Source: a virus | Lineage: Duplodnaviria > Heunggongvirae > Uroviricota > Caudoviricetes | IMG/VR virus record: IMGVR_UViG_2617271072_000004 | Span: 1-64,000 of that record | Length of the DNA: 64,000 nt | Reading direction: 5' to 3' (one strand) | In this document: one piece after another, positions 1 through 64,000 of the stretch | How the letters are laid out: every line of letters begins with the position of its first letter | How positions within the stretch are numbered: the stretch's first letter is position 1 | The notes under the pieces: generated by a model | What the model was told of the DNA's origin: nothing | Databases searched by the model: none | Seen by the model: the letters and a program-made list of their open reading frames with translations, nothing else | Position numbers and translations under genes: made by a program

Positions 1-159
1 CACAAACTGGATTGATACAACAGGTGGGATATTATCTTTTAGCCGGCTGATGTTTCTGGCTCAGTAATTCAACAGAGATCGGATAGCACTAACTCGGTGG
101 GGGGGAGAGAATCTCGCCCTCGTAATATTGCATTTAATTACATCGTAAGAGCGGCATAG
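1..159 (+). CDS. tail-fibre variable C-terminal cassette, 3' fragment at window edge; frame broken upstream
   Basis: 61-159 translates to SVIQQRSDSTNSVGGRESRPRNIAFNYIVRAA-stop, identical to the C-terminus of minus-strand ORF 2194-2625; upstream bases differ from that copy only by run lengths. Confidence 0.45.
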
Positions 160-181
160 AAAACGTTGGTTTAGGAGAAGG
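156..181. other. cix/hix-like invertase crossover site at 5' end of cassette B
   Basis: Reverse complement reads CCTTCTCCTAAACCAACGTTTTCTAT, resembling the AAACC-AA-GGTTT core of Hin/Gin/Cin sites. Confidence 0.55.
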
Positions 182-629
182 CTCGGCGCTGCCCGTTGGT
201 GTACCTGTTCCGTGGCCCTCAGCCACACCTCCAACGGGGTGGCTGAAATGCAATGGTGCAGCATTTTCTTCTGAAAAGTACCCAAATCTGGCAAAGGCTT
301 ATCCCACCAATAAATTACCGGATTTACGCGGTGAGTTTATCCGTGGTTGGGATGATGGGCGAGGTGTGGATGCGGGAAGGGTCATCTTAAGCATACAGGG
401 GTGGTTAACAGGAAGTCATTATCATAATATTCGGTCATGGGACGCGTGGGATAACACGGTATTGGTGCCAAATGACAGAGGGGGGGATAGTCTGTTGTCG
501 ACAGATAACGCCGTCCAAGAAGGAGCGATTAATGGTAAATTTACCAGTCAATACAGAACGGAGTTATCTGGGGGGAATGAAACCCGCCCACGTAACATTG
601 CCTTCAATTATATTGTGAGAGCAGCATAA
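162..629 (+). CDS. tail-fibre variable C-terminal cassette B; no own start codon, expressed only when fused to the constant part
   Basis: Begins NVGLGEGSALPVGVPVPWP...GWLKCNGAAFS...LPDLRGEFIRGWDDGRG, ends RPRNIAFNYIVRAA; ORF track shows its 3' part 366-629. Confidence 0.6.
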   Translation, partial: NVGLGEGSALPVGVPVPWPSATPPTGWLKCNGAAFSSEKYPNLAKAYPTNKLPDLRGEFIRGWDDGRGVDAGRVILSIQGWLTGSHYHNIRSWDAWDNTVLVPNDRGGDSLLSTDNAVQEGAINGKFTSQYRTELSGGNETRPRNIAFNYIVRAA

Positions 630-1240
630 TGGATAATGCGATATTAAATAGCGAACTTATAGCCATACAGGCAGGAAACATTATCGTTTATAACTATGAT
701 GGTGGTAATCGGGAATATATTTCTGCATCAACTGAATATCTTGCTGTTGGCGTTGGTATTCCGGCAAATTCTTGTTTGGATGCTCCAGGCTCACATAAAG
801 CAGGTTATGCGATTCTCCGTTCAGAGGATTTAAGTTCATGGGAGTATGTGCCAGATCATCGTGGCGAAACTGTCTATAGCATTGACACTGGGAATCCCGA
901 AGAAATCACGGTGTTGGGTGACTATCCGGAAAATACAACCACTATCGCCCCGCTAACACCATACGACAAATGGGATGGAGAGAAATGGGTGGTTGATACT
1001 GAGGCTCAACATAGTGCAGCTGTAGAGGCAGCAGAAACAAAACGTCAGTCATTGATTGATACTGCGATGGATTCCATTAGTCTGATTCAGTTGAAATTAC
1101 GGGCTGGACGGAAGTTGACGCAGGCAGAAACCACGCAGCTTAACTCCGTGCTAGATTATATAGACGAGCTGAACGCGATGGATTTAACCACGGCACCAGA
1201 TCTCAACTGGCCTGAAAAACAACTTTCTACAGCCAGTTGA
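629..1240 (+). CDS. tail fibre assembly chaperone (Tfa/U family)
   Basis: 203 aa; C-terminal LNSVLDYIDELNAMDLTTAPDLNWPEK is the hallmark of Tfa proteins; start overlaps cassette B stop (TAATG). Confidence 0.85.
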   Translation: MDNAILNSELIAIQAGNIIVYNYDGGNREYISASTEYLAVGVGIPANSCLDAPGSHKAGYAILRSEDLSSWEYVPDHRGETVYSIDTGNPEEITVLGDYPENTTTIAPLTPYDKWDGEKWVVDTEAQHSAAVEAAETKRQSLIDTAMDSISLIQLKLRAGRKLTQAETTQLNSVLDYIDELNAMDLTTAPDLNWPEKQLSTAS

Positions 1241-1245
1241 TATAA

Positions 1246-1743
1246 TTAATCCGCCCTCACAATATAATTAAATGCAATATTACGAGGGCGGGTTTCTAAG
1301 CCAGCAGTACCTAAATTAGCTACGGACTGTTTATATGTTTTAAAAGTTCCATAATTAGGGGCTGGCAATCCTGCATCGCTTGTGTTCCCCCATCTGATAA
1401 CTCCCGTATTACCACTAGTAGCCCATGCCTCGTCAAAGTAGAAATTAATTGAGCGGTCAGTTGCTACGGTTGATTTTGACGGTAATCCGTGAGCATGATC
1501 CTCCGTTGCATATCCTTGCTCGCTTAAAATAGAGCGACCAGAGTCAATCCCTCGCCCATCATCCCAACCACGGATAAACTCACCGCGTAAATCAGGTAAT
1601 TTTAACGTTGGATAAACCTTTGCCAGATTTGGGTACTTTTCAGAAGAAAATGCTGCACCATTGCATTTCAGCCAGCCCGTAGGTGGTGTTTCTAAGGGCC
1701 ACGGAACGGGCACGCCAACGGGCAATGCAGAGCCTTCCCCCAA
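1246..1743 (-). CDS. tail-fibre variable C-terminal cassette C
   Basis: Same conserved N-part and RPRNIAFNYIVRAD end, distinct middle. Confidence 0.6.
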   Translation of the reverse strand: MGEGSALPVGVPVPWPLETPPTGWLKCNGAAFSSEKYPNLAKVYPTLKLPDLRGEFIRGWDDGRGIDSGRSILSEQGYATEDHAHGLPSKSTVATDRSINFYFDEAWATSGNTGVIRWGNTSDAGLPAPNYGTFKTYKQSVANLGTAGLETRPRNIAFNYIVRAD

Positions 1744-1760
1744 ACCAACGTTTTTTATGC
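1734..1760. other. cix-like crossover site at 5' end of cassette C
   Basis: CCTTCCCCCAAACCAACGTTTTTTATGC. Confidence 0.55.
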
Positions 1761-2187
1761 CGCCCTTACGATGTAATTAAATGCGATATTTCGCGGCCTG
1801 ACAGCAACAAAATTTATACCATCACCTACAGAGTTACTGGTGAAATTAAATCGTGAAAATCCTGGCTGATTTCCGACGATGCCATCATGAAAATTAATTG
1901 CGTGCCCCGCACCATCGCCTATATTTCCGGCACGCTGAGAAAAGTTTGTAGCCTCTTGGCTGCTTAATAATGCTCGCCCATTGTCCACACCTCGTCCATC
2001 ATCCCAACCTCGAATAAATTCTCCCCGTAGATCCGGCAATTTATTGGTGGGGTAAACCTTTGCCAGATTTGGGTACTTTTCAGAAGAAAATGCTGCTCCG
2101 TTACATTTCAGCCACCCCGTTGGTGGTGTGGCGGAGGGCCATGGAACAGGTACACCAACGGGCAGCGCCGAGCCTTCCCCTAAACCA
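1755..2187 (-). CDS. tail-fibre variable C-terminal cassette D (apparent frameshift; ORF track shows only 1755-2039)
   Basis: 2040-2187 encodes the conserved NVGLGEGSALPVGVPVPWPSATPPTGWLKCNGAAFSSEKYPNLAKVYPTNK segment in another frame. Confidence 0.5.
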
Positions 2188-2199
2188 ACGTTTCTATGC
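2174..2199. other. cix-like crossover site at 5' end of cassette D
   Basis: CCTTCCCCTAAACCAACGTTTCTATGC. Confidence 0.55.
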
Positions 2200-2625
2200 C
2201 GCTCTTACGATGTAATTAAATGCAATATTACGAGGGCGAGATTCTCTCCCCCCCACCGAGTTAGTGCTATCCGATCTCTGTTGAATTACTGAGCCAGAAA
2301 CATCAGCGGCTAAAAGATAATATCCACCTGTTGTATCAAATCCAGTTTGTGCCCATGTTCTTTCGAAATAATGACTATGTGATTTAAATTCATCTGTTTG
2401 AGTTGATAATAACGCGCGCCCACTATCCACTCCACGCCCATCATCCCAACCACGGATAAACTCACCGCGTAAATCCGGCAATTTATTGGTGGGGTAAGCC
2501 CTTGCCAGATTTGGGTACATTTCAGAAGAAAATGCTGCGCCGTTACATTTCAGCCACCCTGCTGGCGGTGTGGCTGAGGGCCACGGAACAGGCACACCAA
2601 CGGGCAGCGCAGAGCCTTCCCCCAA
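2194..2625 (-). CDS. tail-fibre variable C-terminal cassette E
   Basis: 143 aa with conserved N-part and RPRNIAFNYIVRAA end; near-identical to fragment at 1-159. Confidence 0.6.
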   Translation of the reverse strand: MGEGSALPVGVPVPWPSATPPAGWLKCNGAAFSSEMYPNLARAYPTNKLPDLRGEFIRGWDDGRGVDSGRALLSTQTDEFKSHSHYFERTWAQTGFDTTGGYYLLAADVSGSVIQQRSDSTNSVGGRESRPRNIAFNYIVRAA

Positions 2626-2641
2626 ACCAACGTTTTAGTCT
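2616..2641. other. cix-like crossover site next to cin
   Basis: CCTTCCCCCAAACCAACGTTTTAGTC. Confidence 0.55.
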
Positions 2642-2696
2642 TAATCCCTACCTATACCAACGATGTATTTTTAACTAAACAAAGAGGTTGTTTTTC

Positions 2697-3269
2697 ATGC
2701 AAATTGGCTACATTCGTGTGTCAACAAATGACCAAAACACAGATTTACAAAGAAATGCACTGAACTGCGCAGGATGTGAACTGATTTTTGAAGATAAAAT
2801 AAGCGGAACAAAGTCAGCCAGACCAGGCTTGAAAAAGCTGCTCAGAACGTTATCAGAAGGAGATACGCTGGTTGTCTGGAAGCTGGATAGGCTTGGCAGA
2901 AGTATGAAACACCTTATCACGCTTATAGAGGAGTTGCGGGAAAAAGGTGTTAATTTCCGTAGTCTGACAGACAGTATTGACACATCAACACCCATGGGGC
3001 GTTTCTTTTTTCACGTCATGGGGGCTTTAGCAGAAATGGAACGTGAATTAATTGTTGAGAGAACACTGGCCGGACTGGCAGCTGCACGCGAACAGGGACG
3101 CATTGGCGGACGTCGCCCGAAGTTGACAAAAGAACAACATGAGCAAATAGCGAGGTTGATCGAAAATGGCTACAGCAGGAAACAGTTGGCAATTATTTAC
3201 GATATCGGTGTATCGACGATTTATCGTTATCATCCTGTAGAGAAGCGCCAAACTCAATCTGAGCTGTAA
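2697..3269 (+). CDS. cin: serine DNA invertase (Hin/Gin/Cin/Pin family)
   Basis: MQIGYIRVSTNDQNTDLQ with catalytic-serine motif and C-terminal HTH; AAAGAGG RBS before ATG 2697 (ORF track starts at upstream TTG 2688). Confidence 0.95.
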   Translation: MQIGYIRVSTNDQNTDLQRNALNCAGCELIFEDKISGTKSARPGLKKLLRTLSEGDTLVVWKLDRLGRSMKHLITLIEELREKGVNFRSLTDSIDTSTPMGRFFFHVMGALAEMERELIVERTLAGLAAAREQGRIGGRRPKLTKEQHEQIARLIENGYSRKQLAIIYDIGVSTIYRYHPVEKRQTQSEL

Positions 3270-3704
3270 TTCTAATGCCGCGTCGGTGTAATTTATCTTG
3301 ATAGAATAGGTACATTTATCGCGCGGCACATCAATTCGATGTATCTAGCGCCTGCTGACCGCTAATGAAAACTGTCCTCGAAATGTTGTCCCTAGTCCGA
3401 GACTAGGGTATCACCTCTGGAAAGCATACGCAGAACCTTTTTTAACCCAGGGTGCCCAGCCTTTTTGCTGCTCGCCTTATTCGCAAAAATTAGCTCACAT
3501 CCTGCGCTTTCAAGTGCTTTTCACTGCATAGCTGTGTTTTGTTCATTTGTCTATATGCGTACATAGCCTATTAGCATATTTTCTGCCCACTATCGTTATT
3601 TATTGCAAGCTACTGGTTTTAATTAACAAAACCAGTGTGTGTGGAAATCACAAAGTGCATACCGTTCTCAAATGTTGTTCAACTTACTGTTGTATAGGTA
3701 AAAA

Positions 3705-3968
3705 ATGACATTTTATGTACATATCGTGATGTTATCCCTTCTTGGTGGGGTGTATTCGTATTTGAGTGGGCTATGTGAAAACCGTTACGAGTCTTCATGC
3801 AAGAAATTGCTGGCCGAATGTATTTCCGCCGTACTTGCTGGCTTTATTGGCATGTATCTCGCGGAATATAAGGACATGAATGAAAGCCTTCAGAGCTGCA
3901 TGGTTCTTATTTTTAGCGCCAATAGCAGGCTTATTATTGAAGGTTCCAAAAGTCGGTTGAATAGGTAA
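3705..3968 (+). CDS. small hydrophobic protein, possible holin-like
   Basis: 87-aa ORF with hydrophobic segments upstream of lydA. Confidence 0.4.
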   Translation: MTFYVHIVMLSLLGGVYSYLSGLCENRYESSCKKLLAECISAVLAGFIGMYLAEYKDMNESLQSCMVLIFSANSRLIIEGSKSRLNR

Positions 3969-4042
3969 GTCTCTTATGCAACATAACCGGTTGAGAAGTT
4001 ACTTTGCATACCATTACCTCCTGACAACGTAGGAGGGAACTT

Positions 4043-4372
4043 GTGCTTGACACACAGGAATTAGCTCCAGTTGCTATTGCGCTCCTGCTTTCAGTAATTG
4101 GTGGGATAGGCACGTTCCTGATGGATGTCCGAGACGGTCGCCAGTCTGGCAATTTGTTGGGATTGGTTACGGAGATCTTTGTTGCAGTGACAGCTGGCGC
4201 GGTGGCGTACCTATTGGGGCAACATGAGGGCTGGGAGTTATCAATTACGTACTTAATGGTAACGATAGCCAGCAATAACGGTCATGAGGTGATTTCAGGG
4301 ATGAAACGAGTGAATATCGATAGCATTCTGAATGTTCTTACAAGTTTGGTGAAAAAGGGAGGTGGGAAATGA
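4043..4372 (+). CDS. lydA: holin
   Basis: 109 aa, hydrophobic; GTG start after AGGAGGG RBS; symbol assigned by P1 gene order. Confidence 0.55.
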   Translation: MLDTQELAPVAIALLLSVIGGIGTFLMDVRDGRQSGNLLGLVTEIFVAVTAGAVAYLLGQHEGWELSITYLMVTIASNNGHEVISGMKRVNIDSILNVLTSLVKKGGGK

Positions 4373-4812
4373 TTGGCTGGGGTGTATGCGTTCTTGCGTT
4401 AGCCTTAGCCGATCGCTATTTGCTAAAACGCAAGGACATCACGCATTTAGAACTTGGTGATGTGGAAATTAAACCGGGTTTCATCCGGGTGCCGTTCAAA
4501 TACCGGTCTAAATTCCCGTTTTTGCGCGGCGCAACGGTCAGATATTGGATCCGCGATGTTCAGAAGCCGACGACTGTGATTGAAGGCGAACAACGTTGTC
4601 TGACGTCGGCTGAACAGGGCGAAAACAGTGAATGGTTGTACATACCCACTGAATATATGGGTAAAGGAGAACGGCTGTGGCATTTCAACGTCATGGTTAC
4701 GCATGGCGACTCGTTCATTAACCCGTTGTATCGGATTTTCCCTGTTACTCAGCAAATCCGCAGAAGTTACGTAATAAATCTCGCACAGGATGTGTCAGAT
4801 GACGAAAAATAA
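4369..4812 (+). CDS. lydB: antiholin
   Basis: 147 aa, start overlaps lydA stop; symbol assigned by P1 gene order. Confidence 0.55.
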   Translation: MIGWGVCVLALALADRYLLKRKDITHLELGDVEIKPGFIRVPFKYRSKFPFLRGATVRYWIRDVQKPTTVIEGEQRCLTSAEQGENSEWLYIPTEYMGKGERLWHFNVMVTHGDSFINPLYRIFPVTQQIRRSYVINLAQDVSDDEK

Positions 4813-5401
4813 GTATGCAACGGTCGATTTTGACCAGGTTAATGAAAAGGGGCTGAAATCCCTTATCGCGGCGATCAATAAAACCGGTGTTACGGTAATT
4901 GAGGTTGACTCCAGCAACCGCGCAACAACGAAAGATGGCGTTAAAGTTAAAACCGCAAAGCTGGTTCTTAACGACGGACAAATTCTTGCCATACAGGTAA
5001 ACGATACTGGCGATATATCGTCTGTGAGGCTGAATGGAAAAGCTATTCCTAACGCTCAGTCGCCGGATATCAAGACGCTTGGTACCGTCATGGGGCAAGC
5101 GGCCCGCAAAAACTCCGCAAAATTCCAGAAATCACTGATCGCCAAAGCGAAACGTGTTGCCAATCCGGTAGACAAGAAACCGGCAGTAAAATCCAACTTT
5201 CAGCGCCTGCAAGAGGCAAAACAGCGGAATGCTCAGGTGGTTGCCGCTTATAAATCAGCGCAGAACTCGGTGTCTTTCAATCAACAGCAGATCACTGATT
5301 TGCGGGCGAAGCTGGATAAGGAGACAGGCCGACTCAATAACGAAAAGGCCCGAAATGGCGAACTCAAACGCCGTCTTAAGCAACTGAAAGCAGGAAATTA
5401 A
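4799..5401 (+). CDS. hdf: Hdf, homologue of a DarA fragment
   Basis: Contains ARKNSAKFQKSLIAKAKR, matching EKNSAKFQRAQKKKKA in DarA; directly upstream of darA. Confidence 0.7.
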   Translation: MTKNKYATVDFDQVNEKGLKSLIAAINKTGVTVIEVDSSNRATTKDGVKVKTAKLVLNDGQILAIQVNDTGDISSVRLNGKAIPNAQSPDIKTLGTVMGQAARKNSAKFQKSLIAKAKRVANPVDKKPAVKSNFQRLQEAKQRNAQVVAAYKSAQNSVSFNQQQITDLRAKLDKETGRLNNEKARNGELKRRLKQLKAGN

Positions 5402-5402
5402 C

Positions 5403-7322
5403 ATGGAACAGTTCAATATCAATAAAGGGGTGACGATCAAGCCTGGGCTTGACGTGCTTCCCCCGCCAGTGACTGATGATGAATATCGCGCATTAATGGC
5501 CGGTGAGGACCGCTATCTGATGACGGAATCCAACACCCTGGAGGAAATCGAGGCTACGTTCTTCTATGACACGCCGATCCACTGGTGTGCTACGGATTTA
5601 CTGGAGGCGATTAGTTCTACTCGTTTGCAGTTACACCGGACCATGCAGGCATTTGTCCGGGCATTAAACCAGAAGCTGAATGGTACCGGAATCTCTGCGG
5701 GGAGTGATAAAACGGGGGATGTGGCCCAGAACGGTGCACGCGCGATCGGCGGGGCTGAAATTGGCCGGGCACGTAACGTTAACGGGCTGCCGGTCCTGCC
5801 AGCCATTATTCCGCTCAGTGATGGTCAGACTATCAGCATTCTGTTTCATAGCCCGACAGCGGAAAACCGGATCACCAATAGCGATACGCTGATTGCTTTC
5901 CAGTTCTTACTGAATAAAAAAGACGTTACTCATACCGTTGCTCCGATGAGTGGACGTGATATGACGCTGGCGCAGGTCACCATGAAACTTGCCAACCTTG
6001 CAGAGAAAAACTCGGCAAAATTCCAGCGTGCGCAGAAGAAGAAAAAAGCCCTGGTTGATGAAATAACCCAACTACAGGCTGACAGTGACCAGAAAGAGGA
6101 TGCCATGAGCGACCTCGCGGATCAGGTGGCAGCGGTAGAAGGGCAGAAGGTAGATCTGGAGCAGAAAATTAACGCTGTTGCATCGGAAGCGGATTCTCTT
6201 TATGAAGAGAATGAGCGTTTGCAGACGGAGATTGATCAGCTCAATCGCACTGGTGGGCGCGAAACCATTGCTCCTGCGGGGATGACTGGTGGACACTCTC
6301 GCGCGATGACGGATCGCCTTGCAAGTATCAAAAATCGTATGCATATGAACGGGGAAGTGACGCTCAGTAATGGTGCATCAATGAAGCAATTCATTGAGGA
6401 CGGTGAAGGGTATATCCAGTTAACCGATTCGGATGGCAGCGTGTACATGATCAAGGCTAAATCCATACAGGGTGTGGACATGGCAGATGCGATCGGCAAG
6501 CTGTTTAAAGCCTATAAAGCGGGTAATGTATCGGAATACCTGGTCCAACCAGAAGAACATAAACCGGAAAACGTCGAACCTGAACCAGCGGAGGATACCG
6601 GTAGCTCTTCGCCTGAACCAGAAGTCTCTATAGGTGCATATCGATATGCCCTGCAAATGCGTCCGGCGGCCCCTGGCGCAATACCTGAAGGTAACAAAGC
6701 AATTCTGCCGCGCCCTGATGAAGGTGACCCGTATTATGAATATGCACGCTACGGCATTGCTACTTACGATACCCCGCTTTCTGATCAGCAAATGAGTGAG
6801 TACGACCTGAAGTTATTGCCTCGCGAGGATTCTTTCGACTTCCTGGCGAAGACACTTACTAATGGTCCGTTTGGCAAATATGCACAAAAAGCTCTGGAGC
6901 TGGCCACCAGCTCACCAGACGAGTTCCGCGTAATGCTGAAAACTCAGTTTCAAAAAACTTTCCCCAATATTGCGTTTCCTGGGGGCGCTGGCACCGAGAA
7001 AATGGTGCAGAGCATGATCAATGCATTGCAGGCCGAAGTCGGTGAGATTACTCAGCCAGAACCGGCCCCGGCACAGCCTGATGAAATGGTTAGCGAAGCA
7101 GATGCAGAGGCTAATAAAGCCATTGAATATCTCAATAACGTGATGGATATACAAAGCACTGACATGGCGGAGATCCGTAACGCCCGGGGCAATGTCCGGG
7201 AAGCGATTGCAGCCCTTCAGGCTGCCGGACGTTTTGAGGAAAACGAAGAGCTGGTTAACGGCGCAGCTCGCCACCTGGCTGATCTGCTGGTAGCAATCCA
7301 GAAAGCGGGGGTAGCGGCATGA
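5403..7322 (+). CDS. darA: virion-packaged antirestriction protein DarA
   Basis: 639 aa, the size of P1 DarA; synteny hdf-darA-ddrA-ddrB. Confidence 0.8.
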   Translation: MEQFNINKGVTIKPGLDVLPPPVTDDEYRALMAGEDRYLMTESNTLEEIEATFFYDTPIHWCATDLLEAISSTRLQLHRTMQAFVRALNQKLNGTGISAGSDKTGDVAQNGARAIGGAEIGRARNVNGLPVLPAIIPLSDGQTISILFHSPTAENRITNSDTLIAFQFLLNKKDVTHTVAPMSGRDMTLAQVTMKLANLAEKNSAKFQRAQKKKKALVDEITQLQADSDQKEDAMSDLADQVAAVEGQKVDLEQKINAVASEADSLYEENERLQTEIDQLNRTGGRETIAPAGMTGGHSRAMTDRLASIKNRMHMNGEVTLSNGASMKQFIEDGEGYIQLTDSDGSVYMIKAKSIQGVDMADAIGKLFKAYKAGNVSEYLVQPEEHKPENVEPEPAEDTGSSSPEPEVSIGAYRYALQMRPAAPGAIPEGNKAILPRPDEGDPYYEYARYGIATYDTPLSDQQMSEYDLKLLPREDSFDFLAKTLTNGPFGKYAQKALELATSSPDEFRVMLKTQFQKTFPNIAFPGGAGTEKMVQSMINALQAEVGEITQPEPAPAQPDEMVSEADAEANKAIEYLNNVMDIQSTDMAEIRNARGNVREAIAALQAAGRFEENEELVNGAARHLADLLVAIQKAGVAA

Positions 7323-7684
7323 CACTATCAGCTATTGAGTTAATGGATCTCAGCGATAAGTTGGATGCTCTGATGTCCAAAGCGGCAACCGCGAGTGGCA
7401 TGGAGTTGCTGGATATCAGCGATGAAATTGACCAGATCATGCAACAGATGGGGTACGGCGCGTCCGGCGGTGGTAGTGGCGAGGAAAAACAACCTTCGGA
7501 ACATGATGGTGTGCCAAAACTGGTTGCTGATTTCCTGGCTGATAAATTCGTCGATCAGAGCACAGATGCATTTATCGGTACCTTGCAGGACTTGAGTCAA
7601 TATGTTGGCACATACATCGACCTGGACCAGGTTAAACAGCACACGGCGGCATGGATAGCCGCCAACATTAAAGAGGCAGCATAA
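7319..7684 (+). CDS. ddrA: DdrA
   Basis: 121 aa, overlaps darA stop. Confidence 0.65.
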   Translation: MTLSAIELMDLSDKLDALMSKAATASGMELLDISDEIDQIMQQMGYGASGGGSGEEKQPSEHDGVPKLVADFLADKFVDQSTDAFIGTLQDLSQYVGTYIDLDQVKQHTAAWIAANIKEAA

Positions 7685-7696
7685 GGCGTAACAGGG

Positions 7697-10684
7697 ATGA
7701 GCTTAAGCGATCAGGTGGTAATGGCCACCAGCATAGAAACGCTGATCGAGCTGCTAAAGAACCTGCCCGATTATGGGCGGGTTTCGTATGTGGTGACAGC
7801 GAAGGGAGACGAGGTAAAAACAGCGTTTGATATCGTCGATGCCTCAGCTCTTTTGGTATCCAATACTCTGGATGGGAAAATTAATCCTGACTATCCCCAG
7901 GAACTTCAGCCGCGCGACCGGACCCGCGCATCCAGCCTTCTTCAGGTTAACCAGATATCCAAAGATTTGCGGCCTGCTCAGCTTACCGATTCCGGTTTAT
8001 CCAGCCATGGCGCGCCGATAATTGGTGAGGACAATGCCGTTGAGTCAGGTAATGGACGGACCATGGGGATCATCAAAGCCTATCAGGACGGCAATGCGGA
8101 TCGGTATCGTGAGTACCTGATTGAACATGCGACCGAATTCGGCATACCTCCTGAAAAGGTTGAATCAATGACGGCTCCGGTACTGGTGCGCCGCCGGTTA
8201 ACTAAGGTTGACCGCGTTCAGTTTGCCAAGGACTCAAATATTTCTGATCTTCAGGAAATGGCAGCCAGTGAAAAGGCTTTTGTTGATGCCGACAGCATAA
8301 CACCGGCGATGATGGCGCTGTTTAACCCGTCAGAAAGCGGAGATCTGCTTAGCCGCAGTAATGACGCTTTTATCCGCGGATTCATGACGCAAGTTGGTGC
8401 CACACAGGCTGCTGGCCTTGTAACGGAAGATGGGCGACCAACACGGCAACTTGTAGACCGTATACAAAACGCGATCTTTGCCAAGGCATATAAGGATGCG
8501 CGCCTGGTAAGGATGGTTGCAGAAGAACCTGATCCGGATATGCGTAATGTTCTGACGGCGCTTAATGCGGCGGCCAATGATTTTGTCCAGATGCAGGCTT
8601 TATCAGGTGAAGCGCACAAGCAGGCTGTGACAACTATTGTTGATGGTATTGAAACAGCGGATAGCCTCGATAAAAAGGCGCTGGCGGCATTGAAAGATGC
8701 GGTAGACCTGGTAAGGCAATCGAAGGAGTCAGGCCAGCATATTACCGATGTTATTGCTCAGGGGGATATGTTCAGCGAAACGGCCCCGGAAGTGAAAGCA
8801 CTCGCGTTGTTCATCGTCGCGAATAACCGTAGCGCGAAGCGTATGGCCACCGCCTTTAAGTTGATGGCTCAACGTATCAATGATGAGTTACAGCACCAGG
8901 GCCAGGCGCTGGGGGATATGTTTGGCGGCGGCGATGTGTCGTTACAGGATATCCTTCGCCAGGTGTCTCAGGAACTGGAAAACGAAGGCATGCAAGGGAT
9001 ATCCGGCGGTCTTTTCGAGTCCGTTTCCGGCGGTAGTTACAACGGTGTTGCTCCGTATACCAGTTTGCTATTACATCGGGCATCCGGCATCAAAGACATT
9101 ATTCATCTGATCAGGCTGCTTTCCCGCACAGATCCCCAGGATGAACAGCTTGTACAAGTGCTTGCGCATTTTGTTCGAATGCCTGTTGCCGACGTGAAAA
9201 AATGGTGTCGATTATTCGGTATCAGCAATTCGTTACTTCGCGGCTTGTTAAATCACGCATCCTCCCTTGGGCGCGATGGCTTTGACGAGATAGCGCAGGC
9301 GATAAAAAACGGAGATATGCCACCAGCTATTGACTGGTTTTCCATTCGCCCAACCAGGGTGAAAGCATTCCTTAGCGCGGCGCATTCGGCATCACCATTG
9401 GCAGAAATGGTTCAGAGGTTGTCGCTCATATTCACAGACCATACCGCGTTGGGTGATCTGACTCTGGACGAGATGAAAGACGCCTCCATTCAGTGGGCCG
9501 ATCAACAAAATGAGGTTAACTCAGACTTCTTGCCAGCATTCAGGAAGGCCGTTAGTAAAGCGGATGATGCCCGTGGAATTCTGAAGGCATTTAAGGCATT
9601 GCAAAGTCGTGTTAATAAACATGTCGGTGATATCGATGGGGTAACGGCGGAAGGCCGGGATATCCTTAAAGAGCACGGCATAACGCCAGAGTTTATTGAT
9701 GAGATCAGGACTGATATGCAGCGTGAGGTCGTATCGTCCCTGCAAATCGTAGCCAGAGCGTTGGCGGATGCTAATCCGAAGAGTGCGGCCATTGTTAACC
9801 GGGTTATTGGTGATATTGAAGCATCGGAGGGCATGGGGGCGCTGAAACTCTTCCTTTCGCGAGCGTTTAATCCTAACGGCAATATTCTCCCTGGCATTAT
9901 TGGTGAGGCTAAAAAGTATGTCAGTGAAGAAGAACTTGAGCAGCTTGACCAACTACTTAAGCGATTCTCATATAATCCGCAGACACGCTGGCAAATGAAT
10001 CAGCGAAGTATGGGTTCGGTCCACGAGAAAGTGTTATCTGCCATGAACAGTGCGATCGCAAACTCATCCGTATCTGAAGAAAAAGCTCTTGAGTGGGCCG
10101 ACTCTTTTATCACAGAAGAAGTGGAAGAAGCCCGCGCTGGACAGAATGGTGGGATAGACCTGCGCAAGGAACTTGCTGATATTTATCGCCTGACCGGCGG
10201 GAAAATATCGACCTTATCAAAGGTAGTTCACCACCAGGGAAGGGCATATGCAAATCTAAATGGTGTTGTTGCTGTCAATTTGAACGATGAAAATGCAAGT
10301 GCACTGTGGCACGAGCTGGGTCATCATCTTGAGTACAGTAACCCTGGTTTGTTAGAGAAAGCCCGGTCATTCCTGAAGGCCAATGTTGAAGGGGATAAGC
10401 CATCTTTCGTCAATATCGGTGGGCGTGGCAAGCCTGAATGGTGCTTCAGATCTCGATTGAGTAATATTTATATGGCGAAGGTATACCCGCCAGCCTCAGT
10501 AAGTAACACCGGGAAAATTCGGCAGAAATCACCGACTATTTCCAAAACGTCAGCAACGGAAGTATTCTCTATGGCTCTTCAGTTGTATCATGACAAAGAG
10601 GCCGCTGCCGCATCACTGATGAATGGTGACGGATTGCTGGAACTGTTATTAGGTGTGGCAAAGGAGCTAAATAATGCAGATTAA
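7697..10684 (+). CDS. ddrB: DdrB, large dar-operon protein
   Basis: 995-aa ORF in P1 dar operon position. Confidence 0.7.
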   Translation: MSLSDQVVMATSIETLIELLKNLPDYGRVSYVVTAKGDEVKTAFDIVDASALLVSNTLDGKINPDYPQELQPRDRTRASSLLQVNQISKDLRPAQLTDSGLSSHGAPIIGEDNAVESGNGRTMGIIKAYQDGNADRYREYLIEHATEFGIPPEKVESMTAPVLVRRRLTKVDRVQFAKDSNISDLQEMAASEKAFVDADSITPAMMALFNPSESGDLLSRSNDAFIRGFMTQVGATQAAGLVTEDGRPTRQLVDRIQNAIFAKAYKDARLVRMVAEEPDPDMRNVLTALNAAANDFVQMQALSGEAHKQAVTTIVDGIETADSLDKKALAALKDAVDLVRQSKESGQHITDVIAQGDMFSETAPEVKALALFIVANNRSAKRMATAFKLMAQRINDELQHQGQALGDMFGGGDVSLQDILRQVSQELENEGMQGISGGLFESVSGGSYNGVAPYTSLLLHRASGIKDIIHLIRLLSRTDPQDEQLVQVLAHFVRMPVADVKKWCRLFGISNSLLRGLLNHASSLGRDGFDEIAQAIKNGDMPPAIDWFSIRPTRVKAFLSAAHSASPLAEMVQRLSLIFTDHTALGDLTLDEMKDASIQWADQQNEVNSDFLPAFRKAVSKADDARGILKAFKALQSRVNKHVGDIDGVTAEGRDILKEHGITPEFIDEIRTDMQREVVSSLQIVARALADANPKSAAIVNRVIGDIEASEGMGALKLFLSRAFNPNGNILPGIIGEAKKYVSEEELEQLDQLLKRFSYNPQTRWQMNQRSMGSVHEKVLSAMNSAIANSSVSEEKALEWADSFITEEVEEARAGQNGGIDLRKELADIYRLTGGKISTLSKVVHHQGRAYANLNGVVAVNLNDENASALWHELGHHLEYSNPGLLEKARSFLKANVEGDKPSFVNIGGRGKPEWCFRSRLSNIYMAKVYPPASVSNTGKIRQKSPTISKTSATEVFSMALQLYHDKEAAAASLMNGDGLLELLLGVAKELNNAD

Positions 10685-10982
10685 AATCGCAGCGCCATTA
10701 GGTGGAGATGCCATTATCGAATTTGATGATAATGAAGAAGTTTCCGGGCGTTTAAGCATTATCTCCGGAGACATTACCGAGGACATGATCGCTGAAGCCA
10801 TAGCTGGAGCAAATCCCAATAGCTATATGGGATTCGTTAACACCCTTGATGCTCCCGCAAGTGATGTTCTCCGAACGCTGCATCTTTACGCTGGCTGGTT
10901 TGTTGATTGGCCAGCAGTAGATGGTGGCGATGAGGACGACGACGATGATTTGGGTGATCATGTGGATCAGTTTGTATATTAG
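10674..10982 (+). CDS. hxr: Hxr-like acidic small protein
   Basis: 102 aa with acidic tail DGGDEDDDDD; position after ddrB. Confidence 0.55.
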   Translation: MQIKIAAPLGGDAIIEFDDNEEVSGRLSIISGDITEDMIAEAIAGANPNSYMGFVNTLDAPASDVLRTLHLYAGWFVDWPAVDGGDEDDDDDLGDHVDQFVY

Positions 10983-11188
10983 ATACTAACAGATCGTCTA
11001 TGTGGCTAGAATCGTTCGAGTTTAGCGATTAACGGAAGTTCTGGTCGATTATGATTAGTGCATATTCATGCACAGGCACACAAAATCTGGAGATATTGAT
11101 CAGCGTTTATGTATAGTTTGTAATATAAAAATCGCCTTGAACGGAGTTTGTGCGTTATGAGAATCAATCTTAACTCTGGAGTAAGATA

Positions 11189-11557
11189 GTGGACGCTTTG
11201 TCTGAGGTTTTCGTTAATAATTGGCTTCCTGGTATCTGCACATTTTTTTTTAGGGATCTTTTATTCTAATATTGTTGAAAAAAAGAAACTTAAACAGAAG
11301 TTAAAGAATGATATTCTTGAGATATTCATTCCTGTATTTAACCCCGGAAATGAAATCTCCATTGAAATTGCTGAGAATGCTTACAGGAATATGAATGGTA
11401 CGTTTCAGTTGTACAAGAGAATATATCCAGGTATGTTCAACAAAGAAGCAGAGCGTGAGCTAGACCGACTACTAAAAGACGGTTTCCTCATAAATGGAGA
11501 GGTTAATAAGCATTACTTTGAACCAACTAATATTGAGAGCCTGATTAAAAGATTATA
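11189..11557 (+). CDS. small membrane-anchored protein, frame interrupted at a T9 run
   Basis: Removing one T from 11242-11250 joins a GTG-started hydrophobic N-terminus to the 55-codon ORF 11390-11557. Confidence 0.3.
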
Positions 11558-11576
11558 ACTCATTTACCACAGTTAA

Positions 11577-11600
11577 AACCCCGCTTCATTGCGGGGTTTG
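11577..11600. terminator. hairpin terminator between convergent genes
   Basis: CCCCGC-TTCATT-GCGGGG flanked by A-run and T-run. Confidence 0.5.
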
Positions 11601-11764
11601 CATCATGCGCCAATAAAAGCTATTTATTCTGCGTCAAGTTGTAACATCTAATCCACTATTATATATCGTTATGTTTGGCATATAACAGATAATTAAATGA
11701 ATTATATCCAGATCTAATTTTATGCGGTTCTGGAACCCGGCTACGTACTATATAATAGAAAAAA

Positions 11765-13220
11765 TCAGAGTCTATCAAAAATAGAGCCTTTTCTCGGTAC
11801 AAATATTTTCTCATACAGTCGAGTAGCGTAATCATCTGTCATGCCTGAAACATAGTCGCAAATGACGCGCATTTTTTTATCATCACCTTTTGCTTCCTCT
11901 TGATTATATTTCTTTCGAGTTTCTGTCGGGAGAAAACGTATTGGGTCATTTGCCAGTACATTGAATAGTTCCACAATCAGTTTCTGACCTTTGAACTCTA
12001 ATAGTTGGACGTTTTCGTGCTGAATAACTTTGTTCCTAACCAGCTCAAAAATGGCTTTACGTAACTCTTCTACCGCGGCAGGAAGTGCCACTTTATAGCG
12101 TAAAAATTTTACTTTTGAAATCAGAGTTCTGCACTTCAAGCTTAACGCTAGTGATCATCAGATGAACAAGTGTCCCTATGCACTCCTTGCGTAGATAACT
12201 TTCGCCGAACAGTTTTTCAGCTACATCATCGGCTTTTAGATTAAACGAGTCGCATTGGCAAGCTGCAAATAAATGGGATTTGTCCTCGAAGTGCTCCTCC
12301 CACATTTTTTTGTCGATCATCTTCAGAGAAATTGCGTCTTCAAGATCATGGAGTGAGTAGGATATCTCATCAGCCAAGTCCATAATCGTTGTATCCAGTG
12401 CTTTATATATTGTTTCCTTGTGCTTATTCAACGCGGTAGTTTTTACCGTTTTGAATAACTTAACATCATCACTATCAAAAGGTTGGAGTGCGAATCTAAC
12501 AGTGTTCTCCTCAGAGTCCAGGTAACATTTCGGGGGCTTAAATTCGGATGATTTAAACAACCACTCATTGCTTCTTGGCTGTAACTGGCTGTAAGCCCTC
12601 TCATTGACGACCTCTGAATAGCTTGCTGGATATTTCAGTACGCCTAAAATAAGTCTACGGGTGGGATCCAGCCCATTGGTTTCGGTGTACTTATCCAGTT
12701 TGGAGAGTATACGCAGTGTCTGCCCGTTACCTTCAAAGCCGCCATAGGATCTCATGCAGTAGTTTAGTGCGACCTCACCACCATGACCGAAGGGGGGATG
12801 TCCTATATCATGAGCAAGGCAGATAGCCTGCATCAGGCTTGGGTCAGGTAAGAATTTACCCCCCTCATCTGTATCGCGCTTAGACAACTGAGACAAGATA
12901 CCGCCGCCAATTTGCGCTACTTCCATAGAGTGAGTTAGCCGCGTACGGTAGAAATCGCTTTCGCCCAATCCCAACACCTGCGTCTTCGATTGTAATCTCC
13001 TAAAAGCGGAAGAGTGGATTAACCGGGAAAGATCACGTTCATACTCCGACCTTATCTCATTCGGGCGGGTGGTATTGTACCCTTGACGCTCATACCAAGT
13101 ATTTTCTTTGCAGTGTGTCATACGTGTTCCTTTGGGCAGGATAGAGCAAGTCGCCTGCTTAATTGCTGAAGAAAGAAATACAAATTTGTAACGCTGTGGA
13201 TCTTCTTTATGCGTCCACAA
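11765..13220 (-). CDS. Dgt-family dGTP triphosphohydrolase (HD domain), apparent frameshift near 12101-12116
   Basis: RRLQSKTQV, RTRLTHSMEVAQ, HDIGHPPFGHGGE, FEGNGQ and C-terminal DYVSGMTDDYA motifs; ORFs 12093-13220 and 11765-12139 overlap in different frames. Confidence 0.85.
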
Positions 13221-13301
13221 TCAGTAAATATTGGATACTTGCAAGGTGCGCGAAACACTAAAGATTGTCAATTAATAATTAACACCTCTTATAGTTACTA
13301 G

Positions 13302-13330
13302 AAATAAAAATCCCCTGTATTAACAGGGGC
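13302..13330 (-). terminator. rho-independent terminator after ssb
   Basis: On minus strand CCCCTG-loop-CAGGGG followed by TTTTTATTT. Confidence 0.6.
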
Positions 13331-13369
13331 CTGTGTATGAACTATTTACAAATAACTCACAAGTTAACT

Positions 13370-13858
13370 CTAAAACGGAATATCGTCGTCAAAGTCCATT
13401 GGAGGTTCGTTATTGGCGCTGCTCTGAGGTTTGCCGCCACCGCTGTATTGCTGGTGGTTTTGAGATTGGTTTGATTGCCCCCAGCCATTTGAGGACTGTG
13501 AATCGTCGCGGCGGGCGCCGATCATTTGCATAGTTCCGCCCTGGCTGACGATAATTTCCGTCGTGTAACGTTCTACACCGGCGTCATCTGTCCACTTACG
13601 GGTTTTAAGTTTCCCTTCGATGTAGACCTGAGAACCTTTTCGTAAATACTCACTCGCAATTTCAGCAAGTTTCCCGAACAAAACGACTCTATGCCATTCT
13701 GTTTGCTCTTTCTGTTGGCCCGTTTGCTTGTCGCGCCATGATTCATTCGTTGCGATGCTGAGTCTTCCGACCGCTCCGCCATTTGGTATATACCTGATCT
13801 CCGGGTCTTGCCCCAGGGTACCAATCAGGATGACTTTGTTTACACCGCGTTGTGCCAC
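13370..13858 (-). CDS. ssb: single-stranded DNA-binding protein
   Basis: [20 protein letters not shown]... OB-fold N-terminus, Gly/Gln-rich linker, DDIPF tail. Confidence 0.95.
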
Positions 13859-13877
13859 TTATCTTACCTAATAAAAT

Positions 13878-13894
13878 AAATTAATTAGAGCAAT
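13878..13894 (-). promoter_or_regulatory. C1 operator-like 17-mer
   Basis: Reverse complement ATTGCTCTAATTAATTT vs P1 consensus ATTGCTCTAATAAATTT. Confidence 0.55.
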
Positions 13895-14028
13895 AATGTA
13901 TATCTTTGAAACGTAGCTAACAAGTGATTTGCATTATCCTGTGCCTTCTAAAGGGATCGAGTCAGTCGGTATTGGCTGTGAATGGGTGTTTGTCCTGGAG
14001 CGTAAAAAAATTCGCTTATGAGGTCTTT

Positions 14029-14586
14029 ATGAAGGGAAAAACAGCCGCAGGAGGCGGTGCAATTTGCGCTATCGCGGTGATGATTACCATCGTGATGGGT
14101 AATGGCAATGTGCGAACCAACCAGGCGGGGCTTGAGCTGATTGGTAACGCTGAAGGTTGCCGACGTGATCCATACATGTGCCCGGCGGGGGTATGGACTG
14201 ACGGGATCGGTAATACACACGGGGTAACGCCGGGTGTGCGAAAAACCGACCAGCAAATCGCCGCTGATTGGGAAAAGAATATCCTGATCGCTGAACGCTG
14301 TATTAATCAGCACTTCCGGGGCAAAGACATGCCCGATAATGCCTTCAGTGCAATGACAAGCGCGGCATTCAATATGGGATGCAATAGCTTACGGACCTAC
14401 TACAGCAAAGCGCGAGGCATGCGAGTAGAAACGTCCATCCACAAGTGGGCGCAGAAAGGGGAATGGGTGAATATGTGTAACCATCTCCCTGATTTCGTGA
14501 ACAGTAACGGCGTGCCCCTGCGAGGTTTAAAGATTCGCCGTGAAAAAGAACGCCAGCTTTGCCTGACGGGGCTTGTCAATGAATAA
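14029..14586 (+). CDS. lyz: SAR endolysin (lysozyme)
   Basis: MKGKTAAGGGAICAIAVMITIVMGNG signal-anchor-release N-terminus followed by lysozyme fold; 185 aa from ATG 14029. Confidence 0.9.
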   Translation: MKGKTAAGGGAICAIAVMITIVMGNGNVRTNQAGLELIGNAEGCRRDPYMCPAGVWTDGIGNTHGVTPGVRKTDQQIAADWEKNILIAERCINQHFRGKDMPDNAFSAMTSAAFNMGCNSLRTYYSKARGMRVETSIHKWAQKGEWVNMCNHLPDFVNSNGVPLRGLKIRREKERQLCLTGLVNE

Positions 14587-14827
14587 ACTCCGGCAGCTCC
14601 GCCGACTTTCGACAATGAAGTTATCGCTGGCGGCGATAGTTTTTGACTCGATTTTCATGGCGGTATATGTGCTCAATGAGACGTGGCCACTGGAACCGCT
14701 ATTGTATGCCGGGCTTCGGCTGTGCCTGACATTTTTGAGCATGGCTGCGAGATTGATGCAGCAGAAAGAAACCGCTTCAGATTGTCCACGCCGCGCGGTG
14801 CGCAAATATATGGCACGAAGGCGATAA
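14573..14827 (+). CDS. small membrane protein overlapping lyz 3' end
   Basis: 84-aa ORF with hydrophobic segments, followed by hairpin terminator. Confidence 0.4.
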   Translation: MSMNKLRQLRRLSTMKLSLAAIVFDSIFMAVYVLNETWPLEPLLYAGLRLCLTFLSMAARLMQQKETASDCPRRAVRKYMARRR

Positions 14828-14837
14828 TAGTTAACGA

Positions 14838-14866
14838 GAACCCCGGCAGCTGCCGGGGTTATTTTT
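14838..14866. terminator. bidirectional hairpin terminator
   Basis: CCCCGGCAGCTGCCGGGG followed by TTATTTTT. Confidence 0.6.
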
Positions 14867-14871
14867 GGTGG

Positions 14872-17603
<2,732 letters not shown>

Positions 17604-17670
17604 TTAATTAGAATAATTCGCATCGTGTTTGAACGGAAATTTAACACTAGTCACTTGTTAAGGATTACCA

Positions 17671-20600
17671 ATGAACAAGCTATCTATGGGGGTGTTTCGC
17701 TGTTCAAGTGTCAGCGAAATATTGAAATACATTAGTGCAATAACATCTCACCGAGCGCCGATTAGATACGGCGTGGAAAAGGTGGAAGGCAAAAGCTATG
17801 ACCGACTACGCCGGGAGGCGAATCAGAAGGCGATAGATTTGCTTAATTCGCTGGTGGACGGCGCGACACTGACAGATGAACAGCGCCAGATCCTGGCTGG
17901 GTACACCGGCGAAGGCGGCATTGGCGGGTCCGTCTCCGAATATTACACACCAAAGCCGATCGCTGAAGGTGTCTGGGAGATCATGAAGCTCTACGGCGCG
18001 GACGTAGGTAACACTCTGGAACCATCGGCGGGAACCGGCGTTTTTAATGAGACAAAACCGGTTGGTACGGTGATGACCGCGACTGAGATCAGCAGTGTTT
18101 CCGGTCGTATAAACCAGCTGTTGCACCCGGAAGACAGCGTACAGATTTCTCCGTTCGAACAACTGGCTGTAAGCACGCCTAACGATTCATTCGACCATGT
18201 TGTGGGTAACGTTCCGTTCGGTGGTCGTGATAACACACGCAACATCGATAAGCCTTACGCAGAAGAAACGGACATGGGTTCTTACTTCATGCTCCGCATG
18301 CTGGACAAGATAAAGCCAGGCGGATTCATGTGCGTGATTGTGCCGCCGTCCATTGTTTCAGGTTCAAACATGAAGCGGTTACGCCTGCGCCTATCACGGA
18401 AAGCTGAATTTCTTGGTGCCCACCGCTTGCCTACCGGTACTTTTGACGCAAACGGGACCAGTACAGTTGTTGATGTGGTGCTGATGCGCAAACATCCGGC
18501 AGAGATGGCTGAGAAAATCCCCCTGGTGGATGAAAGCACTCTCGAATCGGCAAATGTGCTTTGGCCAACGTTTATTTCTGGCAAGTGGTTTGAAAAGGAC
18601 GGCCGCCGGTTTGTTCATGGCACCCAGGAAAAGGGCTTCCAGGGGCGTATTGAGGTTCGTGCCGACGGTCAGATTGATAACCAGGCTCTTAAAGCGAAGC
18701 TGATTCATCGTTTCGAAAGCCGTATCGACTGGTCTTTGCTCGATATGGCTGAACCGTCACCGACCGCAGACGTTGTTGGTGAAGGGGAAATGCGCCTGAT
18801 TAATGGCGTATGGCAAAAATATGCTGGTGGTCGCTGGATTGAAGCTGATGCCGGGAAGGAACTTAAGATCGATGCTGCCAGTTATGGCGCGGATAGCTGG
18901 GAGGCTCTTCAGCGTAACCTGACTACAACAGAAGGCCGTCTCGGCATGACATTTACCCAGATGGCAAATGTCCGCGATAAGTACACCACATCAATCAGCG
19001 ACGATATGGTGCAGCTGGTGGACTGGATTAACAGCCAGCCTGAAAAATACCGTGAACGCTTGTATCGCGGGGCGATGATTGGCCGGATGTTAATTGAATA
19101 TCAGGACATGAAGGCCGCCGGGCATAGTGCTGAACAAATCGAACAGCAGCGCCTTTCTCTGGTATCCCGTTTGCAGGCAGAGATTGACCGTTTTGGTAAC
19201 CCCGGTCGCGGTCCGATAGCGAAATTGTCGGGGAGCGGTGCGCGCGCCTGGTTTGCTTTCCGTGGTGCAATTAAGCTGGATGGCACTATTTCTGACGAGC
19301 TGACAGGGAAGCTGGTTACGCATGATTCCAGCGCAAGTTATGACTCCACCAGCTATCAGGACACCCTGCGTTATCTCTATAGCGATCTCACCCGCGATCC
19401 AATCCAGCTCGATGATTTCCGCCTTGCGTTTACCGGCGAACTGCCAGCCAGTGATGAAGAGTTGCTTAATTTATTGGCCAGCACCCCTGGTATTGCGGTT
19501 TCACCGTATGGCGGGATTGTTCCGTTCGCCCGCGCCACCAGCGGCGACATTAACGAGATAGTGGCTCCAAAACAGGAATTCCTCGCCACACTCCCCGACG
19601 GTCCAGTAAAGAACAACGTCCTTAATCAGCTGGCAGCTATCGAAGAGAAGCGCATCAAGACGCCAGCAGAGAATATCCGGTTTAAGCTCAATAGCCGTTG
19701 GTTCGACCGTTCCGTCATTCTGGAATTTTTGCAGGAAAACGGCTATCCGGATCTGCGCTATGTGCAGTCAGTGCAGCTGGAAGGCGACGAAATGGTTTCT
19801 GACACCTATCACGGTGGTGATGGTCTGTTCGTCGGGCACCGATACGGTGTCGTCCAGCGCAAGGATAAAGAAACAGGTGAGATTCGCTACGAGTGGGACC
19901 GTAAATCAGGTGAAAACGCGACCGGGTTCCCGGCACAGCTGGAAAAGTATCTCAATGGTGCGCGTATCGGTGGCAAAGATAGCGCGACGGCGAACGGCTA
20001 CCGCGAGCAGATGGCACTGCTTGAGGACCAGTTCAATAAGTGGATCAAGACGCACGATCGCTACGATGAGCTGGTTGCCAAATACAACGATGTGTTCAAT
20101 AGCAATATCCCGTATGAACACTCTGGCGATCCGCTTGGGTTGAAGGGATTAAGCGGTAAGCGCCAGCCATTTGATTACCAGAATAGCGAGGTGCGCCGAC
20201 TGTCCGAAGATGGGCGCGGCATCCTGGGCTTCGGCACCGGGCTGGGTAAAACCACGACCGCGCTGGCGCTTGAGGCGTTCAACTATGAGAACGGTCGCTC
20301 CACCCGTACTGCTTATGTAGTGCCTAAATCAGTGCTGGAAAATTGGTATTACGAAGCAAAAGAATTCCTGAGTGAAGAGGCATTCAGTAACTACTTGTTC
20401 GTCGGTCTTGATGTGCTGATGGATGGCGATCAGATTCGCCAGGTGCCGGTGCTCAATGAGAACGGTAAACCTGTTCTTGGTACTGATGGCACTCCAGTTA
20501 TGCGCGATGCTCTTAAGCTGGCAGATGAAGCCACTATCACGGCGCGGATGAACGCGATCCCGCACTCAAATTACCGTGCAGTCGTGTTTACCAAAGAACA

Positions 20601-23600
20601 ATACGCCCGCATTCCGCTACGTGATGACACCGTAGATGAGCATGCACAAGACATGCTTTATGACTTCGTTGCCGCCGGGCGCGTAGCCAGCGCAATGGAC
20701 TCCGACTCCCACCGCAAAGAGGCGGCGCGTCGCCGGGTATTGTCGGAGTATTCAGATACCGGTACCGAAAAAGCAGAGAAGTATCCGTACTTTGAGGATA
20801 TGGGCTTCGACAGCGTGATCGCCGACGAAGGCCACAACTACCGCAATAGCTATAAAAATGGTCGCGAAGCGTCACAGCTGGCCTATCTGCCCACCAGCGC
20901 GGTGGCGCAATCGGCGCGAGATATGGCAATCAAAAACGCGTACCTGATGAAAAAGAATGGCGGGCGCGGACCGGTTCTCCTGACTGCAACGCCAGTCGTT
21001 AACACCCCGATCGATGCATACAACATGCTTTCTCATGTTCTGCCGAAAGAATACTGGCAGAAGATGGGGATCTACGGTCCTGATGACTTCGTTAAATTCT
21101 TCGGCAAGACCAGGCTGGAAACGGTACAGAAAATCAGCGGTGAAGTTGAAGAAAAAATGGCGCTGGTGGGCTTTGAAAACCTTGATGCGCTGCGCGGCAT
21201 ATTCCATCGCTGGACAACGCTTAAAACAGCGGAAGACGTTAAGGATACCGTGGAGATCCCGGAGCTGGACGAACACCAGCAGGATGCGCCACTTACTGAA
21301 GAACAACTGGCGGCGTATGAAGAATTGCGTCAGCAGGCGGAAGCGGCAGCCAAAGCCAACAATGGCGTAACGACCTCGGTCAATGAAGACGGCGTGATTG
21401 AGCACGAGAAAGCCCGTCCGATCTTCTCAATAATCAGGGATATGGACCGCGTATGTACTGACATGGACCTGTACTATCGCCGGATCACCTATCGTTTCCT
21501 GCCGGAGTACGCCGATGCGGTGCAGCAGCTGGCGGACAGTTTGCCTAAACAAGCCACCAGCGAAGACGACGACAGTGATGATTCAATCACGCAGCAATCG
21601 CAATACTCCCTGATAGATAAGGGCGAGTTTATTCAGTTGCAGGTTCCGGAAGCGTTCGAGCAGGAAGTGAATAAGCGCCTGGCCAGGTTTGGCATTGACG
21701 AACAGACCGTAACTCACCCCGTTACACCAAAATACGCGAAGCTGATCGCCACGCTGAAGGAGTTTTTCCCGGAAGGTAAGCAAATCATCTTCACCGATGA
21801 AAAAACGCAGCACCAGAAGCTCAAGCGCATTATCTGCAATGCTCTTAACCTTGAACCTTCAAAGGTGGGGATCCTGAATGCTCAGACGGTTGCCGAGGCA
21901 GGTAAAACCGGTAAGAAACTGAAAGCGGTTAAACCGCCGAAAGAGTTACCGGATGAACCAACAGATGCACAGATAGCGAAATACAACGAGCAAATGGCTC
22001 TGTATGACGCCTATATCGCGCAGCAAAATGAAATGTCGCTGGGCGGGCTGGAAAAGATTGCTGCCGACTTCCAGGAGGGACGGACTCCGATCATCATCTG
22101 CAACAAAAAGGCAGAGGTGGGTATCAACCTGCATCGAGGAACGACTGACATCCATCATCTGACGTTGCCATGGACACCAGCCAGTATCGCACAGCGTAAC
22201 GGTCGCGGTGCCCGAGTTGGCTCCAACCGTGCAAGCGTTCGCGTTCACTACTACTGCGGCAAGGGTTCTTTCGATGAATACCGACTGAAGACGCTGAAGC
22301 GTAAAGCAGGCTGGATCTCCGATATCCTCCGTTCAGATAAGTCAGAAATGGAGAACGCCGACGCCAACGATATGATCGAAATGCAGATGTATACCGCTAA
22401 GGATGATGGCGAACGTCTGGCAATGATGCAGGTTCAAATGGATAAGGCGAAAGCCGCGCAACGCGCTCGCCAGAAAGAACAGGCTACTATCGACCTTCAG
22501 AACTACATCAAGGCGCAGCACGCAGCTGGCGAGGATGTGGAGGTACTTACCGCTGAATTAGAGCGAAGCAAAGCGGAACTTGAAAAGACCACCGCCGAGG
22601 TAGCTAAATTCAAACAGGCGGTAATGGCCAAAGCAGCTGATAACGCAGACTGGAAAGCCCGCTGGGGTAGCGTCCATCACACAGACCGTACGTTGTTAGC
22701 ACAGTATCGCGCGTCGTTGAAAAGCGCCATTCAGCGCAAGGCTAATATCTCTCAAGCCATCTCCCGCTATGAGAAATTATTGAACCGTACTCAGAAGGCC
22801 GCGACGGATATCAAACGCCTGCGCCCGCTGGTGGAGGATGCAATAAATAAAGGCATTCTGGATGTTGATCCTGACCTGGTTAACCATGCGAGTGAGTTCC
22901 TTGTTATCGGCGATCGCTCATGGCGTGTAGGCCAATACTACGATTGTGCCGGTGATATCGTTCGCATTAAGTCGCTGGACTTCGACAGCCAGCGCGCAGA
23001 CGTGGAGATTATCTTTACCTTCAAAGGTACCAAATCGGGTAACTGGGATGTGAAGACGCTGGATAAACAGGTTGATGTAACTCCCGATGAAGATGCTGTT
23101 ATGCAGAAAATCAGTGGTGGCGTCTCCATCGCCGGGATTAACGACATCATTTCCTGTGACGATTTCTACCGTTTCCAGCAGCGCGGCATGATCAAAATCA
23201 CTGACTCATACGGCGTTCAGACTACAGAGTCAGGCTATAGCATCGATTTTGTTGGTACCTATTCGGACCCACTGAAGCATGCGGTTTACCCGGATCGCCG
23301 TGACGGCGCGCTGAAGTCGTCAATTGCAAAATGGGTGCTTGGTATGATGTCGGAAGGGAATAACCGCCAGATCCGTTCGGCAGAAACATTCCTGGTTGAA
23401 CTGTTTGGCTCCAATTATGGCGATGTAATCGCGTCATACGGAGATACGCTATCCCCTGAAGCAATTCAGGAGAAAATAGCGGATGCGATCGCCAGAATGC
23501 CGGAAAAAACAAGCCAGGGGGCTACTCGTAACGGGGATTCTGAACTTGAAGTCACCAATGCCATTTTCGGTACCAATGAGTTCCGGGCGTCAGATTATGA

Positions 23601-24438
23601 GATCACCACAGCACAGTTTGGCACCATTGGCATTTACAGCAATAAAGACGAGATCAAACAGTCAATGGACGCTGCAAGCGCGCGCATTGCAGCAGAACGC
23701 AAAGCCAATCTGAATCATGCAGTTTCCGCGCTGACTCAATCGTGGGTAACAGCAATCAGGGAGGCCGCCACCACAGGAAAAATCACACCGGCAATTGCGG
23801 ATGTCGTAAACGACGGCTCTAAATTTATGGATGCCTATAAAATGGATGCGGTGCAGTTGCCATCAGCCTATGGTCAACTCAGCTATCGCATGACCTACAA
23901 CCTGGTATCAATGTTTTCCGACCTTGCCATCCTTGGGCTGGTGGATCTTAACGAGGTTACGCCGGAATTGCTCAGCATGCGCAAGAATCATGTGGAGATA
24001 TTGCAGAGAATTAACACGGTTCTTGCCGGGCGCACCGATGAAGAGAAACAGGCCGACGCTGATCGGATAAACCTGGCCCTTGGCAACATCACGGAGGAAG
24101 AGATTGCCGCCAGAAACGAGAAACAAGAAGAGTTATCATCAATACAGGGTGATGCCACCAGCATAGCTCAGTCTCTTGGTCTGAATTATCGCGTATCCAC
24201 CGCCGACCTGAAGATGATGTACGCACCAAAATTCGCCGCTGGCGAGGTATTTGGGCTTCAGGAAGCCTCAGGCATGAAAGGCGTTCTTTTCCGTGCGAAA
24301 GACGCAATCAAGGCGAAATTCGGCGCTCGCTGGCTGCCAGCGAAGGCGAAGAACAGCGATTTCCCGGGTAACTGGTGGATTATCGAGACAAAACACAACG
24401 TGGCGGACGTTCTGGCCGTCATCCAACAATACGCATAA
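17671..24438 (+). CDS. darB: DarB antirestriction methyltransferase-helicase
   Basis: 2255 aa, the size of P1 DarB; N-terminal NVPF methylase-like motif, central DEGHNYRN and TATPVVNT helicase motifs. Confidence 0.9.
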   Translation: MNKLSMGVFRCSSVSEILKYISAITSHRAPIRYGVEKVEGKSYDRLRREANQKAIDLLNSLVDGATLTDEQRQILAGYTGEGGIGGSVSEYYTPKPIAEGVWEIMKLYGADVGNTLEPSAGTGVFNETKPVGTVMTATEISSVSGRINQLLHPEDSVQISPFEQLAVSTPNDSFDHVVGNVPFGGRDNTRNIDKPYAEETDMGSYFMLRMLDKIKPGGFMCVIVPPSIVSGSNMKRLRLRLSRKAEFLGAHRLPTGTFDANGTSTVVDVVLMRKHPAEMAEKIPLVDESTLESANVLWPTFISGKWFEKDGRRFVHGTQEKGFQGRIEVRADGQIDNQALKAKLIHRFESRIDWSLLDMAEPSPTADVVGEGEMRLINGVWQKYAGGRWIEADAGKELKIDAASYGADSWEALQRNLTTTEGRLGMTFTQMANVRDKYTTSISDDMVQLVDWINSQPEKYRERLYRGAMIGRMLIEYQDMKAAGHSAEQIEQQRLSLVSRLQAEIDRFGNPGRGPIAKLSGSGARAWFAFRGAIKLDGTISDELTGKLVTHDSSASYDSTSYQDTLRYLYSDLTRDPIQLDDFRLAFTGELPASDEELLNLLASTPGIAVSPYGGIVPFARATSGDINEIVAPKQEFLATLPDGPVKNNVLNQLAAIEEKRIKTPAENIRFKLNSRWFDRSVILEFLQENGYPDLRYVQSVQLEGDEMVSDTYHGGDGLFVGHRYGVVQRKDKETGEIRYEWDRKSGENATGFPAQLEKYLNGARIGGKDSATANGYREQMALLEDQFNKWIKTHDRYDELVAKYNDVFNSNIPYEHSGDPLGLKGLSGKRQPFDYQNSEVRRLSEDGRGILGFGTGLGKTTTALALEAFNYENGRSTRTAYVVPKSVLENWYYEAKEFLSEEAFSNYLFVGLDVLMDGDQIRQVPVLNENGKPVLGTDGTPVMRDALKLADEATITARMNAIPHSNYRAVVFTKEQYARIPLRDDTVDEHAQDMLYDFVAAGRVASAMDSDSHRKEAARRRVLSEYSDTGTEKAEKYPYFEDMGFDSVIADEGHNYRNSYKNGREASQLAYLPTSAVAQSARDMAIKNAYLMKKNGGRGPVLLTATPVVNTPIDAYNMLSHVLPKEYWQKMGIYGPDDFVKFFGKTRLETVQKISGEVEEKMALVGFENLDALRGIFHRWTTLKTAEDVKDTVEIPELDEHQQDAPLTEEQLAAYEELRQQAEAAAKANNGVTTSVNEDGVIEHEKARPIFSIIRDMDRVCTDMDLYYRRITYRFLPEYADAVQQLADSLPKQATSEDDDSDDSITQQSQYSLIDKGEFIQLQVPEAFEQEVNKRLARFGIDEQTVTHPVTPKYAKLIATLKEFFPEGKQIIFTDEKTQHQKLKRIICNALNLEPSKVGILNAQTVAEAGKTGKKLKAVKPPKELPDEPTDAQIAKYNEQMALYDAYIAQQNEMSLGGLEKIAADFQEGRTPIIICNKKAEVGINLHRGTTDIHHLTLPWTPASIAQRNGRGARVGSNRASVRVHYYCGKGSFDEYRLKTLKRKAGWISDILRSDKSEMENADANDMIEMQMYTAKDDGERLAMMQVQMDKAKAAQRARQKEQATIDLQNYIKAQHAAGEDVEVLTAELERSKAELEKTTAEVAKFKQAVMAKAADNADWKARWGSVHHTDRTLLAQYRASLKSAIQRKANISQAISRYEKLLNRTQKAATDIKRLRPLVEDAINKGILDVDPDLVNHASEFLVIGDRSWRVGQYYDCAGDIVRIKSLDFDSQRADVEIIFTFKGTKSGNWDVKTLDKQVDVTPDEDAVMQKISGGVSIAGINDIISCDDFYRFQQRGMIKITDSYGVQTTESGYSIDFVGTYSDPLKHAVYPDRRDGALKSSIAKWVLGMMSEGNNRQIRSAETFLVELFGSNYGDVIASYGDTLSPEAIQEKIADAIARMPEKTSQGATRNGDSELEVTNAIFGTNEFRASDYEITTAQFGTIGIYSNKDEIKQSMDAASARIAAERKANLNHAVSALTQSWVTAIREAATTGKITPAIADVVNDGSKFMDAYKMDAVQLPSAYGQLSYRMTYNLVSMFSDLAILGLVDLNEVTPELLSMRKNHVEILQRINTVLAGRTDEEKQADADRINLALGNITEEEIAARNEKQEELSSIQGDATSIAQSLGLNYRVSTADLKMMYAPKFAAGEVFGLQEASGMKGVLFRAKDAIKAKFGARWLPAKAKNSDFPGNWWIIETKHNVADVLAVIQQYA

Positions 24439-24471
24439 CAGGAGCGCCCGGTTCGCCGGGCGTCGCATAAT

Positions 24472-24912
24472 ATGGCCACACTATCTGATACAATAAAACC
24501 GAATAAAACATATCTTGAGGCGGTACTCCGTACAGCGTTGTTAGGAAAGACAGAAGACGAATACGTTGATTTCTTCCTGTCAGGGCTACGCGGGCGATTA
24601 CTGAAAAATCCCCGCCTGTACCGCAGCTATGGCCCATACTGGCCGGAAATTAAAAAATTATTACTGGAGCGCGGTTATGGTAATTTCGGTCGTCTCGTTG
24701 ACCGTGACGTTCGCAAAATTTACCGTTATGACCGCCCGGCGCTGACGCTCATAGCTGCGACGCTCTACAGCCAGGAGCGTTTTGATAATGGTCAGATATA
24801 CTCAGCCTGGCATTTACTGCCAGTGCCTGAAGAGGTTGACGACCAGGACTATGAGTTTGAGTCTTACGATTTGGAAGTTGAAGCCTTGGCACAGGCTGGA
24901 GAGAAAACTTGA
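24472..24912 (+). CDS. ulx: Ulx
   Basis: 146-aa ORF between darB and lxc. Confidence 0.6.
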   Translation: MATLSDTIKPNKTYLEAVLRTALLGKTEDEYVDFFLSGLRGRLLKNPRLYRSYGPYWPEIKKLLLERGYGNFGRLVDRDVRKIYRYDRPALTLIAATLYSQERFDNGQIYSAWHLLPVPEEVDDQDYEFESYDLEVEALAQAGEKT

Positions 24913-25157
24913 AGAAGCGATACTACACAGTAAAGCATGGGACGCTACGAGCATTGCAAGAGTTTGCTGATAAGCATAACGTTGAGGTGCGCAGGGAAGG
25001 GGGAAGTAAAGCTCTGCGCATGTACCGTCCTGACGGAAAATGGCGGACGGTCGTCGATTTCAAAACTAACAGTGTTCCCCAGGGCGTCCGCGACCGGGCA
25101 TTCGAAGAATGGGAGCAGATCATCATAGATAACGCATTGCTTCTGAACGCTGATTAA
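24909..25157 (+). CDS. lxc: Lxc
   Basis: 82-aa ORF overlapping ulx stop. Confidence 0.6.
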   Translation: MKKRYYTVKHGTLRALQEFADKHNVEVRREGGSKALRMYRPDGKWRTVVDFKTNSVPQGVRDRAFEEWEQIIIDNALLLNAD

Positions 25158-25239
25158 TAATCATTTAAAGCCCATATGATATGGGCTTAAACAACAGGAT
25201 CGATATACAGTGTTAGTTAAATATATAGGCGAGAGTTAT

Positions 25240-26250
25240 ATGGAAAAACCTTGGCCGGGCATGCACATTAGAACATCTTGTCTGGAGGATGGTTTCTTTA
25301 GAGCAACGCAACCAAAGTATCTTAATGATCCGTCGAGTGAGTCGCGACTTCTTCCATTTTTTAATAAATTTTCACCAGCCGATTACGCATGGGCTAGAAA
25401 TGAATTTAAGAAAATGCAACGAGATCCATCTTATGTCCCATCTATACAAGAGTTAGAGTATTATTTAAAACCTTGCGGGAAACGATACGGAGAGGATTTT
25501 CCACACTTGTTAATCAATGAAGGTTTTACCTCAATGGATTCATATGATGAATCTAAACTCCAAGAAATAGTAACGTACCTTAACGATTATTTAGTAGAAG
25601 CCGTAAGCTGTCATCTTGGTGTATTCTCTCTATCAAAAAGTGATTGCAATCTACACATGTGGACTCATTATGCATCGATAGGAAAGGGGTTTGCTGTAGT
25701 TTTCGATGAAACACACGATTTTTTTAAAATATATCGGCCGTGTGATGTTAGTTATAATCCAGAAGATAGAGCATCTGTAACCTATTATAAAGGCGCTGTG
25801 CGATTTAATGGCTATCCTGCGCCATCGAGGAATATAGATATAAAGAATAAAGATAATACATTGCATGGGATCTTAAATCGAGATCCAGTTCGCGAGCTTT
25901 TTATTAATAGGCTTCTTTATACAAAAGGTGAAGAGTGGCTTCCTGAAAATGAAAGTAGAATTATTTTTCCATTGGCTGATTGCGAGAGAAAAATAGGAAG
26001 CATTGTCTCTCCATCGATTGATGATTGCCTATTGAATGAGTATCCTGATGTTTTTCATGACTATCATGAAATTAACTTAAAGAAAATTCCTTTTTCTGCA
26101 TTCAAGCAAATTACCTTAGGGTATAACATGACTGAAAAAGATAAAAATATAATTTTAGATAAAGTTAGTTCGAATAAAGAATTGTCTCACGTCAACGTAT
26201 TACAATCAAAACTTGATATATACGGAAAGGTTGTGGTTAAGCCCATGTAA
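25240..26250 (+). CDS. DUF2971-like protein, AT-rich cargo gene
   Basis: VFSLSKSDCNLHMWTHYASIGKGFAVVF matches the FSxS...MWxHYA motif recalled for DUF2971; ORF track starts at GTG 25210, ATG 25240 preferred. Confidence 0.55.
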   Translation: MEKPWPGMHIRTSCLEDGFFRATQPKYLNDPSSESRLLPFFNKFSPADYAWARNEFKKMQRDPSYVPSIQELEYYLKPCGKRYGEDFPHLLINEGFTSMDSYDESKLQEIVTYLNDYLVEAVSCHLGVFSLSKSDCNLHMWTHYASIGKGFAVVFDETHDFFKIYRPCDVSYNPEDRASVTYYKGAVRFNGYPAPSRNIDIKNKDNTLHGILNRDPVRELFINRLLYTKGEEWLPENESRIIFPLADCERKIGSIVSPSIDDCLLNEYPDVFHDYHEINLKKIPFSAFKQITLGYNMTEKDKNIILDKVSSNKELSHVNVLQSKLDIYGKVVVKPM

Positions 26251-26347
26251 TAATACGCTTATGTCTACACTTCATGATAAATACCTTCCTTAACTTAGGA
26301 AGGTTAGTTGTGGGTTTACGCAGAAAGTAACAAATAACCTTCGTAGG

Positions 26348-26989
26348 TTATAGAATATTATTCTTTCCGGTGAGTATTCCTTGAGGAACTCTAGCGCATC
26401 CCATAATTTGAGTTTTCTTGATGATGTTTATATATGACGCTATCAGCGATGAGTCATCACGACTATCCACTTCAGAAGCCATTGCCCTGATGTACTCGGC
26501 GCTGGCAACGTTGTTGTATTCCGTCGCAAAGCAACATAGTAACGTCAGAACATGCTCTGTCGTTATTTCGCTCCAGTTGATGTTGAAAAATTCATCGCCT
26601 TTTTTATCGTGTTCGGAATCGAAGATGCTTTGGTGGAGGATGTATTTGCCGGATTCCTTGCGCGGTAACTTGATCGCTTTCTGGCGTTCCAGCTCCTTGT
26701 AAATCTGCATTGCTTCAATCAGTACCGGCCTGCCGTTCATGAAGGGATCGCGCAACCTTACACGCTGGCCAACTCGACCAGTAATAAAGCTGTTTTCCTC
26801 TTCCACCAGCACGATAAAACCCTTTTCCTCTTTTTCTCGCAATTCGCGCAGCAGCTGGAGTTCCATATCGCGGCGGCGTTCAGGGTAGCTGGTCCGCTCA
26901 GCCATTATCAGCTCGTTATTGATCCATGCAGCAGTCATTGACGCCGGTTTGCCGACGCTCATCGAAACAACGCATATTTTCTTATCCAT
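26348..26989 (-). CDS. hypothetical protein
   Basis: 213 aa from MDKKICVV with AGGGGG RBS; ORF track extends to 27136. Confidence 0.55.
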   Translation of the reverse strand: MDKKICVVSMSVGKPASMTAAWINNELIMAERTSYPERRRDMELQLLRELREKEEKGFIVLVEEENSFITGRVGQRVRLRDPFMNGRPVLIEAMQIYKELERQKAIKLPRKESGKYILHQSIFDSEHDKKGDEFFNINWSEITTEHVLTLLCCFATEYNNVASAEYIRAMASEVDSRDDSSLIASYINIIKKTQIMGCARVPQGILTGKNNIL

Positions 26990-27178
26990 AGCGCCCCCTA
27001 CAAAAAAGAAAAGCCACCAGCGGCGGCTTAGCAATACAACTGAAGGTAGCGCCCGGTACTCAGACTGTGCCGTCCATGGAATATTTGAAAAGGGATCCAT
27101 CCGTACCGGGCGTGTGATGATTCTGACTGAAGTCACTTGTCAGTTGTCAATCATTTATCATTAAAAATAATATATTTA

Positions 27179-27439
27179 TTAGTGCATGATGTTTGCCATC
27201 TCATAGGCGTCAGCCAGTAACTCCATCTCTGACTTGTTCAGCAAGGTGAATTCTTTCTTGCCTCCAACCACACCATCGGCATGAACAGGGACCAGCCAGG
27301 GGTATTTTTCTCTTACTTCAGCCGGTGCTGCATGCTGGTGGTACCATCTACAAAGTGGCAACTGCTTTTTGTGACAACCCGGCGCGGTACGACCGGAGAT
27401 ATGGTGCAGAGACACCTCTTCAGATATTACTCCATGCAT
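27179..27439 (-). CDS. hypothetical ORF abutting the Tn3 truncation point
   Basis: 86-aa ORF; may be the remnant of a backbone gene. Confidence 0.3.
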   Translation of the reverse strand: MHGVISEEVSLHHISGRTAPGCHKKQLPLCRWYHQHAAPAEVREKYPWLVPVHADGVVGGKKEFTLLNKSEMELLADAYEMANIMH

Positions 27440-28458
27440 ATAGCAGGCAATGCAGGGGAGAGCGCCAATGCAGATTTATCCAGATCCTTCAGCGAGCGGA
27501 GCCGTTTTTTCTGCCCAATCTTTCTGGCGTCACGGATGATAACGGCCAGCATGGCGTCCAGAACGTCCAATGCATCATCCAGCGCCAGCGTTTCCCATGC
27601 AAGGACAAAGGCAACCAGAACCGCCATCCTTTTCTGCGGTGACATCCTGGCAATATTGAACACCGAAGTCATACCAGCATAACGTGCGAGATTTTTCAGG
27701 CGCACAGCCGGGAGTGTACTCAGGTTTTCAGCATGCAGGCCAAAATCGTTCAGAGTTTTCCAGCGTTCAATTGCTTCATTAAACGCCGGACCACTGATGG
27801 TCACAGGGCCCTTTTTCAGTGATTCCAGTAAAGACAGGCGGCTGCAATCAGTTGGCCCCAGCAGCATCTCCAGCTGTGAACGCTGTTCGGCTGACGGTAT
27901 CAGTGCCAGTTTGTTCCACAGGCGCAACGTCGCCTTTTCCCTTACCTCTGAAATCAACCGGGTCAGCGTAGTGGCTCCGGGGAGAATAATACGATGTTGC
28001 ATAAGCCACCCTGTCGCCAGATCGAAAAGCAGGCCAGGACGTTCGTTGCTTATCCAGCTCCGGGTATATAAAAGACGGGTAAGGCGAAATGTCCAGGGCC
28101 AGGCAAATTCACGATACTGATAGTGCTGACGTATCAGCGCTGCATGCTCACGGCGGGTATTTTCCCTCTGACCGTATTCTGCAAGAACGGTGATATCACG
28201 AATCCCGAGCTGTCTGGCGGTAAAATGCCGGACGCCGGAAGGAATATGATTCATATCGGTGAGGAAGGTGCCCAGAAAACGGACACATCCAATTTGCAGG
28301 GCAATGCCCAGACGGTTGTGATCACCTCTGCTTTTTCCGATAAATTCCTTGTCTGCTTCATCAAGGTGAAAATATCGTGCCAGCTGAAGCTCATCCGGTT
28401 CACCGGTGAATCTGCCATAGCTTTCAGTCTGCTCAGTGGTCAGAAAGTCAACGGGCAT
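27427..28458 (-). pseudogene. tnpA: Tn3 transposase, N-terminal ~340 aa only
   Basis: MPVDFLTTEQTESYGRFTGEPDELQLARYFHLDEADKEF... Full TnpA is ~1000 aa. Confidence 0.9.
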
Positions 28459-29180
<722 letters not shown>

Positions 29181-29341
29181 TACGATAGGTTAATGTCATG
29201 ATAATAATGGTTTCTTAGACGTCAGGTGGCACTTTTCGGGGAAATGTGCGCGGAACCCCTATTTGTTTATTTTTCTAAATACATTCAAATATGTATCCGC
29301 TCATGAGACAATAACCCTGGTAAATGCTTCAATAATATTGA

Positions 29342-30214
<873 letters not shown>

Positions 30215-30323
30215 CTGTCAGACCAAGTTTACTCATATATACTTTAGATTGATTTAAAACTTCATTTTTAATTTAAAAGGATCTAGGTGAAGATCCTTTT
30301 TGATAATCTCATGACCAAAATCC

Positions 30324-30361
30324 CTTAACGTGAGTTTTCGTTCCACTGAGCGTCAGACCCC
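30324..30361. repeat. Tn3 38-bp right terminal inverted repeat
   Basis: CTTAACGTGAGTTTTCGTTCCACTGAGCGTCAGACCCC. Confidence 0.9.
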
Positions 30362-30384
30362 AATACAAACCCGCTCTTTTGTGC

Positions 30385-30411
30385 AGCCTGGCTCCTTGCC
30401 AGGCTTTTTTA
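30385..30411 (+). terminator. rho-independent terminator just outside the Tn3 right end
   Basis: AGCCTGGC-TCCTT-GCCAGGCT followed by TTTTTTA. Confidence 0.55.
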
Positions 30412-30721
30412 TTTCATCATGGAAGCTGTTAACGCTTTGGATCTTGCTGAACTGATTGAAAGGGCATTGTTTACCTTACCCAGGAGTTCGCCAAATTCCG
30501 CCATCACTCTAGTAAGCCCGCGCCGCGCTTCCTCCTCCGTTGCATTCATCACAAAAATGTTCAGCACTCCGCATGCTTTTAACGGGGAACGCAACAGATA
30601 TCGAGTCGATATCAGGCATCCTATCGCTCAACTTTACGGTGACAATGACAGATGGTGACTGAATTTGAGAGCTTACAGACAGCACCACATATTTTCCGTC
30701 TATTTTGAAATCCTTCCGCAT
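30409..30721 (-). CDS. hypothetical C1-controlled small gene downstream of cre, two frames
   Basis: ORFs 30509-30721 and 30409-30594 overlap in different frames; operator-like site just upstream. Confidence 0.3.
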
Positions 30722-30737
30722 GTGTCACCATAAATAT

Positions 30738-30754
30738 CAAATAATTAGAGCAAT
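30738..30754 (-). promoter_or_regulatory. C1 operator-like 17-mer
   Basis: Reverse complement ATTGCTCTAATTATTTG. Confidence 0.5.
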
Positions 30755-30771
30755 CAAGCGTAAATAAACGG

Positions 30772-31804
30772 CTAGTCGCCATCTTCCAGCAGACGCACCA
30801 TTGCCCCCGTTTCACTATCCAGGTTACGAATGTAGTTCATGACAATATTTACGTTGGTCCAGCCACCAGCTTGCATGATCTCCGGTATTGAAACTCCGGC
30901 GCGGGCCATATCTCGCGCGGCACCGACACGGGCACTATGTCCAGACCAGGCCAGGTATCGCTGACCAGAGTCATCTTTTGCCCCGTAAATCAATCGGTGA
31001 GTTGCTTCAAAAATCCCTTCCAAGGCGCGAGTTGATAGCTGGCTGGTGGATGATGGCGCGGCAACACCATTTTTCTGACCCGGCAAAACAGGTAGTTATT
31101 CGGATCATCAGCTACACCAGAGACGGAAATCCATCGCTCGACCAGTTTAGTTACCCCCAGGCTAAGTGCCTTCTCTACACCTGCGGTACTAACCAGCGTT
31201 TTCGTTCTGCCAATATGGATTAACATTCTCCCACCGTCAGTACGTGAGATATCTTTAACCCTGATCCTGGCAATTTCGGCTATACGTAACAGGGTGTTAT
31301 AAGCAATCCCCAGAAATGCCAGATTACGTATATCCTGGCAGCGATCGCTATTTTCCATGAGTTGAACGAACCTGGTCGAAATCAGTGCGTTCGAACGCTA
31401 GAGCCTGTTTTGCACGTTCACCGGCATCAACGTTTTCTTTTCGGATCCGCCGCATAACCAGTGAAACAGCATTGCTGTCACTTGGTCGTGGCAGCCCGGA
31501 CCGACGATGAAGCATGTTTAGCTGGCCCAAATGTTGCTGGATAGTTTTTACTGCCAGACCGCGCGCCTGAAGATATAGAAGATAATCGCGAACATCTTCA
31601 GGTTCTGCGGGAAACCATTTCCGGTTATTCAACTTGCACCATGCCGCCCACGACCGGCAAACGGACAGAAGCATTTTCCAGGTATGCTCAGAAAAACGCC
31701 TGGCGATCCCTGAACATGTCCATCAGGTTCTTGCGAACCTCATCACTCGTTGCATCGACCGGTAATGCAGGCAAATTTTGGTGTACGGTCAGTAAATTGG
31801 ACAT
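30772..31804 (-). CDS. cre: Cre tyrosine recombinase, reading frame broken three times
   Basis: MSNLLTVHQNLPALPVDATSDEVRKNLMDMFRDRQAF... Indels vs canonical cre at runs 31692-31696, 31382-31383, 31070-31074. Confidence 0.9.
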
Positions 31805-32220
31805 TTAACACTCAGATAATAGTTTTAAGTAAAGTGTACAGGATTGGCTCTGCCTTTACCTGTTTATGGTTCTCGTCATAGAAACGCCAGCGACCGCGCG
31901 TGCGTTCTATTTTCTCTTCACCGCGCGATAATGACAGTTGGCAACTATCACGATCAAACCCTTTTGCCCGCCAGTAACCACGGTTTTTCTCAAGCTCAAG
32001 ATGAGTGGACACTTTAGCAGCTGAATATCCCATTTTTCACCTCTGATTGATTGGTGGTGCTAAGTGCGCTACGCGAAATCTGGAGCACTAACACTGCCAA
32101 CATTTCGCAGATTTTACGTAGCGCAACCTTGATCAAATGATCAAGTGATCACTATTTAACCTGATAAGGTATTGAACTGTATGGATTTACAGGTAAATTG
32201 ATCATGTTCAATAACCCTTA

Positions 32221-32254
32221 AGATAACTTCGTATAATGTATGCTATACGAAGTT
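32221..32254. other. loxP recombination site
   Basis: Exact ATAACTTCGTATA-ATGTATGC-TATACGAAGTTAT. Confidence 0.98.
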
Positions 32255-32299
32255 ATTAGGTCCGAAGAGGAGTTTACGTCCAGCTGCGCATAAAAATCA

Positions 32300-32316
32300 A
32301 GAATTATTAGAGCAAT
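32300..32316 (-). promoter_or_regulatory. C1 operator-like 17-mer in immC control region
   Basis: Contains reverse complement of ATTGCTCTAATAA. Confidence 0.55.
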
Positions 32317-32382
32317 AAATTTTGAGAGAAAAATCCCACTCCACCAGCCAAAAACTGGATTGTTTTTCATAGTTGTTTGACA

Positions 32383-32399
32383 ATTGCTCTAATAAATTA
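32383..32399 (+). promoter_or_regulatory. C1 operator
   Basis: ATTGCTCTAATAAATTA, 16 of 17 to consensus. Confidence 0.7.
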
Positions 32400-32637
32400 T
32401 AGTTTTGCCGCCGTTTCGTAATACGACTTTGGATTCACTATTTAATGTGTCTTCAGCGTTGTAGAGCGGCTCAGAAGGAAATGAGCAAACAGGGAAACCT
32501 TATACAACGGCATTACAGCTATGCATTGCTCATCTTACACACAGCGCAATGTTGTTAGATTACCCCAGCATGGATCATGGGTGAAACAGTAGGTCAGAGC
32601 TTCAGGCTCTGTGTTGTCAATACAGTGAGGCATAATT

Positions 32638-32847
32638 ATGGCTTTCATTCCACCAACCATCGACGACGTTAGACATTGCTCTAACGCTTTATCTGTAGAC
32701 CCCGCCGAAACCGACGCTGCCCGCGCCATTGCTGAACACTACTCAAAGATATCCAATCAGGAGTACCGCATCACCCAAGACGACCTGGATGATCTCACTG
32801 ACACAATCGAATATCTCATGGCCACTAACCAGCCAGACTCACAATAA
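32638..32847 (+). CDS. coi: C1 inactivator
   Basis: 69-aa ORF immediately upstream of c1. Confidence 0.75.
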   Translation: MAFIPPTIDDVRHCSNALSVDPAETDAARAIAEHYSKISNQEYRITQDDLDDLTDTIEYLMATNQPDSQ

Positions 32848-32957
32848 ATGCACTAATAAATCTATTATTTTCGTTGGATCCTTCTATAATGGTGGCCAAC
32901 AACTCCCAGTGTAATCCGCTGTGAGTTGTTGGCCATGTCAATTCTGGAGGAGGATCA

Positions 32958-33809
32958 ATGATAAATTATGTCTACGGCGAACAACTGTACCAGGAGTTCG
33001 TCAGCTTCAGGGATCTCTTTCTAAAAAAAGCTGTTGCACGCGCCCAACACGTTGATGCCGCCAGCGACGGTCGTCCTGTTCGCCCGGTTGTCGTTCTGCC
33101 GTTCAAAGAAACGGACAGCATTCAGGCTGAAATTGATAAATGGACTTTAATGGCGCGGGAACTGGAACAGTACCCAGACCTCAATATCCCAAAGACTATT
33201 TTATATCCAGTGCCTAACATCCTTCGCGGTGTGCGTAAGGTTACGACTTATCAGACAGAAGCTGTGAACAGCGTCAACATGACCGCTGGCCGCATTATTC
33301 ATCTGATTGATAAGGACATTCGCATCCAGAAAAGCGCGGGGATCAATGAGCACAGTGCGAAATACATAGAGAACCTGGAAGCAACAAAAGAGCTAATGAA
33401 GCAGTACCCGGAGGATGAAAAATTCCGTATGCGTGTACACGGCTTTAGCGAAACAATGCTGCGCGTCCACTACATTTCCAGTAGCCCTAACTACAATGAT
33501 GGTAAATCAGTTAGTTACCATGTGCCGCTGTGTGGTGTGTTTATCTGCGATGAAACTCTCCGTGATGGAATCATCATCAACGGTGAATTCGAGAAAGCAA
33601 AATTTAGCCTTTATGACTCTATAGAACCGATCATCTGCGACCGCTGGCCGCAGGCAAAAATATATCGCCTGGCAGATATTGAAAATGTAAAAAAACAAAT
33701 TGCCATCACTCGCGAAGAGAAAAAGGTCAAATCAGCCGCATCAGTTACGCGCAGCCGTAACACTAAGAAGGGGCAGCCAGTAAACGACAACCCCGAAAGC
33801 GCGCAATAG
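32958..33809 (+). CDS. c1: C1 primary repressor
   Basis: 283 aa starting MINYVYGEQLYQEF, recalled as P1 C1. Confidence 0.9.
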   Translation: MINYVYGEQLYQEFVSFRDLFLKKAVARAQHVDAASDGRPVRPVVVLPFKETDSIQAEIDKWTLMARELEQYPDLNIPKTILYPVPNILRGVRKVTTYQTEAVNSVNMTAGRIIHLIDKDIRIQKSAGINEHSAKYIENLEATKELMKQYPEDEKFRMRVHGFSETMLRVHYISSSPNYNDGKSVSYHVPLCGVFICDETLRDGIIINGEFEKAKFSLYDSIEPIICDRWPQAKIYRLADIENVKKQIAITREEKKVKSAASVTRSRNTKKGQPVNDNPESAQ

Positions 33810-33833
33810 TTTCTATCCGGCATGGTCAATGAG

Positions 33834-35318
33834 TTATTCATTAAGCCATGCCAGAGCTTCATCAACCTGCGCTTCGTCTTCGACGCTAAGCACTTCATCC
33901 TGGGGAACATAATCAGCCAGCATAGCGAAACAATATGTATCCCAATGGTCTGGTGAGTGCAGGTTGAGTTTTTTCTTCATATCCTCCTTACTCATCACCT
34001 TCCATTGACCTGCGGAGTTAATCCCTACAGGGATTTTCGACGCTTCCTCAATAGTTTCATTACCCTTATCCAGTCTCATACGACCAGATTTTACGGCCTC
34101 TGCGGCTTGAACGTTGGCATAAGCACGTTTATCAAAGTACAGGCTCTTATCTTCACGGCTATGCATCTTTTTACCCCAGCGTATACGCTGTACGGTAATA
34201 CCATAATACTCGTACATCAGATCCGCCGTTGCTTTACCCAGGCCATCGCCGTCTATCGCTATGGTGATATTGGGGAATCGCTCAGGATTACATTCTGCGA
34301 AAATTTTGGCGGCAAGCTGCGTTTCTGTAACGTCTGTGTATTCCAGCATTCGATAGTTGATTACACGGCGTTTATTTCGCTGGCCGGACACCATCATGAT
34401 ATTGATAACGGACTTATCCCGTCCCGTACCACCAGCAACGTCCACACATGCAAGCCAGCCCCATCCTTTTGCAATCTTGACTTTCCGCCGCGTTGCACGT
34501 TCAACCTCATCACGCCCAAGAAGGAAGCCATCCTGTGATTTAGGGAATAGGCCGCGTACCTTAATCATGTACATAGGGTTATCACGCCCGCCGTACTCCG
34601 CCAGCTTCATTTTGATAAATGCTGGCGTTACCAACGGTGATTCCTCACTGTTAAGCGTGATCGCCGTATAAACGCCATCAGGGTTACCAGGACGCTTGGC
34701 CAGTTTATGGTGTGTATCGTAGAAATAGCCGCTTGGGCGTGTAGGCTGTGACAGCAATAAGATGCGGTTATCCTGTCCGGTAAGAGCACCGGTGATGATA
34801 CCGAAAGCTCTATCACTGACACCGGAGGCTTCATCGATAATATACAGAAGATGATCTGCGTGTTCACCGGCGAGAGCTTCTTCACTTCCCAGACGAAAGC
34901 CCTTCGGTACTACAGTCCATACACCTTTACCAGTAATCTCATAGAAAGCGGTTTCTGTCAGAACAAAATAATCAGCAAGCCATGGGAAACGGCTGGTGGC
35001 AGTAGCCCAGTTTATCTTGATGTACTTGAATATACCGGTCATTACCTGCTGAATTTTGTTCGCAACGATAATGGCACGGGCACCTGGATACATGATTATG
35101 AACAACATGATCATGATAGAAGTCATGTCTGATTTCCCGGTACCGTGACCAGACGAAACAGATGTCTTGCTACCCTGTTCCTGCACAGACTCAATAATCA
35201 GATCCTGCTGCCAGGTAGGTGTTTTGCCGAACAAAACATCAGCGGCAGCAATCCAGTCATAACGATATAGCGCCACCAGCTCGCGCCAACGTGGATCCGT
35301 TACGCAACTTCTGGCCAT
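33834..35318 (-). CDS. pacB: terminase large subunit
   Basis: 494 aa; overlaps pacA stop; convergent with c1. Confidence 0.8.
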
Positions 35319-36511
35319 TAATCATCATCCCCGTATAGCTTGCGGGTAACTTCTTCGTCTTCCTCCTCGTCTTCGTCCAGGTCTTGTTCCAGCCATGGGT
35401 CGTTTGATACACCTTCAGTATCAACATCTCCATAACCGCCTGTATCAACGATATCGGCGATTTCTTCCCTACGCTGCTCAATCCACAATGCGGCATCGGC
35501 GCGGCGGTTGGCGGCCCGTTCTCGCGCAACTTTGTCCAGATCTTCAAGAGAAGGGCCACCGACGGCTGTTTGCCTTTCCTCATCATCGGTATTGGTCTTA
35601 GGAGCACGCAGATCGGCTTTGATTTGCTCCAGCATCAGGGGCGGTACTTTCCCTCCATGCGCCTCGATGAATTCAGCTGCCTCCAGCACTGACCAGTTGT
35701 TTTCACGCTTTCGTTCGTATGCCAGCTTAACAATGCCAGCTTGCCCCATAGACAAAGCGTGCTTTTCCGCCTCCCGGCTTTCTTTTCGATAGTTATTCCG
35801 GATGCTGTAAATGGTGTTGATCAGGCTGCTTATCTGCGCGGAACAGCTGTTTAGCATGCTCGCGATACGGTATTCAGGCGGAGTTCCTTCATCATCGTCT
35901 TTTTGCTGATCGCGCATTTCCTGAACCAAGCGAATACACGTATCCCTGGCGTTCTCCAGCATAAGGAGATGAGAGAGAGACTTTTCCAGAAGAGTGGTTT
36001 CCAGAACATCAGCCCCGGACCGACGCAACATAGCGCGCGCGGCCTTCCGCGCTTCAACGTTATCTATCAGGTAATCGCCAGCTTCGAATTCAAAGCGTTC
36101 ACCATCATCATCCAGGGTGTCGCGTTCCAGGCGATCACGTAAGGTCCGGTGGGCGCGGGTGATCACGTCATGATCATCAGAACGATCATTTATGCGCTTA
36201 TTCTGGCGCTTCGCGTTCTCGACTGCGGCACTGACAACAGCATTAACTCTTTGTTTTTCAGCCATTTCAGCCACAATGTGATCACCTGCACGTTGATCAT
36301 TAGCGTGATCAATGATCATGCTTTTTAGTGGTTTTCTGACAGGCTTATTTGGCTTACGGCTGTCCGCTGTTCCGGTGTCTTCTTTGAATGCACGGAGATA
36401 ACGACGTGCGGTGTTTGGGTTGAGATTAAACTCGGCGGCATATTGTGCGATGGTGTAACCACCATCTCGCGCCAGGCGAGCAAAATTCTTCTTGTGATCG
36501 TCCCAGGTCAC
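35318..36511 (-). CDS. pacA: terminase small subunit
   Basis: 397 aa with acidic C-terminus; contains the pac site. Confidence 0.8.
36158..36320. other. pac packaging site
   Basis: Two clusters of GATC-containing hexamers (36161-36189 and 36280-36319) about 100 bp apart. Confidence 0.75.
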
Positions 36512-36597
36512 TTATGCTTCCTTTCGTATAAAACTCTTTTTGACGCGAGGGTAACGAAAGTCACATGTCAAAAGGCCCGGAACGGGCAAGCAATCAA

Positions 36598-37050
36598 TCA
36601 GATACGTGCGGATGTGGCATTACCGTAATGACGGTGCTGACGGACCACCTTATTGAAAAGTTGACGCGCCATCACCCAAGGCTGGTGCTCCCGGCGTTCC
36701 TTTTCGTCCTGCGTCATATAGAGTTCGTTCTGGAGTTTTTCATCAAACCGGCGCGGAGCGCGGCTGCGGCGAAAGAATTCAGGATTCAGAGAGTGGATCT
36801 GAAATCTACGTGGGCGTGTACTGTCATCAATCAAAACAGACGAATACTTAGACACAGCGATAGCCTTTAAGCGCAGATAAACATCGCGCTTATCGACATC
36901 CAGATGCGGGTATTCCTTTTCAAGAATTGCTGCGAGTTCTTTCGCTGATAGAAGAGATTTAGTGCGGATCATGTAATCCGCAATCTCGTACGATGTTATT
37001 CGTGAGTGATTTATTTCCATGAAGTGGCGTCCCTGCCAGTTAAGTAACAT
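36598..37050 (-). CDS. lpa: late promoter activator
   Basis: 150-aa ORF upstream of pacA; operator-like site upstream. Confidence 0.65.
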   Translation of the reverse strand: MLLNWQGRHFMEINHSRITSYEIADYMIRTKSLLSAKELAAILEKEYPHLDVDKRDVYLRLKAIAVSKYSSVLIDDSTRPRRFQIHSLNPEFFRRSRAPRRFDEKLQNELYMTQDEKERREHQPWVMARQLFNKVVRQHRHYGNATSARI

Positions 37051-37120
37051 CCTGTCACCTACTGATTAGCCCATGTCAACTAATCAACGTGGAATATAAT
37101 ACCCTCGATTAAAGAAATAG

Positions 37121-37137
37121 CAATACATTAGAGCAAT
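37121..37137 (-). promoter_or_regulatory. C1 operator-like site upstream of lpa
   Basis: Contains reverse complement of ATTGCTCTAATG. Confidence 0.5.
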
Positions 37138-37138
37138 T

Positions 37139-38182
37139 TTATCTAACGCTCGACGAGTGACTTGTGATAGCGCCGACTCCAAGCGCGTAATCAAAGAACA
37201 ATCGTTGATGCATCGCCAGCCTACCGTGCGTCTTCTCCCAATTATCGCGGTCACGCTCAATATCACGCTGGCATGACTGGCACAGAGGAATAGCATAAAT
37301 GTCATGCGCGCATAATCGACTATGACGAACGATATAAGGCGTAATGTGAGCGCCAGCTCCCGCAGCTCCACAGCCACAGCATGGACGGGAAGCCACAAAG
37401 TCCATGTACTCGGGCAATTTTAGCGATTGAAGTTTTGGTATTTTGAAATGCGCCATACCTGGGTCGGAGTCAACATCCACAGGGCATACTTTTGCACGCA
37501 TCGGCGCGGCGCGTTCTTCCATCATCTGAACATATGCTGTAGCGCGATCGTCATACGGGCGAATATCCGCCTCTTTCAGAGGTCCGCTATCCTGCGGAGT
37601 AGCCTTCATCTTATTTATTGATATGCGGCAGACTTCTTCCGGCATCAGGTGCATCATGTTGCGCATGAAAGCCCACCAGCACAGCTCCTGAATACTTAAA
37701 TCATGGCTATTTGAAAGGCCCATTTCCTGACGGGCGACATCCAGTATCCAGTTAACGCGATTATTGTGCAGCGTTTCTTTCAGCTCATTAAAACCACGCA
37801 TCCGGTAATGGTTATCGTGATGCCAGCACAACAACACCGCGCTATTGTCTCGTTCAGCGTGGACAATATGGTTGTCACACCAACTACGATCTGCGGCCTG
37901 GCATTGACCCTCTTTCCTACGCAACCACGCCACCAGCGCGTCAATTCCACCAATACGGCGAAACAGTTCATCGCTGTTAAAAAACGGCTGCAACGCCTCA
38001 TTTGTTGCCATGGTTTGCTCGGTAACAACGAGGCCGTCTTCCATGTGCTCGATTAACTCACGCGGCACCGGCTCCATGATAAATTTACGGCCAGCCTCCA
38101 CCAGTTTTCTGACCTCCTGATCCACTTTGAACGTGGCGAGGCCAAGCTCTTTCTGTACAAAGGGAGTAATTACGGCTTTCAC
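37139..38182 (-). CDS. hypothetical Cys-rich protein
   Basis: 347 aa with CCGCGAAG...CQSCQ cluster. Confidence 0.5.
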
Positions 38183-38209
38183 ATCACACCTTTAATCACT
38201 GATTGGGCT

Positions 38210-38410
38210 TTATCTGCTGCCCGGCATTCTCTGTTTAAGCACAACCATTTCCTGACGGCATAACACAGCAATAGCGGTCCTGACTCCAATTTGCTTACCA
38301 ACCAGGTATTGCTTTACCTTGCGGCGACTCACGCCATCAAGAAGCATCTTTAACGCTTCAAGGGACAATTTGTTGTATTTGCGTGCCATTAATCTACTCC
38401 GCAGAACCAT
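38210..38410 (-). CDS. small hypothetical protein
   Basis: 66-aa ORF overlapping doc 3' end. Confidence 0.3.
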
Positions 38411-38774
38411 ACAATCTACGTAACGTGTCGGCGACAGAAGATACAGATATCTCGCCAGTCGCAGCGCCTACAGTAAGGTCTGCCAGTTCAGGTGAATCAA
38501 ATACCTGCACCCCGTTACGGCGTAGAAATAGCAGCGCGCTGTTTAGCGCGGTACGCTTATTGGCATCATTGAATATATGCCCTCTCGCTGTAGCCACCAG
38601 GTAGGTGGCGGAGACTTCGAAAAGGTCGGTGATCTCTTCGTAGGCAACTCTGGCCTGAACTCTCCCGATAATGGCCTCTGCCCTGCCCGGATCTGACATG
38701 CCAGGCAGGCCGCCGTAGCGGCTTATATTCGCATCATGAAGCGCAATAAGTTCTTCCGGTGATATATGCCTCAT
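38394..38774 (-). CDS. doc: Doc toxin (Fic-fold kinase)
   Basis: 126 aa [37 protein letters not shown]... Confidence 0.95.
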
Positions 38775-38995
38775 TATCGGTTAACCAGTTCCTTGTTGGT
38801 GGAGTCCAGGGTGTCAAACAGGGATGCAAATTCAGCATCCAGCGCCGCTTTTTTGTAGGCTTCGAAAGTAGCCTTGCTGACAATTACTGCTGGCTCACGG
38901 CCTCTGCGGGTGATTTCAACCTCTTCCCCGGCTTCAACATTGTTGAGCACTTCAGAAAGGTTGCCGCGCGCGGTACGGAAGTTAATGGATTGCAT
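38774..38995 (-). CDS. phd: Phd antitoxin
   Basis: 73 aa [35 protein letters not shown]...; stop overlaps doc start. Confidence 0.95.
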
Positions 38996-39067
38996 AAACA
39001 CCTCGTGTACTCGTTATGTGTACACAATTATAAACCTCACAGGCATAAAGCACCAGCCCTTTGCAGC

Positions 39068-39457
39068 TTAAATAACCGGACAATCATCAAACTCCCCACT
39101 TCGGGCATCATTGATGACATGAGTGATCACACCAAAAACAGCATTACTGCCCGTGCATCCATCGTCATCTACTGGTAACGCCTCTTTCTTCCCGGTGCTT
39201 AAATCCTCCAGGTGCTGGCGCGGATACTTCCTGTATCTCTTTATGCGATATTCACCCTCCATAGCGCACACAAGCAGCGAACCATCAACTGGAGTAAGCG
39301 AAGAATCAACCACCAGCAAAGCACCCTGCAATATTCCCTCACGGTGATGGCTATCAGCTGCCCGCATGAAGTAGGTTGCTGATGGATGTCTAATTATCTG
39401 CTGATCAAGAGAAATTCGGCTTTCAACATAATCCGCCGCAGGAGAAGGGAAGCCCAT
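39068..39457 (-). CDS. humD: UmuD-like SOS mutagenesis protein
   Basis: 129-aa ORF with LexA box directly upstream. Confidence 0.8.
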   Translation of the reverse strand: MGFPSPAADYVESRISLDQQIIRHPSATYFMRAADSHHREGILQGALLVVDSSLTPVDGSLLVCAMEGEYRIKRYRKYPRQHLEDLSTGKKEALPVDDDGCTGSNAVFGVITHVINDARSGEFDDCPVI

Positions 39458-39475
39458 AGCGTTTTACCTCAATGA

Positions 39476-39495
39476 TACTGTTTATTCATACAGTA
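39476..39495. promoter_or_regulatory. LexA (SOS) box upstream of humD
   Basis: TACTGTTTATTCATACAGTA, perfect CTGT-N8-ACAG. Confidence 0.8.
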
Positions 39496-39580
39496 TACAT
39501 TGAAAAGGCATAGTTTGTGAAAGCGGGGTTTGTAGGCGCGCCACGCTGGGGGCTAATCACATTTCTCCCCCATCTTGCCG

Positions 39581-39832
39581 TTATTTTTTTGGTGCATCCT
39601 CGTTCTGATACACCGGATCGCTCCCTTTTGGCAACTGGAGGCTTAACTGCCGGTAGTGCCGTAGCCGTTCCATGAAATAGGCGCGCAGGTTTTCCGGTTG
39701 CTCACGGGCCACCTGCTCTGCAATCACAGGTATATTCAGCCGTTCTTTGTAAGCAACGCCGCTGGCGGCAAGGTCTACGTTCACCTTGTCTCGCTCTTCC
39801 TGGCTTTTAGCTGCTATATTTCGATCTGACAC
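39581..39832 (-). CDS. hot: homologue of DNA polymerase III theta subunit
   Basis: 83 aa; [36 protein letters not shown] parallels E. coli HolE. Confidence 0.85.
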
Positions 39833-39864
39833 AAGAAACCTCCAGGAGTTAGTGGATCAGGCAC

Positions 39865-40215
39865 ATGCACAATAACGTTCTCAATGTTAGCCGTTCAATT
39901 CAGACAATCAGAGACTGCACCAGTGTGGTGGCATCAATCCCATTGCGAAACAGCATAGACGAACTGCAAATTCGTGTATTGAATCCGAATCAGGCTAATA
40001 AGCAATTGCGCTTTATTTTGACGCTGAAAAGTGAAACAGAGGGGATAAAGCACAGCGTAAAAGTGTTTTCTGAGGCCATTCTGCTTAATGGGAAGCTCCG
40101 GCATCTGGTAAGGCCAGAACGTCAATATCCTGACGTCCTGGCGCGTGAAAAAGACCTTCTTTCTGAAGTTCAGGATAGGGTGATCGATTTCGTCAAATGC
40201 TATCCCCTGCATTGA
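39865..40215 (+). CDS. hypothetical protein
   Basis: 116-aa ORF. Confidence 0.4.
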   Translation: MHNNVLNVSRSIQTIRDCTSVVASIPLRNSIDELQIRVLNPNQANKQLRFILTLKSETEGIKHSVKVFSEAILLNGKLRHLVRPERQYPDVLAREKDLLSEVQDRVIDFVKCYPLH

Positions 40216-40415
40216 GGGCAGGTGTTCCCTTCCGCAAAGTAGGGAAAATTGCTATCAAGTTCATCACACCATCTGCGATGGTCGTAGCACCAAAAAGCCT
40301 CCCACGGTAAACCAAAAGACTTCATCCACTGGGACACTCGATCTAGTATATCTGCTGGTGGCAGTTCTTCTGGCAATAATTTGCCTGATAATTCCCTTTC
40401 CGCCCGCGACAGCAT
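40200..40415 (-). CDS. hypothetical small protein
   Basis: 71-aa ORF. Confidence 0.3.
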   Translation of the reverse strand: MLSRAERELSGKLLPEELPPADILDRVSQWMKSFGLPWEAFWCYDHRRWCDELDSNFPYFAEGNTCPQCRG

Positions 40416-40466
40416 TTTTTTGAGGCTCGCGTTCTCTTTTTCAGCTCATCTACGCGCACCTGTAAT

Positions 40467-41117
40467 TCAGCTTTCGTTGGCATGGTCCACCTCATGCTTT
40501 TCAGCCACCAGCGGCAATAAAGCCCTGGCCATCTTATGAACCAATAGTGCATCAATAATGCCAAGCGTATGCCCCGGCTTAATGTTTAATGCCGCCTCAA
40601 GGTGACACCTTTCCAGGTCACTTTTCTCGGCTTGTTTATGATGATCTGGTGTAATAACGTCGCCCAAAACACGGCTAATTCTTTCTCGTAATTGCTGGGT
40701 GCCAGCACACTTGATCGCTGTATCGTGGAGACGGTTAACCAGTTCGCGATAAACATGCGGCTTAATGCGGATACGTTCACCGGTGACGCCCTTTCCTGGC
40801 GCTGGCACCGAACTATCCGGAATATCCGGATAGTTGCCAGCCTCGTAAGCTACCCGCAGCCAGTGCATGAATGTTTCAGTGGACACACAACCACAGTCCA
40901 CATCGATTTTTCCGCGTTGCTGTTCCAGCCAATGCTCAAAATTCAATCTACACGTATTACTTTCATGTTGCTCTTTTTGTCTCAAGGCCAGCATCTGCTG
41001 GGCTATTTCCAATACTTCATCTGCCGTATATCCAGCACCGTGACCATACATTTCGATACGGGAAATAATCTCTGATATGCGCTCTTCAGTGATTCTGGTC
41101 ATTTCTTTTTGCGCCAT
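40467..41117 (-). CDS. hypothetical protein
   Basis: 216-aa ORF. Confidence 0.5.
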   Translation of the reverse strand: MAQKEMTRITEERISEIISRIEMYGHGAGYTADEVLEIAQQMLALRQKEQHESNTCRLNFEHWLEQQRGKIDVDCGCVSTETFMHWLRVAYEAGNYPDIPDSSVPAPGKGVTGERIRIKPHVYRELVNRLHDTAIKCAGTQQLRERISRVLGDVITPDHHKQAEKSDLERCHLEAALNIKPGHTLGIIDALLVHKMARALLPLVAEKHEVDHANES

Positions 41118-41473
41118 TTCTTTTCACATTCCTTAGTCCATTCTTCAATGTTCATTTTGGCAATATCAGTCATTCCATCACCTAAGAAATACTTTTTCCG
41201 GTATGTCTTGCACTTAAACCACACTACAACAGCCACCAGCCAGAAAATAAAAGGCCATACAGCAATACCAACGACAGCCGCGATAAAGCCCAATAGCCAT
41301 AAATGAAGCTCTCCAACTTCTGTTTCCGGCAATATTCTTAAAGAATTAAACAGCAGGATGAACGAATGGTCGTATGCATTGGCAGTATAAGACATGCAAT
41401 CCATATAATTAAAGTCATAGCCTGCGGCTGCCGCCCATAATGGGCGGTCAAGAAAATGTTTTAGTGTCATCAT
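41099..41473 (-). CDS. hypothetical membrane protein
   Basis: 124 aa with hydrophobic segment. Confidence 0.45.
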   Translation of the reverse strand: MMTLKHFLDRPLWAAAAGYDFNYMDCMSYTANAYDHSFILLFNSLRILPETEVGELHLWLLGFIAAVVGIAVWPFIFWLVAVVVWFKCKTYRKKYFLGDGMTDIAKMNIEEWTKECEKKWRKKK

Positions 41474-41479
41474 ATAAAT

Positions 41480-41869
41480 TTAAGGTTCAGACCAGTTATC
41501 TTCAATAGCAATGCTTAATCTTTGTAGCCATTCTGCTAATTTCAGCATTGCTTCTCTTTCGCTTAAACCACGAGGAAAATCATCAAGCGAAATTGTTGGC
41601 TTGAATCCCCCGCAATTATCCATTTCAACTGTCAGATTTTGTTCCAGCACGGTATTTCTTACGCGGCTATTGTGCCGGAGCAAATATACTGAGCGTGATT
41701 TATTGGTTTTGTGGTCTAGCTTATATTCGGTAAGTATCATCTGGCTTTTGCCATGATTATTACCTCTCCACATACTTACCTCACTTAATAAAACAACTCC
41801 ATGCGTAGTTGATGATTTTTTCCCACGTAATATAAATCTGCACTCCGGCAGTAAAACCAAAGCCAACAA
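41480..41869 (-). CDS. hypothetical protein
   Basis: 129-aa ORF. Confidence 0.4.
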   Translation of the reverse strand: MLALVLLPECRFILRGKKSSTTHGVVLLSEVSMWRGNNHGKSQMILTEYKLDHKTNKSRSVYLLRHNSRVRNTVLEQNLTVEMDNCGGFKPTISLDDFPRGLSEREAMLKLAEWLQRLSIAIEDNWSEP

Positions 41870-41952
41870 TTGCTGAAAAAATCAAAAACATTTACTTTTG
41901 ACATTATAAATTTTCTCTCGGTGTCGTAGGTGATAGCACCATAATTGATAAT

Positions 41953-42189
41953 TTAGTGAGTTAGCAGTTCCAGTTCATTTTTGATGATTTCCGCATGAGC
42001 ATCATCGTTATCAACACTTAGCTCGTTTAATGCTTCTCGCACTACATCAACTTCTTCAGGCTGAAAGAAGTCGTCGCGGTAATCACCAAATAGAACCGAA
42101 ACCAGCCTGCCACCAGCAACATCAAGATTGGCGCTAACAGGTGGCTCTTTGCCATCCTCAAATTCGACTACAAAAGTTAATTTTCCCAT
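41953..42189 (-). CDS. hypothetical small acidic protein
   Basis: 78-aa ORF. Confidence 0.4.
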   Translation of the reverse strand: MGKLTFVVEFEDGKEPPVSANLDVAGGRLVSVLFGDYRDDFFQPEEVDVVREALNELSVDNDDAHAEIIKNELELLTH

Positions 42190-42265
42190 CGTTACCCCCA
42201 GAAGATAAAAATAGCGGCAATCGCCATAGCTACGCCTACAATCGCAAATGCTTCAGGCCAGCTTA

Positions 42266-43465
42266 TTACCTCACCTCCAGTCTCCATACCGCCTGACCAA
42301 TCCGGCTGGCATGGGTATCTTTGGATACTGTTCCATCTTTAGCCAGCTCCATAAGAATTTTGCGCAAATCTGCCGACCGCCATTCTTCATCAGGAAATTC
42401 CTTCTCCATTGCCAACCGCAGATTCCAGGTTGCCATCCTGAATGGATATTCCCCGCCGAGAGCTTTATCTTGCAGGGCAGCCCGGGAACGCATCACCTGC
42501 AAAACCTTCTCTTTTACATCCATCATTTCGCCTCCTGCGGCGGTTCTGGTAGCGGCATCCAGAACAAGGCGTTCCCTACCCTGAAGCATGGCAGCGTGGC
42601 AGGCATCCTCTACGCCTTTAACTGCATCTGCGCAGTAGTTATAGCGATTGCATTCCACTAACTTCTGCTTGAGATTTTCAATTGCTTGCGCGACATCATC
42701 CTGTATTTCCGGAACTGGCGGAACGGCTGTCTGCTGCTCTCGAACGTCATTAGTCGCTATCGGTTCTGCTGCCAACTGACTGGCATATTTGTTAATGGTA
42801 ACGATAAGCTCTTGCTCAGCCTCATCCAGACAATCACCGATACCTCGCCTGTCACCGTCAAAATCATCGAAATCGGCACGAATCCTGGCAACCTTCAGGA
42901 TTGCGGACAACACCTCACTAGGAATTGCCGGATAGTTGGTTGACGTTTCCGCGATTTCCCGAAAATTATTGGTTGACGAATTCTTGTTTTCCCGAAAGTT
43001 TCCGGACTGAAGCATGGCGGCGCGGCAGGCGTTAAGCGCGTTTTGCACGCGTTTAGCGTTCTGTACTTCGTATTTAGGTGCGGCTGCCAATGCCCATAGC
43101 CAACCAATTTCATAGCTATCAGCTTTTGATAGAGCACATTCCATTTCCAGTGTTATTTTCTTAGGTACGAGTTGCCAATCATCTGGCACTACCGGTGCTG
43201 GCAGCTCGCGATACAGCGAGATTACACGACGCGGGTCCGCATATTTATCTGGCGGACACTGAAATATCTCACCGAAACCATACTTCCTGACATCGCGCAG
43301 TTCCTCTTCATCAGTCCATGCCACCGGTTCTGCTTCCAGCGATGCCAGAGCAATCCGTGCCAGCTCTTCCGCTTCTTCTGCTGGCAGTACAACGTTGCTA
43401 CCAGGTCCGTATGTTTCGCGCCACTGCTTGATTGTCAGCAGTCGCTCTTTGGTAATAGTGATCAT
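42266..43465 (-). CDS. hypothetical protein
   Basis: 399-aa ORF. Confidence 0.5.
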   Translation of the reverse strand: MITITKERLLTIKQWRETYGPGSNVVLPAEEAEELARIALASLEAEPVAWTDEEELRDVRKYGFGEIFQCPPDKYADPRRVISLYRELPAPVVPDDWQLVPKKITLEMECALSKADSYEIGWLWALAAAPKYEVQNAKRVQNALNACRAAMLQSGNFRENKNSSTNNFREIAETSTNYPAIPSEVLSAILKVARIRADFDDFDGDRRGIGDCLDEAEQELIVTINKYASQLAAEPIATNDVREQQTAVPPVPEIQDDVAQAIENLKQKLVECNRYNYCADAVKGVEDACHAAMLQGRERLVLDAATRTAAGGEMMDVKEKVLQVMRSRAALQDKALGGEYPFRMATWNLRLAMEKEFPDEEWRSADLRKILMELAKDGTVSKDTHASRIGQAVWRLEVR

Positions 43466-44166
43466 GCCGCGTTTCCTTCTTTCTTATTAACAATTACACC
43501 GTCATATATTTCATTAAGGTGCCCTCTCAACTCCATGCGCCTTAATGCAGATAACATGTAATCGCATTCAACCTGCTTATTTCCAGTAAATGGCTTATCG
43601 TCAGGATTACCCCAACAGCAATTACCCTTGGGCCACCCATGTACTTTCCGTACTCTTCCGTTAACAACGTGAAGTAATCCCCAGCCAGGTGGTAAATCCT
43701 CAATTGAAATAATTCCCGGCTCACTAATAAAGAATCGCCAGTCGCCCATGCCAAGTGAGGGATTTTTACGGAAACGCTTTTTTCTATCTGCCAACAAGTC
43801 AGCACGAGAACACTTCGCCTCTATCAGGCATGATGCTGAATTTCTGAACCCCATAGCATCTGGCTGTTCTCCGGTACTGGTTACAGCTATAAAGCGGTCA
43901 TGAAAACAAACCTTGAACCCGTTGCGCTTAAGGAACTTGTACGCAATTTGACAGAGTTCGCGGTGTGTTAACGCCATATCACTCTCCTTTAGTGCGCAAA
44001 TGGTTTTTCCAGCGGTTTTGCGCCGCGCTGGGCTTTTGCAAAAACCACAATCCATCATCCCGTAATATTTCATCAACCCCATCCGTCGGTTGCTGAGTCT
44101 CACCCACTGCCAGACGCCAGGAGCGTTTCTACGAACTAACAGAATCTTTGCTTTACGGTTTTTCAT
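43462..44166 (-). CDS. hypothetical protein, possible nuclease-like fold
   Basis: 234-aa ORF; true start may be internal (MALTHRELCQ). Confidence 0.45.
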   Translation of the reverse strand: MKNRKAKILLVRRNAPGVWQWVRLSNRRMGLMKYYGMMDCGFCKSPARRKTAGKTICALKESDMALTHRELCQIAYKFLKRNGFKVCFHDRFIAVTSTGEQPDAMGFRNSASCLIEAKCSRADLLADRKKRFRKNPSLGMGDWRFFISEPGIISIEDLPPGWGLLHVVNGRVRKVHGWPKGNCCWGNPDDKPFTGNKQVECDYMLSALRRMELRGHLNEIYDGVIVNKKEGNAA

Positions 44167-44512
44167 CTTACAGCGTACCCTTTCTTCCGCCTGTTCTGTG
44201 ACGCAGTAGGCTTACGCTTTGCGGCAAAAGCCACCTGACCAAATGGATGGAGTACCGCTATCTTATGGTTGCTAATAACCAGCTCCACCACACGCACAGG
44301 TCGCTGTAAAAAAAAGTCGTTTTGCCTTACGGTTTTTCATCGCTTTGCTCTCCTGCGTCTCTTTGCTGCTCGTCGTGCCGCTGCAATACCGGTATGGCGG
44401 CGCTTTGGTGCCGGGATGATGTTGTCAGCCATCAGGACATGTGGCTTTGCAATTAGCGCAGAAGCCCAAAAACGAGTCGGGTACGGTAACAAGCCGATAC
44501 ATGCCACACGCA

Positions 44513-45211
44513 CTACTCACCTCCGTTGATGCGAATGCCAGCGGCACGGGAATCATTCCATCGCTTTACTTCTTCACGAATTACGTCAATGCATTCTTTC
44601 GAATCCATTAGGTAATCTTCATCAAAAAGCCTTTCCTGTTCGTTTTCTATCGCAACAATGATTGCTTCAACTAACTTTTGTGCCTGAGAACCACTTTCTA
44701 ACTCTGCAATGCGCTTCTCTGCGGCTTCCAGCTTCTCGCGCATATCGTCAACGTACTCGACCAGAGATCCGCCAGCAGGAATTTCGCACTCCTCGACCAG
44801 TTGGAAGTAGATATCAGCTGCGGCCCGTGTGTTGCTATGCCTAGCGTCGCCCATCTCACCTTCACGAAGAGCATCGCGTTCGGCGGTAAGATTGGCTATT
44901 TTGCTGTCTTTGCCTTCCAGCTCAACGCGAAGCCTCCCTACCGTTAGCGCAATTTCCTCGTTCTCCTGGTCACGGCGTTTGATGTATTGCTGGTTTCTTT
45001 CCCGTTCATCCAGCAGCGCCAAGACGGTAGCCGGATTGGCTGCGGCGATGAATTCAGCATCACGAGATTCGTTTTCACTGAACACCATAGCTATTTGCTC
45101 ATGCTTTATGCCGTCAGTGGAGTAAATCTCATCGTCGAATTCAACAGCCCACTTACCTTTCGTAGCCTTCTCCGCCGCCTCGCGCAGTTCTTGATAGTTA
45201 ATTTTGCTCAC
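44513..45211 (-). CDS. Ead/Ea22-like protein
   Basis: GTG start after AGGAGG; SKINYQELREAAEKATKGKW and FIAAANPATVLALLDE typical of Ead/Ea22. Confidence 0.6.
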   Translation of the reverse strand: MSKINYQELREAAEKATKGKWAVEFDDEIYSTDGIKHEQIAMVFSENESRDAEFIAAANPATVLALLDERERNQQYIKRRDQENEEIALTVGRLRVELEGKDSKIANLTAERDALREGEMGDARHSNTRAAADIYFQLVEECEIPAGGSLVEYVDDMREKLEAAEKRIAELESGSQAQKLVEAIIVAIENEQERLFDEDYLMDSKECIDVIREEVKRWNDSRAAGIRINGGE

Positions 45212-45275
45212 TGGTTGCCTCCTTTGCGAAGCTGGGCAGCAAAGTCAACTAACCACTCAGTCATTTCAACCTTCC

Positions 45276-45920
45276 CTACCAGGTCTGAACCAGGGTGCAT
45301 ACAGCAATCACTCTGCGCCGCTTTGAAATCCTTATACTCATATTCTTGGGCCACCAGATTTTTGCAGCTTCTATAGCAGCATCCACCCCCTGCGCCCGAA
45401 CTTCAGCCAGGAAAGCGTCGGTGGCTGGAATTTGCGGCATCCCTCCGTCTGTTGCGCAGATATACGCATCAGATATTTCATCCTGCTGGCCATCAAACAC
45501 GTAGCAACAGCCCCTGATAAACAGCTTCATTGAGGCATTCTCCACTGCCAGCGCCGTGCGATTACCATCCAGCTCTGCAATGCGCTGTTTTGCGGCATCC
45601 AGTTCAATCGACAATTTTTCCAACTGCTCTTGATGCTTCTTGTATTCCTGATATGCGTGCCAAGACTGACCTTTGCGCACACTATCAGTGATATCAGTAA
45701 TCTGTTCTGGTGTTAGCGTGGTCAGTGGCTGTGATGGGAAAATAAGCACTTTCCCGGAATCCCAATCAAAACCAGCGTGAATTGACTGAACCTCAACTGA
45801 AGGTGTTGAACCAATGCTGCCAGGCGAATGAACAACGATTGTTACATCCATATCGCGACGATGGCTGTGGTTGTTGGACAAAATACGATTCACCAACTCA
45901 GAAAATTTGGAAAATTTCAT
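45276..45920 (-). CDS. hypothetical protein sharing a C-terminal module with 46204-46905
   Basis: PATDAFLAEVRAQGV vs PATDAFLAEIRAEARNEGI. Confidence 0.5.
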   Translation of the reverse strand: MKFSKFSELVNRILSNNHSHRRDMDVTIVVHSPGSIGSTPSVEVQSIHAGFDWDSGKVLIFPSQPLTTLTPEQITDITDSVRKGQSWHAYQEYKKHQEQLEKLSIELDAAKQRIAELDGNRTALAVENASMKLFIRGCCYVFDGQQDEISDAYICATDGGMPQIPATDAFLAEVRAQGVDAAIEAAKIWWPKNMSIRISKRRRVIAVCTLVQTW

Positions 45921-46240
45921 GCTGATTCCCCTTTCTCTGCTCTCTCCTGTCGGAACATCACTATCATCAGGTCGCCTTTTGTCGCTATCCTGGCTGTTGT
46001 ACCTGGTTCAATGCGGCTAAGCTCAAATGCGTCATAGAACGCTTCTAATGCCTTCTGGCGTAGTTCCTGTTTGCGCCGTTTTTTCCACTGTTTTAGGAAA
46101 ATGGAACCCAGCCATCGCCATGTACGGGACATGATGTAAAGCCAACCGAGAAGTGCCAGACCGGTATTTAGGAGCGTATCGATCGTTATTGTCGTGTCGA
46201 TATTCACTGGCTGCTTCCTTTGCGAATCTGTTCCGCCCAT
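45917..46240 (-). CDS. hypothetical membrane protein
   Basis: 107-aa ORF with hydrophobic stretch. Confidence 0.4.
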   Translation of the reverse strand: MGGTDSQRKQPVNIDTTITIDTLLNTGLALLGWLYIMSRTWRWLGSIFLKQWKKRRKQELRQKALEAFYDAFELSRIEPGTTARIATKGDLMIVMFRQERAEKGESA

Positions 46241-46905
46241 TCTTCAAGGGATTTCTCCGCATATTCACCAGACAGGCCATCAATCGGATGCGCTTCATTA
46301 GCCAACTCTTCTTTCGCTGACAAAATCATGCGTGTAACGTCGAAAACTTCACGCAAAGACTTATTGATAAATCCGTGATTGAACGCAGCAGCAAGACGGC
46401 TGGCGGTATAGTTAATCCCCTCGTTGCGTGCTTCCGCACGAATTTCAGCCAGAAAAGCATCGGTAGCTGGAGTTTCGCTGTGGTGTAGGGCATCGTTGAT
46501 AATCATTGCAGCAACACCAGCCTGCCCTGCATCCGTGACCGACACATGCTCAAGAGTTACGGCCATTGCGTGTTTCAGCCCGGCGTTCTCTGCCACCAGC
46601 GCCGCGAGCTTAGTCTCAAGCGGTGCTATTCGGCACATAGCATCAATATTTGTGTCCTCCAGGCGCTTAATTTCACCAAGTAGCGCCAGTGCAACCTTTG
46701 GGTTGAATGCGGCAACATAACGAGCGTTGTTCTCTGCGTTTTTCAGCCCATCAAAGCCGGTCCATTTGATAACATCTTCACATCGTTTATCACCGGGCGT
46801 ATGCACCGCATACGTACCAGTACCCGGCGAAATAAATGCGACCCATTCGCCCTGTGTTGCCTGTTTTGCTATCTCACGCAGTGCCCGGTAATTAATTTTG
46901 CTCAC
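46204..46905 (-). CDS. Ead/Ea22-like protein
   Basis: GTG start after GGAGG giving SKINYRALREIAKQATQGEW; ORF track extends to 46941. Confidence 0.55.
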   Translation of the reverse strand: MSKINYRALREIAKQATQGEWVAFISPGTGTYAVHTPGDKRCEDVIKWTGFDGLKNAENNARYVAAFNPKVALALLGEIKRLEDTNIDAMCRIAPLETKLAALVAENAGLKHAMAVTLEHVSVTDAGQAGVAAMIINDALHHSETPATDAFLAEIRAEARNEGINYTASRLAAAFNHGFINKSLREVFDVTRMILSAKEELANEAHPIDGLSGEYAEKSLEEWAEQIRKGSSQ

Positions 46906-47134
46906 TGGCTGCCTCCTTTGCGGAGTTGCGCTTCGATGCACGAAAAAAAAGACTCCCGAGTATGACTGTTAAGAGCTGGTGCGAACGCCGCGTTAAGAAC
47001 GGCAGCATCACAGCCGTCATCAATATAGAGCGCAATTTTTTTTCTCCAGGCGCGCTTTGGCTTCCTGCAACTGCATACCCCGGCACGCACGCGGGATATA
47101 ATCAGCAATTTGAGCGATAGCTTTTTCGTTCTGT

Positions 47135-47338
47135 TTAAACATGCTTCACCTCGATAGGCTTGATGGTGTCTAACAGCAGTCGACGGCGCGTATTTTCTGC
47201 AAAGTGGCGGCGTCCGGTATCTTTGTGGTAAAACTCATTTTTGCCGACGACCCACATCCGCTCTGTTTGGTGCAGTTTTTTTACCTTCGGGCCATCTTTG
47301 GTGATCACGGTACCGGTATGGGTTTTTACGATTGTCAT
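47135..47338 (-). CDS. hypothetical small protein
   Basis: 67-aa ORF. Confidence 0.35.
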   Translation of the reverse strand: MTIVKTHTGTVITKDGPKVKKLHQTERMWVVGKNEFYHKDTGRRHFAENTRRRLLLDTIKPIEVKHV

Positions 47339-48213
47339 TCCACTACCTCTTCGAATTTCAACTCCAATTGGTCACCCCAGATTTCACATGATTCGGAACA
47401 CGAACCAGTATCAAACCGCTTGGCCAGCACCATCGCCTGATACAAATTTCTGTAGTCACTGTCGGCATACATTCTGGCAATCCCGTCAAGCGTCAGGTGG
47501 CCACGGTACATAACGTCTTTACCTGTTCTGCGATGACCATCCCTGACGTGTTTGCCTGTAACCAGTTCATTAAAAACCCGCATCAGACCTGGTTCGTCTT
47601 TACATGCAAGCCCCAGCTTTTGCGTTGACTTTTTGATGCAAAAAACACAGTTCCCGAGGTGCTCCGGGATTTGCAAATCAAAAGGTTGTTTTCGCCACCA
47701 CCGGATAACATCCGACTTATCAAAATCTGACAGTTCGGCAAGATACCGGACGCCCGGTTTCGGTTTCAGCCTACGGGGTTCGTCCGCACGAATACCCAGC
47801 CATGTGATGTAATTCCCTCGCCCAAAATGGTCATCGCAATATTTCGTGAAAGGGGTGAGTTTTAGCCTTTCAGTACAGAACGCGCCGCCGATGTATGGCG
47901 TACCGTACTTTTTAACCATGTCCATAAACGGTTTAAGCACCGGCATTCGCGTCTGAATATCCTTTGGTTCCCATTCCGTATAACCATTTGGCTTCCCAAT
48001 TTCTGGATTTATATCGACCTGCAACACCGTTAGCGGTACGTTCCAGAACTTCACAACCTCACGAATAAAGCGATACGTCAGAGGATGTTCACAGCCGGTA
48101 TCCATAAAAATGAAATGGACGCTAGCGCCAGCTTTTCGCTGTGCTTCCATCAGATGAACGAGATAAGCCGATGTTCGTCCACCTGAAAAGCTGACGACTT
48201 GATGCATACTCAC
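47335..48213 (-). CDS. PAPS reductase-like PP-loop protein
   Basis: N-terminal VVSFSGGRTSAYL PP-loop motif; Cys cluster near C-terminus. Confidence 0.7.
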   Translation of the reverse strand: MSMHQVVSFSGGRTSAYLVHLMEAQRKAGASVHFIFMDTGCEHPLTYRFIREVVKFWNVPLTVLQVDINPEIGKPNGYTEWEPKDIQTRMPVLKPFMDMVKKYGTPYIGGAFCTERLKLTPFTKYCDDHFGRGNYITWLGIRADEPRRLKPKPGVRYLAELSDFDKSDVIRWWRKQPFDLQIPEHLGNCVFCIKKSTQKLGLACKDEPGLMRVFNELVTGKHVRDGHRRTGKDVMYRGHLTLDGIARMYADSDYRNLYQAMVLAKRFDTGSCSESCEIWGDQLELKFEEVVE

Positions 48214-48216
48214 GGT

Positions 48217-48795
48217 TTATTCCTGAATGCGCTTAAACTCGATTACCCATACCAACGGGTTAGATAGCCAGTTATCCTGCCCGTAAATACTGCGCCAGAT
48301 ATCACCAAAACCAACGCGATAAACAGCTTCAGATGGCGTAATCTTGTACGTCGCCGGAGTTGCGCCTTCTGCTTTAGCATCTGCCTCGCTCATGTCATGC
48401 AGCCGTTCCACACGCACGTCGGTAATTTCCAGAAGAATGCGCGATGCCCAGCGCGGCATGTGAATTGATGGCGTCCACTTTTCTGATACTGGTTTATTAC
48501 AAACCTCGACCGGAACCCGGTGCGTTTGTTCTGTCCAGGAGTTACGCACGCTTGCGCGATAAACCAGCGTTGCGACGTCCGTCGCTTTGCCATGTACCCG
48601 GTAGGTTTCGCGAACCCAAATACGATCGCCCGGTTGACCATATGGACAATGCTTGGCAAGCAACTCTGCGGCCACTGCCCGTCCATAGAATTTTTCTTCA
48701 ACAATCCTGCGAGTCTGTGTTTTATTCCCGCCAAGAATTGCCCGGACCATCTCATCGTTAAAAATCATGCCGCGCTCTTTCACTTCGCCTTTCAT
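48217..48795 (-). CDS. ASCH/PUA-like domain protein
   Basis: MIFNDEMVRAILGGNKTQTRR...GQPGDRIWVRETY pattern. Confidence 0.45.
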   Translation of the reverse strand: MKGEVKERGMIFNDEMVRAILGGNKTQTRRIVEEKFYGRAVAAELLAKHCPYGQPGDRIWVRETYRVHGKATDVATLVYRASVRNSWTEQTHRVPVEVCNKPVSEKWTPSIHMPRWASRILLEITDVRVERLHDMSEADAKAEGATPATYKITPSEAVYRVGFGDIWRSIYGQDNWLSNPLVWVIEFKRIQE

Positions 48796-48973
48796 ACATC
48801 CCCCTTACCCATGTGCGACGATGCCGCCAAAAGTGATAGAGAACAGCCAGAAATAGATCGCGGCCATAATGATTTTGAATGCCGTGTTCATATTTTCAGC
48901 TCCTGTGATTGATTGGATACATGCCGCGCCTTGCGGCATGTTTTAATTTTCACTTTCTCTGTTTTAAAAATCA

Positions 48974-48990
48974 AGATTTATTAGAGCAAT
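48974..48990 (-). promoter_or_regulatory. C1 operator-like 17-mer
   Basis: Reverse complement ATTGCTCTAATAAATCT, 16 of 17. Confidence 0.6.
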
Positions 48991-49496
48991 TATTGTTGAT
49001 GAAGAAGTGCATTTTCATATTCCCTGACCATTAACGTAAGTACGCCGTGACTCCTGAAAACACGCGCCACTTCAATCTTATCTTCCAGCGCGAACGCAAT
49101 TTTACTTAGACCAATTTTCTTCAGGAGATCAATCTTTGCAGGGCCGTCATTTCTGTCATCGGTGGCAGGACGCATAGATAGCAAAGGCTCAGCCCCATTT
49201 GTTACGTGCTTACGCAGCCAGGCTCGTGTTTTATCCCTTGCGATCTCACAGCGCCCGGTTACAAACCAGACCGTGTAAACGTTAAATAACTGGCGCACCA
49301 TATCAATAACCGGAGTGATGGGAGTATCGGTGTCACAGGCGAGATTAAACTCGTTCCAGTCCTTTGTTAATGCACCTTTACCTGGTGGCGGAAGCAAATG
49401 CAGTCTGTCTTCAGTTGCCTCTGATATTGTTCCATCAATATCGACTATGACGATATACGGACGTTCCTGGTGTGCGTGTTTATTGAAAATACTCAA
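48990..49496 (-). CDS. HAD-superfamily phosphatase
   Basis: IVIVDIDGTI (DxDGT motif I); 168 aa. Confidence 0.6.
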   Translation of the reverse strand: MSIFNKHAHQERPYIVIVDIDGTISEATEDRLHLLPPPGKGALTKDWNEFNLACDTDTPITPVIDMVRQLFNVYTVWFVTGRCEIARDKTRAWLRKHVTNGAEPLLSMRPATDDRNDGPAKIDLLKKIGLSKIAFALEDKIEVARVFRSHGVLTLMVREYENALLHQQ

Positions 49497-49569
49497 ATGC
49501 CCTCCTCATTGGACGAAAAAAAATGCTGGTGGGCGCACTCCACCAGCATTAAAAGTGACGCTGTAACTA

Positions 49570-50832
49570 TCAGCGGACGTAAATAGTGCCGCCGTTCTCT
49601 TTTTCCCATGCATCGCTACGTGCATAGCAAACATCGAGAAGTCTTCTTGCCGCTGTTTCCTCTAAACCCAATTCGACAACCAACTGCTCATGACGGCGGG
49701 TAACCACATCAAACAGGGTATGCAACCCTTTAGTTGCCAGATCATCAATGAATTCCGGTTCGAACGGCAGCTCTGCATCTGCCAACATAACCTCTTGCGC
49801 CCACTCAACTCGACGGACCAATTCCGGGCGGCGGCTTTCCATCTCTTTACAGATCAATTCATGGAAGAACTCTACCCAACCTTCCGGCTGGAACTCGCGG
49901 AAAATTGCCAACGGCTGGAAGTTTGGCATCAACCATTCGTTGATTCGGATATCAATGGCATAGCCCATGTCGCAGCAGAACTGATAAGCAAAGTCCAGCT
50001 TAGAAACGATATAAGGACGCTCGTTATTGAACTCTTTAGGCGATGAGATCCCATAAGCCAGGAGGCGCGGGAAGAAGGAGATTTGCCCTAACGTCGGATG
50101 AAGTTTGCTTGCAGGGAAACGGCGCTCAGTAATGCCATACATTTCCTTCTTGAGCGTCGCAAATTTGGCATTCTCATTAACCAGCGCGGTAACCTCTGCT
50201 TTTTTATTAGCAAATGCCACGCGCGCTTCGCTTGCATCTTTAATAGTTTTTTTGAGCTGTTGGTTAAGGTCGGCGACCTGCTTACGCAGTTCCTGTCGCT
50301 CGCTTTTAGCTTTGTTATAGCGTTTCTCAAGGTTAAAAGGATCAAGTTTCATGATCTCTTTATATTGAGATTTTAGCGTTGAAATCTGTGAGTTCCGCAG
50401 TTCAACCATCGCGGTCATTTCATTGAGTTTTGTTTCCAGCTCAATGCTTATACGTTCGGCATTATCAGCACGCTGGTTGGCGTCATGCGTCGCATCGTCG
50501 ATCGCGTCCTGTTGCTGGCGTTTCAAATGTTCAATTTGTAGCTGAAGCTCTTCAATTTCTTTACCCTTCAGACCGAGATCCAACTGCATATTTTCAGCTG
50601 CATCTACCAGGGAGTTATGGCTATCAGCTTCTGCGTTATAAACATCAATAAGCTGTGCGTGAAGCATCTCCGCTGACTGAACCGCATTATCAAAAAAACG
50701 CGCTGTGAGGTCATCACAACTAACGCGGCGTTGCGCGGCCCGGATGTTCTGGATAATGGCCGGGATACCGGCATTCAGGACGTCAGGGATAGATACATTT
50801 TCGATTGATTGGTTTTGTGCTGAAGTGATCAT
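49570..50832 (-). CDS. hypothetical coiled-coil protein
   Basis: 420 aa, heptad-rich middle region. Confidence 0.5.
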   Translation of the reverse strand: MITSAQNQSIENVSIPDVLNAGIPAIIQNIRAAQRRVSCDDLTARFFDNAVQSAEMLHAQLIDVYNAEADSHNSLVDAAENMQLDLGLKGKEIEELQLQIEHLKRQQQDAIDDATHDANQRADNAERISIELETKLNEMTAMVELRNSQISTLKSQYKEIMKLDPFNLEKRYNKAKSERQELRKQVADLNQQLKKTIKDASEARVAFANKKAEVTALVNENAKFATLKKEMYGITERRFPASKLHPTLGQISFFPRLLAYGISSPKEFNNERPYIVSKLDFAYQFCCDMGYAIDIRINEWLMPNFQPLAIFREFQPEGWVEFFHELICKEMESRRPELVRRVEWAQEVMLADAELPFEPEFIDDLATKGLHTLFDVVTRRHEQLVVELGLEETAARRLLDVCYARSDAWEKENGGTIYVR

Positions 50833-50833
50833 T

Positions 50834-51103
50834 TCAAAGTTCCGTATTAGCTTGTGCTTCGGTCATTTTTCCTAAGTATGAAGGAGGAAGGACTACGCAA
50901 TTTGTATCCAGTCCCTCACCTATGGCAGCCTGTAAAATTCTGGCTAAGGTGAGTCTCTTGTTGCGATACCTGGTGATGACATGCCTGATACCGCCGGTCG
51001 GCGTAACAAAGGCGATCAGCCAGTAGTGATATTTCCGTCGGAATGGCCACATAGTGCACCTTGTAGATTGCTCTAATAAAAAAACGTGATGAGTGTACAT
51101 CAC
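50834..51103 (-). CDS. hypothetical small protein
   Basis: 89-aa ORF downstream of operator pair. Confidence 0.4.
   Translation of the reverse strand: MMYTHHVFLLEQSTRCTMWPFRRKYHYWLIAFVTPTGGIRHVITRYRNKRLTLARILQAAIGEGLDTNCVVLPPSYLGKMTEAQANTEL
51066..51082 (+). promoter_or_regulatory. C1 operator-like 17-mer
   Basis: ATTGCTCTAATAAAAAA. Confidence 0.55.
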
Positions 51104-51116
51104 GTTTTAAAAATAT

Positions 51117-51133
51117 GGAATTATTAGAGCAAT
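51117..51133 (-). promoter_or_regulatory. C1 operator-like 17-mer, inverted partner of 51066-51082
   Basis: Contains reverse complement of ATTGCTCTAATAA; coordinates +/-1 because the printed line is one base short. Confidence 0.5.
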
Positions 51134-51134
51134 A

Positions 51135-51836
51135 TTATTCTAATTCTCGCTCAAAAAATGAGCTGATAAGGGGAAGCCAATCCTCTGACACTTCGCGAGG
51201 TCGCGGTTTGCCGTGGAAAAAGATTATTCGGCAGTCTTTTGGTAATGCCCCATTCCCCCTGGAGTAACGCGCGCTCGCATATTTTGAACCAGGTTCCACA
51301 ACATCGGCCTTGTAACTTACAAACCATCCTGGATACAGATCCTGAAATGCTGGTGTATCATCGCCCATAACCTTTCGTAAGAACCCCTGGTCACCCCAGC
51401 ACTCAGTAGTGACACAACGAGAAATCCAACCTTCCGGATCTTGCCAGAATGAACTCCAGATATGCGCTTTAACACTATTTGGTATCCACAGGGCACCGCT
51501 GCCACGATATTGTGGATGGTAAAAATCCCTAAGCATGGTGAAGCTGGTTGGTGGATGCTCTAGGATTGGGCGTATATCACCGGCAATAACCGTGTCCAAA
51601 TCCAGATAGAACAGATCATCGGTTATATCCGGTCGGAACAACTCGATTTTCGCCCACCAGCCACGGCACTTTTGCCACTGGTTGATCAATGGGATAACTT
51701 TGACGCCAGGTACATGTAAACACTTCAGGTCTGTCAGGCAAATAATTTCATAGTCTTTTGGCAGTTGATTAACCAGCCACTGCACATCGGAAGCGTTATA
51801 GTCACCACCAGAGCGAAGAACTAAAGCAATCTTCAT
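51135..51836 (-). CDS. hypothetical protein
   Basis: 233-aa ORF overlapping ppp stop. Confidence 0.5.
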
Positions 51837-52525
51837 GCTGCACCATCACCTTTCACTTTCATCAATGTCAGGTTTCCGCAAAATACGGCACCAGTGTCGA
51901 TATACTGCTGATTCCAGAATGTCTTCGGGCTTTTCACCGGAGTGTGACCAAAGATAAAACGATCTGCGCCCGAAATTTCGCCACCAATATCATCCATCGA
52001 ATCACTGATACGCTCGCGCGCCCAGACAACGTTGAAAAGCGGTACCTCCTTACCGAATTGGTATTCATTATCCGGATAGTCGGCATGGGCTATAACGATA
52101 GTTTCTTGCCCGGTGTTCAACTCAATGATATAGGGCAGACGCTTTACCAGCTCCACCAGCGCCCAGGCTAATATTTCCTGATCAGTGTCCAGCATGAAGA
52201 ACCATTGTCCGCCATTCATTAGCCAGTTATTCACGTTGCCATCTGGACTTAACGCATCAATCATCAGCCGCTCATGGTTCCCCATCACTGCCCTGAACCA
52301 GGGCATCTGCAATAGTTCCAGACATTCGACATTTTCAGTACCGCGATCGATAAGGTCGCCGACCGATATCAGTAAATCCTGCGCCGGGTCAAAATCCACA
52401 CGATGGAGTTCGGACATCAGTCTGGTGTAGCAACCATGCAGATCACCAACAACCCAGACATTCCTGTATTTGGTACCGTCGATACGGTGATAAATTGTGG
52501 GTGCCATCATGTATTCTTCAGCCAT
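51833..52525 (-). CDS. ppp: lambda-type Ser/Thr protein phosphatase (metallophosphoesterase)
   Basis: GDLHGC, GDLIDRG, GNHE motifs. Confidence 0.9.
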
Positions 52526-52619
52526 TCTTTAAGAGTCATCTGCGGAATACCTCCCATTTTCCCGCATGAAACAACGTCAATCCGTTCACGCGCAGACTGG
52601 AATAACAAAGGCAGGTGAC

Positions 52620-53132
52620 TTAGATTTTTGGCGTGCCGCCGGAGTGAACGCGTGGTTCTTGTGTAGCGTCAACGCCCACCAGGGCGACATGTTTGAATCC
52701 GATATGGAAAGCCAGGTTCAGAGCACCATATGCACTATTGCCGCTGGCAATTTCATTCTCATCTTCGCAAAGTCCGAAATGTGCGGACCAGCGCCACGCC
52801 CACCACTCGGGAGAATTCGTATTTTTTGGCTCCATGCCACGTTCAGCCACACGACGGAAGCACAGAACGCCGTCTCTGACTTCACGTTCTTTAACATCGG
52901 GTAGTGCCATGCAATAACAAACACCACGGCGACGGCGGCCACGACCAACGCGCCGCATATTGTCTGGCGATGGATCAAGTGTGAAAAAATAAGAAGCGCG
53001 GTTCAGCCAGTCGATGGCCCCATTGACCGCTATAATCGGCACTCCGCGCGGCGCAACAAAGTTTGCGGCGCTTGGGCCACTGCCGACGATAATAACGCGA
53101 TCACTGCCTCTAAATTTATTCTTGGGAAACAT
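52620..53132 (-). CDS. hypothetical Rossmann-like protein
   Basis: VIIVGSGPSA N-terminus; 170 aa. Confidence 0.45.
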   Translation of the reverse strand: MFPKNKFRGSDRVIIVGSGPSAANFVAPRGVPIIAVNGAIDWLNRASYFFTLDPSPDNMRRVGRGRRRRGVCYCMALPDVKEREVRDGVLCFRRVAERGMEPKNTNSPEWWAWRWSAHFGLCEDENEIASGNSAYGALNLAFHIGFKHVALVGVDATQEPRVHSGGTPKI

Positions 53133-53530
53133 TGAATTGCACTGCTCCTACTTGCATTCAAAATATGTAAATCTGCGTGTTTTTTGCGGGTATCCAGGAA
53201 CTGCTGTTGCCATTTTGAAATAGACACCTGCGTTGGATTCCGTAGGGCTTGAGGGTGCGCGCCATGCCAATGAAGGCCGTTTTGCAGAGAACAGTCATAG
53301 CCGACTAATACAACTACTTCAGCCCCTGATTCAGCAGCCAGACTGATAGCCTGCGCGCCGCTATTTACCCCTTCCGCCGGTCCACAATATCGCCTGTACT
53401 CCAACGAAAATGATTTCGCCGCCGCCAGGTTGGCTGTCACTTTGCGGAATTTCCCTCCCGGTATGGTGGATCCGTATTGCTTCCACCATGACAAATCACC
53501 GGCGTATAAGGCATAAATGTCATCGAACAT
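53030..53530 (-). CDS. hypothetical protein overlapping the next ORF by ~100 bp
   Basis: 166-aa ORF; shares an LA-x-G-x-VVLVGYD-like motif with 52620-53132. Confidence 0.4.
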   Translation of the reverse strand: MFDDIYALYAGDLSWWKQYGSTIPGGKFRKVTANLAAAKSFSLEYRRYCGPAEGVNSGAQAISLAAESGAEVVVLVGYDCSLQNGLHWHGAHPQALRNPTQVSISKWQQQFLDTRKKHADLHILNASRSSAIQCFPRINLEAVIALLSSAVAQAPQTLLRRAECRL

Positions 53531-53857
53531 CTGCCAGGAATTGTTAACCGCGATGATTGAACAGCCAGTTTTTTTCTATAGCAGCACAGTCCTCACGAGT
53601 GAGTGACGGACCGCTACCGACACAAAAAACAGTCCTAGTCGCCCTGGGTGGTATGTTCATTCTCAGCTGCAAATTCAGCCTCCAGGCGAGCATTCATTTC
53701 AGCGATTACCGGGTCCACTACAGCATCTGCTTCCTGTTCATTACGCGGCATGATCGATGCCAGCGATTCATAATTAGCCTTGGATGACACGATTATTCTC
53801 CCGATGTTAATGTGCGCTGTATCAAAGATACACATATGCACTAATTAATTTATTATT

Positions 53858-54436
53858 TCACGTAGCGTACAACCACTTGTCACCGTTCAATACATGCTCA
53901 ATAGCCTCACCCTTTTTAAGGCTCATGTATTCCAGGATGGCGGTTATCGCTTGTTCTGCACCATACGCAAGAACGACGTAGTAACCTTCCTCTCTAAGCC
54001 TGCGCATCCAGGCGATCTGCTCTTTCGTCGGGGCTTTACCATTTGGTTCTTTAAGCTCAATTCGCATGCCGTGATAAATACCGCATGCTTTATCGAGACT
54101 CATGTCCGGATAACCTTTTTTCTGCCCTTCAGCCTTCATTTTCCCGGCGGTTGCTTTTGAACGTTTCCCTCCGTTAGGCGTTGCATGCAACAGCTCATAG
54201 ATGTCAGGGTGCTTGCGTTCGAAGTAATCAAAAATGAAAACCTGCTCGAAGTGCTCGCAATTTCCGTCGCGCAGGTCTGGGTTCTTTGCCAGTGCTGCAA
54301 GTGCCTTCGCATGTGGAGAAACTTCTTTTACCGGCGCAAGCGATAAGAATGGATCCTTTTTGGTTTTTGGCCTGGACCGCCCCTTATTTCGACGCTCACT
54401 AAAAGCCTGAAACTCTTCCTCAGTAAAGCGCAACAT
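53858..54436 (-). CDS. VRR-NUC-like nuclease domain protein
   Basis: KGYPDMSL...MRIELKEPNG pattern. Confidence 0.5.
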   Translation of the reverse strand: MLRFTEEEFQAFSERRNKGRSRPKTKKDPFLSLAPVKEVSPHAKALAALAKNPDLRDGNCEHFEQVFIFDYFERKHPDIYELLHATPNGGKRSKATAGKMKAEGQKKGYPDMSLDKACGIYHGMRIELKEPNGKAPTKEQIAWMRRLREEGYYVVLAYGAEQAITAILEYMSLKKGEAIEHVLNGDKWLYAT

Positions 54437-54438
54437 AA

Positions 54439-64000: not shown

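What the first reader, a model, noticed from the sequence alone, without database searches (positions are those of the whole stretch)
1..3269. Multi-cassette invertible tail-fibre segment with at least four crossover sites and one invertase
At least five alternative tail-fibre C-terminal cassettes, on both strands, share a conserved start (NVGLGEGSALPVGVPVPWP...GWLKCNGAAFS...LPDLRGEFIRGWDDGRG), a variable middle and an identical RPRNIAFNYIVRA(A/D) end. Each is preceded by a CCTTC..AAACCAACGTTT site resembling Hin/Gin/Cin sites, and cin lies next to the array. This is more complex than the two-state P1 C segment and resembles the Min/shufflon type. Only one Tfa chaperone gene is visible for five cassettes, and cassettes C, D and E directly abut each other.
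Basis: partly seen in the sequence, partly recalled or inferred. Interest (0 to 1): 0.7.

Follow-up and report, generated by a model that had tools for sequence, protein, structure and literature searches.

The report
p15B-type Min tail-fibre shuffling array
This is the right-hand part of the already described "Min" multiple DNA-inversion system of P1-like plasmid prophages, which swaps alternative tips onto one tail-fibre gene to change host range. It is real but not new.

Summary
Window 1-3269 carries four complete tail-fibre tip cassettes, one on the + strand and three on the - strand, plus a truncated fifth at the window edge. It also carries one tfa chaperone gene, four 26-bp crossover sites and a serine invertase. 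The sites occur nowhere else in the 64 kb.

The system is the Min inversion system first described on plasmid p15B. The site next to the invertase matches the published p15B site mixMI''L' at 26 of 26 bases. The invertase and Tfa proteins are exact matches to existing UniRef entries (Q05517_ECOLX, TFAB_ECOLX). The flanking backbone is 95.7% identical to phage P1. The invertase is closer to Pin of e14 (81% identical) than to Cin (74%), and it faces the opposite way to P1 cin. A decayed 177-nt cin stub lies downstream.

Eleven related P1-like plasmids carry the same cassette families in different orders and orientations. Their breakpoints fall exactly at the site centre, as Min-mediated inversion predicts. 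The single tfa sits in a fixed A-tfa-B unit that must flip with every inversion.

The fifth cassette is a frameshifted inverted copy of cassette D, and it may be an assembly artefact. The constant part of the tail-fibre gene lies outside the window.

Verdict: already known, low interest.

The parts
1..159 (+). Truncated cassette D' (3' end plus TAG stop at 157-159). It is an inverted near-copy of the 3' end of cassette D, carrying three homopolymer indels and an in-frame stop.
   Evidence: inverted repeats I4, I7 and I10 are each 100% complementary but offset by 1 nt; direct reading of the sequence.
154..179 (+). mix-type crossover site for cassette A: GCATAGAAAACG TT GGTTTAGGAGAA.
   Evidence: The 12-2-12 layout and AA/TT core match the Din-family sites listed in PMC3241671.
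162..629 (+). Tail-fibre tip cassette A (155 codons plus stop).
   Evidence: Pfam Collar domain at residues 13-60; similarity to solved short and long tail-fibre tip structures.
629..1240 (+). tfa, the only tail-fibre assembly chaperone gene (203 aa).
   Evidence: Caudo_TAP, E 3e-30; exact sequence match to UniRef TFAB_ECOLX.
1246..1752 (-). Tail-fibre tip cassette B (168 codons, ends RAD). Together with A and tfa it forms the fixed pivot unit.
   Evidence: The A-tfa-B unit is constant in relatives.
1735..1760 (-). mix-type crossover site for cassette B: TTCCCCCAAACC AA CGTTTTTTATGC on the + strand.
   Evidence: It matches the p15B mix sites except for one extra T in the T run.
1755..2192 (-). 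Tail-fibre tip cassette C (145 codons).
2175..2200 (-). mix-type crossover site for cassette C: TTCCCCTAAACC AA CGTTTCTATGCC.
   Evidence: It matches p15B mixMr''N' at 25/26.
2194..2634 (-). Tail-fibre tip cassette D (146 codons).
   Evidence: The protein is identical to the cassette next to the invertase in pSA186_4.
2617..2642 (-). Fixed boundary crossover site next to the invertase: TTCCCCCAAACC AA CGTTTTAGTCTT.
   Evidence: It matches p15B mixMI''L' at 26/26. The same outer flank appears in every relative, joined to a different cassette in different records.
2697..3269 (+). min-type serine DNA invertase (190 aa), with its 5' end facing the array.
   Evidence: Resolvase + HTH_7; 81.0% identical to PinE, 74.2% to Cin, 100% to WP_001165547; exact match to Q05517_ECOLX.
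2714..2785 (+). Candidate recombinational enhancer inside the 5' coding region of the invertase.
   Evidence: 58/72 identical to the enhancer annotated in P1 cin. Function not tested.
3401..3577 (-). Decayed 5' stub of a P1-type cin gene, marking the right edge of the module that replaced cin and the C segment.
   Evidence: P1 homology at 95.7% starts at window 3401, inside cin; 158/177 identical to P1 cin, with two in-frame stops.

Best explanation
Window 1-3269 is the invertase-proximal part of a p15B-type Min multiple-inversion module carried by a P1-like plasmid prophage.

**Layout.** The late tail-fibre gene S has a constant 5' part, which lies to the left of the window and ends in a 26-bp mix site. 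Each alternative 3' cassette starts with the same half-site. Each cassette encodes a collar domain, a variable receptor-binding tip and a conserved 14-residue end.

**Mechanism.** The Min serine invertase pairs two mix sites in opposite orientation, cuts at the central AA/TT dinucleotide and inverts the DNA between them. This probably needs Fis and an enhancer inside the 5' end of its own gene. The cassette that ends up directly after the constant part is translated as the fibre tip, and the rest stay silent. A clonal population therefore makes virions with several different host specificities.

**A consequence of the half-site arrangement.** The array must always read: constant part, then + cassettes, then the A-tfa-B unit, then - cassettes, then the fixed boundary site, then min. 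Every inversion includes the A-tfa-B unit and therefore flips tfa.

**Shown here:** the parts, the identity of the sites to p15B mix sites, an intact invertase, and permuted arrangements among relatives with breakpoints at the site centre.

**Inferred:** that inversion is going on in this particular element, that it depends on Fis and an enhancer, that the cassettes differ in host range, and that one Tfa serves all cassettes through their shared ends.
For: - **Sites:** there are four 26-bp sites and none elsewhere in the 64 kb. The boundary site matches p15B mixMI''L' at 26/26 and site C matches mixMr''N' at 25/26, and all fit the Din-family 12-2-12 consensus with an AA core.
- **Invertase:** it is an intact Resolvase + HTH_7 protein carrying the conserved N-terminal YIRVSTNDQ motif. 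It is 100% identical to the recombinase in L001, L002, L006, L008, L009, L011 and L012.
- **Database matches:** the invertase and Tfa sequences exactly match UniRef Q05517_ECOLX and TFAB_ECOLX.
- **Backbone:** it is 95.7% identical to P1 from inside cin onward. The coordinates of p15B homology noted in the P1 record fit the window with a constant offset.
- **Isomers among relatives:**
  - The constant part is fused to cassette A, C, E, F, G, I or K in different records.
  - The boundary site carries C, D, E, F, I, L or B.
  - All 11 plasmid relatives obey the predicted order.
  - The A-tfa-B unit occurs in both orientations.
- **Literature:**
  - PMC5786510 reports a similar 5-kb segment 99% identical to p15B min.
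  - PMC6906374 reports Min-type invertases in reverse orientation in P1-like plasmids.
  - PMC6109161 summarises Min as a serine-invertase system that generates variable tail fibres.
Against: - **No direct evidence of inversion here:** no reads or population data exist for this element.
- **Truncated array:** the constant part of S and its junction site are outside the window.
- **Enhancer untested:** its similarity (58/72) lies in coding sequence and may only reflect protein conservation.
- **tfa expression unexplained:** in isomers with tfa inverted relative to S, no P1-type late promoter was found that could express it.
- **Site length differences:** sites A and B each have one extra base in a homopolymer run compared with relatives. 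If real, this shifts the outer part of one half-site.
- **Original papers unavailable:** the p15B papers could not be read, so some details of p15B rest on secondary sources and memory.
Confidence: 0.9

Rival explanations
1. The array is a frozen relic. The cassettes and sites are inherited from a Min-type ancestor, but this element no longer inverts, for example because min is not expressed or because its sites are impaired by length changes.
For: - Sites A and B carry an extra base in a homopolymer run.
- D' is frameshifted.
- No promoter for min was recognised by the simple scan.
Against: - The invertase is full length and identical to the protein in seven relatives that show different arrangements.
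- The boundary site is 26/26 identical to a working p15B site.
- The core and the conserved half of every site are intact.
Confidence: 0.06
2. The rearrangements seen among relatives are produced mainly by general homologous recombination between the roughly 230-bp conserved 5' regions of oppositely oriented cassettes, not by the invertase.
For: - The conserved 5' regions are 81-92% identical inverted and direct repeats.
- Within a cassette family the conserved part is more divergent (94.0%) than the variable body (98.8%).
- Haplotype blocks in the conserved part are shared across families, so exchange inside the conserved part does happen.
Against: - The three kinds of left flank (constant part, cassette end, boundary) always change partner exactly at the AA/TT core.
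- The sites are those shown experimentally to be Min crossover points, according to PMC3241671 and the papers it cites.
- Homologous exchange explains the mosaicism but not the precise junctions.
Confidence: 0.04
3. This rival concerns only the fifth cassette. The inverted duplicate D' at 1-159 is not a real extra cassette. It is an assembly or polishing artefact caused by a mixed population of isomers.
For: - All three differences between D' and D are single-base homopolymer length changes within 60 nt.
- Two further homopolymer differences sit in sites A and B.
- Large ORFs elsewhere in the window are intact.
- No record in the E. coli collection has the D-then-A junction.
Against: - At least one complete relative, pMTY9975_untypable1, has 17 cassettes with the same family repeated on both sides of the pivot.
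- Duplicated cassettes in both orientations can therefore be real.
Confidence: 0.4

Closest known systems
Min multiple DNA-inversion system of plasmid p15B (E. coli 15T-; Sandmeier, Iida, Arber 1990-1992; GenBank X62121)
   Same: - **Sites:** they are the same, with 26/26 and 25/26 matches to published mix sites.
- **Proteins:** the invertase and Tfa sequences match database entries exactly.
- **Gene order:** the order is S constant part, cassettes, tfa, cassettes, min, lyd genes.
- **Backbone:** it is P1-related, with the same cin stub.
- **Isomer count:** the architecture rule gives 4! x 5 x 2 = 240 isomers for six sites, matching the number I remember for p15B.
   Different: - **Arrangement:** the isomer differs. 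Here two - cassettes lie between the pivot and the boundary, whereas the X62121 site coordinates imply four.
- **Cassette D:** it is rare among relatives and appears twice here.
- **Array size:** relatives carry 5 to 17 cassettes rather than six.
- **Cassette set:** whether p15B has the same set could not be checked, because X62121 is not in the collections.
Pin / P segment of the defective prophage e14 (E. coli K-12)
   Same: - **Invertase:** it is 81% identical and in the same orientation relative to the invertible DNA.
- **Site:** pixR has the same CGTTT half-site type.
- **DNA similarity:** the A-tfa-B unit is about 79-82% identical to stfE-tfaE.
   Different: e14 has two sites and a simple two-state switch. 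This array has four sites in view and more outside the window.
Cin / C segment of phage P1 (also Gin of Mu)
   Same: - **Invertase family and site layout:** it belongs to the same Din family of serine invertases, with the same 12-2-12 site layout and AA/TT core.
- **Role:** the system has the same genomic position and swaps the 3' end of tail-fibre gene S.
   Different: - **States and chaperones:** P1 has two sites and two states, and each Sv has its own U chaperone.
- **Orientation of cin:** P1 cin points into the segment and overlaps cixL.
- **This window:** it has multiple sites, one tfa, an invertase only 74% identical and facing away from the array, and only a dead stub of cin.
R64 shufflon (Rci) and the Rin system of bifidobacterial prophages
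   Same: These also have multiple inversion sites that shuffle alternative 3' ends onto one constant gene.
   Different: Those systems use tyrosine recombinases. This one uses a serine invertase.

Membership tests
Min system (p15B type) | Din-subfamily serine invertase (resolvase catalytic domain plus C-terminal HTH), Min/Pin-like | tested here: met
   Resolvase E 2e-51 and HTH_7 E 3e-15. 81.0% identical to PinE and 74.2% to Cin. Exact match to UniRef Q05517_ECOLX. That this entry is p15B Min itself is from memory and was not verified.
Min system (p15B type) | 26-bp mix crossover sites (12-2-12, AA core) matching the published p15B sites | tested here: met
   Site 2617-2642 matches mixMI''L' at 26/26. 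Site 2175-2200 matches mixMr''N' at 25/26. The other two sites differ by one extra base in a homopolymer run and by one or two substitutions.
Min system (p15B type) | More than two sites, in both orientations, each heading an alternative 3' tail-fibre segment | tested here: met
   There is one site on the + strand and three on the - strand, each followed by an open cassette.
Min system (p15B type) | A constant 5' tail-fibre gene part ending in a mix site (mixQ''R' type) | tested here: inconclusive
   It is not in the window. It is present with the expected sequence TTCTTGATTACC TT GGTTT in all relatives examined.
Min system (p15B type) | Segments actually invert, giving many isomers | not testable with these tools
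   There is indirect support only. Eleven related plasmids show different permutations with junctions at the site core.
Min system (p15B type) | P1-related plasmid-prophage backbone in which the Min module replaces the C segment and most of cin | tested here: met
   Window 3401-8226 is 95.7% identical to P1, and the homology starts inside cin. The cin stub has stop codons.
Din invertase family in general (Hin/Gin/Cin/Pin) | Fis-dependent recombinational enhancer in cis | tested here: inconclusive
   Window 2714-2785 is 58/72 identical to the enhancer annotated in P1. One Fis-like 15-mer is shared at the same position in min, cin and pin. Binding was not tested.
P1 Cin C-segment | Two cix sites, two alternative Sv-U pairs, and cin overlapping cixL | tested here: not met
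   The window has four sites, a single tfa and an invertase in the opposite orientation only 74% identical to Cin.
R64-type shufflon | Tyrosine recombinase (Rci) acting on sfx sites | tested here: not met
   The recombinase is a serine resolvase/invertase.

The most novel reading that the evidence does not exclude
In this lineage the Min array may not be a fixed six-cassette set. It may be an expanding and contracting array.

- **Cassette duplication:** cassettes appear duplicated here (D on both sides of the pivot), and a relative carries up to 17 cassettes.
- **Exchange within the conserved region:** homologous exchange inside the conserved 230-bp 5' regions reshuffles collar haplotypes between cassette families.
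- **Combined effect:** tip diversity would then come from site-specific inversion, unequal recombination and gene conversion acting together.
- **Consequence for tfa:** tfa flips with every inversion, so about half of all isomers would lack S-linked tfa transcription. That would imply either a trans or promoter-independent supply of the chaperone, or tips that do not need Tfa.
Probability: 0.3. Interest if true: 0.35.

Novelty: already known. Interest (0 to 1): 0.15.

Why it matters
The Min system is a textbook example of programmed host-range variation in a temperate phage, so finding it here adds no new biology. It does have some practical value:

- **Identification:** it marks the window as a p15B/P1-like plasmid prophage.
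- **Annotation:** it explains why annotation pipelines list many orphan "phage tail protein" ORFs in such plasmids.
- **Assembly caution:** assemblies of this region may be one isomer, or a blend of several.
- **Spread:** matches occur in hundreds of sequenced E. coli plasmids (211 PLSDB records) and in P2-like chromosomal prophages. This matters for predicting the host range of phage-plasmids that carry resistance genes.

Tried and rejected
- **Original p15B papers:** PMC329034, PMC53420 and PMC206102, and the P1 genome paper PMC523184, are not held. The p15B site sequences were taken from PMC3241671 instead.
- **NCBIfam:** it gave no family for the cassettes or for tfa, and only sub-threshold hits for the invertase.
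- **Promoter and terminator scan:** the sigma-70 and terminator scan of 1-3800 found fewer promoter-like sites than shuffles did, so it is uninformative.
- **P1 late promoters:** a search for late promoters like LPs or LPdar found only LPdar at 3996 and none in the array. How tfa is expressed when inverted therefore remains open.
- **Relic cin promoter as a leftward driver:** I considered whether it could drive transcription leftward into the array. Its -10 element has lost the final T (TAAAAC), so I did not pursue the idea.
- **tfa orientation count:** among relatives tfa is co-oriented with S in 9 and inverted in 2. I rejected this as a statistic, because hits were ranked by collinearity with the query.
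- **Source record and D'-A junction:** a search found no record with that junction.
- **First pattern for the constant-part site:** AAACGTTGGTTT missed it, because that site's left half differs. Searching on the conserved right half corrected this.
Full report
**What is in the sequence**

Reading window 1-4500 and listing its ORFs gives this order on the + strand:

| Coordinates | Strand | Feature |
|---|---|---|
| 1-159 | + | Truncated cassette end, D' |
| 154-179 | + | Crossover site |
| 162-629 | + | Cassette A |
| 629-1240 | + | tfa |
| 1246-1752 | - | Cassette B |
| 1755-2192 | - | Cassette C |
| 2194-2634 | - | Cassette D |
| 2697-3269 | + | Serine recombinase gene |

B, C and D each have a site at their 5' end, at 1735-1760, 2175-2200 and 2617-2642.

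The four complete cassettes are invariant over most of their first 79 residues. They have unrelated middles of about 60-85 residues, and they share the last 13 residues RPRNIAFNYIVRA. Each has a Pfam phage tail collar domain at residues 13-60. Cassette A also resembles solved short and long tail-fibre tips such as T4 gp12 and gp37.

The site motif is far above chance. AAACCAACGTTT occurs 4 times against 0.43 expected. GGTTTRGGRGAAGG occurs 4 times against 0.06 expected. All occurrences lie in this region and none elsewhere in the 64 kb.

The repeat finder confirms the 212-275-nt conserved 5' blocks as direct and inverted repeats that are 81-92% alike.

**Corrections to the observation**

The fifth cassette is only 157 nt cut by the window edge. 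It is an inverted copy of the 3' end of cassette D that is otherwise identical but carries three single-base homopolymer length changes (repeats I4, I7 and I10). These changes put a stop codon in its frame.

The constant part of the tail-fibre gene and its junction site are absent from the window. The array is therefore cut at the left.

**What it is**

The recombinase has a resolvase catalytic domain and an HTH_7 domain. It is 81.0% identical to PinE of prophage e14 and 74.2% identical to P1 Cin. It is 100% identical to WP_001165547, the recombinase annotated in many related plasmids. Its exact sequence is UniRef entry Q05517_ECOLX, and the Tfa sequence is exactly TFAB_ECOLX.

PMC3241671 tabulates the 26-bp sites of the Din invertase family, including the six mix sites of plasmid p15B.
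- The window site next to the invertase, TTCCCCCAAACC AA CGTTTTAGTCTT, matches mixMI''L' at 26/26.
- The site of cassette C matches mixMr''N' at 25/26.
- The junction of the constant part in relatives, TTCTTGATTACC TT GGTTT, is the reverse complement of a mixQ''R'-type site.

From window 3401 onward the DNA is 95.7% identical to phage P1 in reverse orientation, through lydC, lydA, lydB, hdf, darA, ddrA and ddrB. That homology begins inside cin. Window 3401-3577 is a 177-nt stub of the 5' end of cin, 158/177 identical, with two in-frame stops.

By contrast, the live invertase gene is only 69.8% identical in DNA to P1 cin. The invertase together with the adjoining cassette DNA (window 2416-3137) is 75.7% identical to e14, and the A-tfa-B block is about 79-82% identical.

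The p15B homology coordinates written into the P1 record fit the window with one constant offset. This is the picture I remember from Sandmeier et al. 1992, in which a Pin-like multi-site module replaced the C segment and most of cin in a P1-like genome. The papers themselves could not be read here.

Secondary sources agree:
- PMC5786510 describes a 5-kb segment in a P7-like plasmid that is 99% identical to p15B min.
- PMC6906374 notes Min-type invertases in reverse orientation in P1-like plasmids.
- PMC6109161 summarises Min as a serine-invertase "shufflon" for tail fibres.

**Evidence that it inverts**

No reads are available, so I compared records. Matches occur in 211 PLSDB plasmids, mostly E. 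coli plasmids of about 95 kb typed as non-mobilizable. Matches also occur in 1572 of 5426 complete E. coli genomes, most of them partial.

I annotated sites and cassette families in 11 plasmid relatives and one chromosomal P2-like prophage. The same 13 or so cassette families recur in different orders and orientations.
- The constant part is fused to A, C, E, F, G, I or K in different records.
- The fixed boundary flank next to min carries B, C, D, E, F, I or L.
- The three kinds of left flank change partner exactly at the central TT/AA.

**A structural rule**

Each ordinary cassette carries the good half-site at its 5' end and supplies the poor half-site for the next site from its own 3' end and stop codon. 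The A-tfa-B unit has good half-sites at both ends.

The array can therefore only read: constant part, + cassettes, A-tfa-B in either orientation, - cassettes, boundary, min. All 11 plasmid relatives and the window obey this order.

Every pair of inverted sites brackets the pivot, so tfa flips with each inversion. For six sites the rule gives 4! x 5 x 2 = 240 arrangements. That equals the number I remember being reported for p15B.

**The single Tfa**

One tfa per array is the norm in every plasmid relative, so it is not an anomaly of this window. The shared collar domain and the identical C-terminal 13 residues are plausible common handles for one chaperone. This is inference.

What stays unexplained is how tfa is expressed when it points against S, as in L005 and L013. 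The P1 late promoter LPdar is conserved at 3996, but no late promoter of that type lies in the array.

**Rivals**

- A frozen relic is unlikely, given the intact invertase and sites shared with relatives that differ in arrangement.
- General homologous recombination clearly contributes to mosaicism. Within a family the conserved 5' part is 94.0% identical, against 98.8% for the variable body, and haplotype blocks are shared between families. It does not explain the junctions at the core.
- The D' duplicate may be an assembly artefact, because all its differences are homopolymer lengths and no record shows a D-then-A junction. However, pMTY9975_untypable1 has 17 cassettes with families repeated on both sides of the pivot, so real duplication is possible.

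**Verdict**

It is a rediscovery of a system characterised in 1990-1992 that is now seen in hundreds of sequenced plasmids. Novelty: already known. Interest: low.

Noticed in passing
window 3401-3577 (-): This is a dead 177-nt stub of the 5' end of P1-type cin. It is 158/177 identical to P1 and has two in-frame stops, one of them in the codon just before the catalytic serine. It still carries the stretch annotated in P1 as the Cin enhancer. It marks the edge of the module replacement.
   Followed up: yes
window 1-159 versus 2191-2350; sites at 154-179 and 1735-1760: Five single-base homopolymer length differences cluster in the array. Three lie in the inverted duplicate D' and one in each of sites A and B (an extra A/T). 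Large ORFs elsewhere in the window are intact. This could be local mis-polishing of a mixed-isomer population, or it could be real decay.
   Followed up: partly
Cassette 5' regions in the window (168-375, 1540-1746, 1980-2186, 2422-2628) and in L001-L013: Within a cassette family the conserved 5' 207 nt are less alike across records (94.0%) than the variable bodies (98.8%). Blocks such as PLETPP or SSEMYPKLAKAYPTN turn up on different families. This points to gene conversion or homologous exchange between cassettes.
   Followed up: partly
L009 (NZ_CP135665.1, pMTY9975_untypable1) 3713-14468: This array has 17 cassettes, with family F present four times, M three times, and E, G and I twice each, on both sides of the pivot. 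Array size among relatives ranges from 5 to 17, against six sites in p15B.
   Followed up: partly
L010 (NZ_CM149577.1 chromosome) 5447-10241: The same module (tail-fibre gene, + cassettes, tfa, - cassettes, related 199-aa recombinase) sits in a P2-like chromosomal prophage. The module therefore moves between unrelated phage backbones.
   Followed up: no
L001 2066-5080, L002 4056-6467, L005 2734-4215: The constant part of tail-fibre protein S varies greatly in length between relatives. The fused S protein is 493, 803 or 1004 aa. The cause is a different copy number of a repeat of roughly 70 residues (…KGIVQLSS.TNSTSE.LAATPKAVKAAYDLA…), so fibre shaft length probably varies too.
   Followed up: no
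L012 (NZ_AP040955.1) 4693-6944: An IS21-family element (ISEc10, istA and istB) is inserted inside the cassette array of this relative.
   Followed up: no
window 3996-4014 (+): The P1 late promoter LPdar is conserved exactly (19/19) upstream of lydA. No comparable late promoter lies in the array, which leaves the expression of tfa in the inverted state unexplained.
   Followed up: partly
window 62557-62632 (-): This is a single tRNA-Met (CAT) gene. It is the only tRNA and the only Rfam hit in the 64-kb window.
   Followed up: no

What the first reader, a model, noticed from the sequence alone, without database searches (positions are those of the whole stretch)
10983..13335. Dgt-family dGTPase island in place of the P1 IS1/isa region
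Between hxr and ssb, where P1 carries IS1 with isaA/isaB, there is an AT-rich block with a minus-strand HD-domain dGTP triphosphohydrolase (all Dgt hallmark motifs present). Stand-alone dGTPases are known anti-phage defences acting by nucleotide depletion. A temperate phage-plasmid carrying one suggests exclusion of competing phages. The gene shows one frame break at a homopolymer, probably artefactual.
Basis: partly seen in the sequence, partly recalled or inferred. Interest (0 to 1): 0.7.

Follow-up and report, generated by a model that had tools for sequence, protein, structure and literature searches.

The report
Known anti-phage dGTPase island on P1-like plasmid
A P1-like phage-plasmid carries, at a known variable spot between hxr and ssb, a two-gene AT-rich insert whose main gene is an anti-phage dGTP-degrading enzyme; the insert is already annotated in dozens of plasmids and noted in papers, so the finding is correct but ordinary.

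Summary
Window 10983-13371 is an AT-rich (39.8% vs 48.5% GC) insert that starts right after the hxr stop and ends at the ssb stop, where P1 has isaA-IS1-isaB.

Removing one A at 12102 makes the dGTPase 100% identical to WP_000148486.1, which RefSeq names "anti-phage deoxyguanosine triphosphatase". It passes NCBIfam NF041026 (571 bits, cut-off 400) and fails the housekeeping Dgt model (143 bits, cut-off 405). It is 57.8% identical to the validated Shewanella Sp-dGTPase (PDB 9P8W). It is 80% identical to a chromosomal allele of the same group as the validated E. coli G177 enzyme. The catalytic residues are conserved.

The same island (at least 99% identical) is on 53 PLSDB plasmids, in 64 of 5426 complete E. 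coli genomes and in one phage record. It was described in 2019 as hot spot RD-2, and a 2025 survey lists dGTPase as a common defence gene on P1-like elements.

The frame break is probably a sequencing artefact. The window has homopolymer indels throughout, and they also break the portal gene and cre.

Verdict: real, correctly interpreted, already known.

The parts
10674..10982 (+). hxr (left conserved flank); the island starts right after its stop codon
10983..13371 (.). AT-rich variable insert (39.8% GC) at the P1 hot spot RD-2, in place of P1 isaA-IS1-isaB; no flanking direct or inverted repeats
11189..11558 (+). 122-aa gene of unknown function (PHROG 26730): N-terminal hydrophobic helix followed by a small helical domain; broken in this window by an extra T in the T9 run at 11243
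11579..11596. G+C-rich hairpin (CCCCGC-aatgaa-GCGGGG) with short T runs, lying between the two convergent genes; a likely bidirectional terminator. Read by eye from the sequence; the scan did not report it.
11765..13121 (-). anti-phage dGTPase gene; 451 aa and identical to WP_000148486.1 once the extra A is removed; as the sequence stands it is split after codon 340
12102..12106 (.). A5 run (T5 on the coding strand) with one base more than in all intact copies examined; this causes the frame break and would remove the HD_assoc domain (residues 345-437)
13312..13329 (-). intrinsic-terminator-like hairpin with a T run just downstream of ssb and inside the island; it separates the dGTPase from ssb transcription
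13370..13858 (-). ssb (right conserved flank)
13878..13894 (-). C1 repressor operator upstream of ssb (Ossb/Op21, 1 mismatch to the consensus); no C1 operator lies inside the island

Best explanation
The window is a P1-like phage-plasmid (Punavirus). Between hxr and ssb lies hot spot RD-2, where P1-like elements carry different cargo. Here it holds a 2.4-kb horizontally acquired AT-rich cassette with two convergent genes. The main gene is a stand-alone HD-domain dGTP triphosphohydrolase of the anti-phage dGTPase family (Tal et al. 2022; NCBIfam NF041026).

By homology, the enzyme forms an oligomer. It cleaves dGTP to deoxyguanosine and triphosphate at an H...HD...D metal site with an H/E catalytic dyad. 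This starves an infecting phage of dGTP and blocks its DNA replication. Carried by a plasmid prophage, it would protect the lysogen, and so the element itself, from competing lytic phages.

The gene has its own Shine-Dalgarno sequence. It is separated from the C1-repressed ssb by a terminator and has no C1 operator. It is therefore probably transcribed on its own in the lysogen.

The single-base frame break at 12102 is most likely a homopolymer sequencing or assembly error, not a real truncation.

Shown here: sequence identity, family membership, conserved catalytic residues, location, distribution, and the window-wide indel pattern.

Inferred: enzyme activity, the defence phenotype of this allele, expression in the lysogen, and the artefact status of the frameshift.
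For: - Identity: the repaired ORF is 100% identical to WP_000148486.1, 'anti-phage deoxyguanosine triphosphatase'.
- Family models: NF041026 571 bits against cut-off 400, and NF003701 562 against 383. PADLOC dGTPase E = 1.7e-148. Pfam HD and HD_assoc.
- Validated relatives: full-length match to PDB 9P8W (Sp-dGTPase), E = 3e-158 and 57.8% identity. P1 D105 aligns with Sp D101, whose mutation to alanine abolishes defence. 80.4% identity to an E. coli chromosomal allele that is 98.5% identical to the validated G177 enzyme over the N-terminal 133 aa.
- Published mechanism: dGTP becomes undetectable and dG rises in Sp-dGTPase cells. Sp-dGTPase alone hydrolyses dGTP in vitro.
- Hot spot and distribution: P1, P7 and 813R1 carry other cargo between hxr and ssb. 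The same island is on 53 PLSDB plasmids, in 64 of 5426 complete E. coli genomes and in phage vB_EcoM-673R5. 484 of the 5426 genomes carry the ddrB-hxr marker, so about 13% of P1-like elements have the island.
- Literature: Venturini 2019 describes RD-2 of pJIE250-3 as '2 orfs including putative phosphohydrolase'. A 2025 survey found dGTPase to be common on E. coli P1-like phage-plasmids.
- Artefact: about 18 single-base indels in A/T runs of 5 or more across the window. 8 of 45 conserved genes are broken, including portal and cre. In the island, indels outnumber substitutions 3 to 1.
Against: - As the sequence stands, the gene is broken after codon 340 and would lack the HD_assoc domain. No reads are available to prove the error.
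- No convincing sigma-70 promoter was found upstream of the dGTPase, so expression in the lysogen is not shown.
- This exact allele has not, to my knowledge, been tested for defence. No paper in the searched library reports such a test.
- It is unexplained how a 90-100 kb dsDNA phage tolerates its own dGTP-depleting enzyme during lytic growth.
Confidence: 0.85

Rival explanations
1. The frameshift is real. In this particular element the dGTPase, and the neighbouring 122-aa gene, are pseudogenes in a decaying plasmid prophage that no longer defends.
For: The sequence as given carries the break. Several other genes, including portal and cre, are also broken, as would be expected in a degenerating prophage. 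A few public copies of the island have no annotated dGTPase CDS (H34 and H57). The phage record ON470615.2 also has the gene split, though at other sites.
Against: The indels lie mostly in A/T homopolymers of 5 or more bases, and most are +1. That is the signature of a sequencing error. Meanwhile the broken genes remain about 99% identical to intact relatives, with no other decay such as deletions or accumulated in-frame stops. More than 100 other copies are intact at 12102.
Confidence: 0.13
2. The enzyme is a nucleotide-pool or housekeeping dGTPase that P1 uses for its own replication or mutation-rate control. On this reading it is not a defence gene.
For: dGTPase homologues are widespread and many have unknown roles. 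Sp-dGTPase is active on its own in vitro, without a phage trigger.
Against: It fails the housekeeping Dgt model: 143 bits against a cut-off of 405, and every 'equivalog' dGTPase model also scores below its cut-off. Only about 13% of P1-like elements carry it, so it is accessory and not part of the core. It sits in an AT-rich cargo hot spot. Its closest characterised relatives are validated defence enzymes.
Confidence: 0.04
3. The dGTPase and the 122-aa membrane-anchored protein form a two-gene system. The small protein could be a sensor, a regulator or an antidote, by analogy with CloA-CloB (Clover).
For: In all 52 PLSDB plasmids that carry the 122-aa gene, it accompanies this island. The family is conserved across several gammaproteobacterial genera.
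Against: Homologues of the 122-aa protein in Salmonella, Yersinia, Rheinheimera, Marinomonas, Vibrio and Enterobacter have no dGTPase nearby; tblastn was negative for the four contexts tested that way, and the gene tables show none in the others. Chromosomal E. coli dGTPases 80% identical to this one lack the small gene. The validated dGTPases work as single cloned genes. The two genes are convergent, so they are not an operon. The small protein has no nucleotidyltransferase motif and no fold match.
Confidence: 0.04

Closest known systems
WP_000148486.1, 'anti-phage deoxyguanosine triphosphatase' of E. coli P1-like plasmids (e.g. pEND_Eco 12053-2 NZ_CP126930.1; pJIE250-3 NZ_MN510445.1)
   Same: 100% protein identity after removing one base. 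The whole 2.35-kb island is 99.4-99.8% identical and sits in the same hxr-ssb position.
   Different: The window copy has three homopolymer length differences (11243, 11758, 12102) and one substitution (11255). Two of them break the two genes.
Sp-dGTPase of Shewanella putrefaciens CN-32 (Tal et al. 2022; PDB 9P8W)
   Same: Same family and architecture (HD plus HD_assoc). 57.8% identity end to end, with identical HD motif and H/E dyad. It is a stand-alone single-gene defence that depletes dGTP.
   Different: It comes from a different genus, and 42% of residues differ. Phage range, trigger and oligomeric state have not been tested for the P1 allele.
Ec-dGTPase of E. coli G177 (validated in Tal et al.) and its chromosomal relatives (WP_057061554.1)
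   Same: About 80% protein identity. Both are found in E. coli and named by the same NCBIfam model.
   Different: It is chromosomal rather than on a P1-like plasmid: the relative examined (WP_057061554.1, strain ABWA45) sits in an island with a DNA adenine methylase and 7-deazaguanine-type genes. It has no 122-aa neighbour.
E. coli housekeeping Dgt (PDB 4X9E/6OIY; NCBIfam NF003429)
   Same: Same HD-domain dNTP triphosphohydrolase superfamily and the same catalytic chemistry.
   Different: Only the N-terminal ~110 residues align (E = 6e-24). The score of 143 bits is far below the cut-off of 405. It is a different subfamily and a core chromosomal gene.
Clover CloA-CloB (10.1101/2025.07.09.663793)
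   Same: CloA is a defence dGTPase with the same fold and active site.
   Different: Clover needs an adjacent nucleotidyltransferase, CloB, and none is present here. The match to CloA (9P8S-V) covers only the N-terminal part (query residues 22-168), with E around 1e-23.

Membership tests
Anti-phage dGTPase (Tal et al. 2022; NCBIfam NF041026; PADLOC/DefenseFinder 'dGTPase') | Whole-protein score above the curated family cut-off | tested here: met
   NF041026 571.4 bits against 400. NF003701 562.2 against 383. PADLOC PDLC02374 E = 1.7e-148.
Anti-phage dGTPase (Tal et al. 2022; NCBIfam NF041026; PADLOC/DefenseFinder 'dGTPase') | At least 45% identity to Sp-dGTPase over at least 90% of the length (the working criterion of Tal et al. 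for defensive homologues) | tested here: met
   57.8% identity. The alignment covers residues 16-451 of 451 and 11-462 of 462.
Anti-phage dGTPase (Tal et al. 2022; NCBIfam NF041026; PADLOC/DefenseFinder 'dGTPase') | HD-domain active site: metal-binding H...HD...D and the H/E catalytic dyad | tested here: met
   H64, H104-D105, H113/E116 and the ADEISY motif are conserved and aligned with 9P8W. Sp D101 corresponds to P1 D105. Pfam HD and HD_assoc both match.
Anti-phage dGTPase (Tal et al. 2022; NCBIfam NF041026; PADLOC/DefenseFinder 'dGTPase') | Accessory gene on a mobile element or defence island, with patchy distribution | tested here: met
   It lies in an AT-rich cargo hot spot of a phage-plasmid. 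64 of 5426 E. coli genomes carry it, which is about 13% of those with a P1-like element.
Anti-phage dGTPase (Tal et al. 2022; NCBIfam NF041026; PADLOC/DefenseFinder 'dGTPase') | Intact open reading frame | tested here: inconclusive
   It is broken by +1 A at 12102 in this window and intact in all reference copies examined. The window-wide homopolymer indel pattern points to an artefact, but no reads are available.
Anti-phage dGTPase (Tal et al. 2022; NCBIfam NF041026; PADLOC/DefenseFinder 'dGTPase') | Hydrolyses dGTP and lowers phage plating efficiency | not testable with these tools
   Shown only for homologues: Sp, Ec G177, Ms and Pl.
Housekeeping Dgt (E. coli dgt, NCBIfam NF003429) | Score above the equivalog cut-off, with full-length similarity | tested here: not met
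   142.8 bits against a cut-off of 405. Only residues 13-124 align to 4X9E.
Clover (CloA dGTPase + CloB nucleotidyltransferase) | Adjacent CloB nucleotidyltransferase gene in an operon with the dGTPase | tested here: not met
   The only other gene in the island is a convergent 122-aa protein with no Pfam, NCBIfam or PADLOC hit.

The most novel reading that the evidence does not exclude
The P1-borne allele may be more than generic lysogen protection. A 90-100 kb dsDNA phage that encodes a dGTP-depleting enzyme must either keep it silent or inhibited during its own lytic replication, or use it to shape the lysis-lysogeny outcome or plasmid stability. The always-linked 122-aa membrane-anchored protein could be part of such self-immunity or be a separate exclusion factor. 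The first possibility is unlikely, because its homologues elsewhere lack dGTPase neighbours. None of this has been tested for this allele.
Probability: 0.08. Interest if true: 0.5.

Novelty: already known. Interest (0 to 1): 0.12.

Why it matters
It matters little beyond confirmation. The result shows that the first-stage reader can recognise a defence gene and a cargo hot spot from raw sequence. The gene, its family, its anti-phage role and its presence on P1-like phage-plasmids are all already in RefSeq annotation and in the literature. The remaining open points are modest: whether this exact allele defends, and against which phages; how P1 tolerates the enzyme during induction; and what the linked 122-aa protein does.

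Tried and rejected
- Two-gene system with the 122-aa neighbour. I searched for its homologues and read six other genomic contexts. tblastn with the dGTPase against four of those contexts (Salmonella, Rheinheimera and Yersinia genomes, plus one metagenome contig) found nothing. Rejected.
- Function of the 122-aa protein. There was no hit in Pfam, NCBIfam or PADLOC, and only an unknown-function PHROG. The AlphaFold model is helical with pLDDT 74. Foldseek against the PDB gave nothing below E = 1. The afdb50 library was unavailable. This led nowhere.
- Transposon-like borders. No flanking direct or inverted repeats were found. The junction lies exactly at the hxr stop codon, so exchange by recombination is more likely than transposition.
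- C1 control of the dGTPase. There is no C1 operator inside the island; the nearest is Ossb at 13878-13894.
- Own promoter. The consensus scan found no sigma-70-like site upstream of the gene on the minus strand. Unresolved.
- Programmed frameshifting at 12102. Rejected, because all other copies examined lack the extra base, so it is not an evolved feature.
- Housekeeping Dgt membership. Rejected.

Full report
**What is there.** The window is a P1-like phage-plasmid. Its flanks match Punavirus genomes (P1, P7, SJ46, RCS47 and others) at 96-98% identity. hxr ends at 10982 and ssb occupies 13858-13370 on the minus strand. Similarity to P1 and its relatives stops at 10981 and resumes at 13372. 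The alignment of the left junction shows that the P1-like elements diverge at or just after the hxr stop codon: the window and 813R1 at the stop itself, while P1 and P7 still share some sequence beyond it. In P1 this interval holds isaA, IS1 and isaB. In P7 it holds the porin gene nmpC. In vB_EcoM-813R1 it holds two unknown ORFs.

The insert in the window is AT-rich: 39.8% GC against 48.5% for the rest. It has no terminal repeats.

**Gene content.** The island holds two convergent genes.

- On the minus strand is a dGTPase with its ATG at 13121 and its stop at 11765. It appears as two ORFs.

Compared with intact copies, the window differs in the island at four sites:

| Position | Difference in the window |
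|---|---|
| 11243 | one extra T (T9 run) |
| 11255 | one substitution |
| 11758 | one missing A (A6 run) |
| 12102 | one extra A (A5 run) |

Deleting the extra A at 12102 gives a 451-aa protein that is 100% identical to WP_000148486.1.

Just downstream of ssb, inside the island, is a terminator-like hairpin with a T run (13329-13312). A second G+C-rich hairpin (11579-11596) lies between the two convergent genes (read). The only nearby C1 operator is the one in front of ssb (13878-13894); none lies in the island.

**What the main gene is.**

- Family models: the protein scores 571 bits on NCBIfam NF041026, "anti-phage deoxyguanosine triphosphatase" (cut-off 400). It scores 143 bits on the E. 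coli housekeeping Dgt model NF003429 (cut-off 405). It matches the PADLOC dGTPase model at E = 1.7e-148. It has Pfam HD and HD_assoc domains.
- Solved structures: the best match is 9P8W (E = 3e-158, full length). This is the crystal structure of the Shewanella putrefaciens CN-32 dGTPase, the enzyme used to establish the defence (10.1101/2025.07.09.663793; 10.1101/2021.04.26.441389).
- Identity to Sp-dGTPase is 57.8%. This is above the 45% that Tal et al. used to delimit defensive homologues.
- Active site: Sp D101, whose mutation to alanine abolished defence, aligns with D105 here. H64, H104, H113 and E116 are also conserved.
- E. coli relatives: the protein is 80.4% identical to a chromosomal E. 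coli allele. That allele is 98.5% identical to the validated G177 enzyme over the 133 residues given in the paper's Table S5.
- Housekeeping Dgt aligns only over the N-terminal ~110 residues.
- Clover is excluded because there is no CloB partner.

**How it most likely works.** This is by homology and is not shown here. The enzyme hydrolyses dGTP to deoxyguanosine and triphosphate. In cells expressing Sp-dGTPase, dGTP was undetectable during T7 infection and deoxyguanosine rose. The purified enzyme is active on its own. T7 escape mutants map to genes 5.7 and 0.7, whose products modify the host RNA polymerase. This suggests that activity in vivo is tied to interference with host transcription.

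On a plasmid prophage the gene would protect the lysogen against other phages. The terminator after ssb, the gene's own Shine-Dalgarno sequence and the absence of a C1 operator suggest independent expression. No clear promoter was found, however, so this step is inferred.

**The frame break.** I aligned the window to an intact relative, NZ_CP126930.1. The alignment shows about 18 single-base length differences in A/T runs of 5 or more, most of them extra bases in the window. 8 of 45 conserved genes are broken. They include the 569-aa gene at the prt (portal) position upstream of pro, cre, and several genes annotated only as hypothetical. The broken genes otherwise remain about 99% identical to intact copies.

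The island is intact in nearly all of the 53 plasmid copies and 64 genome copies. This pattern fits a homopolymer sequencing error far better than simultaneous real inactivation of essential genes. Without reads it cannot be proven. If the break were real, the product would end after residue 340 plus three foreign residues. It would then lose the HD_assoc domain (residues 345-437).

**The second gene.** The 122-aa protein has an N-terminal hydrophobic helix and a conserved basic and helical remainder.

- It matches only PHROG 26730, of unknown function.
- Its model has no fold match.
- In PLSDB it occurs only together with this island.
- Homologues of 57-82% identity occur in Salmonella, Enterobacter, Yersinia, Vibrio, Marinomonas and Rheinheimera. 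They sit in varied mobile-element or defence-like neighbourhoods, never beside a dGTPase.
- The chromosomal E. coli dGTPases lack it.

It is therefore most likely an independent cargo gene.

**Novelty.** The island was described in 2019. Venturini et al. define hot spot RD-2 as P1 21,540-24,243 (isaA-IS1-isaB). They report "2 orfs including putative phosphohydrolase" at 21,420-23,805 of pJIE250-3 (PMC6906374). That plasmid is hit H27 here.

Since Tal et al., RefSeq names the gene as an anti-phage dGTPase. A 2025 survey of 846 P1-like contigs found that E. coli P1-like phage-plasmids commonly carry dGTPase or CapRel systems (10.1101/2025.09.12.675607). In complete E. coli genomes, 64 of 5426 carry the island, and 484 carry the adjacent ddrB-hxr marker.

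The finding is real and correctly read, but already known. The only untested points are the phenotype of this exact allele, how the phage tolerates it, and the role of the small neighbour gene.

Noticed in passing
window 11189-11558 (+): A conserved 122-aa membrane-anchored protein of unknown function (PHROG 26730) always travels with this island on P1-like plasmids. Elsewhere it occurs alone in mobile-element or defence-like contexts, next to Mrr_cat, 5'-nucleotidase or Vpar_1526 genes. It has no family or fold assignment.
   Followed up: yes
window-wide, e.g. 16697 (prt/portal), 30772-31804 (cre), 55218-57170: Single-base indels, mostly in A/T homopolymers and mostly extra bases, break 8 of 45 conserved P1 genes. 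The window appears to come from an unpolished, error-prone assembly, so any frame break in it should be distrusted.
   Followed up: yes
window 27427-30214: A Tn3-family remnant lies in the res-mod hot spot next to cre: a truncated transposase N-terminus (DUF4158), a resolvase and a class A beta-lactamase (blaTEM-like). It resembles Tn2 of P7.
   Followed up: partly
window 25210-26250 (+): A 346-aa DUF2971 protein matches the PADLOC candidate defence family PDC-S31 (E = 2e-16). It is a possible second defence-type cargo gene in the neighbouring hot spot.
   Followed up: no
L002 1938-3789 (phage vB_EcoM-813R1, same hxr-ssb hot spot): Two overlapping ORFs (356 and 262 aa) occupy the same hot spot in another P1-like phage. 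They have no Pfam or PADLOC hit and are uncharacterised cargo that may be worth a look.
   Followed up: partly
L008 1788-2485 (pTetA_020022 and five similar plasmids): In some P1-like plasmids an IS1 abuts the 122-aa gene directly, and the upstream antirestriction region (ddrB, hxr) is deleted. IS1 activity recurs at this locus, as in P1 itself.
   Followed up: partly
L007 8896-13072 (E. coli ABWA45 chromosome): The chromosomal dGTPase that is 80% identical sits beside a DNA adenine methylase, an 8-oxoguanine glycosylase-like gene and a 7-cyano-7-deazaguanine synthase-like gene. This suggests a DNA-modification or defence island.
   Followed up: no

What the first reader, a model, noticed from the sequence alone, without database searches (positions are those of the whole stretch)
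11150..11600. Cryptic small membrane-protein gene convergent with the dGTPase
A 55-codon ORF (11390-11557) ends just before a hairpin terminator. Deleting one T from the T9 run at 11242-11250 fuses it to a GTG-started hydrophobic N-terminus (NNWLPGICTFFLGIFYSNIV), giving a ~120-aa membrane-anchored protein. It may be a partner or regulator of the dGTPase.
Basis: inference. Interest (0 to 1): 0.45.

Follow-up and report, generated by a model that had tools for sequence, protein, structure and literature searches.

The report
Frameshifted copy of known small gene
The "cryptic" gene is a real, conserved 122-codon gene of unknown function that is intact and already annotated in dozens of related P1-like phage-plasmids; here it is split by one extra T that is most likely an assembly error, and it is not a partner of the neighbouring dGTPase.

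Summary
A T9 run at 11243-11251 splits a GTG-started reading frame (11189-11558), and removing one T gives a 122-aa protein. That repaired gene is not new. Thirteen of 13 fetched P1-like relatives, and about 50 of 53 RefSeq E. coli plasmids, carry T8 and an annotated intact "hypothetical protein" (WP_089634606.1, PHROG 26730).

The window differs from a close relative by at least 21 single-base indels in A/T runs. These also break the dGTPase and portal-like, Cre-like and DnaB/Ban genes. Four of five testable sites are private to the window. The T9 is therefore most likely a homopolymer assembly error, and less likely a private mutation.

The gene is under purifying selection (dN/dS about 0.1) and belongs to a very small gammaproteobacterial family. 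The protein has a moderately hydrophobic N-terminal helix and a helical C-terminal part.

It moves as its own module of about 0.55 kb. At least 12 other contexts have no dGTPase nearby. These include a P2-like prophage, genomic islands, plasmids and apparent integron cassettes. A related chromosomal dGTPase has no copy of this gene nearby. The partner or regulator idea is therefore not supported.

The neighbours are often defence genes, so a stand-alone defence or exclusion role is my best guess, at low confidence. Function remains unassigned.

The parts
11189..11558 (+). Frameshifted copy of a conserved 122-codon gene: GTG start, TAA stop, 370 nt here because of one extra T. It matches WP_089634606.1 / WP_000339558.1 and PHROG 26730.
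   Evidence: dN/dS is 0.08-0.15.
11243..11251 (+). T9 homopolymer. It is T8 in every fetched relative, and the extra T causes the frameshift.
   Evidence: Searches show T8 in 13 of 13 relatives. In one search about 50 of 53 full-length RefSeq matches are one base shorter.
11189..11269 (+). N-terminal fragment as it reads in the window: 26 codons, then TAA.
   Evidence: read directly.
11391..11558 (+). It is the C-terminal 55 residues of the 122-aa protein.
11278..11284 (+). Second slippery run (A7, the KKK codons). It is A8 in one RefSeq relative, where the gene is left unannotated.
11178..11181 (+). GGAG Shine-Dalgarno-like motif 7 nt upstream of the GTG. It is conserved in the enterobacterial copies.
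11576..11599 (+). GC-rich hairpin 18 nt after the stop. It is a terminator candidate with a short U tract and is conserved with the gene in other contexts.
   Evidence: Not called by the consensus scan.
11129..11666 (+). Extent of the mobile single-gene module: the stretch of DNA homology shared with unrelated genomic contexts.
11765..13121 (-). Anti-phage dGTPase gene, convergent with the small gene. In this window it is also frameshifted (A5 at about 12102 against A4 in 14 relatives). It is a separate module.
10983..13369 (.). Cargo slot between hxr and ssb. This is the P1 'variable region 2', which in P1 itself holds isaA-IS1-isaB.
   Evidence: PMC9603915.

Best explanation
Window 11189-11558 is a copy of a real, conserved, independently mobile accessory gene. 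It encodes a 122-aa protein with a moderately hydrophobic N-terminal helix (probably a single membrane anchor with the C-terminus in the cytoplasm) and a helical C-terminal part.

The gene sits in the hxr-ssb cargo slot of a P1-like phage-plasmid, next to an anti-phage dGTPase that was acquired as a separate module. In this record the gene is split by one extra T in a T8 run. Because the whole window carries the same kind of single-base A/T-run indel in essential phage genes, the extra T is most likely an assembly or sequencing error rather than biology.

Shown:
- the gene is intact in relatives
- it is under purifying selection
- its module has its own boundaries
- neither it nor the dGTPase depends on the other's presence
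- the window carries a homopolymer-indel signature

Inferred, at about 0.3 confidence: the protein acts on its own as a lysogen-expressed, membrane-associated defence or superinfection-exclusion type factor. This rests on the gene recurring as a single-gene cargo in phage, island and integron hotspots beside unrelated defence genes.
For: Intact gene in relatives:
- T8 and an annotated 122-aa CDS are present in L001 and L002.
- 13 of 13 fetched P1-like copies carry T8.
- About 50 of 53 full-length RefSeq E. coli plasmid matches are one base shorter and annotated.

Error signature:
- There are at least 21 single-base indels in A/T runs against NZ_CP126930.1 over 50.4 kb.
- Those that fall inside annotated CDSs hit the dGTPase, the 569-aa prt-position gene, the 343-aa cre-like integrase (three sites), dnaB/ban and a 405-aa gene (with the CDS tables).
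- At 11243, 12102, 14004 and 16697 the window's run length is unique among 6-14 relatives.

Real gene:
- dN/dS is 0.08-0.15.
- The block KL.QKLK.DILEIFIPVFN is invariant across genera.
- The match to PHROG 26730 has E = 1e-76.

Independence from the dGTPase:
- No dGTPase is present in any non-P1 context.
- The chromosomal dGTPase has no small gene nearby.
- The homology boundaries are separate.

Hotspot and defence neighbours:
- Eco57I-type and type III restriction-modification genes, and a RelA_SpoT gene.
- A GmrSD/NsnA-like gene next to P2 gpA.
- A SIR2 gene matching PDC-S25 at 4e-77.
- A 5'-nucleotidase matching PDC-S08 at 1e-117.
- An Mrr gene.

Other points:
- The marine copies are bounded like integron cassettes.
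- GC content is 33.8% against 48.2% for the window.
- For topology, 6 K/R follow the hydrophobic segment and 0-1 precede it.
Against: - Read data are not available, so a true private T9 mutation cannot be excluded.
- The hydrophobic segment scores below the classical Kyte-Doolittle threshold of 1.6 (1.3-1.55), and the AlphaFold model is only moderately confident (pLDDT 68, and 55-62 over the N-terminus). Membrane insertion is therefore predicted, not shown.
- Association with defence genes is qualitative. Some contexts (L024, L029) show no recognisable defence neighbour.
- The gene is disrupted in several relatives: IS10 in L037, and other frameshifts in L006, L036 and L040. It is therefore dispensable for the plasmid.
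Confidence: 0.72

Rival explanations
1. The T9 is a real mutation. In this particular plasmid the small gene, and independently the dGTPase, have become pseudogenes as part of a decaying, defective P1-like element.
For: Homopolymers are also true mutational hotspots. Other relatives carry disruptions of this gene that cannot all be errors, for example an IS10 insertion with a 9-bp duplication in L037. The nearest relative found, CP027320.1, is unannotated and also differs in length here.
Against: The indels are confined to A/T runs and are mostly +1. About half fall in coding sequence, including the portal-like, Cre-like and replicative helicase genes, while substitution divergence is only 1.3%. 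That pattern fits read or assembly error, not selection-filtered evolution. The sites are private to the window.
Confidence: 0.14
2. The T run is a functional switch. Either the gene is expressed through programmed transcriptional slippage or +1 ribosomal frameshifting at T9-AGG, or it is phase-variable between T8 and T9.
For: Runs of 9 A/T are slippage-prone for bacterial RNA polymerase and can phenotypically rescue frameshifts (Baranov et al. 2005, PMC1088944; mxiE is discussed there). The gene has two runs (T8 and A7) within 45 nt, and rare length variants of both exist: A8 in L006 and a T7-type product, P0008. The rare AGG codon follows the run.
Against: The in-frame T8 state is nearly universal, so no two-ORF arrangement is conserved. 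More distant homologues encode the same residues without a long T run being needed (alignment). Length variants are few and appear in assemblies of uncertain quality.
Confidence: 0.04
3. One reading: the small membrane protein is a functional partner, regulator or immunity factor of the adjacent dGTPase.
For: The two genes are always adjacent in P1-like plasmids. In E. coli complete genomes, 64 plasmids match the small gene and 64 plasmid places match the dGTPase. One distant homologue also lies next to a nucleotide-degrading defence candidate, the 5'-nucleotidase PDC-S08.
Against: There is no co-occurrence outside this one island. The chromosomal dGTPase stands alone. The genes are convergent, with a hairpin and 206 nt between them, and have separate module boundaries. 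Marine copies look like single-gene integron cassettes, so the adjacency to PDC-S08 may simply reflect cassette order. PADLOC and NCBIfam each identify the dGTPase with a single-protein model; from memory, Tal et al. 2022 described the anti-phage dGTPase as a single-gene defence.
Confidence: 0.05

Closest known systems
WP_089634606.1 / WP_000339558.1 'hypothetical protein' of P1-like E. coli plasmids; PHROG 26730 (unknown function)
   Same: Same gene: 98-100% identity over all 122 residues once one T is removed, at the same position between hxr and the dGTPase.
   Different: The window copy has T9 instead of T8, so it reads as a 26-codon and a 55-codon fragment.
P1 'variable region 2' (isaA-IS1-isaB) between hxr and ssb
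   Same: Same chromosomal slot. Homology to P1 stops at the hxr stop (10981) and resumes at the ssb stop (13372). The slot is described as one of eight variable regions of P1-like phage-plasmids (PMC9603915).
   Different: The content differs: the small gene plus an anti-phage dGTPase, instead of isaA, IS1 and isaB. There is no similarity to IsaA or IsaB.
Small prophage-encoded membrane proteins that exclude or abort superinfecting phage (such as T4 Imm, P22 SieA/SieB, lambda RexB), recalled from general knowledge
   Same: Working analogy only: small size, an N-terminal hydrophobic anchor, carriage as single-gene cargo by temperate elements, and low GC content.
   Different: No sequence or fold similarity was found and there is no phenotype. 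Membership is not claimed.
Integron gene cassettes
   Same: The marine 132-aa homologues lie in a module of about 600 bp. It starts at G|TTATCTT, right after a '...GCGGCGTTA' sequence, and ends with TAACAAAGCGCAGC...GCGCGGCGTTA about 140 nt after the stop. It is conserved across four genera.
   Different: The P1-like and enterobacterial copies carry a different 3' flank, a hairpin plus about 70 conserved nt, with no recognisable attC. No intI was looked for, and the attC-like segment does not fold better than shuffles.
Genes decoded through transcriptional slippage at 9T/9A runs (Shigella mxiE, IS elements; PMC1088944)
   Same: A nine-T run lies at the junction of two overlapping frames.
   Different: In those cases the split arrangement is the conserved state. 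Here the conserved state is the in-frame T8.

Membership tests
PHROG 26730 / the WP_089634606.1 protein family | Full-length, significant match to the family profile | tested here: met
   E = 1e-76 over residues 2-122 of a 122-position profile. 34 homologues were found with E from 7e-74 to 7e-14.
PHROG 26730 / the WP_089634606.1 protein family | Uninterrupted reading frame | tested here: not met
   The window has T9 and the frame breaks at 11252. Relatives have T8.
Accessory component of the anti-phage dGTPase defence | Conserved co-occurrence with dGTPase genes across unrelated genomes | tested here: not met
   No dGTPase lies within 6 kb in at least 12 non-P1 contexts. An 80%-identical chromosomal dGTPase has no homologue nearby.
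Accessory component of the anti-phage dGTPase defence | Same transcription unit or shared module | tested here: not met
   The genes are convergent with a hairpin between them. Homology to other contexts ends at 11666 for the small gene and starts at 11761 for the dGTPase.
Accessory component of the anti-phage dGTPase defence | Functional dependence (defence phenotype, interaction) | not testable with these tools
   Needs genetics or biochemistry.
Single-pass inner-membrane protein (N-out, C-in) | Hydrophobic segment of about 19 residues above the transmembrane threshold | tested here: inconclusive
   The Kyte-Doolittle 19-residue maximum is 1.29-1.55 in six family members, below the classical 1.6. 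The segment is conserved (W12, P14, G15, T18, F19, L21, G22 invariant). AlphaFold gives one long helix 2-49 at low pLDDT.
Single-pass inner-membrane protein (N-out, C-in) | Positive-inside charge bias | tested here: met
   6 K/R in the 15 residues after the segment against 0-1 before it, in all six members.
Known anti-phage defence or candidate systems (PADLOC-DB 2.0) | Match to a defence protein model | tested here: not met
   No PADLOC family at E <= 10.
Integron gene cassette (marine homologues only) | Single ORF followed by an attC with RYYYAAC...GTTRRRY ends, and a module boundary at G|TT | tested here: inconclusive
   The boundaries and the TAAC...GTTA ends fit. The single-strand fold is no better than shuffles (z = 0.15). 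No intI or array was examined.
Programmed transcriptional-slippage genes | Out-of-frame two-ORF arrangement with a run of 9 or more, conserved among homologues | tested here: not met
   T8 in frame in 13 of 13 fetched relatives and about 50 of 53 RefSeq relatives.

The most novel reading that the evidence does not exclude
The 122-132-aa family (PHROG 26730) may be an uncharacterised, self-sufficient single-gene anti-phage or mobile-element-competition factor. It may act at the membrane and be spread as a minimal cassette of about 0.55 kb through P1 and P2 prophage hotspots, genomic islands and chromosomal integrons.
Probability: 0.25. Interest if true: 0.5.

Novelty: already known. Interest (0 to 1): 0.2.

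Why it matters
For this window the finding mainly flags data quality. The record carries many A/T-homopolymer indels, so split ORFs in it, including the dGTPase, portal-like, Cre-like and Ban genes, should not be read as pseudogenes or cryptic genes without read support.

Biologically the gene is an ordinary annotated hypothetical. Its one point of interest is that a very small, strongly conserved family travels alone as a compact cassette and lands repeatedly beside defence genes. That makes it a cheap candidate for a phage-challenge screen. It does not bear on how the dGTPase works.

Tried and rejected
- Pfam, NCBIfam and PADLOC scans of the repaired protein gave no meaningful match.
- A profile search of 1.84 billion representatives found only 13 family members and no remote relatives.
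- A PDB profile search found nothing significant.
- The afdb50 fold library was not available.
- I suspected that the 1.5-kb gene-free gap after the E. coli/Salmonella copy hid a dGTPase remnant. It holds degenerate IS fragments.
- An apparent conserved small ORF downstream of the marine copies ('M68') turned out to be conserved attC-like DNA in different frames.
- I tested for similarity to P1 IsaA and IsaB, which occupy the same slot in P1. There is none.
- A literature search by accession and by PHROG identifier found no papers.

Full report
**What the window is.** The surrounding genes identify a P1-like phage-plasmid (Punavirus). They are a 995-aa DdrB-like ORF, hxr, an SSB, the P1 lysozyme, and the pro and prt-position genes. 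The best matches are E. coli P1-like plasmids and phage vB_EcoM-673R5, at 98-99% identity.

**Checking the observation.**
- The sequence shows a nine-T run at 11243-11251.
- A GTG at 11189 is preceded by GGAG, with a 7-nt spacer. It opens a frame that stops at TAA 11267-11269.
- A 55-codon ATG ORF lies at 11391-11558.
- A stable hairpin lies at 11576-11599 (-18.8 kcal/mol, z = -3.35). It has only a three-U tail on this strand and was not called by the consensus terminator scan.
Deleting one T gives a 122-aa product.

**The repaired gene already exists.**
- In plasmid NZ_CP126930.1 and in phage vB_EcoM-673R5, the homologous position carries a 369-nt CDS annotated 'hypothetical protein' (WP_089634606.1 / URC10181.1).
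- A base-by-base comparison shows that the only change affecting the reading frame is T9 against T8. The one substitution in the gene, relative to NZ_CP126930.1, is synonymous.
- Of 64 matches in complete E. coli genomes, all on plasmids, 53 cover the full 181-nt query. About 50 of those are one base shorter and annotated.
- All 13 fetched P1-like copies whose flanks could be matched carry T8.
- The protein matches PHROG 26730 (unknown function) end to end at E = 1e-76.

**Why the extra T is probably an artefact.**
- I aligned the whole window to NZ_CP126930.1: 50.4 kb aligned, with 644 substitutions.
- There are at least 21 isolated single-base indels in A/T runs of four or more, mostly +1 in the window.
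- I mapped them onto that record's CDS table. They fall in the small gene, the dGTPase (A5 against A4 at 12102), the 569-aa gene next to pro (the position of P1 prt), the 343-aa site-specific integrase (Cre-sized, hit three times), dnaB (P1 ban), a 405-aa gene and others. About half are in coding sequence.
- Five of these sites lie within the fetched relatives. At four of them (11243, 12102, 14004, 16697) the window's run length is unique among 6-14 independent sequences.
- Frameshifts in portal, recombinase and helicase genes at only 1.3% substitution divergence fit uncorrected homopolymer error, not evolution under selection.
- A genuine private mutation cannot be excluded without reads, and I give it about 0.14. 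Real disruptions of this gene do occur. One relative has an IS10 with a 9-bp target duplication inside it, and three have other small frameshifts.
- If T9 were real, RNA-polymerase slippage on a nine-T run could still give some full-length product (PMC1088944). The in-frame T8 state is the conserved one, however, so a programmed mechanism is unlikely.

**The gene is real and conserved.**
- A word-indexed search of 5.8 billion proteins found 34 homologues.
- An exhaustive profile search of 1.84 billion representatives found only 13.
- The hosts are Escherichia/Salmonella, Enterobacter, Lonsdalea, Dryocola, Yersinia, Vibrio, Marinomonas, Rheinheimera and Halomonas, plus a few metagenomic bins.
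- Identity falls to about 55%, yet 43 columns are invariant, including the block KL.QKLK.DILEIFIPVFN just after the hydrophobic segment.
- Pairwise dN/dS is 0.08-0.15.

**Anatomy of the protein.**
- There is one conserved, moderately hydrophobic segment (NWLPGICTFFLGIFY; Kyte-Doolittle 19-residue maximum 1.3-1.55). It has 0-1 K/R before it and 6 K/R in the next 15 residues. This suggests a single anchor with the C-terminal part in the cytoplasm, but the score is below the classical threshold.
- AlphaFold2 predicts an all-helical protein with helices at 2-49, 58-78, 85-97 and 112-121. Confidence is moderate (pLDDT 68, pTM 0.49).
- Fold searches gave only generic helical bundles.
- Pfam, NCBIfam, PADLOC and PDB sequence searches gave nothing.

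**Relation to the dGTPase.**
- The neighbour at 11765-13121 on the minus strand matches NCBIfam antiphage_dGTPase (571 bits, cutoff 400) and the PADLOC dGTPase model (1.7e-148).
- The two genes are convergent and 206 nt apart.
- In P1-like plasmids they always occur together: 64 plasmids match the small gene and 64 plasmid places match the dGTPase.
- Outside that island the link disappears in both directions.
- I examined the following contexts of the small gene:
  - an E. coli/Salmonella chromosomal island
  - an Enterobacter plasmid
  - a metagenomic island
  - a P2-like prophage
  - Lonsdalea
  - Dryocola
  - Yersinia prophage-like regions
  - Vibrio
  - Marinomonas
  - Rheinheimera
  - Halomonas
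  - two metagenome-assembled genomes
- tblastn finds no dGTPase within 6 kb in any of them.
- Conversely, an 80%-identical anti-phage dGTPase on E. coli chromosomes has no homologue of the small gene nearby.
- DNA homology to other contexts covers 11129-11666 for the small gene and 11761-13179 for the dGTPase. The island is therefore a composite of two modules.
- The slot itself, from the hxr stop to the ssb stop (10983-13369), is the known P1 variable region that holds isaA-IS1-isaB in P1 (PMC9603915).
- dGTPase has been reported as a common defence cargo of E. coli P1-like elements (bioRxiv 10.1101/2025.09.12.675607).

**How the small gene travels and what it sits beside.**
- Enterobacterial copies share a module of about 0.57 kb at 87-94% identity. 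It comprises about 70 nt upstream, the ORF, the hairpin and about 70 further conserved bases, and it is inserted in unrelated surroundings.
- Marine copies share a different module of about 0.6 kb whose ends look like an integron cassette with its own attC. I did not confirm this with an integron detector, and the segment's fold is unremarkable.
- Neighbours include:
  - Eco57I-type and type III restriction-modification genes, and a RelA_SpoT protein
  - a GmrSD/NsnA-like nuclease next to P2 gpA
  - a SIR2 protein matching PDC-S25 at 4e-77
  - a 5'-nucleotidase matching PDC-S08 at 1e-117
  - an Mrr-type nuclease
- Each neighbour is different, so no conserved partner emerges.
- The gene's GC content is 33.8% against 48.2% for the window.

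**Most likely mechanism.**
- The evidence supports a self-contained single-gene cargo that is expressed from the resident element and acts without the dGTPase.
- My best guess is a stand-alone membrane-associated defence or superinfection-exclusion type factor. This rests on the small size, the anchor-like N-terminus, carriage by temperate elements and recurrent placement in defence hotspots. I hold it at roughly 0.3.
- This last step is inference. Nothing here tests activity.

**Verdict.**
- The structural observation is correct.
- 'Cryptic' is wrong, because the gene is annotated elsewhere.
- The frameshift is most likely an assembly error, in a record that has many.
- The dGTPase-partner idea is not supported.
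- Interest is low. What remains of interest is that a tiny, well-conserved and uncharacterised family keeps turning up in defence hotspots.

Noticed in passing
window 11765-13121 (- strand), frameshift at about 12102: The anti-phage dGTPase gene is split into 375-aa and 124-aa ORFs by an A5 run that is A4 in 14 of 14 relatives. This is the same kind of private homopolymer insertion as in the small gene.
   Followed up: yes
whole window, e.g. 16697, 31069, 31362, 31692, 52624, 56207, 61826: There are at least 21 single-base indels in A/T runs relative to NZ_CP126930.1. They break the prt-position (portal-like), Cre-sized integrase, dnaB/ban and other genes. The record looks like an unpolished assembly, so split ORFs anywhere in it are suspect.
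   Followed up: partly
L011 5936-6539, L017 5935-6532, L018 5989-6537, L027 5886-6492: Marine homologues lie in a conserved module of about 600 bp. It starts at G|TTATCTT and ends with TAACAAAGCGCAGC...GCGCGGCGTTA, which looks like an integron gene cassette with its own attC. In Marinomonas the preceding gene is a 5'-nucleotidase matching PADLOC PDC-S08.
   Followed up: partly
L005 4288-4985 (NZ_CP032890.1), and ten further E. coli plasmids where homology starts at window 11189: An IS1 ends 15 nt upstream of the small gene's GTG, replacing the native upstream region and hxr side. The gene stays intact and annotated (WP_000339558.1).
   Followed up: partly
L037 6267-7793: An IS10-like element (CTGATGAATCCCCTAATGATTTT ends, transposase of about 400 aa) is inserted in the small gene with a 9-bp target duplication. 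This is a genuine natural knockout.
   Followed up: partly
L007 7939-8376 (-), L023 6781-7218 (-): In the E. coli/Salmonella island and in a metagenomic island, the small gene is convergent with a 145-aa cysteine-rich ORF carrying several CxxC pairs and no family match. In L007 about 1.16 kb of degenerate IS separates them.
   Followed up: partly
L006 2610-2625 (NZ_CP069092.1): This RefSeq relative keeps T8 but has A8 instead of A7 in the KKK run 27 nt downstream, and the gene is left unannotated. The gene therefore has two slippery runs close together.
   Followed up: yes
L041-L043 (IMG/VR contigs) 3101-10172: A 127-aa homologue sits in a P2-like prophage between a GmrSD/NsnA-like nuclease gene and replication gene A. 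It is preceded by an acidic 111-aa ORF that is also present upstream of the Lonsdalea copy (L025).
   Followed up: partly
window 10983-13369: The hxr-ssb interval is a cargo slot that holds different content in different relatives: isaA-IS1-isaB in P1, nmpC/odaA in P7 and ompD in JL22. GC content drops to 34-37% in the spacers and the small gene.
   Followed up: partly

Follow-up and report, generated by a model that had tools for sequence, protein, structure and literature searches.

The stretch of DNA analysed here (the window, 64,000 nt) comes from a P1-like element that carries blaTEM. Along it we saw the gene order darB-ulx-lxc-DUF2971-mat, whereas the order is darB-ulx-lxc-mod(IS5)-res-mat in P1 and the same without IS5 in P7. 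This comparison bears out the initial annotation, which had given the canonical P1 order darB-ulx-lxc-mod-res and had placed a single gene where P1 carries its type III restriction-modification (R-M) system; the mod and res genes of that system (EcoPI) are absent from the slot in the window, where the DUF2971 gene is found alone. On the left the slot is bordered by lxc (24909–25157, plus strand; phrog_2160, 7.8e-57), annotated as Lxc in P1 and P7, and on the right by the conserved part of mat (26466–27136, minus strand; phrog_1837, 2e-107), annotated as Mat or maturation control protein. Between them lies a replaceable cargo cassette of 1308 bp with GC content 0.354 (25158–26465); it includes a divergent 3′-end of mat (26348–26465, minus strand), i.e. 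the last 38 codons and the stop codon, which travels with the cassette.

The DUF2971/PDC-S31-family gene occupies 25210–26250 on the plus strand; it starts with GTG and codes for a protein of 346 aa with a predicted ADP-ribosyltransferase (ART) fold. The cassette has no other gene except the mat tail, so this is a stand-alone DUF2971 gene. The initial annotation had given a 336-aa ORF at 25240–26250; the ORF is real, its start was set 30 nt (10 codons) too far downstream. We rejected the ATG at 25240, which is in the same frame and internal, in favor of the GTG at 25210, because in an alignment with 34 homologues (36–54% identity) the residues M-L-V-K-Y of the GTG-started N-terminus are conserved at ≥90%, and because the RefSeq form on identical plasmids has 346 aa. 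A partner or antitoxin gene was sought in the cassette; only short overlapping ORFs (55, 44 and 71 aa), without support, were present.

The GC content of the ORF is 0.354 versus 0.521 for darB, 0.481 for ulx, 0.502 for lxc, 0.478 for mat and 0.482 for the whole window. The gene is therefore more AT-rich than its flanks (35% versus 48–52% GC), as had been noted from the sequence, with a composition clearly not backbone-like; it is AT-rich foreign DNA. Almost every copy found was intact, and in a tblastn search against plasmids 96 plasmid records had a copy with ≥80% coverage of the protein. Across 35 sequences (36–54% identity) there were 36 invariant columns. Two alleles that we compared had seven synonymous and seven non-synonymous codon differences (pN/pS ∼0.26) and no difference at an invariant position; this pattern, limited as evidence from two alleles is, is consistent with purifying selection.

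Two hairpins bracket the gene; both had been proposed before, at coordinates correct to within 3 nt. The left one (25168–25188; 9-bp stem) stands immediately 3′ of the lxc stop codon and belongs to the cassette. Its folding energy is −12.1 kcal/mol on the plus strand (z −3.3; none of 200 shuffles folded equally well) and −14.7 kcal/mol on the minus strand (z −4.0); it is a probable lxc terminator or bidirectional terminator. In each of the four other cassettes that we read in this respect (SJ46, RCS47, SIR2 and YaaC) the cassette opens, at the same position after the lxc stop codon, with its own GC-rich hairpin of different sequence; hence, the left hairpin may be regarded as the equivalent of an lxc terminator. 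The right one (26283–26304; 8-bp stem) is a terminator-like site between the convergent DUF2971 and mat genes; it scored as terminator-like on the minus strand, downstream of the mat stop codon, and makes the central stem of the plus-strand fold of 26251–26347. A scan for sigma-70 promoters found none upstream of the DUF2971 gene, with a total count below the shuffle expectation. We also compared the junction with the annotated P2mod promoter of P1, and the likeness was not convincing. A scan for C1 operators found none within ∼4 kb of the gene and 11 elsewhere in the window.

The cassette has sharp boundaries. Similarity of the window to 13 other P1-like elements, ∼97–98%, ends at the lxc stop codon (25153–25161; mostly at 25157) and resumes at 26466, or at 26478–26480 in four of them. 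The right breakpoint is thus situated 118 nt within mat: the mat tail has ∼50% identity between alleles at both nucleotide and amino acid level, versus ∼97% in the upstream part of mat, and every cargo type has its own mat tail allele.

Between these breakpoints we observed a variety of cargos. Type III R-M genes (5.2–6.4 kb) are present in P1, P7, phi456 and 813R1; a RelA/SpoT-family protein (373 aa in SJ46) in SJ46 and 673R5; a SIR2 protein of 434 aa with ThsA/PDC-S25 matches in pGD27-62; a PIN protein of 316 aa in JL22 and pEC5502-2; a YaaC protein with a 169-aa partner in pEC15-3; an HTH protein and an EAL protein in pB1W1-p1; an HTH protein and a 199-aa hypothetical protein in Ro157c2YLVW. 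In RCS47 the slot is essentially empty (157 bp). The cargos sit on either strand and all have GC content of 0.33–0.41, as opposed to 0.52 in the empty state. In PADLOC, the RelA/SpoT cargo of SJ46 matched PDC-S33 (7e-87) and the PIN cargo matched PDC-S34; the HTH+EAL and YaaC cargos had no PADLOC match. The PADLOC candidates of three cargos are numbered close together (S31 for DUF2971, S33, S34), which may suggest that the curators mined the same hot-spot.

The interval, then, holds variable cargo between fixed breakpoints; whether it is a variable slot had been asked in the initial annotation. Its position is that of RD-1, the res-mod locus between mat and lxc (P1 3469–9749) and one of five low-GC hot-spots described by Venturini et al. 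2019 (PMC6906374), where element-specific ORFs replace res-mod (PMC6906374). The DUF2971 cassette behaves as RD-1 cargo: it is located between lxc and mat, unrelated low-GC sequences replace it, and the breakpoints are the same in related elements. The RD-1 paper did not read the replacements as defence cargo, did not list DUF2971 and did not remark on the boundary inside mat (PMC6906374). We found no published reading of the P1 slot in terms of defence, only the general description of RD-1 and DefenseFinder censuses without DUF2971; a 2025 census of defence in P1-like elements names type III R-M, dGTPase, PrrC and CapRel and not the DUF2971 gene (10.1101/2025.09.12.675607). Taken together, the cargos and their shared boundaries mark the res-mod locus of P1 as a slot where defence cassettes are exchanged at fixed breakpoints.

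The DUF2971 cassette occurs in 90 of ∼840 P1-like plasmid records and in 2 of 18 P1-like phage records; the gene is thus not universal at this position, being missing from ∼90% of P1-like elements. Of 5426 complete E. coli genomes 63 had it, 64 times on a plasmid and once on the chromosome. When 840 matching plasmid records were sampled systematically, the set of cargos was the same.

Membership in the DUF2971 family, proposed in the initial annotation from a core motif, was confirmed by Pfam: PF11185 matched over the full profile (positions 1–89) with 27.5 bits, above the gathering cutoff of 22 (E 8.3e-6), and the match begins inside the motif that had been singled out, at M150-W151 of HMWTHYA. 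PADLOC added matches to a candidate-defence profile. Four models matched, all PDC-S31 (best E 1.8e-16), the best stretches covering 64 of 273 and 152 of 259 profile positions. The window protein is a peripheral match to PDC-S31, given this E-value and the partial profile coverage; other members of the family reach 1.5e-45. All 32 members of a wider alignment matched both DUF2971 and PDC-S31, therefore the two names denote the same family. PDC-S31 has only the status of a phage-defence candidate in PADLOC, and no paper on it turned up in the literature searched. In PHROGs the protein falls in phrog_1762, of unknown function; in NCBIfam it had no match. A HMMER search of 1.84 billion cluster representatives (50% identity) gave 6779 relatives at E ≤ 1e-3, 37 of them at E ≤ 1e-30. 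The distant family members (260–320 aa) align over nearly the full length, and there are subfamily-specific insertions around residues 200–235 and 262–286. By similarity, the window protein is a member of a tight gammaproteobacterial subfamily of a very large family.

Homologues were seen in several other settings. In Salmonella a homologue (48% identity) belongs to a P2-like prophage, where it stands alone between gpV (baseplate spike) and gpS (tail), on the opposite strand. In Serratia, the homologue adjoins smpB at a prophage end; at ∼2 kb from the homologue, two genes further on, there is a gene matching the PADLOC candidate PDC-S64 (1.6e-37). The Klebsiella homologue, in a small chromosomal island, adjoins a gene for a 509-aa ATPase with matches to HEC-04 (7e-42), AbiLi, AriA and PtuA; no phage genes were found around it in the 17-kb locus examined. 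Judged from gene neighbourhoods, these are positions where lysogen-expressed morons and defence genes occur. A distant DUF2971 paralogue (∼26% identity) is carried by phage SSU5; it is also present on ∼189 plasmids, and those listed have sizes of ∼105–130 kb and come from Klebsiella, Enterobacter, E. coli and Salmonella.

An AlphaFold2 model built from the 35-sequence alignment was confident (pLDDT 90.8, pTM 0.85) and was closest to the DarT-type ARTs, so that the predicted fold is DarT-like. With Foldseek, no PDB or viral BFVD structure matched the model at E ≤ 0.001, nor did any PDB chain match the family alignment in a sequence-profile search; for this reason we regard the ART link as a structural one of moderate strength. 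Literature on DUF2971 agrees with the prediction: the family has been predicted to consist of ARTs resembling DarT and AbiGi, in which the histidine of motif I is poorly conserved, the tyrosine is strict and an ExE motif is present (PMC12522546). The window protein has these published features, with Y154 as the tyrosine and E246/E248 as the E-x-E.

Three candidate active-site regions could be located on the model. Arginine R31 (codon 25300–25302, plus strand), on the β-strand of residues 29–31 and within F-R-x-T-x-P-x-x-L-N-D, is the candidate for motif I; the canonical histidine of this motif is changed to arginine in the window protein, and R31 is invariant in the close subfamily as well as across 32 sequences of the family with identity as low as 25%. 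The candidate motif II region (25627–25671, plus strand) consists of S140-L-S142, on the β-strand of residues 136–142, followed by M-W-T-H-Y154; S140 is invariant in the subfamily, Y154 family-wide, and L141, M150 and W151 are at least 90% conserved family-wide. The candidate motif III (25945–25959, plus strand) is E246-x-E248-x-R250, at the start of the β-strand of residues 248–254. Residues K4, R31, D40, Y154, G160, Y182, K239, E248, R250 and G304 are invariant down to 25% identity (32 sequences), with E246, W151 and N39 conserved at ≥90% across the family. In the predicted secondary structure the first core strand bears R31 and the next one S140-x-S142; a helix follows, with Y154 just past it, and E246-x-E248 comes where a later strand begins. 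This order matches that of ART motifs I, II and III; from the model we infer the roles of R31 and of the motif II residues, and the triad as a whole.

Three known systems invite comparison. Aristaios, a 316-aa protein of the Lactococcus plasmid pUCCL641, is a validated single-gene anti-phage system (PMC11381338, PMC13064643). It is the only experimentally studied DUF2971 protein and acts by abortive infection, in which phage transcription is blocked, as is the production of late proteins (PMC11381338, PMC13064643, PMC12967558). The window protein shares with it the single-gene DUF2971 organization, a similar length, location on a mobile element and an ART-like AlphaFold model; on the other hand, the host of Aristaios is Gram-positive, and the two are likened here by description, domain and length rather than by direct sequence. 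No Lactococcus was among the matches listed in the tblastn search against plasmids. DarT of DarTG (PDB 7yk3, 7omv, 8baq), to whose type the model is closest, had no sequence match to the window protein in Pfam, PADLOC or PDB; the DarG macrodomain partner is absent, the gene's neighbours being lxc and mat; and large helical insertions, as well as a further conserved region at the C-terminus, set the window protein apart from DarT. We rejected membership in the DarT family, as only DUF2971 and PDC-S31 were matched and there is no DarG partner. By analogy, the window protein would work most like Aristaios, and in its predicted structure it resembles DarT. The third system, CapRel-SJ46, is the 373-aa RelA/SpoT-family protein in the same lxc-mat slot of phage SJ46; it is a validated single-protein, self-inhibited toxin-type defence (PMC9712102). 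It differs from the window protein in its unrelated fold, its chemistry (tRNA pyrophosphorylation) and its location on the opposite strand.

How far does this context define a function? One could speculate that the protein serves P1 itself, as a counter-defence or host-takeover ART in the manner of Alt, ModA and ModB of T4, modifying host proteins or defence components and maybe tied to the Dar genes. The gene does follow darB-ulx-lxc directly and on their strand, its predicted fold is ART-like, and phage ARTs for host takeover exist in T4. However, defence systems occupy the same slot on either strand, the left hairpin parts the gene from lxc, and ∼90% of P1-like elements do without the gene; also, the island of the Klebsiella homologue was free of phage genes over the 17 kb examined, and the homologue of the P2-like prophage is opposite to the late genes, as is typical for lysogen-expressed morons. 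We consider this role quite unlikely. It is scarcely credible that the gene is a decaying passenger without current function, even if AT-rich foreign DNA in a hot-spot, with no promoter recognised, might be taken for one: an ORF of 346 codons remains intact in DNA of 35% GC, and the 96 plasmid copies with at least 80% coverage, the pN/pS of ∼0.26 and the 36 invariant columns in 35 sequences all speak against decay.

An addiction toxin would be another way to use an ART, as would a cargo acting outside phage conflict, for example an effector against eukaryotic cells of the kind proposed for some Legionella DUF2971 proteins. ART toxins serve in toxin–antitoxin and in effector roles, and maintenance of the carrier can be another effect of type III R-M and of cargos like CapRel. 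But for addiction P1 already has phd-doc in its backbone, and the cassette is without an antitoxin gene; no secretion-system context was seen, and next to homologues there are genes of phages or defence candidates. Such a role is very unlikely for the window protein, although ∼18% of DUF2971 proteins are predicted effectors (PMC12522546). Somewhat more weight may be given to a protein of ART fold that is not a transferase, i.e. an NADase, an RNA 2′-phosphotransferase-like enzyme or a non-catalytic binder, with a role in phage conflict or elsewhere; this is still rather unlikely, as the E-x-E motif and the invariant tyrosine are typical of active transferases (PMC12522546), and the R-H-R-R tetrad of Tpt1 is not apparent among the invariant residues.

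We lean towards the view that the gene is accessory cargo protecting the lysogen from other phages, as a single-protein module for abortive infection or superinfection exclusion. The candidate single-gene anti-phage function put forward in the initial annotation has been strengthened by the other cargos of the slot (CapRel, type III R-M and SIR2), by the DarT-like predicted fold and by the defence-type neighbourhoods of homologues. There are also observations that count against this reading: guilt by association is weaker for the HTH+EAL and YaaC cargos, the PADLOC matches cover only part of the profiles, the motif I histidine is replaced by arginine and no promoter was recognised upstream.

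If the gene is such a defence module, low constitutive expression in the lysogen would be expected, as the start codon is GTG, C1 operators are absent nearby and the gene is flanked by terminators. The protein would presumably be held inactive, by auto-inhibition, until an infecting phage supplies the trigger, as the cassette encodes no antitoxin. The ART core (R31, S140-x-S142/Y154, E246-x-E248) might then use NAD+ to ADP-ribosylate nucleic acid or a component of gene expression, or else might merely consume NAD+. Phage gene expression or replication would be halted before progeny is made, comparable to the transcription block by Aristaios. More specifically, the enterobacterial subfamily could consist of antitoxin-free, self-regulated DarT-like ARTs (R-S/Y-ExE) that sense a phage component directly and modify nucleic acid to stop phage gene expression, with lxc-mat as a dedicated exchanger of defence cassettes; we mention this elaboration as a speculative and unlikely one. 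In this same elaboration, the cassette-specific C-terminal tail of Mat would hint at functional coupling between cargo and Mat.

The description of the gene as an undescribed system did not hold. What is already known includes the family (PDC-S31), defence by a DUF2971 protein (the validated Aristaios, PMC11381338) and the slot (the published RD-1, PMC6906374). New here are the corrected gene start, the exact boundaries of the cassette with its co-travelling mat tail, the list of alternative cargos and the family-wide invariant residues. As the slot is a fixed-breakpoint site for defence cassettes, its other uncharacterised cargos, the PIN protein, the YaaC protein with its 169-aa partner and the HTH+EAL pair, are equally good candidates for study. 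P1-like elements spread resistance genes (blaTEM in this element); defence cargo therefore affects which phages are usable against their hosts. If confirmed, the window protein would be the first Gram-negative, phage-plasmid-borne defence of the DUF2971/Aristaios type, and it would open tractable E. coli/P1 genetics to the target and the trigger of a very large unstudied family (6779 representatives).

The cargos found in the lxc-mat slot match closely numbered PADLOC families of phage-defence candidates: the DUF2971 gene of the window (25210-26250, + strand) matches PDC-S31, the RelA/SpoT cargo of SJ46 (L004) PDC-S33 (7e-87), the PIN cargo (L012) PDC-S34 and the SIR2 cargo (L011) PDC-S25/ThsA-like. 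Elsewhere in the window, a 375-aa HD-domain protein encoded next to ssb (12093-13220, - strand) matches the PADLOC anti-phage dGTPase model with an E-value of 4e-113; therefore, this element carries at least two defence-type cargos. The position of the HD-domain gene, which we take to be RD-2 (isaA-IS1-isaB), a hot-spot already published for P1-like plasmids, is occupied by ompC/nmpC in other P1-like elements.

The variable cassette includes more than the cargo gene itself. At its lxc junction (25158-25205), a GC-rich hairpin follows immediately after the lxc stop codon, and a GC-rich hairpin stands in the same place after lxc in all other cassettes read there (SJ46; RCS47, L005, where the slot is nearly empty; the SIR2 element; and the YaaC element, L013), with a sequence that differs from cassette to cassette. 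The terminator of lxc seems to come with the cassette and not from the backbone. At the other end, the last 38 codons of mat (26348-26465, - strand) also belong to the cassette; they show only ∼50% identity to other P1-like alleles, at both nucleotide and amino acid levels, compared with ∼97% for the upstream part of mat, and their GC content is 0.37 in the window versus 0.48 in the empty state of RCS47. Among the P1-like elements compared, every cargo type has a Mat tail allele of its own; this pairing could reflect either simple linkage or a functional coupling between the tail and the cargo.

Considering possible regulation of the cassette, we saw a promoter-like site, ATGACA-17-AATAAT, on the - strand at 25586-25614 (10 of 12 positions matching); it is located inside the DUF2971 gene, antisense to it and directed at the 5′-end of the gene, and the hairpin at 25168-25188 folds better on the - strand. 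In the promoter scan of this region, the number of matches around the gene was no higher than expected by chance. A scan of the window with the P1 consensus of the C1 operator, allowing up to three mismatches, produced 11 matches (13878, 17725, 30738, 32300, 32383, 32847, 37121, 48974, 51067, 51117 and 54742) against 0.34 expected by chance. As there was no match within 17742-30737, the cassette and mat have no C1 operator detectable at this threshold.

Just past mat, ∼470 bp of the backbone, including a part of ref, are replaced by a Tn3-family fragment (27469-30361) with a truncated tnpA (343 aa), tnpR, blaTEM and one transposon end; this fragment shares 99.6% identity with the Tn3 carried by P7. 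The cre gene (∼30772-31803, - strand) is split over three frames by indels of a single base; there are three of these relative to plasmid pLH09-a-D, and two fall within homopolymer runs. The split cre may represent either a pseudogene or sequencing errors.

Relatives of the DUF2971 gene were found in other types of phages. Phage SSU5 (NC_018843, 32677-33273) carries a distant paralogue (∼26% identity), which also occurs in ∼189 plasmid records; among the matches listed, these plasmids are mostly 105-130 kb long and come from Klebsiella, Enterobacter, E. coli and Salmonella, and, given this size, they may be SSU5-type phage-plasmids. A closer homologue (48% identity) resides in a Salmonella P2-like prophage (L018, 8001-9050), between gpV and gpS, as a lone gene on the strand opposite to its surroundings. 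This homologue suggests that the DUF2971 gene family is shuttled among the insertion sites found in temperate phages of different types.

What the first reader, a model, noticed from the sequence alone, without database searches (positions are those of the whole stretch)
30772..32254. cre reading frame is broken three times while loxP is perfect
The canonical 34-bp loxP is intact at 32221-32254, but cre is divided into three ORFs by one-base run-length changes at 31692-31696, 31382-31383 and 31070-31074 relative to the canonical cre I recall. If real, plasmid dimer resolution and cyclisation would be lost; more likely it is consensus error.
Basis: partly seen in the sequence, partly recalled or inferred. 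Interest (0 to 1): 0.4.

Follow-up and report, generated by a model that had tools for sequence, protein, structure and literature searches.

The report
Broken cre is probably sequencing error
The cre recombinase gene of this P1-like plasmid is split by three one-base changes, but the same kind of change breaks at least eight other genes nearby, so it is almost certainly an assembly error and not a biological loss of Cre.

Summary
Undoing them gives a 343-aa Cre identical to the intact allele WP_029396411.1, one residue from P1 Cre (A252S), with all catalytic residues present.

The window is the first 64 kb of contig CBWN010000116.1, draft assembly GCA_000529855.1, E. coli ISC7, a P1-like phage-plasmid. 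About 20 private one-base indels are scattered across it. Nearly all lie in A/T runs, 16 of 20 are +1, and the rate rises with run length (4 of 5 eight-base runs). They also break c8, portal, dGTPase, two tail genes, the DnaB-type helicase and others.

Over 28-64 kb, indels outnumber substitutions 19:12. Two finished relatives differ by 57 substitutions and 2 gaps. None of the three cre variants appears in about 700 related plasmids or 48 viral contigs.

Low interest.

The parts
30772..31804 (-). cre as written: 1033 nt, four ORF pieces (38, 108, 122 and 104 aa). A 343-codon Cre is restored by undoing three one-base changes.
31692..31696 (.). Break 1: A5 on the + strand (T5 in cre sense) where all relatives have 4. 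This +1 stops translation after codon 38.
   Evidence: the variant was absent from IMG/VR
31362..31363 (.). Break 2: TT where all relatives have a single T (+1).
   Evidence: the variant was absent from IMG/VR
31070..31074 (.). Break 3: T5 on the + strand (A5 in cre sense) where relatives have 6 (-1). This is the longest homopolymer in cre.
   Evidence: IMG/VR has 0 contigs with T5 and 48 with T6. The same frameshifted peptide (RVRKMVLPRH) occurs in fragmented cre calls of other NCBI assemblies.
32223..32256 (+). loxP, a perfect 34/34 match (13-bp inverted repeats around the spacer ATGTATGC).
31812..32033 (-). cra (73 aa), intact, upstream of cre.
   Evidence: no difference from NZ_CP142951.1
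30409..30721 (-). c8 (lysogeny establishment, 103 aa in relatives), directly downstream of cre. It is also broken, by A5 instead of A4 at 30553-30557.
27457..30361 (.). Tn3-family remnant carrying blaTEM-30, inserted in ref about 400 bp from the cre stop codon. It carries one more private run change (T6 for T5 at 28493-28498) and a 9-bp deletion after 29184.

Best explanation
The locus is the ordinary cre-loxP module of a P1-like phage-plasmid of E. coli ISC7 (draft assembly GCA_000529855.1, contig CBWN010000116.1). The three frame breaks in cre are most likely homopolymer-length miscalls in the assembly consensus, not mutations in the plasmid. The real plasmid most likely encodes a normal 343-aa Cre. 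By established P1 biology (not tested here), Cre acts on the intact loxP to resolve plasmid dimers and to cyclise infecting DNA.

Shown here: the indels, their context, their window-wide pattern, and the exact restoration of an intact allele.
Inferred: that the cause is technical.
For: 1. Repair. Against the nearest relatives, the 1601-bp cre-loxP segment has 0 substitutions and 3 one-base indels. Undoing them gives a protein identical to WP_029396411.1. That protein is annotated intact in at least three independent plasmids (NZ_CP142951.1, NZ_CP148988.1, NZ_CP062890.1), and many more plasmids carry the same DNA. It differs from P1 Cre only by A252S, and R173, K201, H289, R292, W315 and Y324 are present. 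It matches PDB Cre chains at E about 1e-230.

2. Purifying selection. Against P1 cre there are 18 nucleotide substitutions but only one amino-acid change. The allele was under purifying selection and shows no decay other than the indels.

3. Window-wide pattern. There are 20 private one-base indels. Eighteen lie in A/T runs of 4 or more, none in 196 G/C runs of 4 or more, and 16 are +1 against 4 that are -1. The rate rises with run length: 7/156 runs of 5, 3/14 runs of 7, 4/5 runs of 8 (tests).

4. Other broken genes. These indels also break a 123-aa gene, dGTPase, portal, c8, a 208-aa gene, two tail genes and the DnaB-type helicase. Undoing the 20 indels restores 11 of the 16 ORFs that read as broken. 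The other 5 are apparently unannotated or extended ORFs in a single relative. None of the 11 restored ORFs needed a substitution to be repaired.

5. Ratio of difference types. Over 28-64 kb there are 12 substitutions and 19 indel events against nearest neighbours. Finished relatives L005 and L011 differ by 57 substitutions and 2 gaps over 31.7 kb. Fisher P = 1.5e-9.

6. Privacy. No record among 705 PLSDB plasmids, 700 complete E. coli genomes or 24 phage records exceeds 99.8% identity, so none shares any of the three indels. IMG/VR has 0 contigs with any of the three variants and 48 with the intact T6 context.
Against: - cre carries more events than the window-wide rate predicts: 3 observed against 0.17-0.28 expected, uncorrected P about 0.0007-0.003.
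It is still a local excess.
- Five one-base events and a 9-bp deletion fall in 28.4-31.7 kb, next to the transposon remnant.
- One of the three events is a 1-to-2 change, not a long homopolymer.
- Real slippage mutations also favour A/T runs.
- The sequencing platform and reads could not be retrieved, so there is no direct proof.
Confidence: 0.9

Rival explanations
1. cre is a true pseudogene. The ISC7 P1-like plasmid is a decaying, defective phage-plasmid that has lost Cre and several phage genes through slippage frameshifts, while loxP persists as a relic.
For: Frameshifts at A/T runs are a common natural mutation type. cre has more hits than expected from the window-wide rate. A plasmid can persist without portal, tail or Cre functions. 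The neighbouring ref gene is truly disrupted by a transposon remnant, so the region has been rearranged.
Against: There are three frameshifts and zero substitutions in 1.6 kb against relatives from several countries. With the peer indel fraction of 0.037, three of three differences being indels has P about 5e-5. Every annotated gene found broken is restored by undoing one-base indels alone, with no nonsense substitution involved. Four of five 8-base A/T runs are +1 with almost no substitutions nearby, which no natural process is expected to produce. No other record shares any of the three alleles.
Confidence: 0.06
2. Mixed case: one of the three changes is a real inactivating mutation (most plausibly T6 to T5 at 31070-31074, the longest run in cre) and the other two are consensus errors.
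For: The same A6-to-A5 frameshift peptide (RVRKMVLPRH) recurs in fragmented cre calls from other NCBI assemblies, so this run is a recurrent site of change. There is a local excess of events in cre.
Against: Recurrence at the longest run is equally expected from sequencing error, and those other assemblies also carry multiple cre frameshifts. The T5 variant is absent from 48 IMG/VR contigs and from all close relatives. Nothing distinguishes this event from the other 19.
Confidence: 0.03
3. The breaks are functional: programmed ribosomal frameshifting, transcriptional slippage or phase variation regulates Cre production.
For: No positive evidence beyond two of the three breaks lying in 5-base A/T runs.
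Against: The net shift is +1 across three separate sites needing +1, +1 and -1 corrections. The runs are only 2-5 bases long. Every relative encodes the same protein in one uninterrupted frame. The same type of change breaks unrelated genes throughout the window.
Confidence: 0.01

Closest known systems
Cre-loxP of phage P1 (NC_005856: cre 436-1467, lox at the genome origin)
   Same: Same gene order (c8, cre, cra, loxP, coi/c1 side). loxP is identical, 34/34. The repaired Cre differs from P1 Cre by one residue (A252S) and keeps all catalytic residues.
   Different: 18 mostly synonymous nucleotide differences from P1 cre. As written, three one-base indels stop translation after 38 codons.
Cre allele WP_029396411.1 of natural P1-like E. 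coli plasmids (e.g. pEC190329_2 NZ_CP142951.1, NZ_CP148988.1, NZ_CP062890.1)
   Same: 0 substitutions over 1601 bp. The repaired protein is identical.
   Different: Only the three run-length changes. Those records annotate an intact 343-aa integrase.
Homopolymer-length consensus errors in draft assemblies (known from flow-based and long-read platforms; general knowledge, platform not identified here)
   Same: One-base changes confined almost entirely to homopolymers. The rate rises steeply with run length, there is a directional bias (16 +1, 4 -1), many unrelated genes are frameshifted, and indels exceed substitutions.
   Different: Two of the 20 events are not in runs of 4 or more (31362, 57097). 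Only A/T runs are affected. The cause is not confirmed from reads.

Membership tests
Cre (P1-type tyrosine recombinase) | Single open reading frame of about 343 codons, colinear with P1 Cre | tested here: not met
   As written there are four ORF pieces and translation from the ATG stops after 38 codons. The feature is met only after undoing three one-base changes, which gives 343 aa identical to WP_029396411.1.
Cre (P1-type tyrosine recombinase) | Catalytic residues R173, K201, H289, R292, W315, Y324 | tested here: met
   All are encoded in the DNA and present in the repaired reading. In the sequence as written they lie in separate fragments.
Cre (P1-type tyrosine recombinase) | Phage_integrase catalytic domain and near-identity to solved Cre structures | tested here: met
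   PF00589 hits the 122-aa and 104-aa fragments (E 4.5e-15 and 2.6e-11). The repaired protein matches 1nzb_A and other Cre chains at E 4e-230 over residues 1-343.
Cre (P1-type tyrosine recombinase) | Recombination activity on loxP | not testable with these tools
   Needs a lox reporter assay with the ISC7 plasmid.
loxP site | Two 13-bp inverted repeats ATAACTTCGTATA around the 8-bp spacer ATGTATGC, next to cre | tested here: met
   Exact 34/34 match at 32223-32256, one copy, 0 expected by chance. It lies 419 bp from the cre start codon.
P1-like phage-plasmid (Punavirus) | Synteny and high identity with P1-like plasmids (darB, ref, c8, cre, cra, c1, pacAB, phd/doc, tail genes, ban) | tested here: met
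   96-99.8% identity to hundreds of P1-like plasmids and to P1 itself. Gene order is as in the annotated relatives.
Assembly consensus (homopolymer) error | Indels confined to homopolymers, with rate rising with run length and a directional bias | tested here: met
   18 of 20 events are in A/T runs of 4 or more. Rates are 7/156 (5-mers), 3/14 (7-mers) and 4/5 (8-mers). 16 are +1 and 4 are -1.
Assembly consensus (homopolymer) error | Indel-to-substitution ratio far above that between finished relatives | tested here: met
   12 substitutions and 19 indel events over 28-64 kb, against 57 substitutions and 2 gaps between L005 and L011. P = 1.5e-9.
Assembly consensus (homopolymer) error | Many unrelated genes, including essential phage genes, broken the same way and restored by undoing the indels | tested here: met
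   Portal, dGTPase, c8, two tail genes, the DnaB-type helicase and others are broken. 11 of 16 broken ORFs are restored; the remaining 5 are apparently unannotated or extended ORFs.
Assembly consensus (homopolymer) error | Raw reads or independent resequencing disagree with the consensus at these sites | not testable with these tools
   Reads and platform for GCA_000529855.1 were not retrievable. Paper searches found nothing.
True pseudogene | Signs of relaxed selection (substitutions, nonsense codons) or sharing of the lesion by sister lineages | tested here: not met
   0 substitutions against the intact allele. There are 18 nucleotide differences from P1 but only one amino-acid change. The three lesions are private among about 1400 related records and 48 IMG/VR contigs.

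The most novel reading that the evidence does not exclude
cre is truly inactivated in the E. coli ISC7 P1-like plasmid while loxP stays perfect. That would be a natural Cre-less phage-plasmid carrying blaTEM-30 that maintains itself without its own dimer-resolution and cyclisation recombinase, presumably relying on host recombination and its partition and addiction systems.
Probability: 0.06. Interest if true: 0.25.

Novelty: not a real feature. Interest (0 to 1): 0.06.

Why it matters
Biologically it matters little: cre-loxP here is the textbook module. The practical value is as a quality flag.

- This contig, and probably the whole GCA_000529855.1 assembly, carries about one homopolymer miscall per 3 kb.
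- Its fragmented proteins in public databases should not be read as pseudogenes or novel short proteins. One example is CDL28016.1 / UniRef100_W1F0Z7, a 122-aa piece named 'GST-loxP-cre recombinase fusion protein'.
- If the breaks were real, the plasmid would be a natural Cre-less P1 relative. That would be of modest interest for how phage-plasmids avoid dimer catastrophe.

Tried and rejected
- Sequencing platform: I looked for the platform or a paper for the assembly or strain (CBWN01, GCA_000529855, ISC7 and sibling strain names). Nothing useful was found.
- Sister plasmid: I looked for a plasmid sharing the unique ref/transposon junctions, which would have given a same-lineage control for cre. 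No PLSDB record spans either junction contiguously.
- TEM-30 plasmid: I fetched one to test whether the T6 run at 28493 and the 9-bp deletion are lineage markers. There IS26 sits directly upstream of bla, so it was uninformative.
- Private-difference count: a first attempt that required at least two relatives at 97% identity or more excluded the cre region and was confounded by mosaic recombination. I replaced it with a nearest-neighbour analysis per 500-bp bin.
- Programmed frameshifting, slippage or phase variation: rejected, because three sites need different corrections, the runs are short, and all relatives have one open frame.
- Selective targeting of cre: the local excess is real but modest after multiple-testing correction. 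It extends to c8 and the transposon remnant. That fits a locally poor consensus near a repeated element, which is an inference and was not shown.

Full report
**What is in the sequence**

cre lies on the minus strand at 30772-31804. cra (31812-32033) and loxP lie upstream of it, and c8 (30409-30721) lies downstream. The canonical 34-bp loxP occurs once with no mismatch at 32223-32256.

I aligned window 30700-32300 with the closest relative, NZ_CP142951.1 (plasmid pEC190329_2). The alignment shows no substitution and exactly three one-base indels:
- A5 for A4 at 31692-31696.
- TT for T at 31362-31363.
- T5 for T6 at 31070-31074.

The same three indels appear against P1 NC_005856 cre, together with 18 substitutions. 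The middle one (31382-31383) is 20 bp off; the sequence there agrees with P1 cre.

The changes are +1, +1 and -1, so the frame is not restored. There are four ORF pieces (38, 108, 122 and 104 aa), not three. Translation from the cre ATG ends after 38 codons.

**What the repaired gene is**

Undoing the three changes gives a 1032-nt ORF. Its 343-aa product is identical to WP_029396411.1. That protein is annotated intact in several independent plasmids, including isolates from Ireland, China and Canada.

It differs from P1 Cre only by A252S and keeps R173, K201, H289, R292, W315 and Y324. It matches solved Cre chains at E about 1e-230 over the full length. Pfam finds the Phage_integrase domain split between the third and fourth fragments.

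Of the 18 nucleotide differences from P1 cre, only two adjacent ones change an amino acid. This allele was shaped by purifying selection and shows no decay apart from the three indels.

**Where the window comes from**

The 122-aa fragment carries a frameshift-specific tail. As an exact sequence it occurs on a single contig: NCBI GCA_000529855.1, CBWN010000116.1, 96,725 bp. Contig coordinates equal window coordinates. The protein record is CDL28016.1 from Escherichia coli ISC7.

The contig is a P1-like phage-plasmid. It is 96-99.8% identical in mosaic fashion to hundreds of E. coli plasmids and to P1, P7, SJ46 and RCS47.

**The decisive comparison: is cre special, or is the whole window like this?**

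I fetched eleven stretches of relatives (L001, L003-L007 and L009-L012 were used for the comparison, and L002 is P1) and mapped every difference to window coordinates.

Twenty private one-base indels are spread from 11 kb to 62 kb:
- Eighteen lie in A/T runs of four or more.
- None lies in the 196 G/C runs of four or more.
- Sixteen are +1 and four are -1.
- The fraction of runs affected rises steeply with length: 1/459 four-base runs, 7/156 five-base runs, 2/48 six-base runs, 3/14 seven-base runs and 4/5 eight-base runs.

The composition and direction biases are individually significant (P = 0.019 and 0.012).

These indels break other genes that are intact in every relative:

| Position | Gene affected |
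|---|---|
| 11243 | 123-aa gene |
| 12102 | anti-phage dGTPase |
| 16697 | portal protein |
| 30553 | c8 |
| 52624 | 208-aa gene |
| 56207 | tail gene |
| 57097 | tail gene |
| 61826 | DnaB-type helicase |

When all 20 indels are undone, 11 of the 16 ORFs that read as broken become intact. The five that remain are apparently unannotated or extended ORFs seen in a single relative. Every annotated gene found broken is therefore explained by one-base indels, with no nonsense substitution needed.

**Indels against substitutions**

In a nearest-neighbour comparison over 500-bp bins, the interval 28-64 kb has 12 substitutions and 19 indel events. Two finished relatives, L005 and L011, were compared over the same genes. 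They differ by 57 substitutions and 2 gaps in 31.7 kb. Pooled peer pairs give 629 substitutions and 24 gaps. The window's ratio differs from the peers at P = 1.5e-9.

With the peer indel fraction of 0.037, three of three cre differences being indels has a probability of about 5e-5 under natural divergence.

**Are the three variants seen anywhere else?**

No. The best hits are all 99.8%, which corresponds to the three gaps. This holds among 705 PLSDB plasmids, 700 complete E. coli genomes and 24 phage records. All ten fetched stretches that contain cre (nine relatives and P1) have A4 and T6, and the nine in which the pattern for the middle site matched have a single T.

In IMG/VR the intact T6 context occurs in 48 contigs. 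The T5, A5 and TT variants occur in none.

The protein cluster holding the 122-aa fragment also contains other fragmented Cre calls from other NCBI assemblies. Several carry the same RVRKMVLPRH frameshift at the A6 run, and some contigs carry more than one cre fragment. Multiply-broken cre is thus a recurring feature of some deposited assemblies. This fits run-length miscalling at the longest homopolymer of the gene.

**Caveat**

cre has more events than the window-wide rates predict. Three are observed against 0.17 expected from run-class rates outside cre, or 0.28 from length alone. The uncorrected P is 0.0007-0.003.

The excess is regional, not specific to cre. Five one-base events and a 9-bp deletion fall in 28.4-31.7 kb, spanning the transposon remnant, c8 and cre. 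I infer a locally poorer consensus next to a repeated element. I could not show this, because neither the reads nor the platform were retrievable.

**Conclusion**

The cre-loxP module is the ordinary P1 one. The triple break is best explained as homopolymer-length error in a draft consensus (confidence about 0.9). A real pseudogene (about 0.06) or a mixed case (about 0.03) cannot be formally excluded without reads or resequencing. Programmed frameshifting or phase variation is effectively excluded.

Its coordinates for loxP and for the middle break need correction.

**Noticed in passing**

A Tn3-family remnant at 27457-30361 is inserted in ref:
- It has only one 38-bp terminal repeat, at 30324-30361.
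- tnpA is cut to 343 codons; tnpR and bla are intact.
- Only the C-terminal 78 aa of Ref remain.

Its bla differs from TEM-1 by one base (C to A at 30074, Ambler R244S). It is 100% identical to genes annotated blaTEM-30, an inhibitor-resistant allele. No PLSDB plasmid shares either insertion junction.

Noticed in passing
window 29354-30214 (+): The beta-lactamase is not TEM-1. One base (C to A at 30074) gives R241S in the precursor, which is Ambler R244S. The gene is 100% identical to genes annotated blaTEM-30, an inhibitor-resistant TEM, here on a P1-like phage-plasmid.
   Followed up: yes
window 27179-30361: A Tn3-family remnant is inserted in ref. It has only one 38-bp terminal repeat (30324-30361). 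tnpA is truncated to 343 codons (27427-28458), tnpR is intact (28623-29180), and Ref is reduced to its C-terminal 78 aa (27179-27415). No PLSDB record shares either junction.
   Followed up: partly
window 29184/29185: A 9-bp deletion (CCTATTTTT) lies between tnpR and bla, relative to the Tn3 copy in NZ_CP122640.1. It removes one arm and the loop of the small palindrome CCTAT-TTTT-ATAGG upstream of the bla promoter region. Whether it is real or an artefact is not resolved.
   Followed up: partly
window 11243, 12102, 16697, 30553, 52624, 56207, 57097, 61826: One-base run-length changes break eight other genes that are intact in all relatives: a 123-aa gene, the anti-phage dGTPase, portal, c8, a 208-aa gene, two tail genes and the DnaB-type helicase (ban). 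All are restored by undoing the indel.
   Followed up: yes
window-wide; e.g. 44308-44315, 47036-47043, 49516-49523, 56207-56214: Four of the five 8-base A/T runs in the window are one base longer than in every relative. No G/C run is affected. This is a strongly length-dependent, composition-specific, mostly +1 bias.
   Followed up: yes
window 56154-56162 and 41973-41977: There are two in-frame 3-base differences from relatives: an A9 run where the one relative aligned here (L005) has A6, inside the 405-aa tail gene, and a GCA insertion near 41973-41977. I did not determine whether these are real variation or further consensus problems.
   Followed up: no
protein cluster of the 122-aa cre fragment (P0002-P0015): Other NCBI assemblies also carry fragmented cre calls on contigs of about 95-98 kb. 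These include the same frameshift at the A6 run (RVRKMVLPRH) and a recurrent DQFVHS frameshift. Multiply-broken cre recurs in public assemblies.
   Followed up: partly
window 17671-24438 (+): The 2255-codon N-6 DNA methylase gene (darB-like) is intact over 6.8 kb despite the error rate elsewhere. The indel density is visibly higher in 28-64 kb than in 17-27 kb.
   Followed up: no

Follow-up and report, generated by a model that had tools for sequence, protein, structure and literature searches.

Two adjacent open reading frames occupy exactly positions 38394-38995 of the window (the whole 64,000-nucleotide stretch of DNA that was analyzed), the interval that a preliminary description had assigned to a phd-doc addiction module without stating its strand. 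Both frames lie on the minus strand. The antitoxin gene phd comes first (38774..38995, 73 aa), with its ATG at 38995 and its TAA at 38776-38774, and is followed immediately and with an overlap by the toxin gene doc (38394..38774, ATG at 38774-38772), which encodes a predicted Fic-fold kinase of 126 aa. The overlap of stop and start that had been described amounts to a single base: as read from the sequence, the junction is TAATG (38772..38776, minus strand; surrounding minus-strand text CGATAATGAGG), in which the A at 38774 is at once the last base of the phd TAA and the first of the doc ATG. This 1-base overlap suggests that translation of the two genes may be coupled. An alternative in-frame GTG at 39001, upstream of the phd ATG, would extend the antitoxin to 75 aa instead of 73; the ATG at 38995 was preferred because it gives P1 Phd exactly.

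Several further signals were identified in the region and rejected. Antisense or shadow reading frames on the plus strand (38759-39178, 38383-38604 and 38874-39071) were not accepted as genes because the minus-strand frames, both of them 100% matches to proteins of solved structure, already explain the whole region, and because the substitutions that distinguish this copy are synonymous in the doc frame. A terminator-like match inside doc (38550-38535, minus strand) was also dismissed (one found, 1.7 expected by chance). No RNA family was found at the phd-doc locus with Rfam at the gathering threshold; at the same threshold, the sole RNA family in the 64-kb window was a tRNA-Met (CAT) at 62557-62632 (minus strand).

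The match to the Phd and Doc proteins of P1 that had been proposed proved exact at the protein level, with 100% identity for both. When searched with phmmer against all PDB chains, Phd was 100% identical over its full length to 3hry_A (‘Prevent host death protein’; E 1.6e-42) and Doc was 100% identical over its full length to 3k33_A (‘Death on curing protein’; E 3.1e-78), a resemblance to the P1 proteins that far exceeds chance. The 100% identity of Phd extended to PDB chains of 3k33, 4zm0 and 4zm2 and to the solved structure 3hs2. In addition, Phd residues 51-73 matched 3dd7_B, a 23-aa Phd peptide co-crystallized with Doc (E 2.5e-08), and the C-terminal segment that neutralizes Doc (about residues 52-73) is present. 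Family assignments agreed with these matches, as Phd residues 1-51 scored 49.8 bits against Pfam PF02604 PhdYeFM_antitox (cutoff 29.8) and Doc scored 38 bits against PF02661 Fic (cutoff 24). Residues 66-74 of Doc read HIFNDANKR, which is the Doc-type motif HxFx(D/N)(A/G)NKR with Lys in place of the Fic Gly; K73 of this motif inverts ATP and makes the protein a kinase, not an AMP-transferase (PMC7180214). Judged by its sequence, the pair is a P1-type phd-doc type II toxin-antitoxin (‘addiction’) operon.

Each half of this pair has relatives in other toxin-antitoxin systems. YefM-YoeB and other members of the Phd/YefM family share the antitoxin fold family PF02604, FicT/FicA and other Fic-domain systems share the toxin fold family PF02661, and both groups share the antitoxin-first bicistronic layout (PMC4803016). 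However, the partner of YefM is a RelE-type ribonuclease, unlike in Phd-Doc, and FicT AMPylates gyrase and Topo IV, whereas Doc, with Lys in its motif, is an EF-Tu kinase (PMC7180214). The pair in the window is the canonical Phd-Doc combination. The Phd/YefM and Doc families were founded on phd-doc, and what lies here is already known and ordinary: the family's type member in its native genomic surroundings.

At the DNA level, positions 38300-39100 were 98.6% identical to P1 (NC_005856) over 801 bp, gap-free, and the matching region carries a doc/phd annotation in 21 phage records (including P1, P7, SJ46, RCS47, D6 and JL22). The 11 differences from P1 comprised none in phd, six in doc, one in pdcA, two in humD and two in the spacer between phd and humD. 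All six in doc were synonymous, and across phd, doc, the promoter and the operators there was no indel and no amino-acid change. The module shares with that of P1 (P1_gp104/P1_gp105; PDB 3K33, 3HRY, 3DD7) the same proteins, the 1-nt overlap, the -10 box, the operators and the Shine-Dalgarno sequence, and the two differ only by the synonymous doc substitutions and the pair of promoter-region substitutions considered below. The nearest plasmid, pZ1323CEC0010-3 (NZ_CP148447), was nucleotide-identical across phd, doc and the control region, as was a second IncY P1-like phage-plasmid, NZ_AP018798. On a pO157-type plasmid, a more divergent copy with 94.6% identity also has both reading frames at full length and the same operator; Phd differs there by one amino acid and Doc by 12, every one of the Doc changes falling within the C-terminal third of the toxin (residues 89-126).

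The promoter was located by way of the P1 annotation, which lists a ‘sigma 70 promoter Pphd’, and then read in the window sequence. Pphd (39027..39055, minus strand) consists of a -35 element TGGTGC (39055-39050), a 17-nt spacer and a -10 element TATAAT (39032-39027); a generic sigma-70 consensus scan did not find it because its -35 element is weak. A palindrome scan placed the operator palindrome TGTGTACACA, perfect over its 10 bp, immediately after the -10 box (39017..39026, minus strand) and an imperfect, phd-proximal one, CGAGTACACG, with two mismatches to its own reverse complement, at 39004..39013 (minus strand). These short abutting palindromes came from a custom scan, as a general inverted-repeat search upstream of phd reported none. 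A Shine-Dalgarno-like GAGGTG (38999..39004, minus strand; text ACGAGGTGTTTATG) was located 3 nt upstream of the phd ATG.

GAGGTG, the -35 and -10 elements and both operator palindromes are all identical to P1, and TATAAT, TGTGTACACA and CGAGTACACG sit where the annotated Pphd of P1 does, with both palindromes between the -10 box and the phd start. The perfect palindrome was kept in all four sequences compared (the window, P1, pZ1323CEC0010-3 and the pO157-type plasmid), and CGAGTACACG was likewise identical in P1, pZ1323CEC0010-3 and the 94.6%-identical pO157-type copy; following the P1 literature, CGAGTACACG would be a Phd binding site. The two substitutions relative to P1, at 39036 (in the Pphd spacer) and 39058 (upstream of the -35 element), lie outside the hexamers and operators and are common to pZ1323CEC0010-3. 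Overall, an autoregulated phd promoter with palindromic operators appears to be conserved, and the binding and repression expected of it follow the literature on P1 (PMC3920265, PMC4803016).

The genes around the module are arranged in the P1 order, pacB-pacA-lpa-pdcB-pdcA-doc-phd-humD-hot, with hot, a theta-subunit homolog, further on. Shared with P1 on the downstream side are pacB (33834-35318), pacA (35318-36511), lpa (36598-37050; Pfam BPP1_LPA), pdcB (37139-38182; DUF968) and pdcA (38210-38410), which overlaps the 3’ end of doc by 17 nt as in P1, and on the upstream side humD (39068-39457; Peptidase_S24). Nearby are an exact loxP site (32223-32256) and c1 (32958-33809), which scored 608 bits against NCBIfam phage_rep_C1. 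In contrast to this shared core, the wider surroundings are mosaic when compared with P1: the LexA-regulated gene lxr, which takes up about 570 bp in P1, is missing between humD and hot (window 39505-39578), the hot homolog is only 85% identical, the cargo is different and a transposon remnant is present. Just beyond hot, a 116-aa plus-strand reading frame (39865-40215) has no Pfam family and is annotated as ‘hypothetical’ in the closest plasmid.

Identity of the window to P1 itself was about 95-97%, whereas large blocks were 98-99.8% identical to circular, non-mobilizable IncY E. coli plasmids of 93-100 kb. For the IncY phage-plasmids pZ1323CEC0010-3 and NZ_AP018798, the flanks were 99.4-99.8% identical in large blocks; unlike these plasmids, the window contains a Tn3-family/blaTEM insertion and other cargo blocks. 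Searches of the phage, plasmid and complete E. coli genome collections returned no record that covered at least 80% of window positions 26001-51000. Overall, the window is a P1-like phage-plasmid of mosaic composition, and the phd-doc module is useful as an annotation anchor that marks it as such.

The Tn3-family remnant, 2.9 kb long (27469-30361), is inserted in the ref-cre region; at this site the closest plasmid carries about 470 bp, among them the 3’ portion of ref. Its genes are tnpA in truncated form (27427-28458, minus strand), whose 343 aa match only the first third of the 954-position Tn3 transposase model (positions 2-314), a resolvase gene (28587-29180) and blaTEM (29354-30214; 665 bits, cutoff 625). 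At 30324-30361 the remnant ends in one exact copy of the 38-bp Tn3 terminal inverted repeat, and it is exactly there that homology to the reference plasmid resumes. Compared with TEM-1, the encoded enzyme presumably has a sole difference, R to S at linear residue 241 (Ambler R244S), which would make it like TEM-30 (IRT-2, inhibitor-resistant); its best-scoring mature PDB chain was 1lhy (‘TEM 30’). P1-like phage-plasmids with resistance genes have already been documented (PMC9600943).

The assembly contains many 1-nt homopolymer indels elsewhere, so its base-level accuracy is imperfect, and none of them lies in phd, doc or the control region. They split cre (30772-31804) into three reading frames (indels at 31070, 31362 and 31692) though loxP is exact. 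The indels likewise divide a head gene of 1710 bp (15884-17594) and truncate a gene of 1218 bp (55218-56288), and ban/dnaB (60905-62276), too, is seen as two reading frames. Relative to the 99%-identical pZ1323CEC0010-3, most 1-nt indels fall in A/T homopolymers (further sites at 16697, 56154, 56207 and others), and such a distribution suggests that the assembly contains homopolymer errors from sequencing and not true pseudogenes. If the apparent frameshifts in cre, the head gene, the 1218-bp gene and a dGTPase gene relative to the closest plasmid were real, the element would be degenerating, and the phd-doc pair could then be a silent or decaying, non-functional remnant on a defective element. 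We give this reading almost no credence, as A/T homopolymer frameshifts are typical of sequencing error, doc has only synonymous substitutions, and the absence of indels and amino-acid changes relative to P1 extends over both genes, the promoter and the operators.

We consider it very probable that the operon works as the P1 addiction module does, by post-segregational killing, because the window has, unchanged, every sequence element on which the P1-type scheme depends. No sequence evidence against an addiction operon was seen. The activities involved (toxicity, neutralization, proteolysis, EF-Tu phosphorylation and autoregulation) would be those published for the identical P1 proteins, for which PMC4803016 cites Lehnherr 1993 and 1995, Garcia-Pino 2010 and Castro-Roa 2013. 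Following this scheme, a single sigma-70 promoter would drive phd and then doc. Doc would be a stable Fic-fold kinase that halts translation, consistent with the arrest caused by its phosphorylation of EF-Tu at Thr382 (PMC7180214, PMC4803016). Phd would act as a labile dimer and a substrate of ClpXP (Lehnherr & Yarmolinsky 1995, as listed in PMC4803016), with a disordered C-terminus that folds onto Doc and neutralizes it; in the P1 proteins, this C-terminus becomes a helix on Doc and the N-terminal dimer contacts the operator.

With its N-terminal domain on the two palindromic operator sites, Phd would also repress the operon, and Doc would serve as co-repressor or de-repressor according to the Doc:Phd ratio. 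At a low ratio Doc bridges Phd dimers as a co-repressor, and at a high ratio a non-binding Doc-Phd2-Doc complex forms, which is known as conditional cooperativity (PMC3920265, PMC4803016). In a daughter cell that did not receive the plasmid prophage, Phd synthesis would end, the leftover Phd would be degraded and the freed Doc would cause arrest, so that the low-copy plasmid prophage would appear very stable. This is the behavior described for P1, whose lysogens are low-copy plasmids stabilized by Phd-Doc, and Doc was named for the death of P1-cured cells (PMC7180214, PMC3920265).

The module had also been read as support for a plasmid lifestyle, which is a reasonable but indirect conclusion for the carrying element. 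As an indirect argument it holds: the most closely related elements are circular plasmids typed as IncY that carry repA along with a ParA-type ATPase and ParB, the window carries P1 phage genes along with c1 and loxP, and among the places where the module occurs in complete E. coli genomes, 1245 of 1331 were on plasmids and 86 were chromosomal. On its own, however, the window does not establish plasmid replication, as repA, parA and parB gave no tblastn match in the 64 kb and the repA/par part of the nearest plasmid (record 1-3633) gave no megablast match to the window. The 667-bp module was present in 1233 of 5426 complete E. coli genomes (about 23%), on replicons of 64 to 164 kb, and this size range indicates that it is also common outside P1-like elements. 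Phd-doc is among the commonest plasmid-borne toxin-antitoxin modules of E. coli.

Whether killing of cured cells or plasmid competition is the selected function of such modules is debated in the toxin-antitoxin field. The breadth of replicon sizes and the chromosomal places show that phd-doc is not tied to one replicon, and this would fit an intact module whose main selected role is competition with, or exclusion of, incompatible P1-like or other plasmids, or an abortive-infection-type defense triggered when Phd decays after an infecting phage has shut off host expression. Doc also matched Fic-type candidate defense families in PADLOC (PDC-M59B, E 3.5e-07), the element bears other defense-like cargo (the dGTPase and a PDC-S31-like gene), and phage defense is counted among the roles of type II systems in reviews (PMC10532202). 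Nevertheless, the PADLOC matches of Doc are weak and Phd has none, and the documented phenotype of the identical proteins is stabilization of P1 lysogens by killing cured cells (PMC7180214, PMC3920265). Competition and defense, taken jointly, are very unlikely to be the main role, and we retain post-segregational killing as the function of the operon. The module also implies stable vertical inheritance of the cargo of the element, including the blaTEM gene and candidate anti-phage genes. It is unlikely, but conceivable, that phd-doc adds an abortive-infection or plasmid-competition role on a phage-plasmid that carries a TEM-30-like inhibitor-resistant beta-lactamase and defense cargo; if true, an addiction module would be helping to fix a transducible resistance/defense vehicle in E. 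coli without antibiotic selection.

The defense-like cargo is carried by two variable blocks. A dGTPase-type anti-phage gene (11765-13220, minus strand; PADLOC dGTPase, E 4e-113) is split into 375-aa and 124-aa reading frames, with Pfam HD_assoc on the downstream piece, and belongs to a variable cargo block (10981-13371) that is absent from the closest plasmid. A 346-aa reading frame (25210-26250, plus strand; block 25158-26476) matched Pfam DUF2971 and the PADLOC candidate PDC-S31 (E 2e-16), and its slot holds a RelA/SpoT-domain gene in the closest plasmid. Between these blocks, a 2255-aa reading frame (17671-24438, plus strand) with methyltransferase and helicase-like matches is DarB-like and presumably represents the P1 defense-against-restriction protein; the closest plasmid has it annotated as ‘N-6 DNA methylase’. 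Near the start of the window, positions 629-3269 form an invertible tail-fiber (C-segment-like) region without a megablast match to the closest plasmid, comprising a tail-fiber assembly gene (629-1240), opposed Collar-domain tail-fiber tips (1246-1743 and, on the minus strand, 2194-2625) and a Cin-type serine invertase gene (2688-3269).
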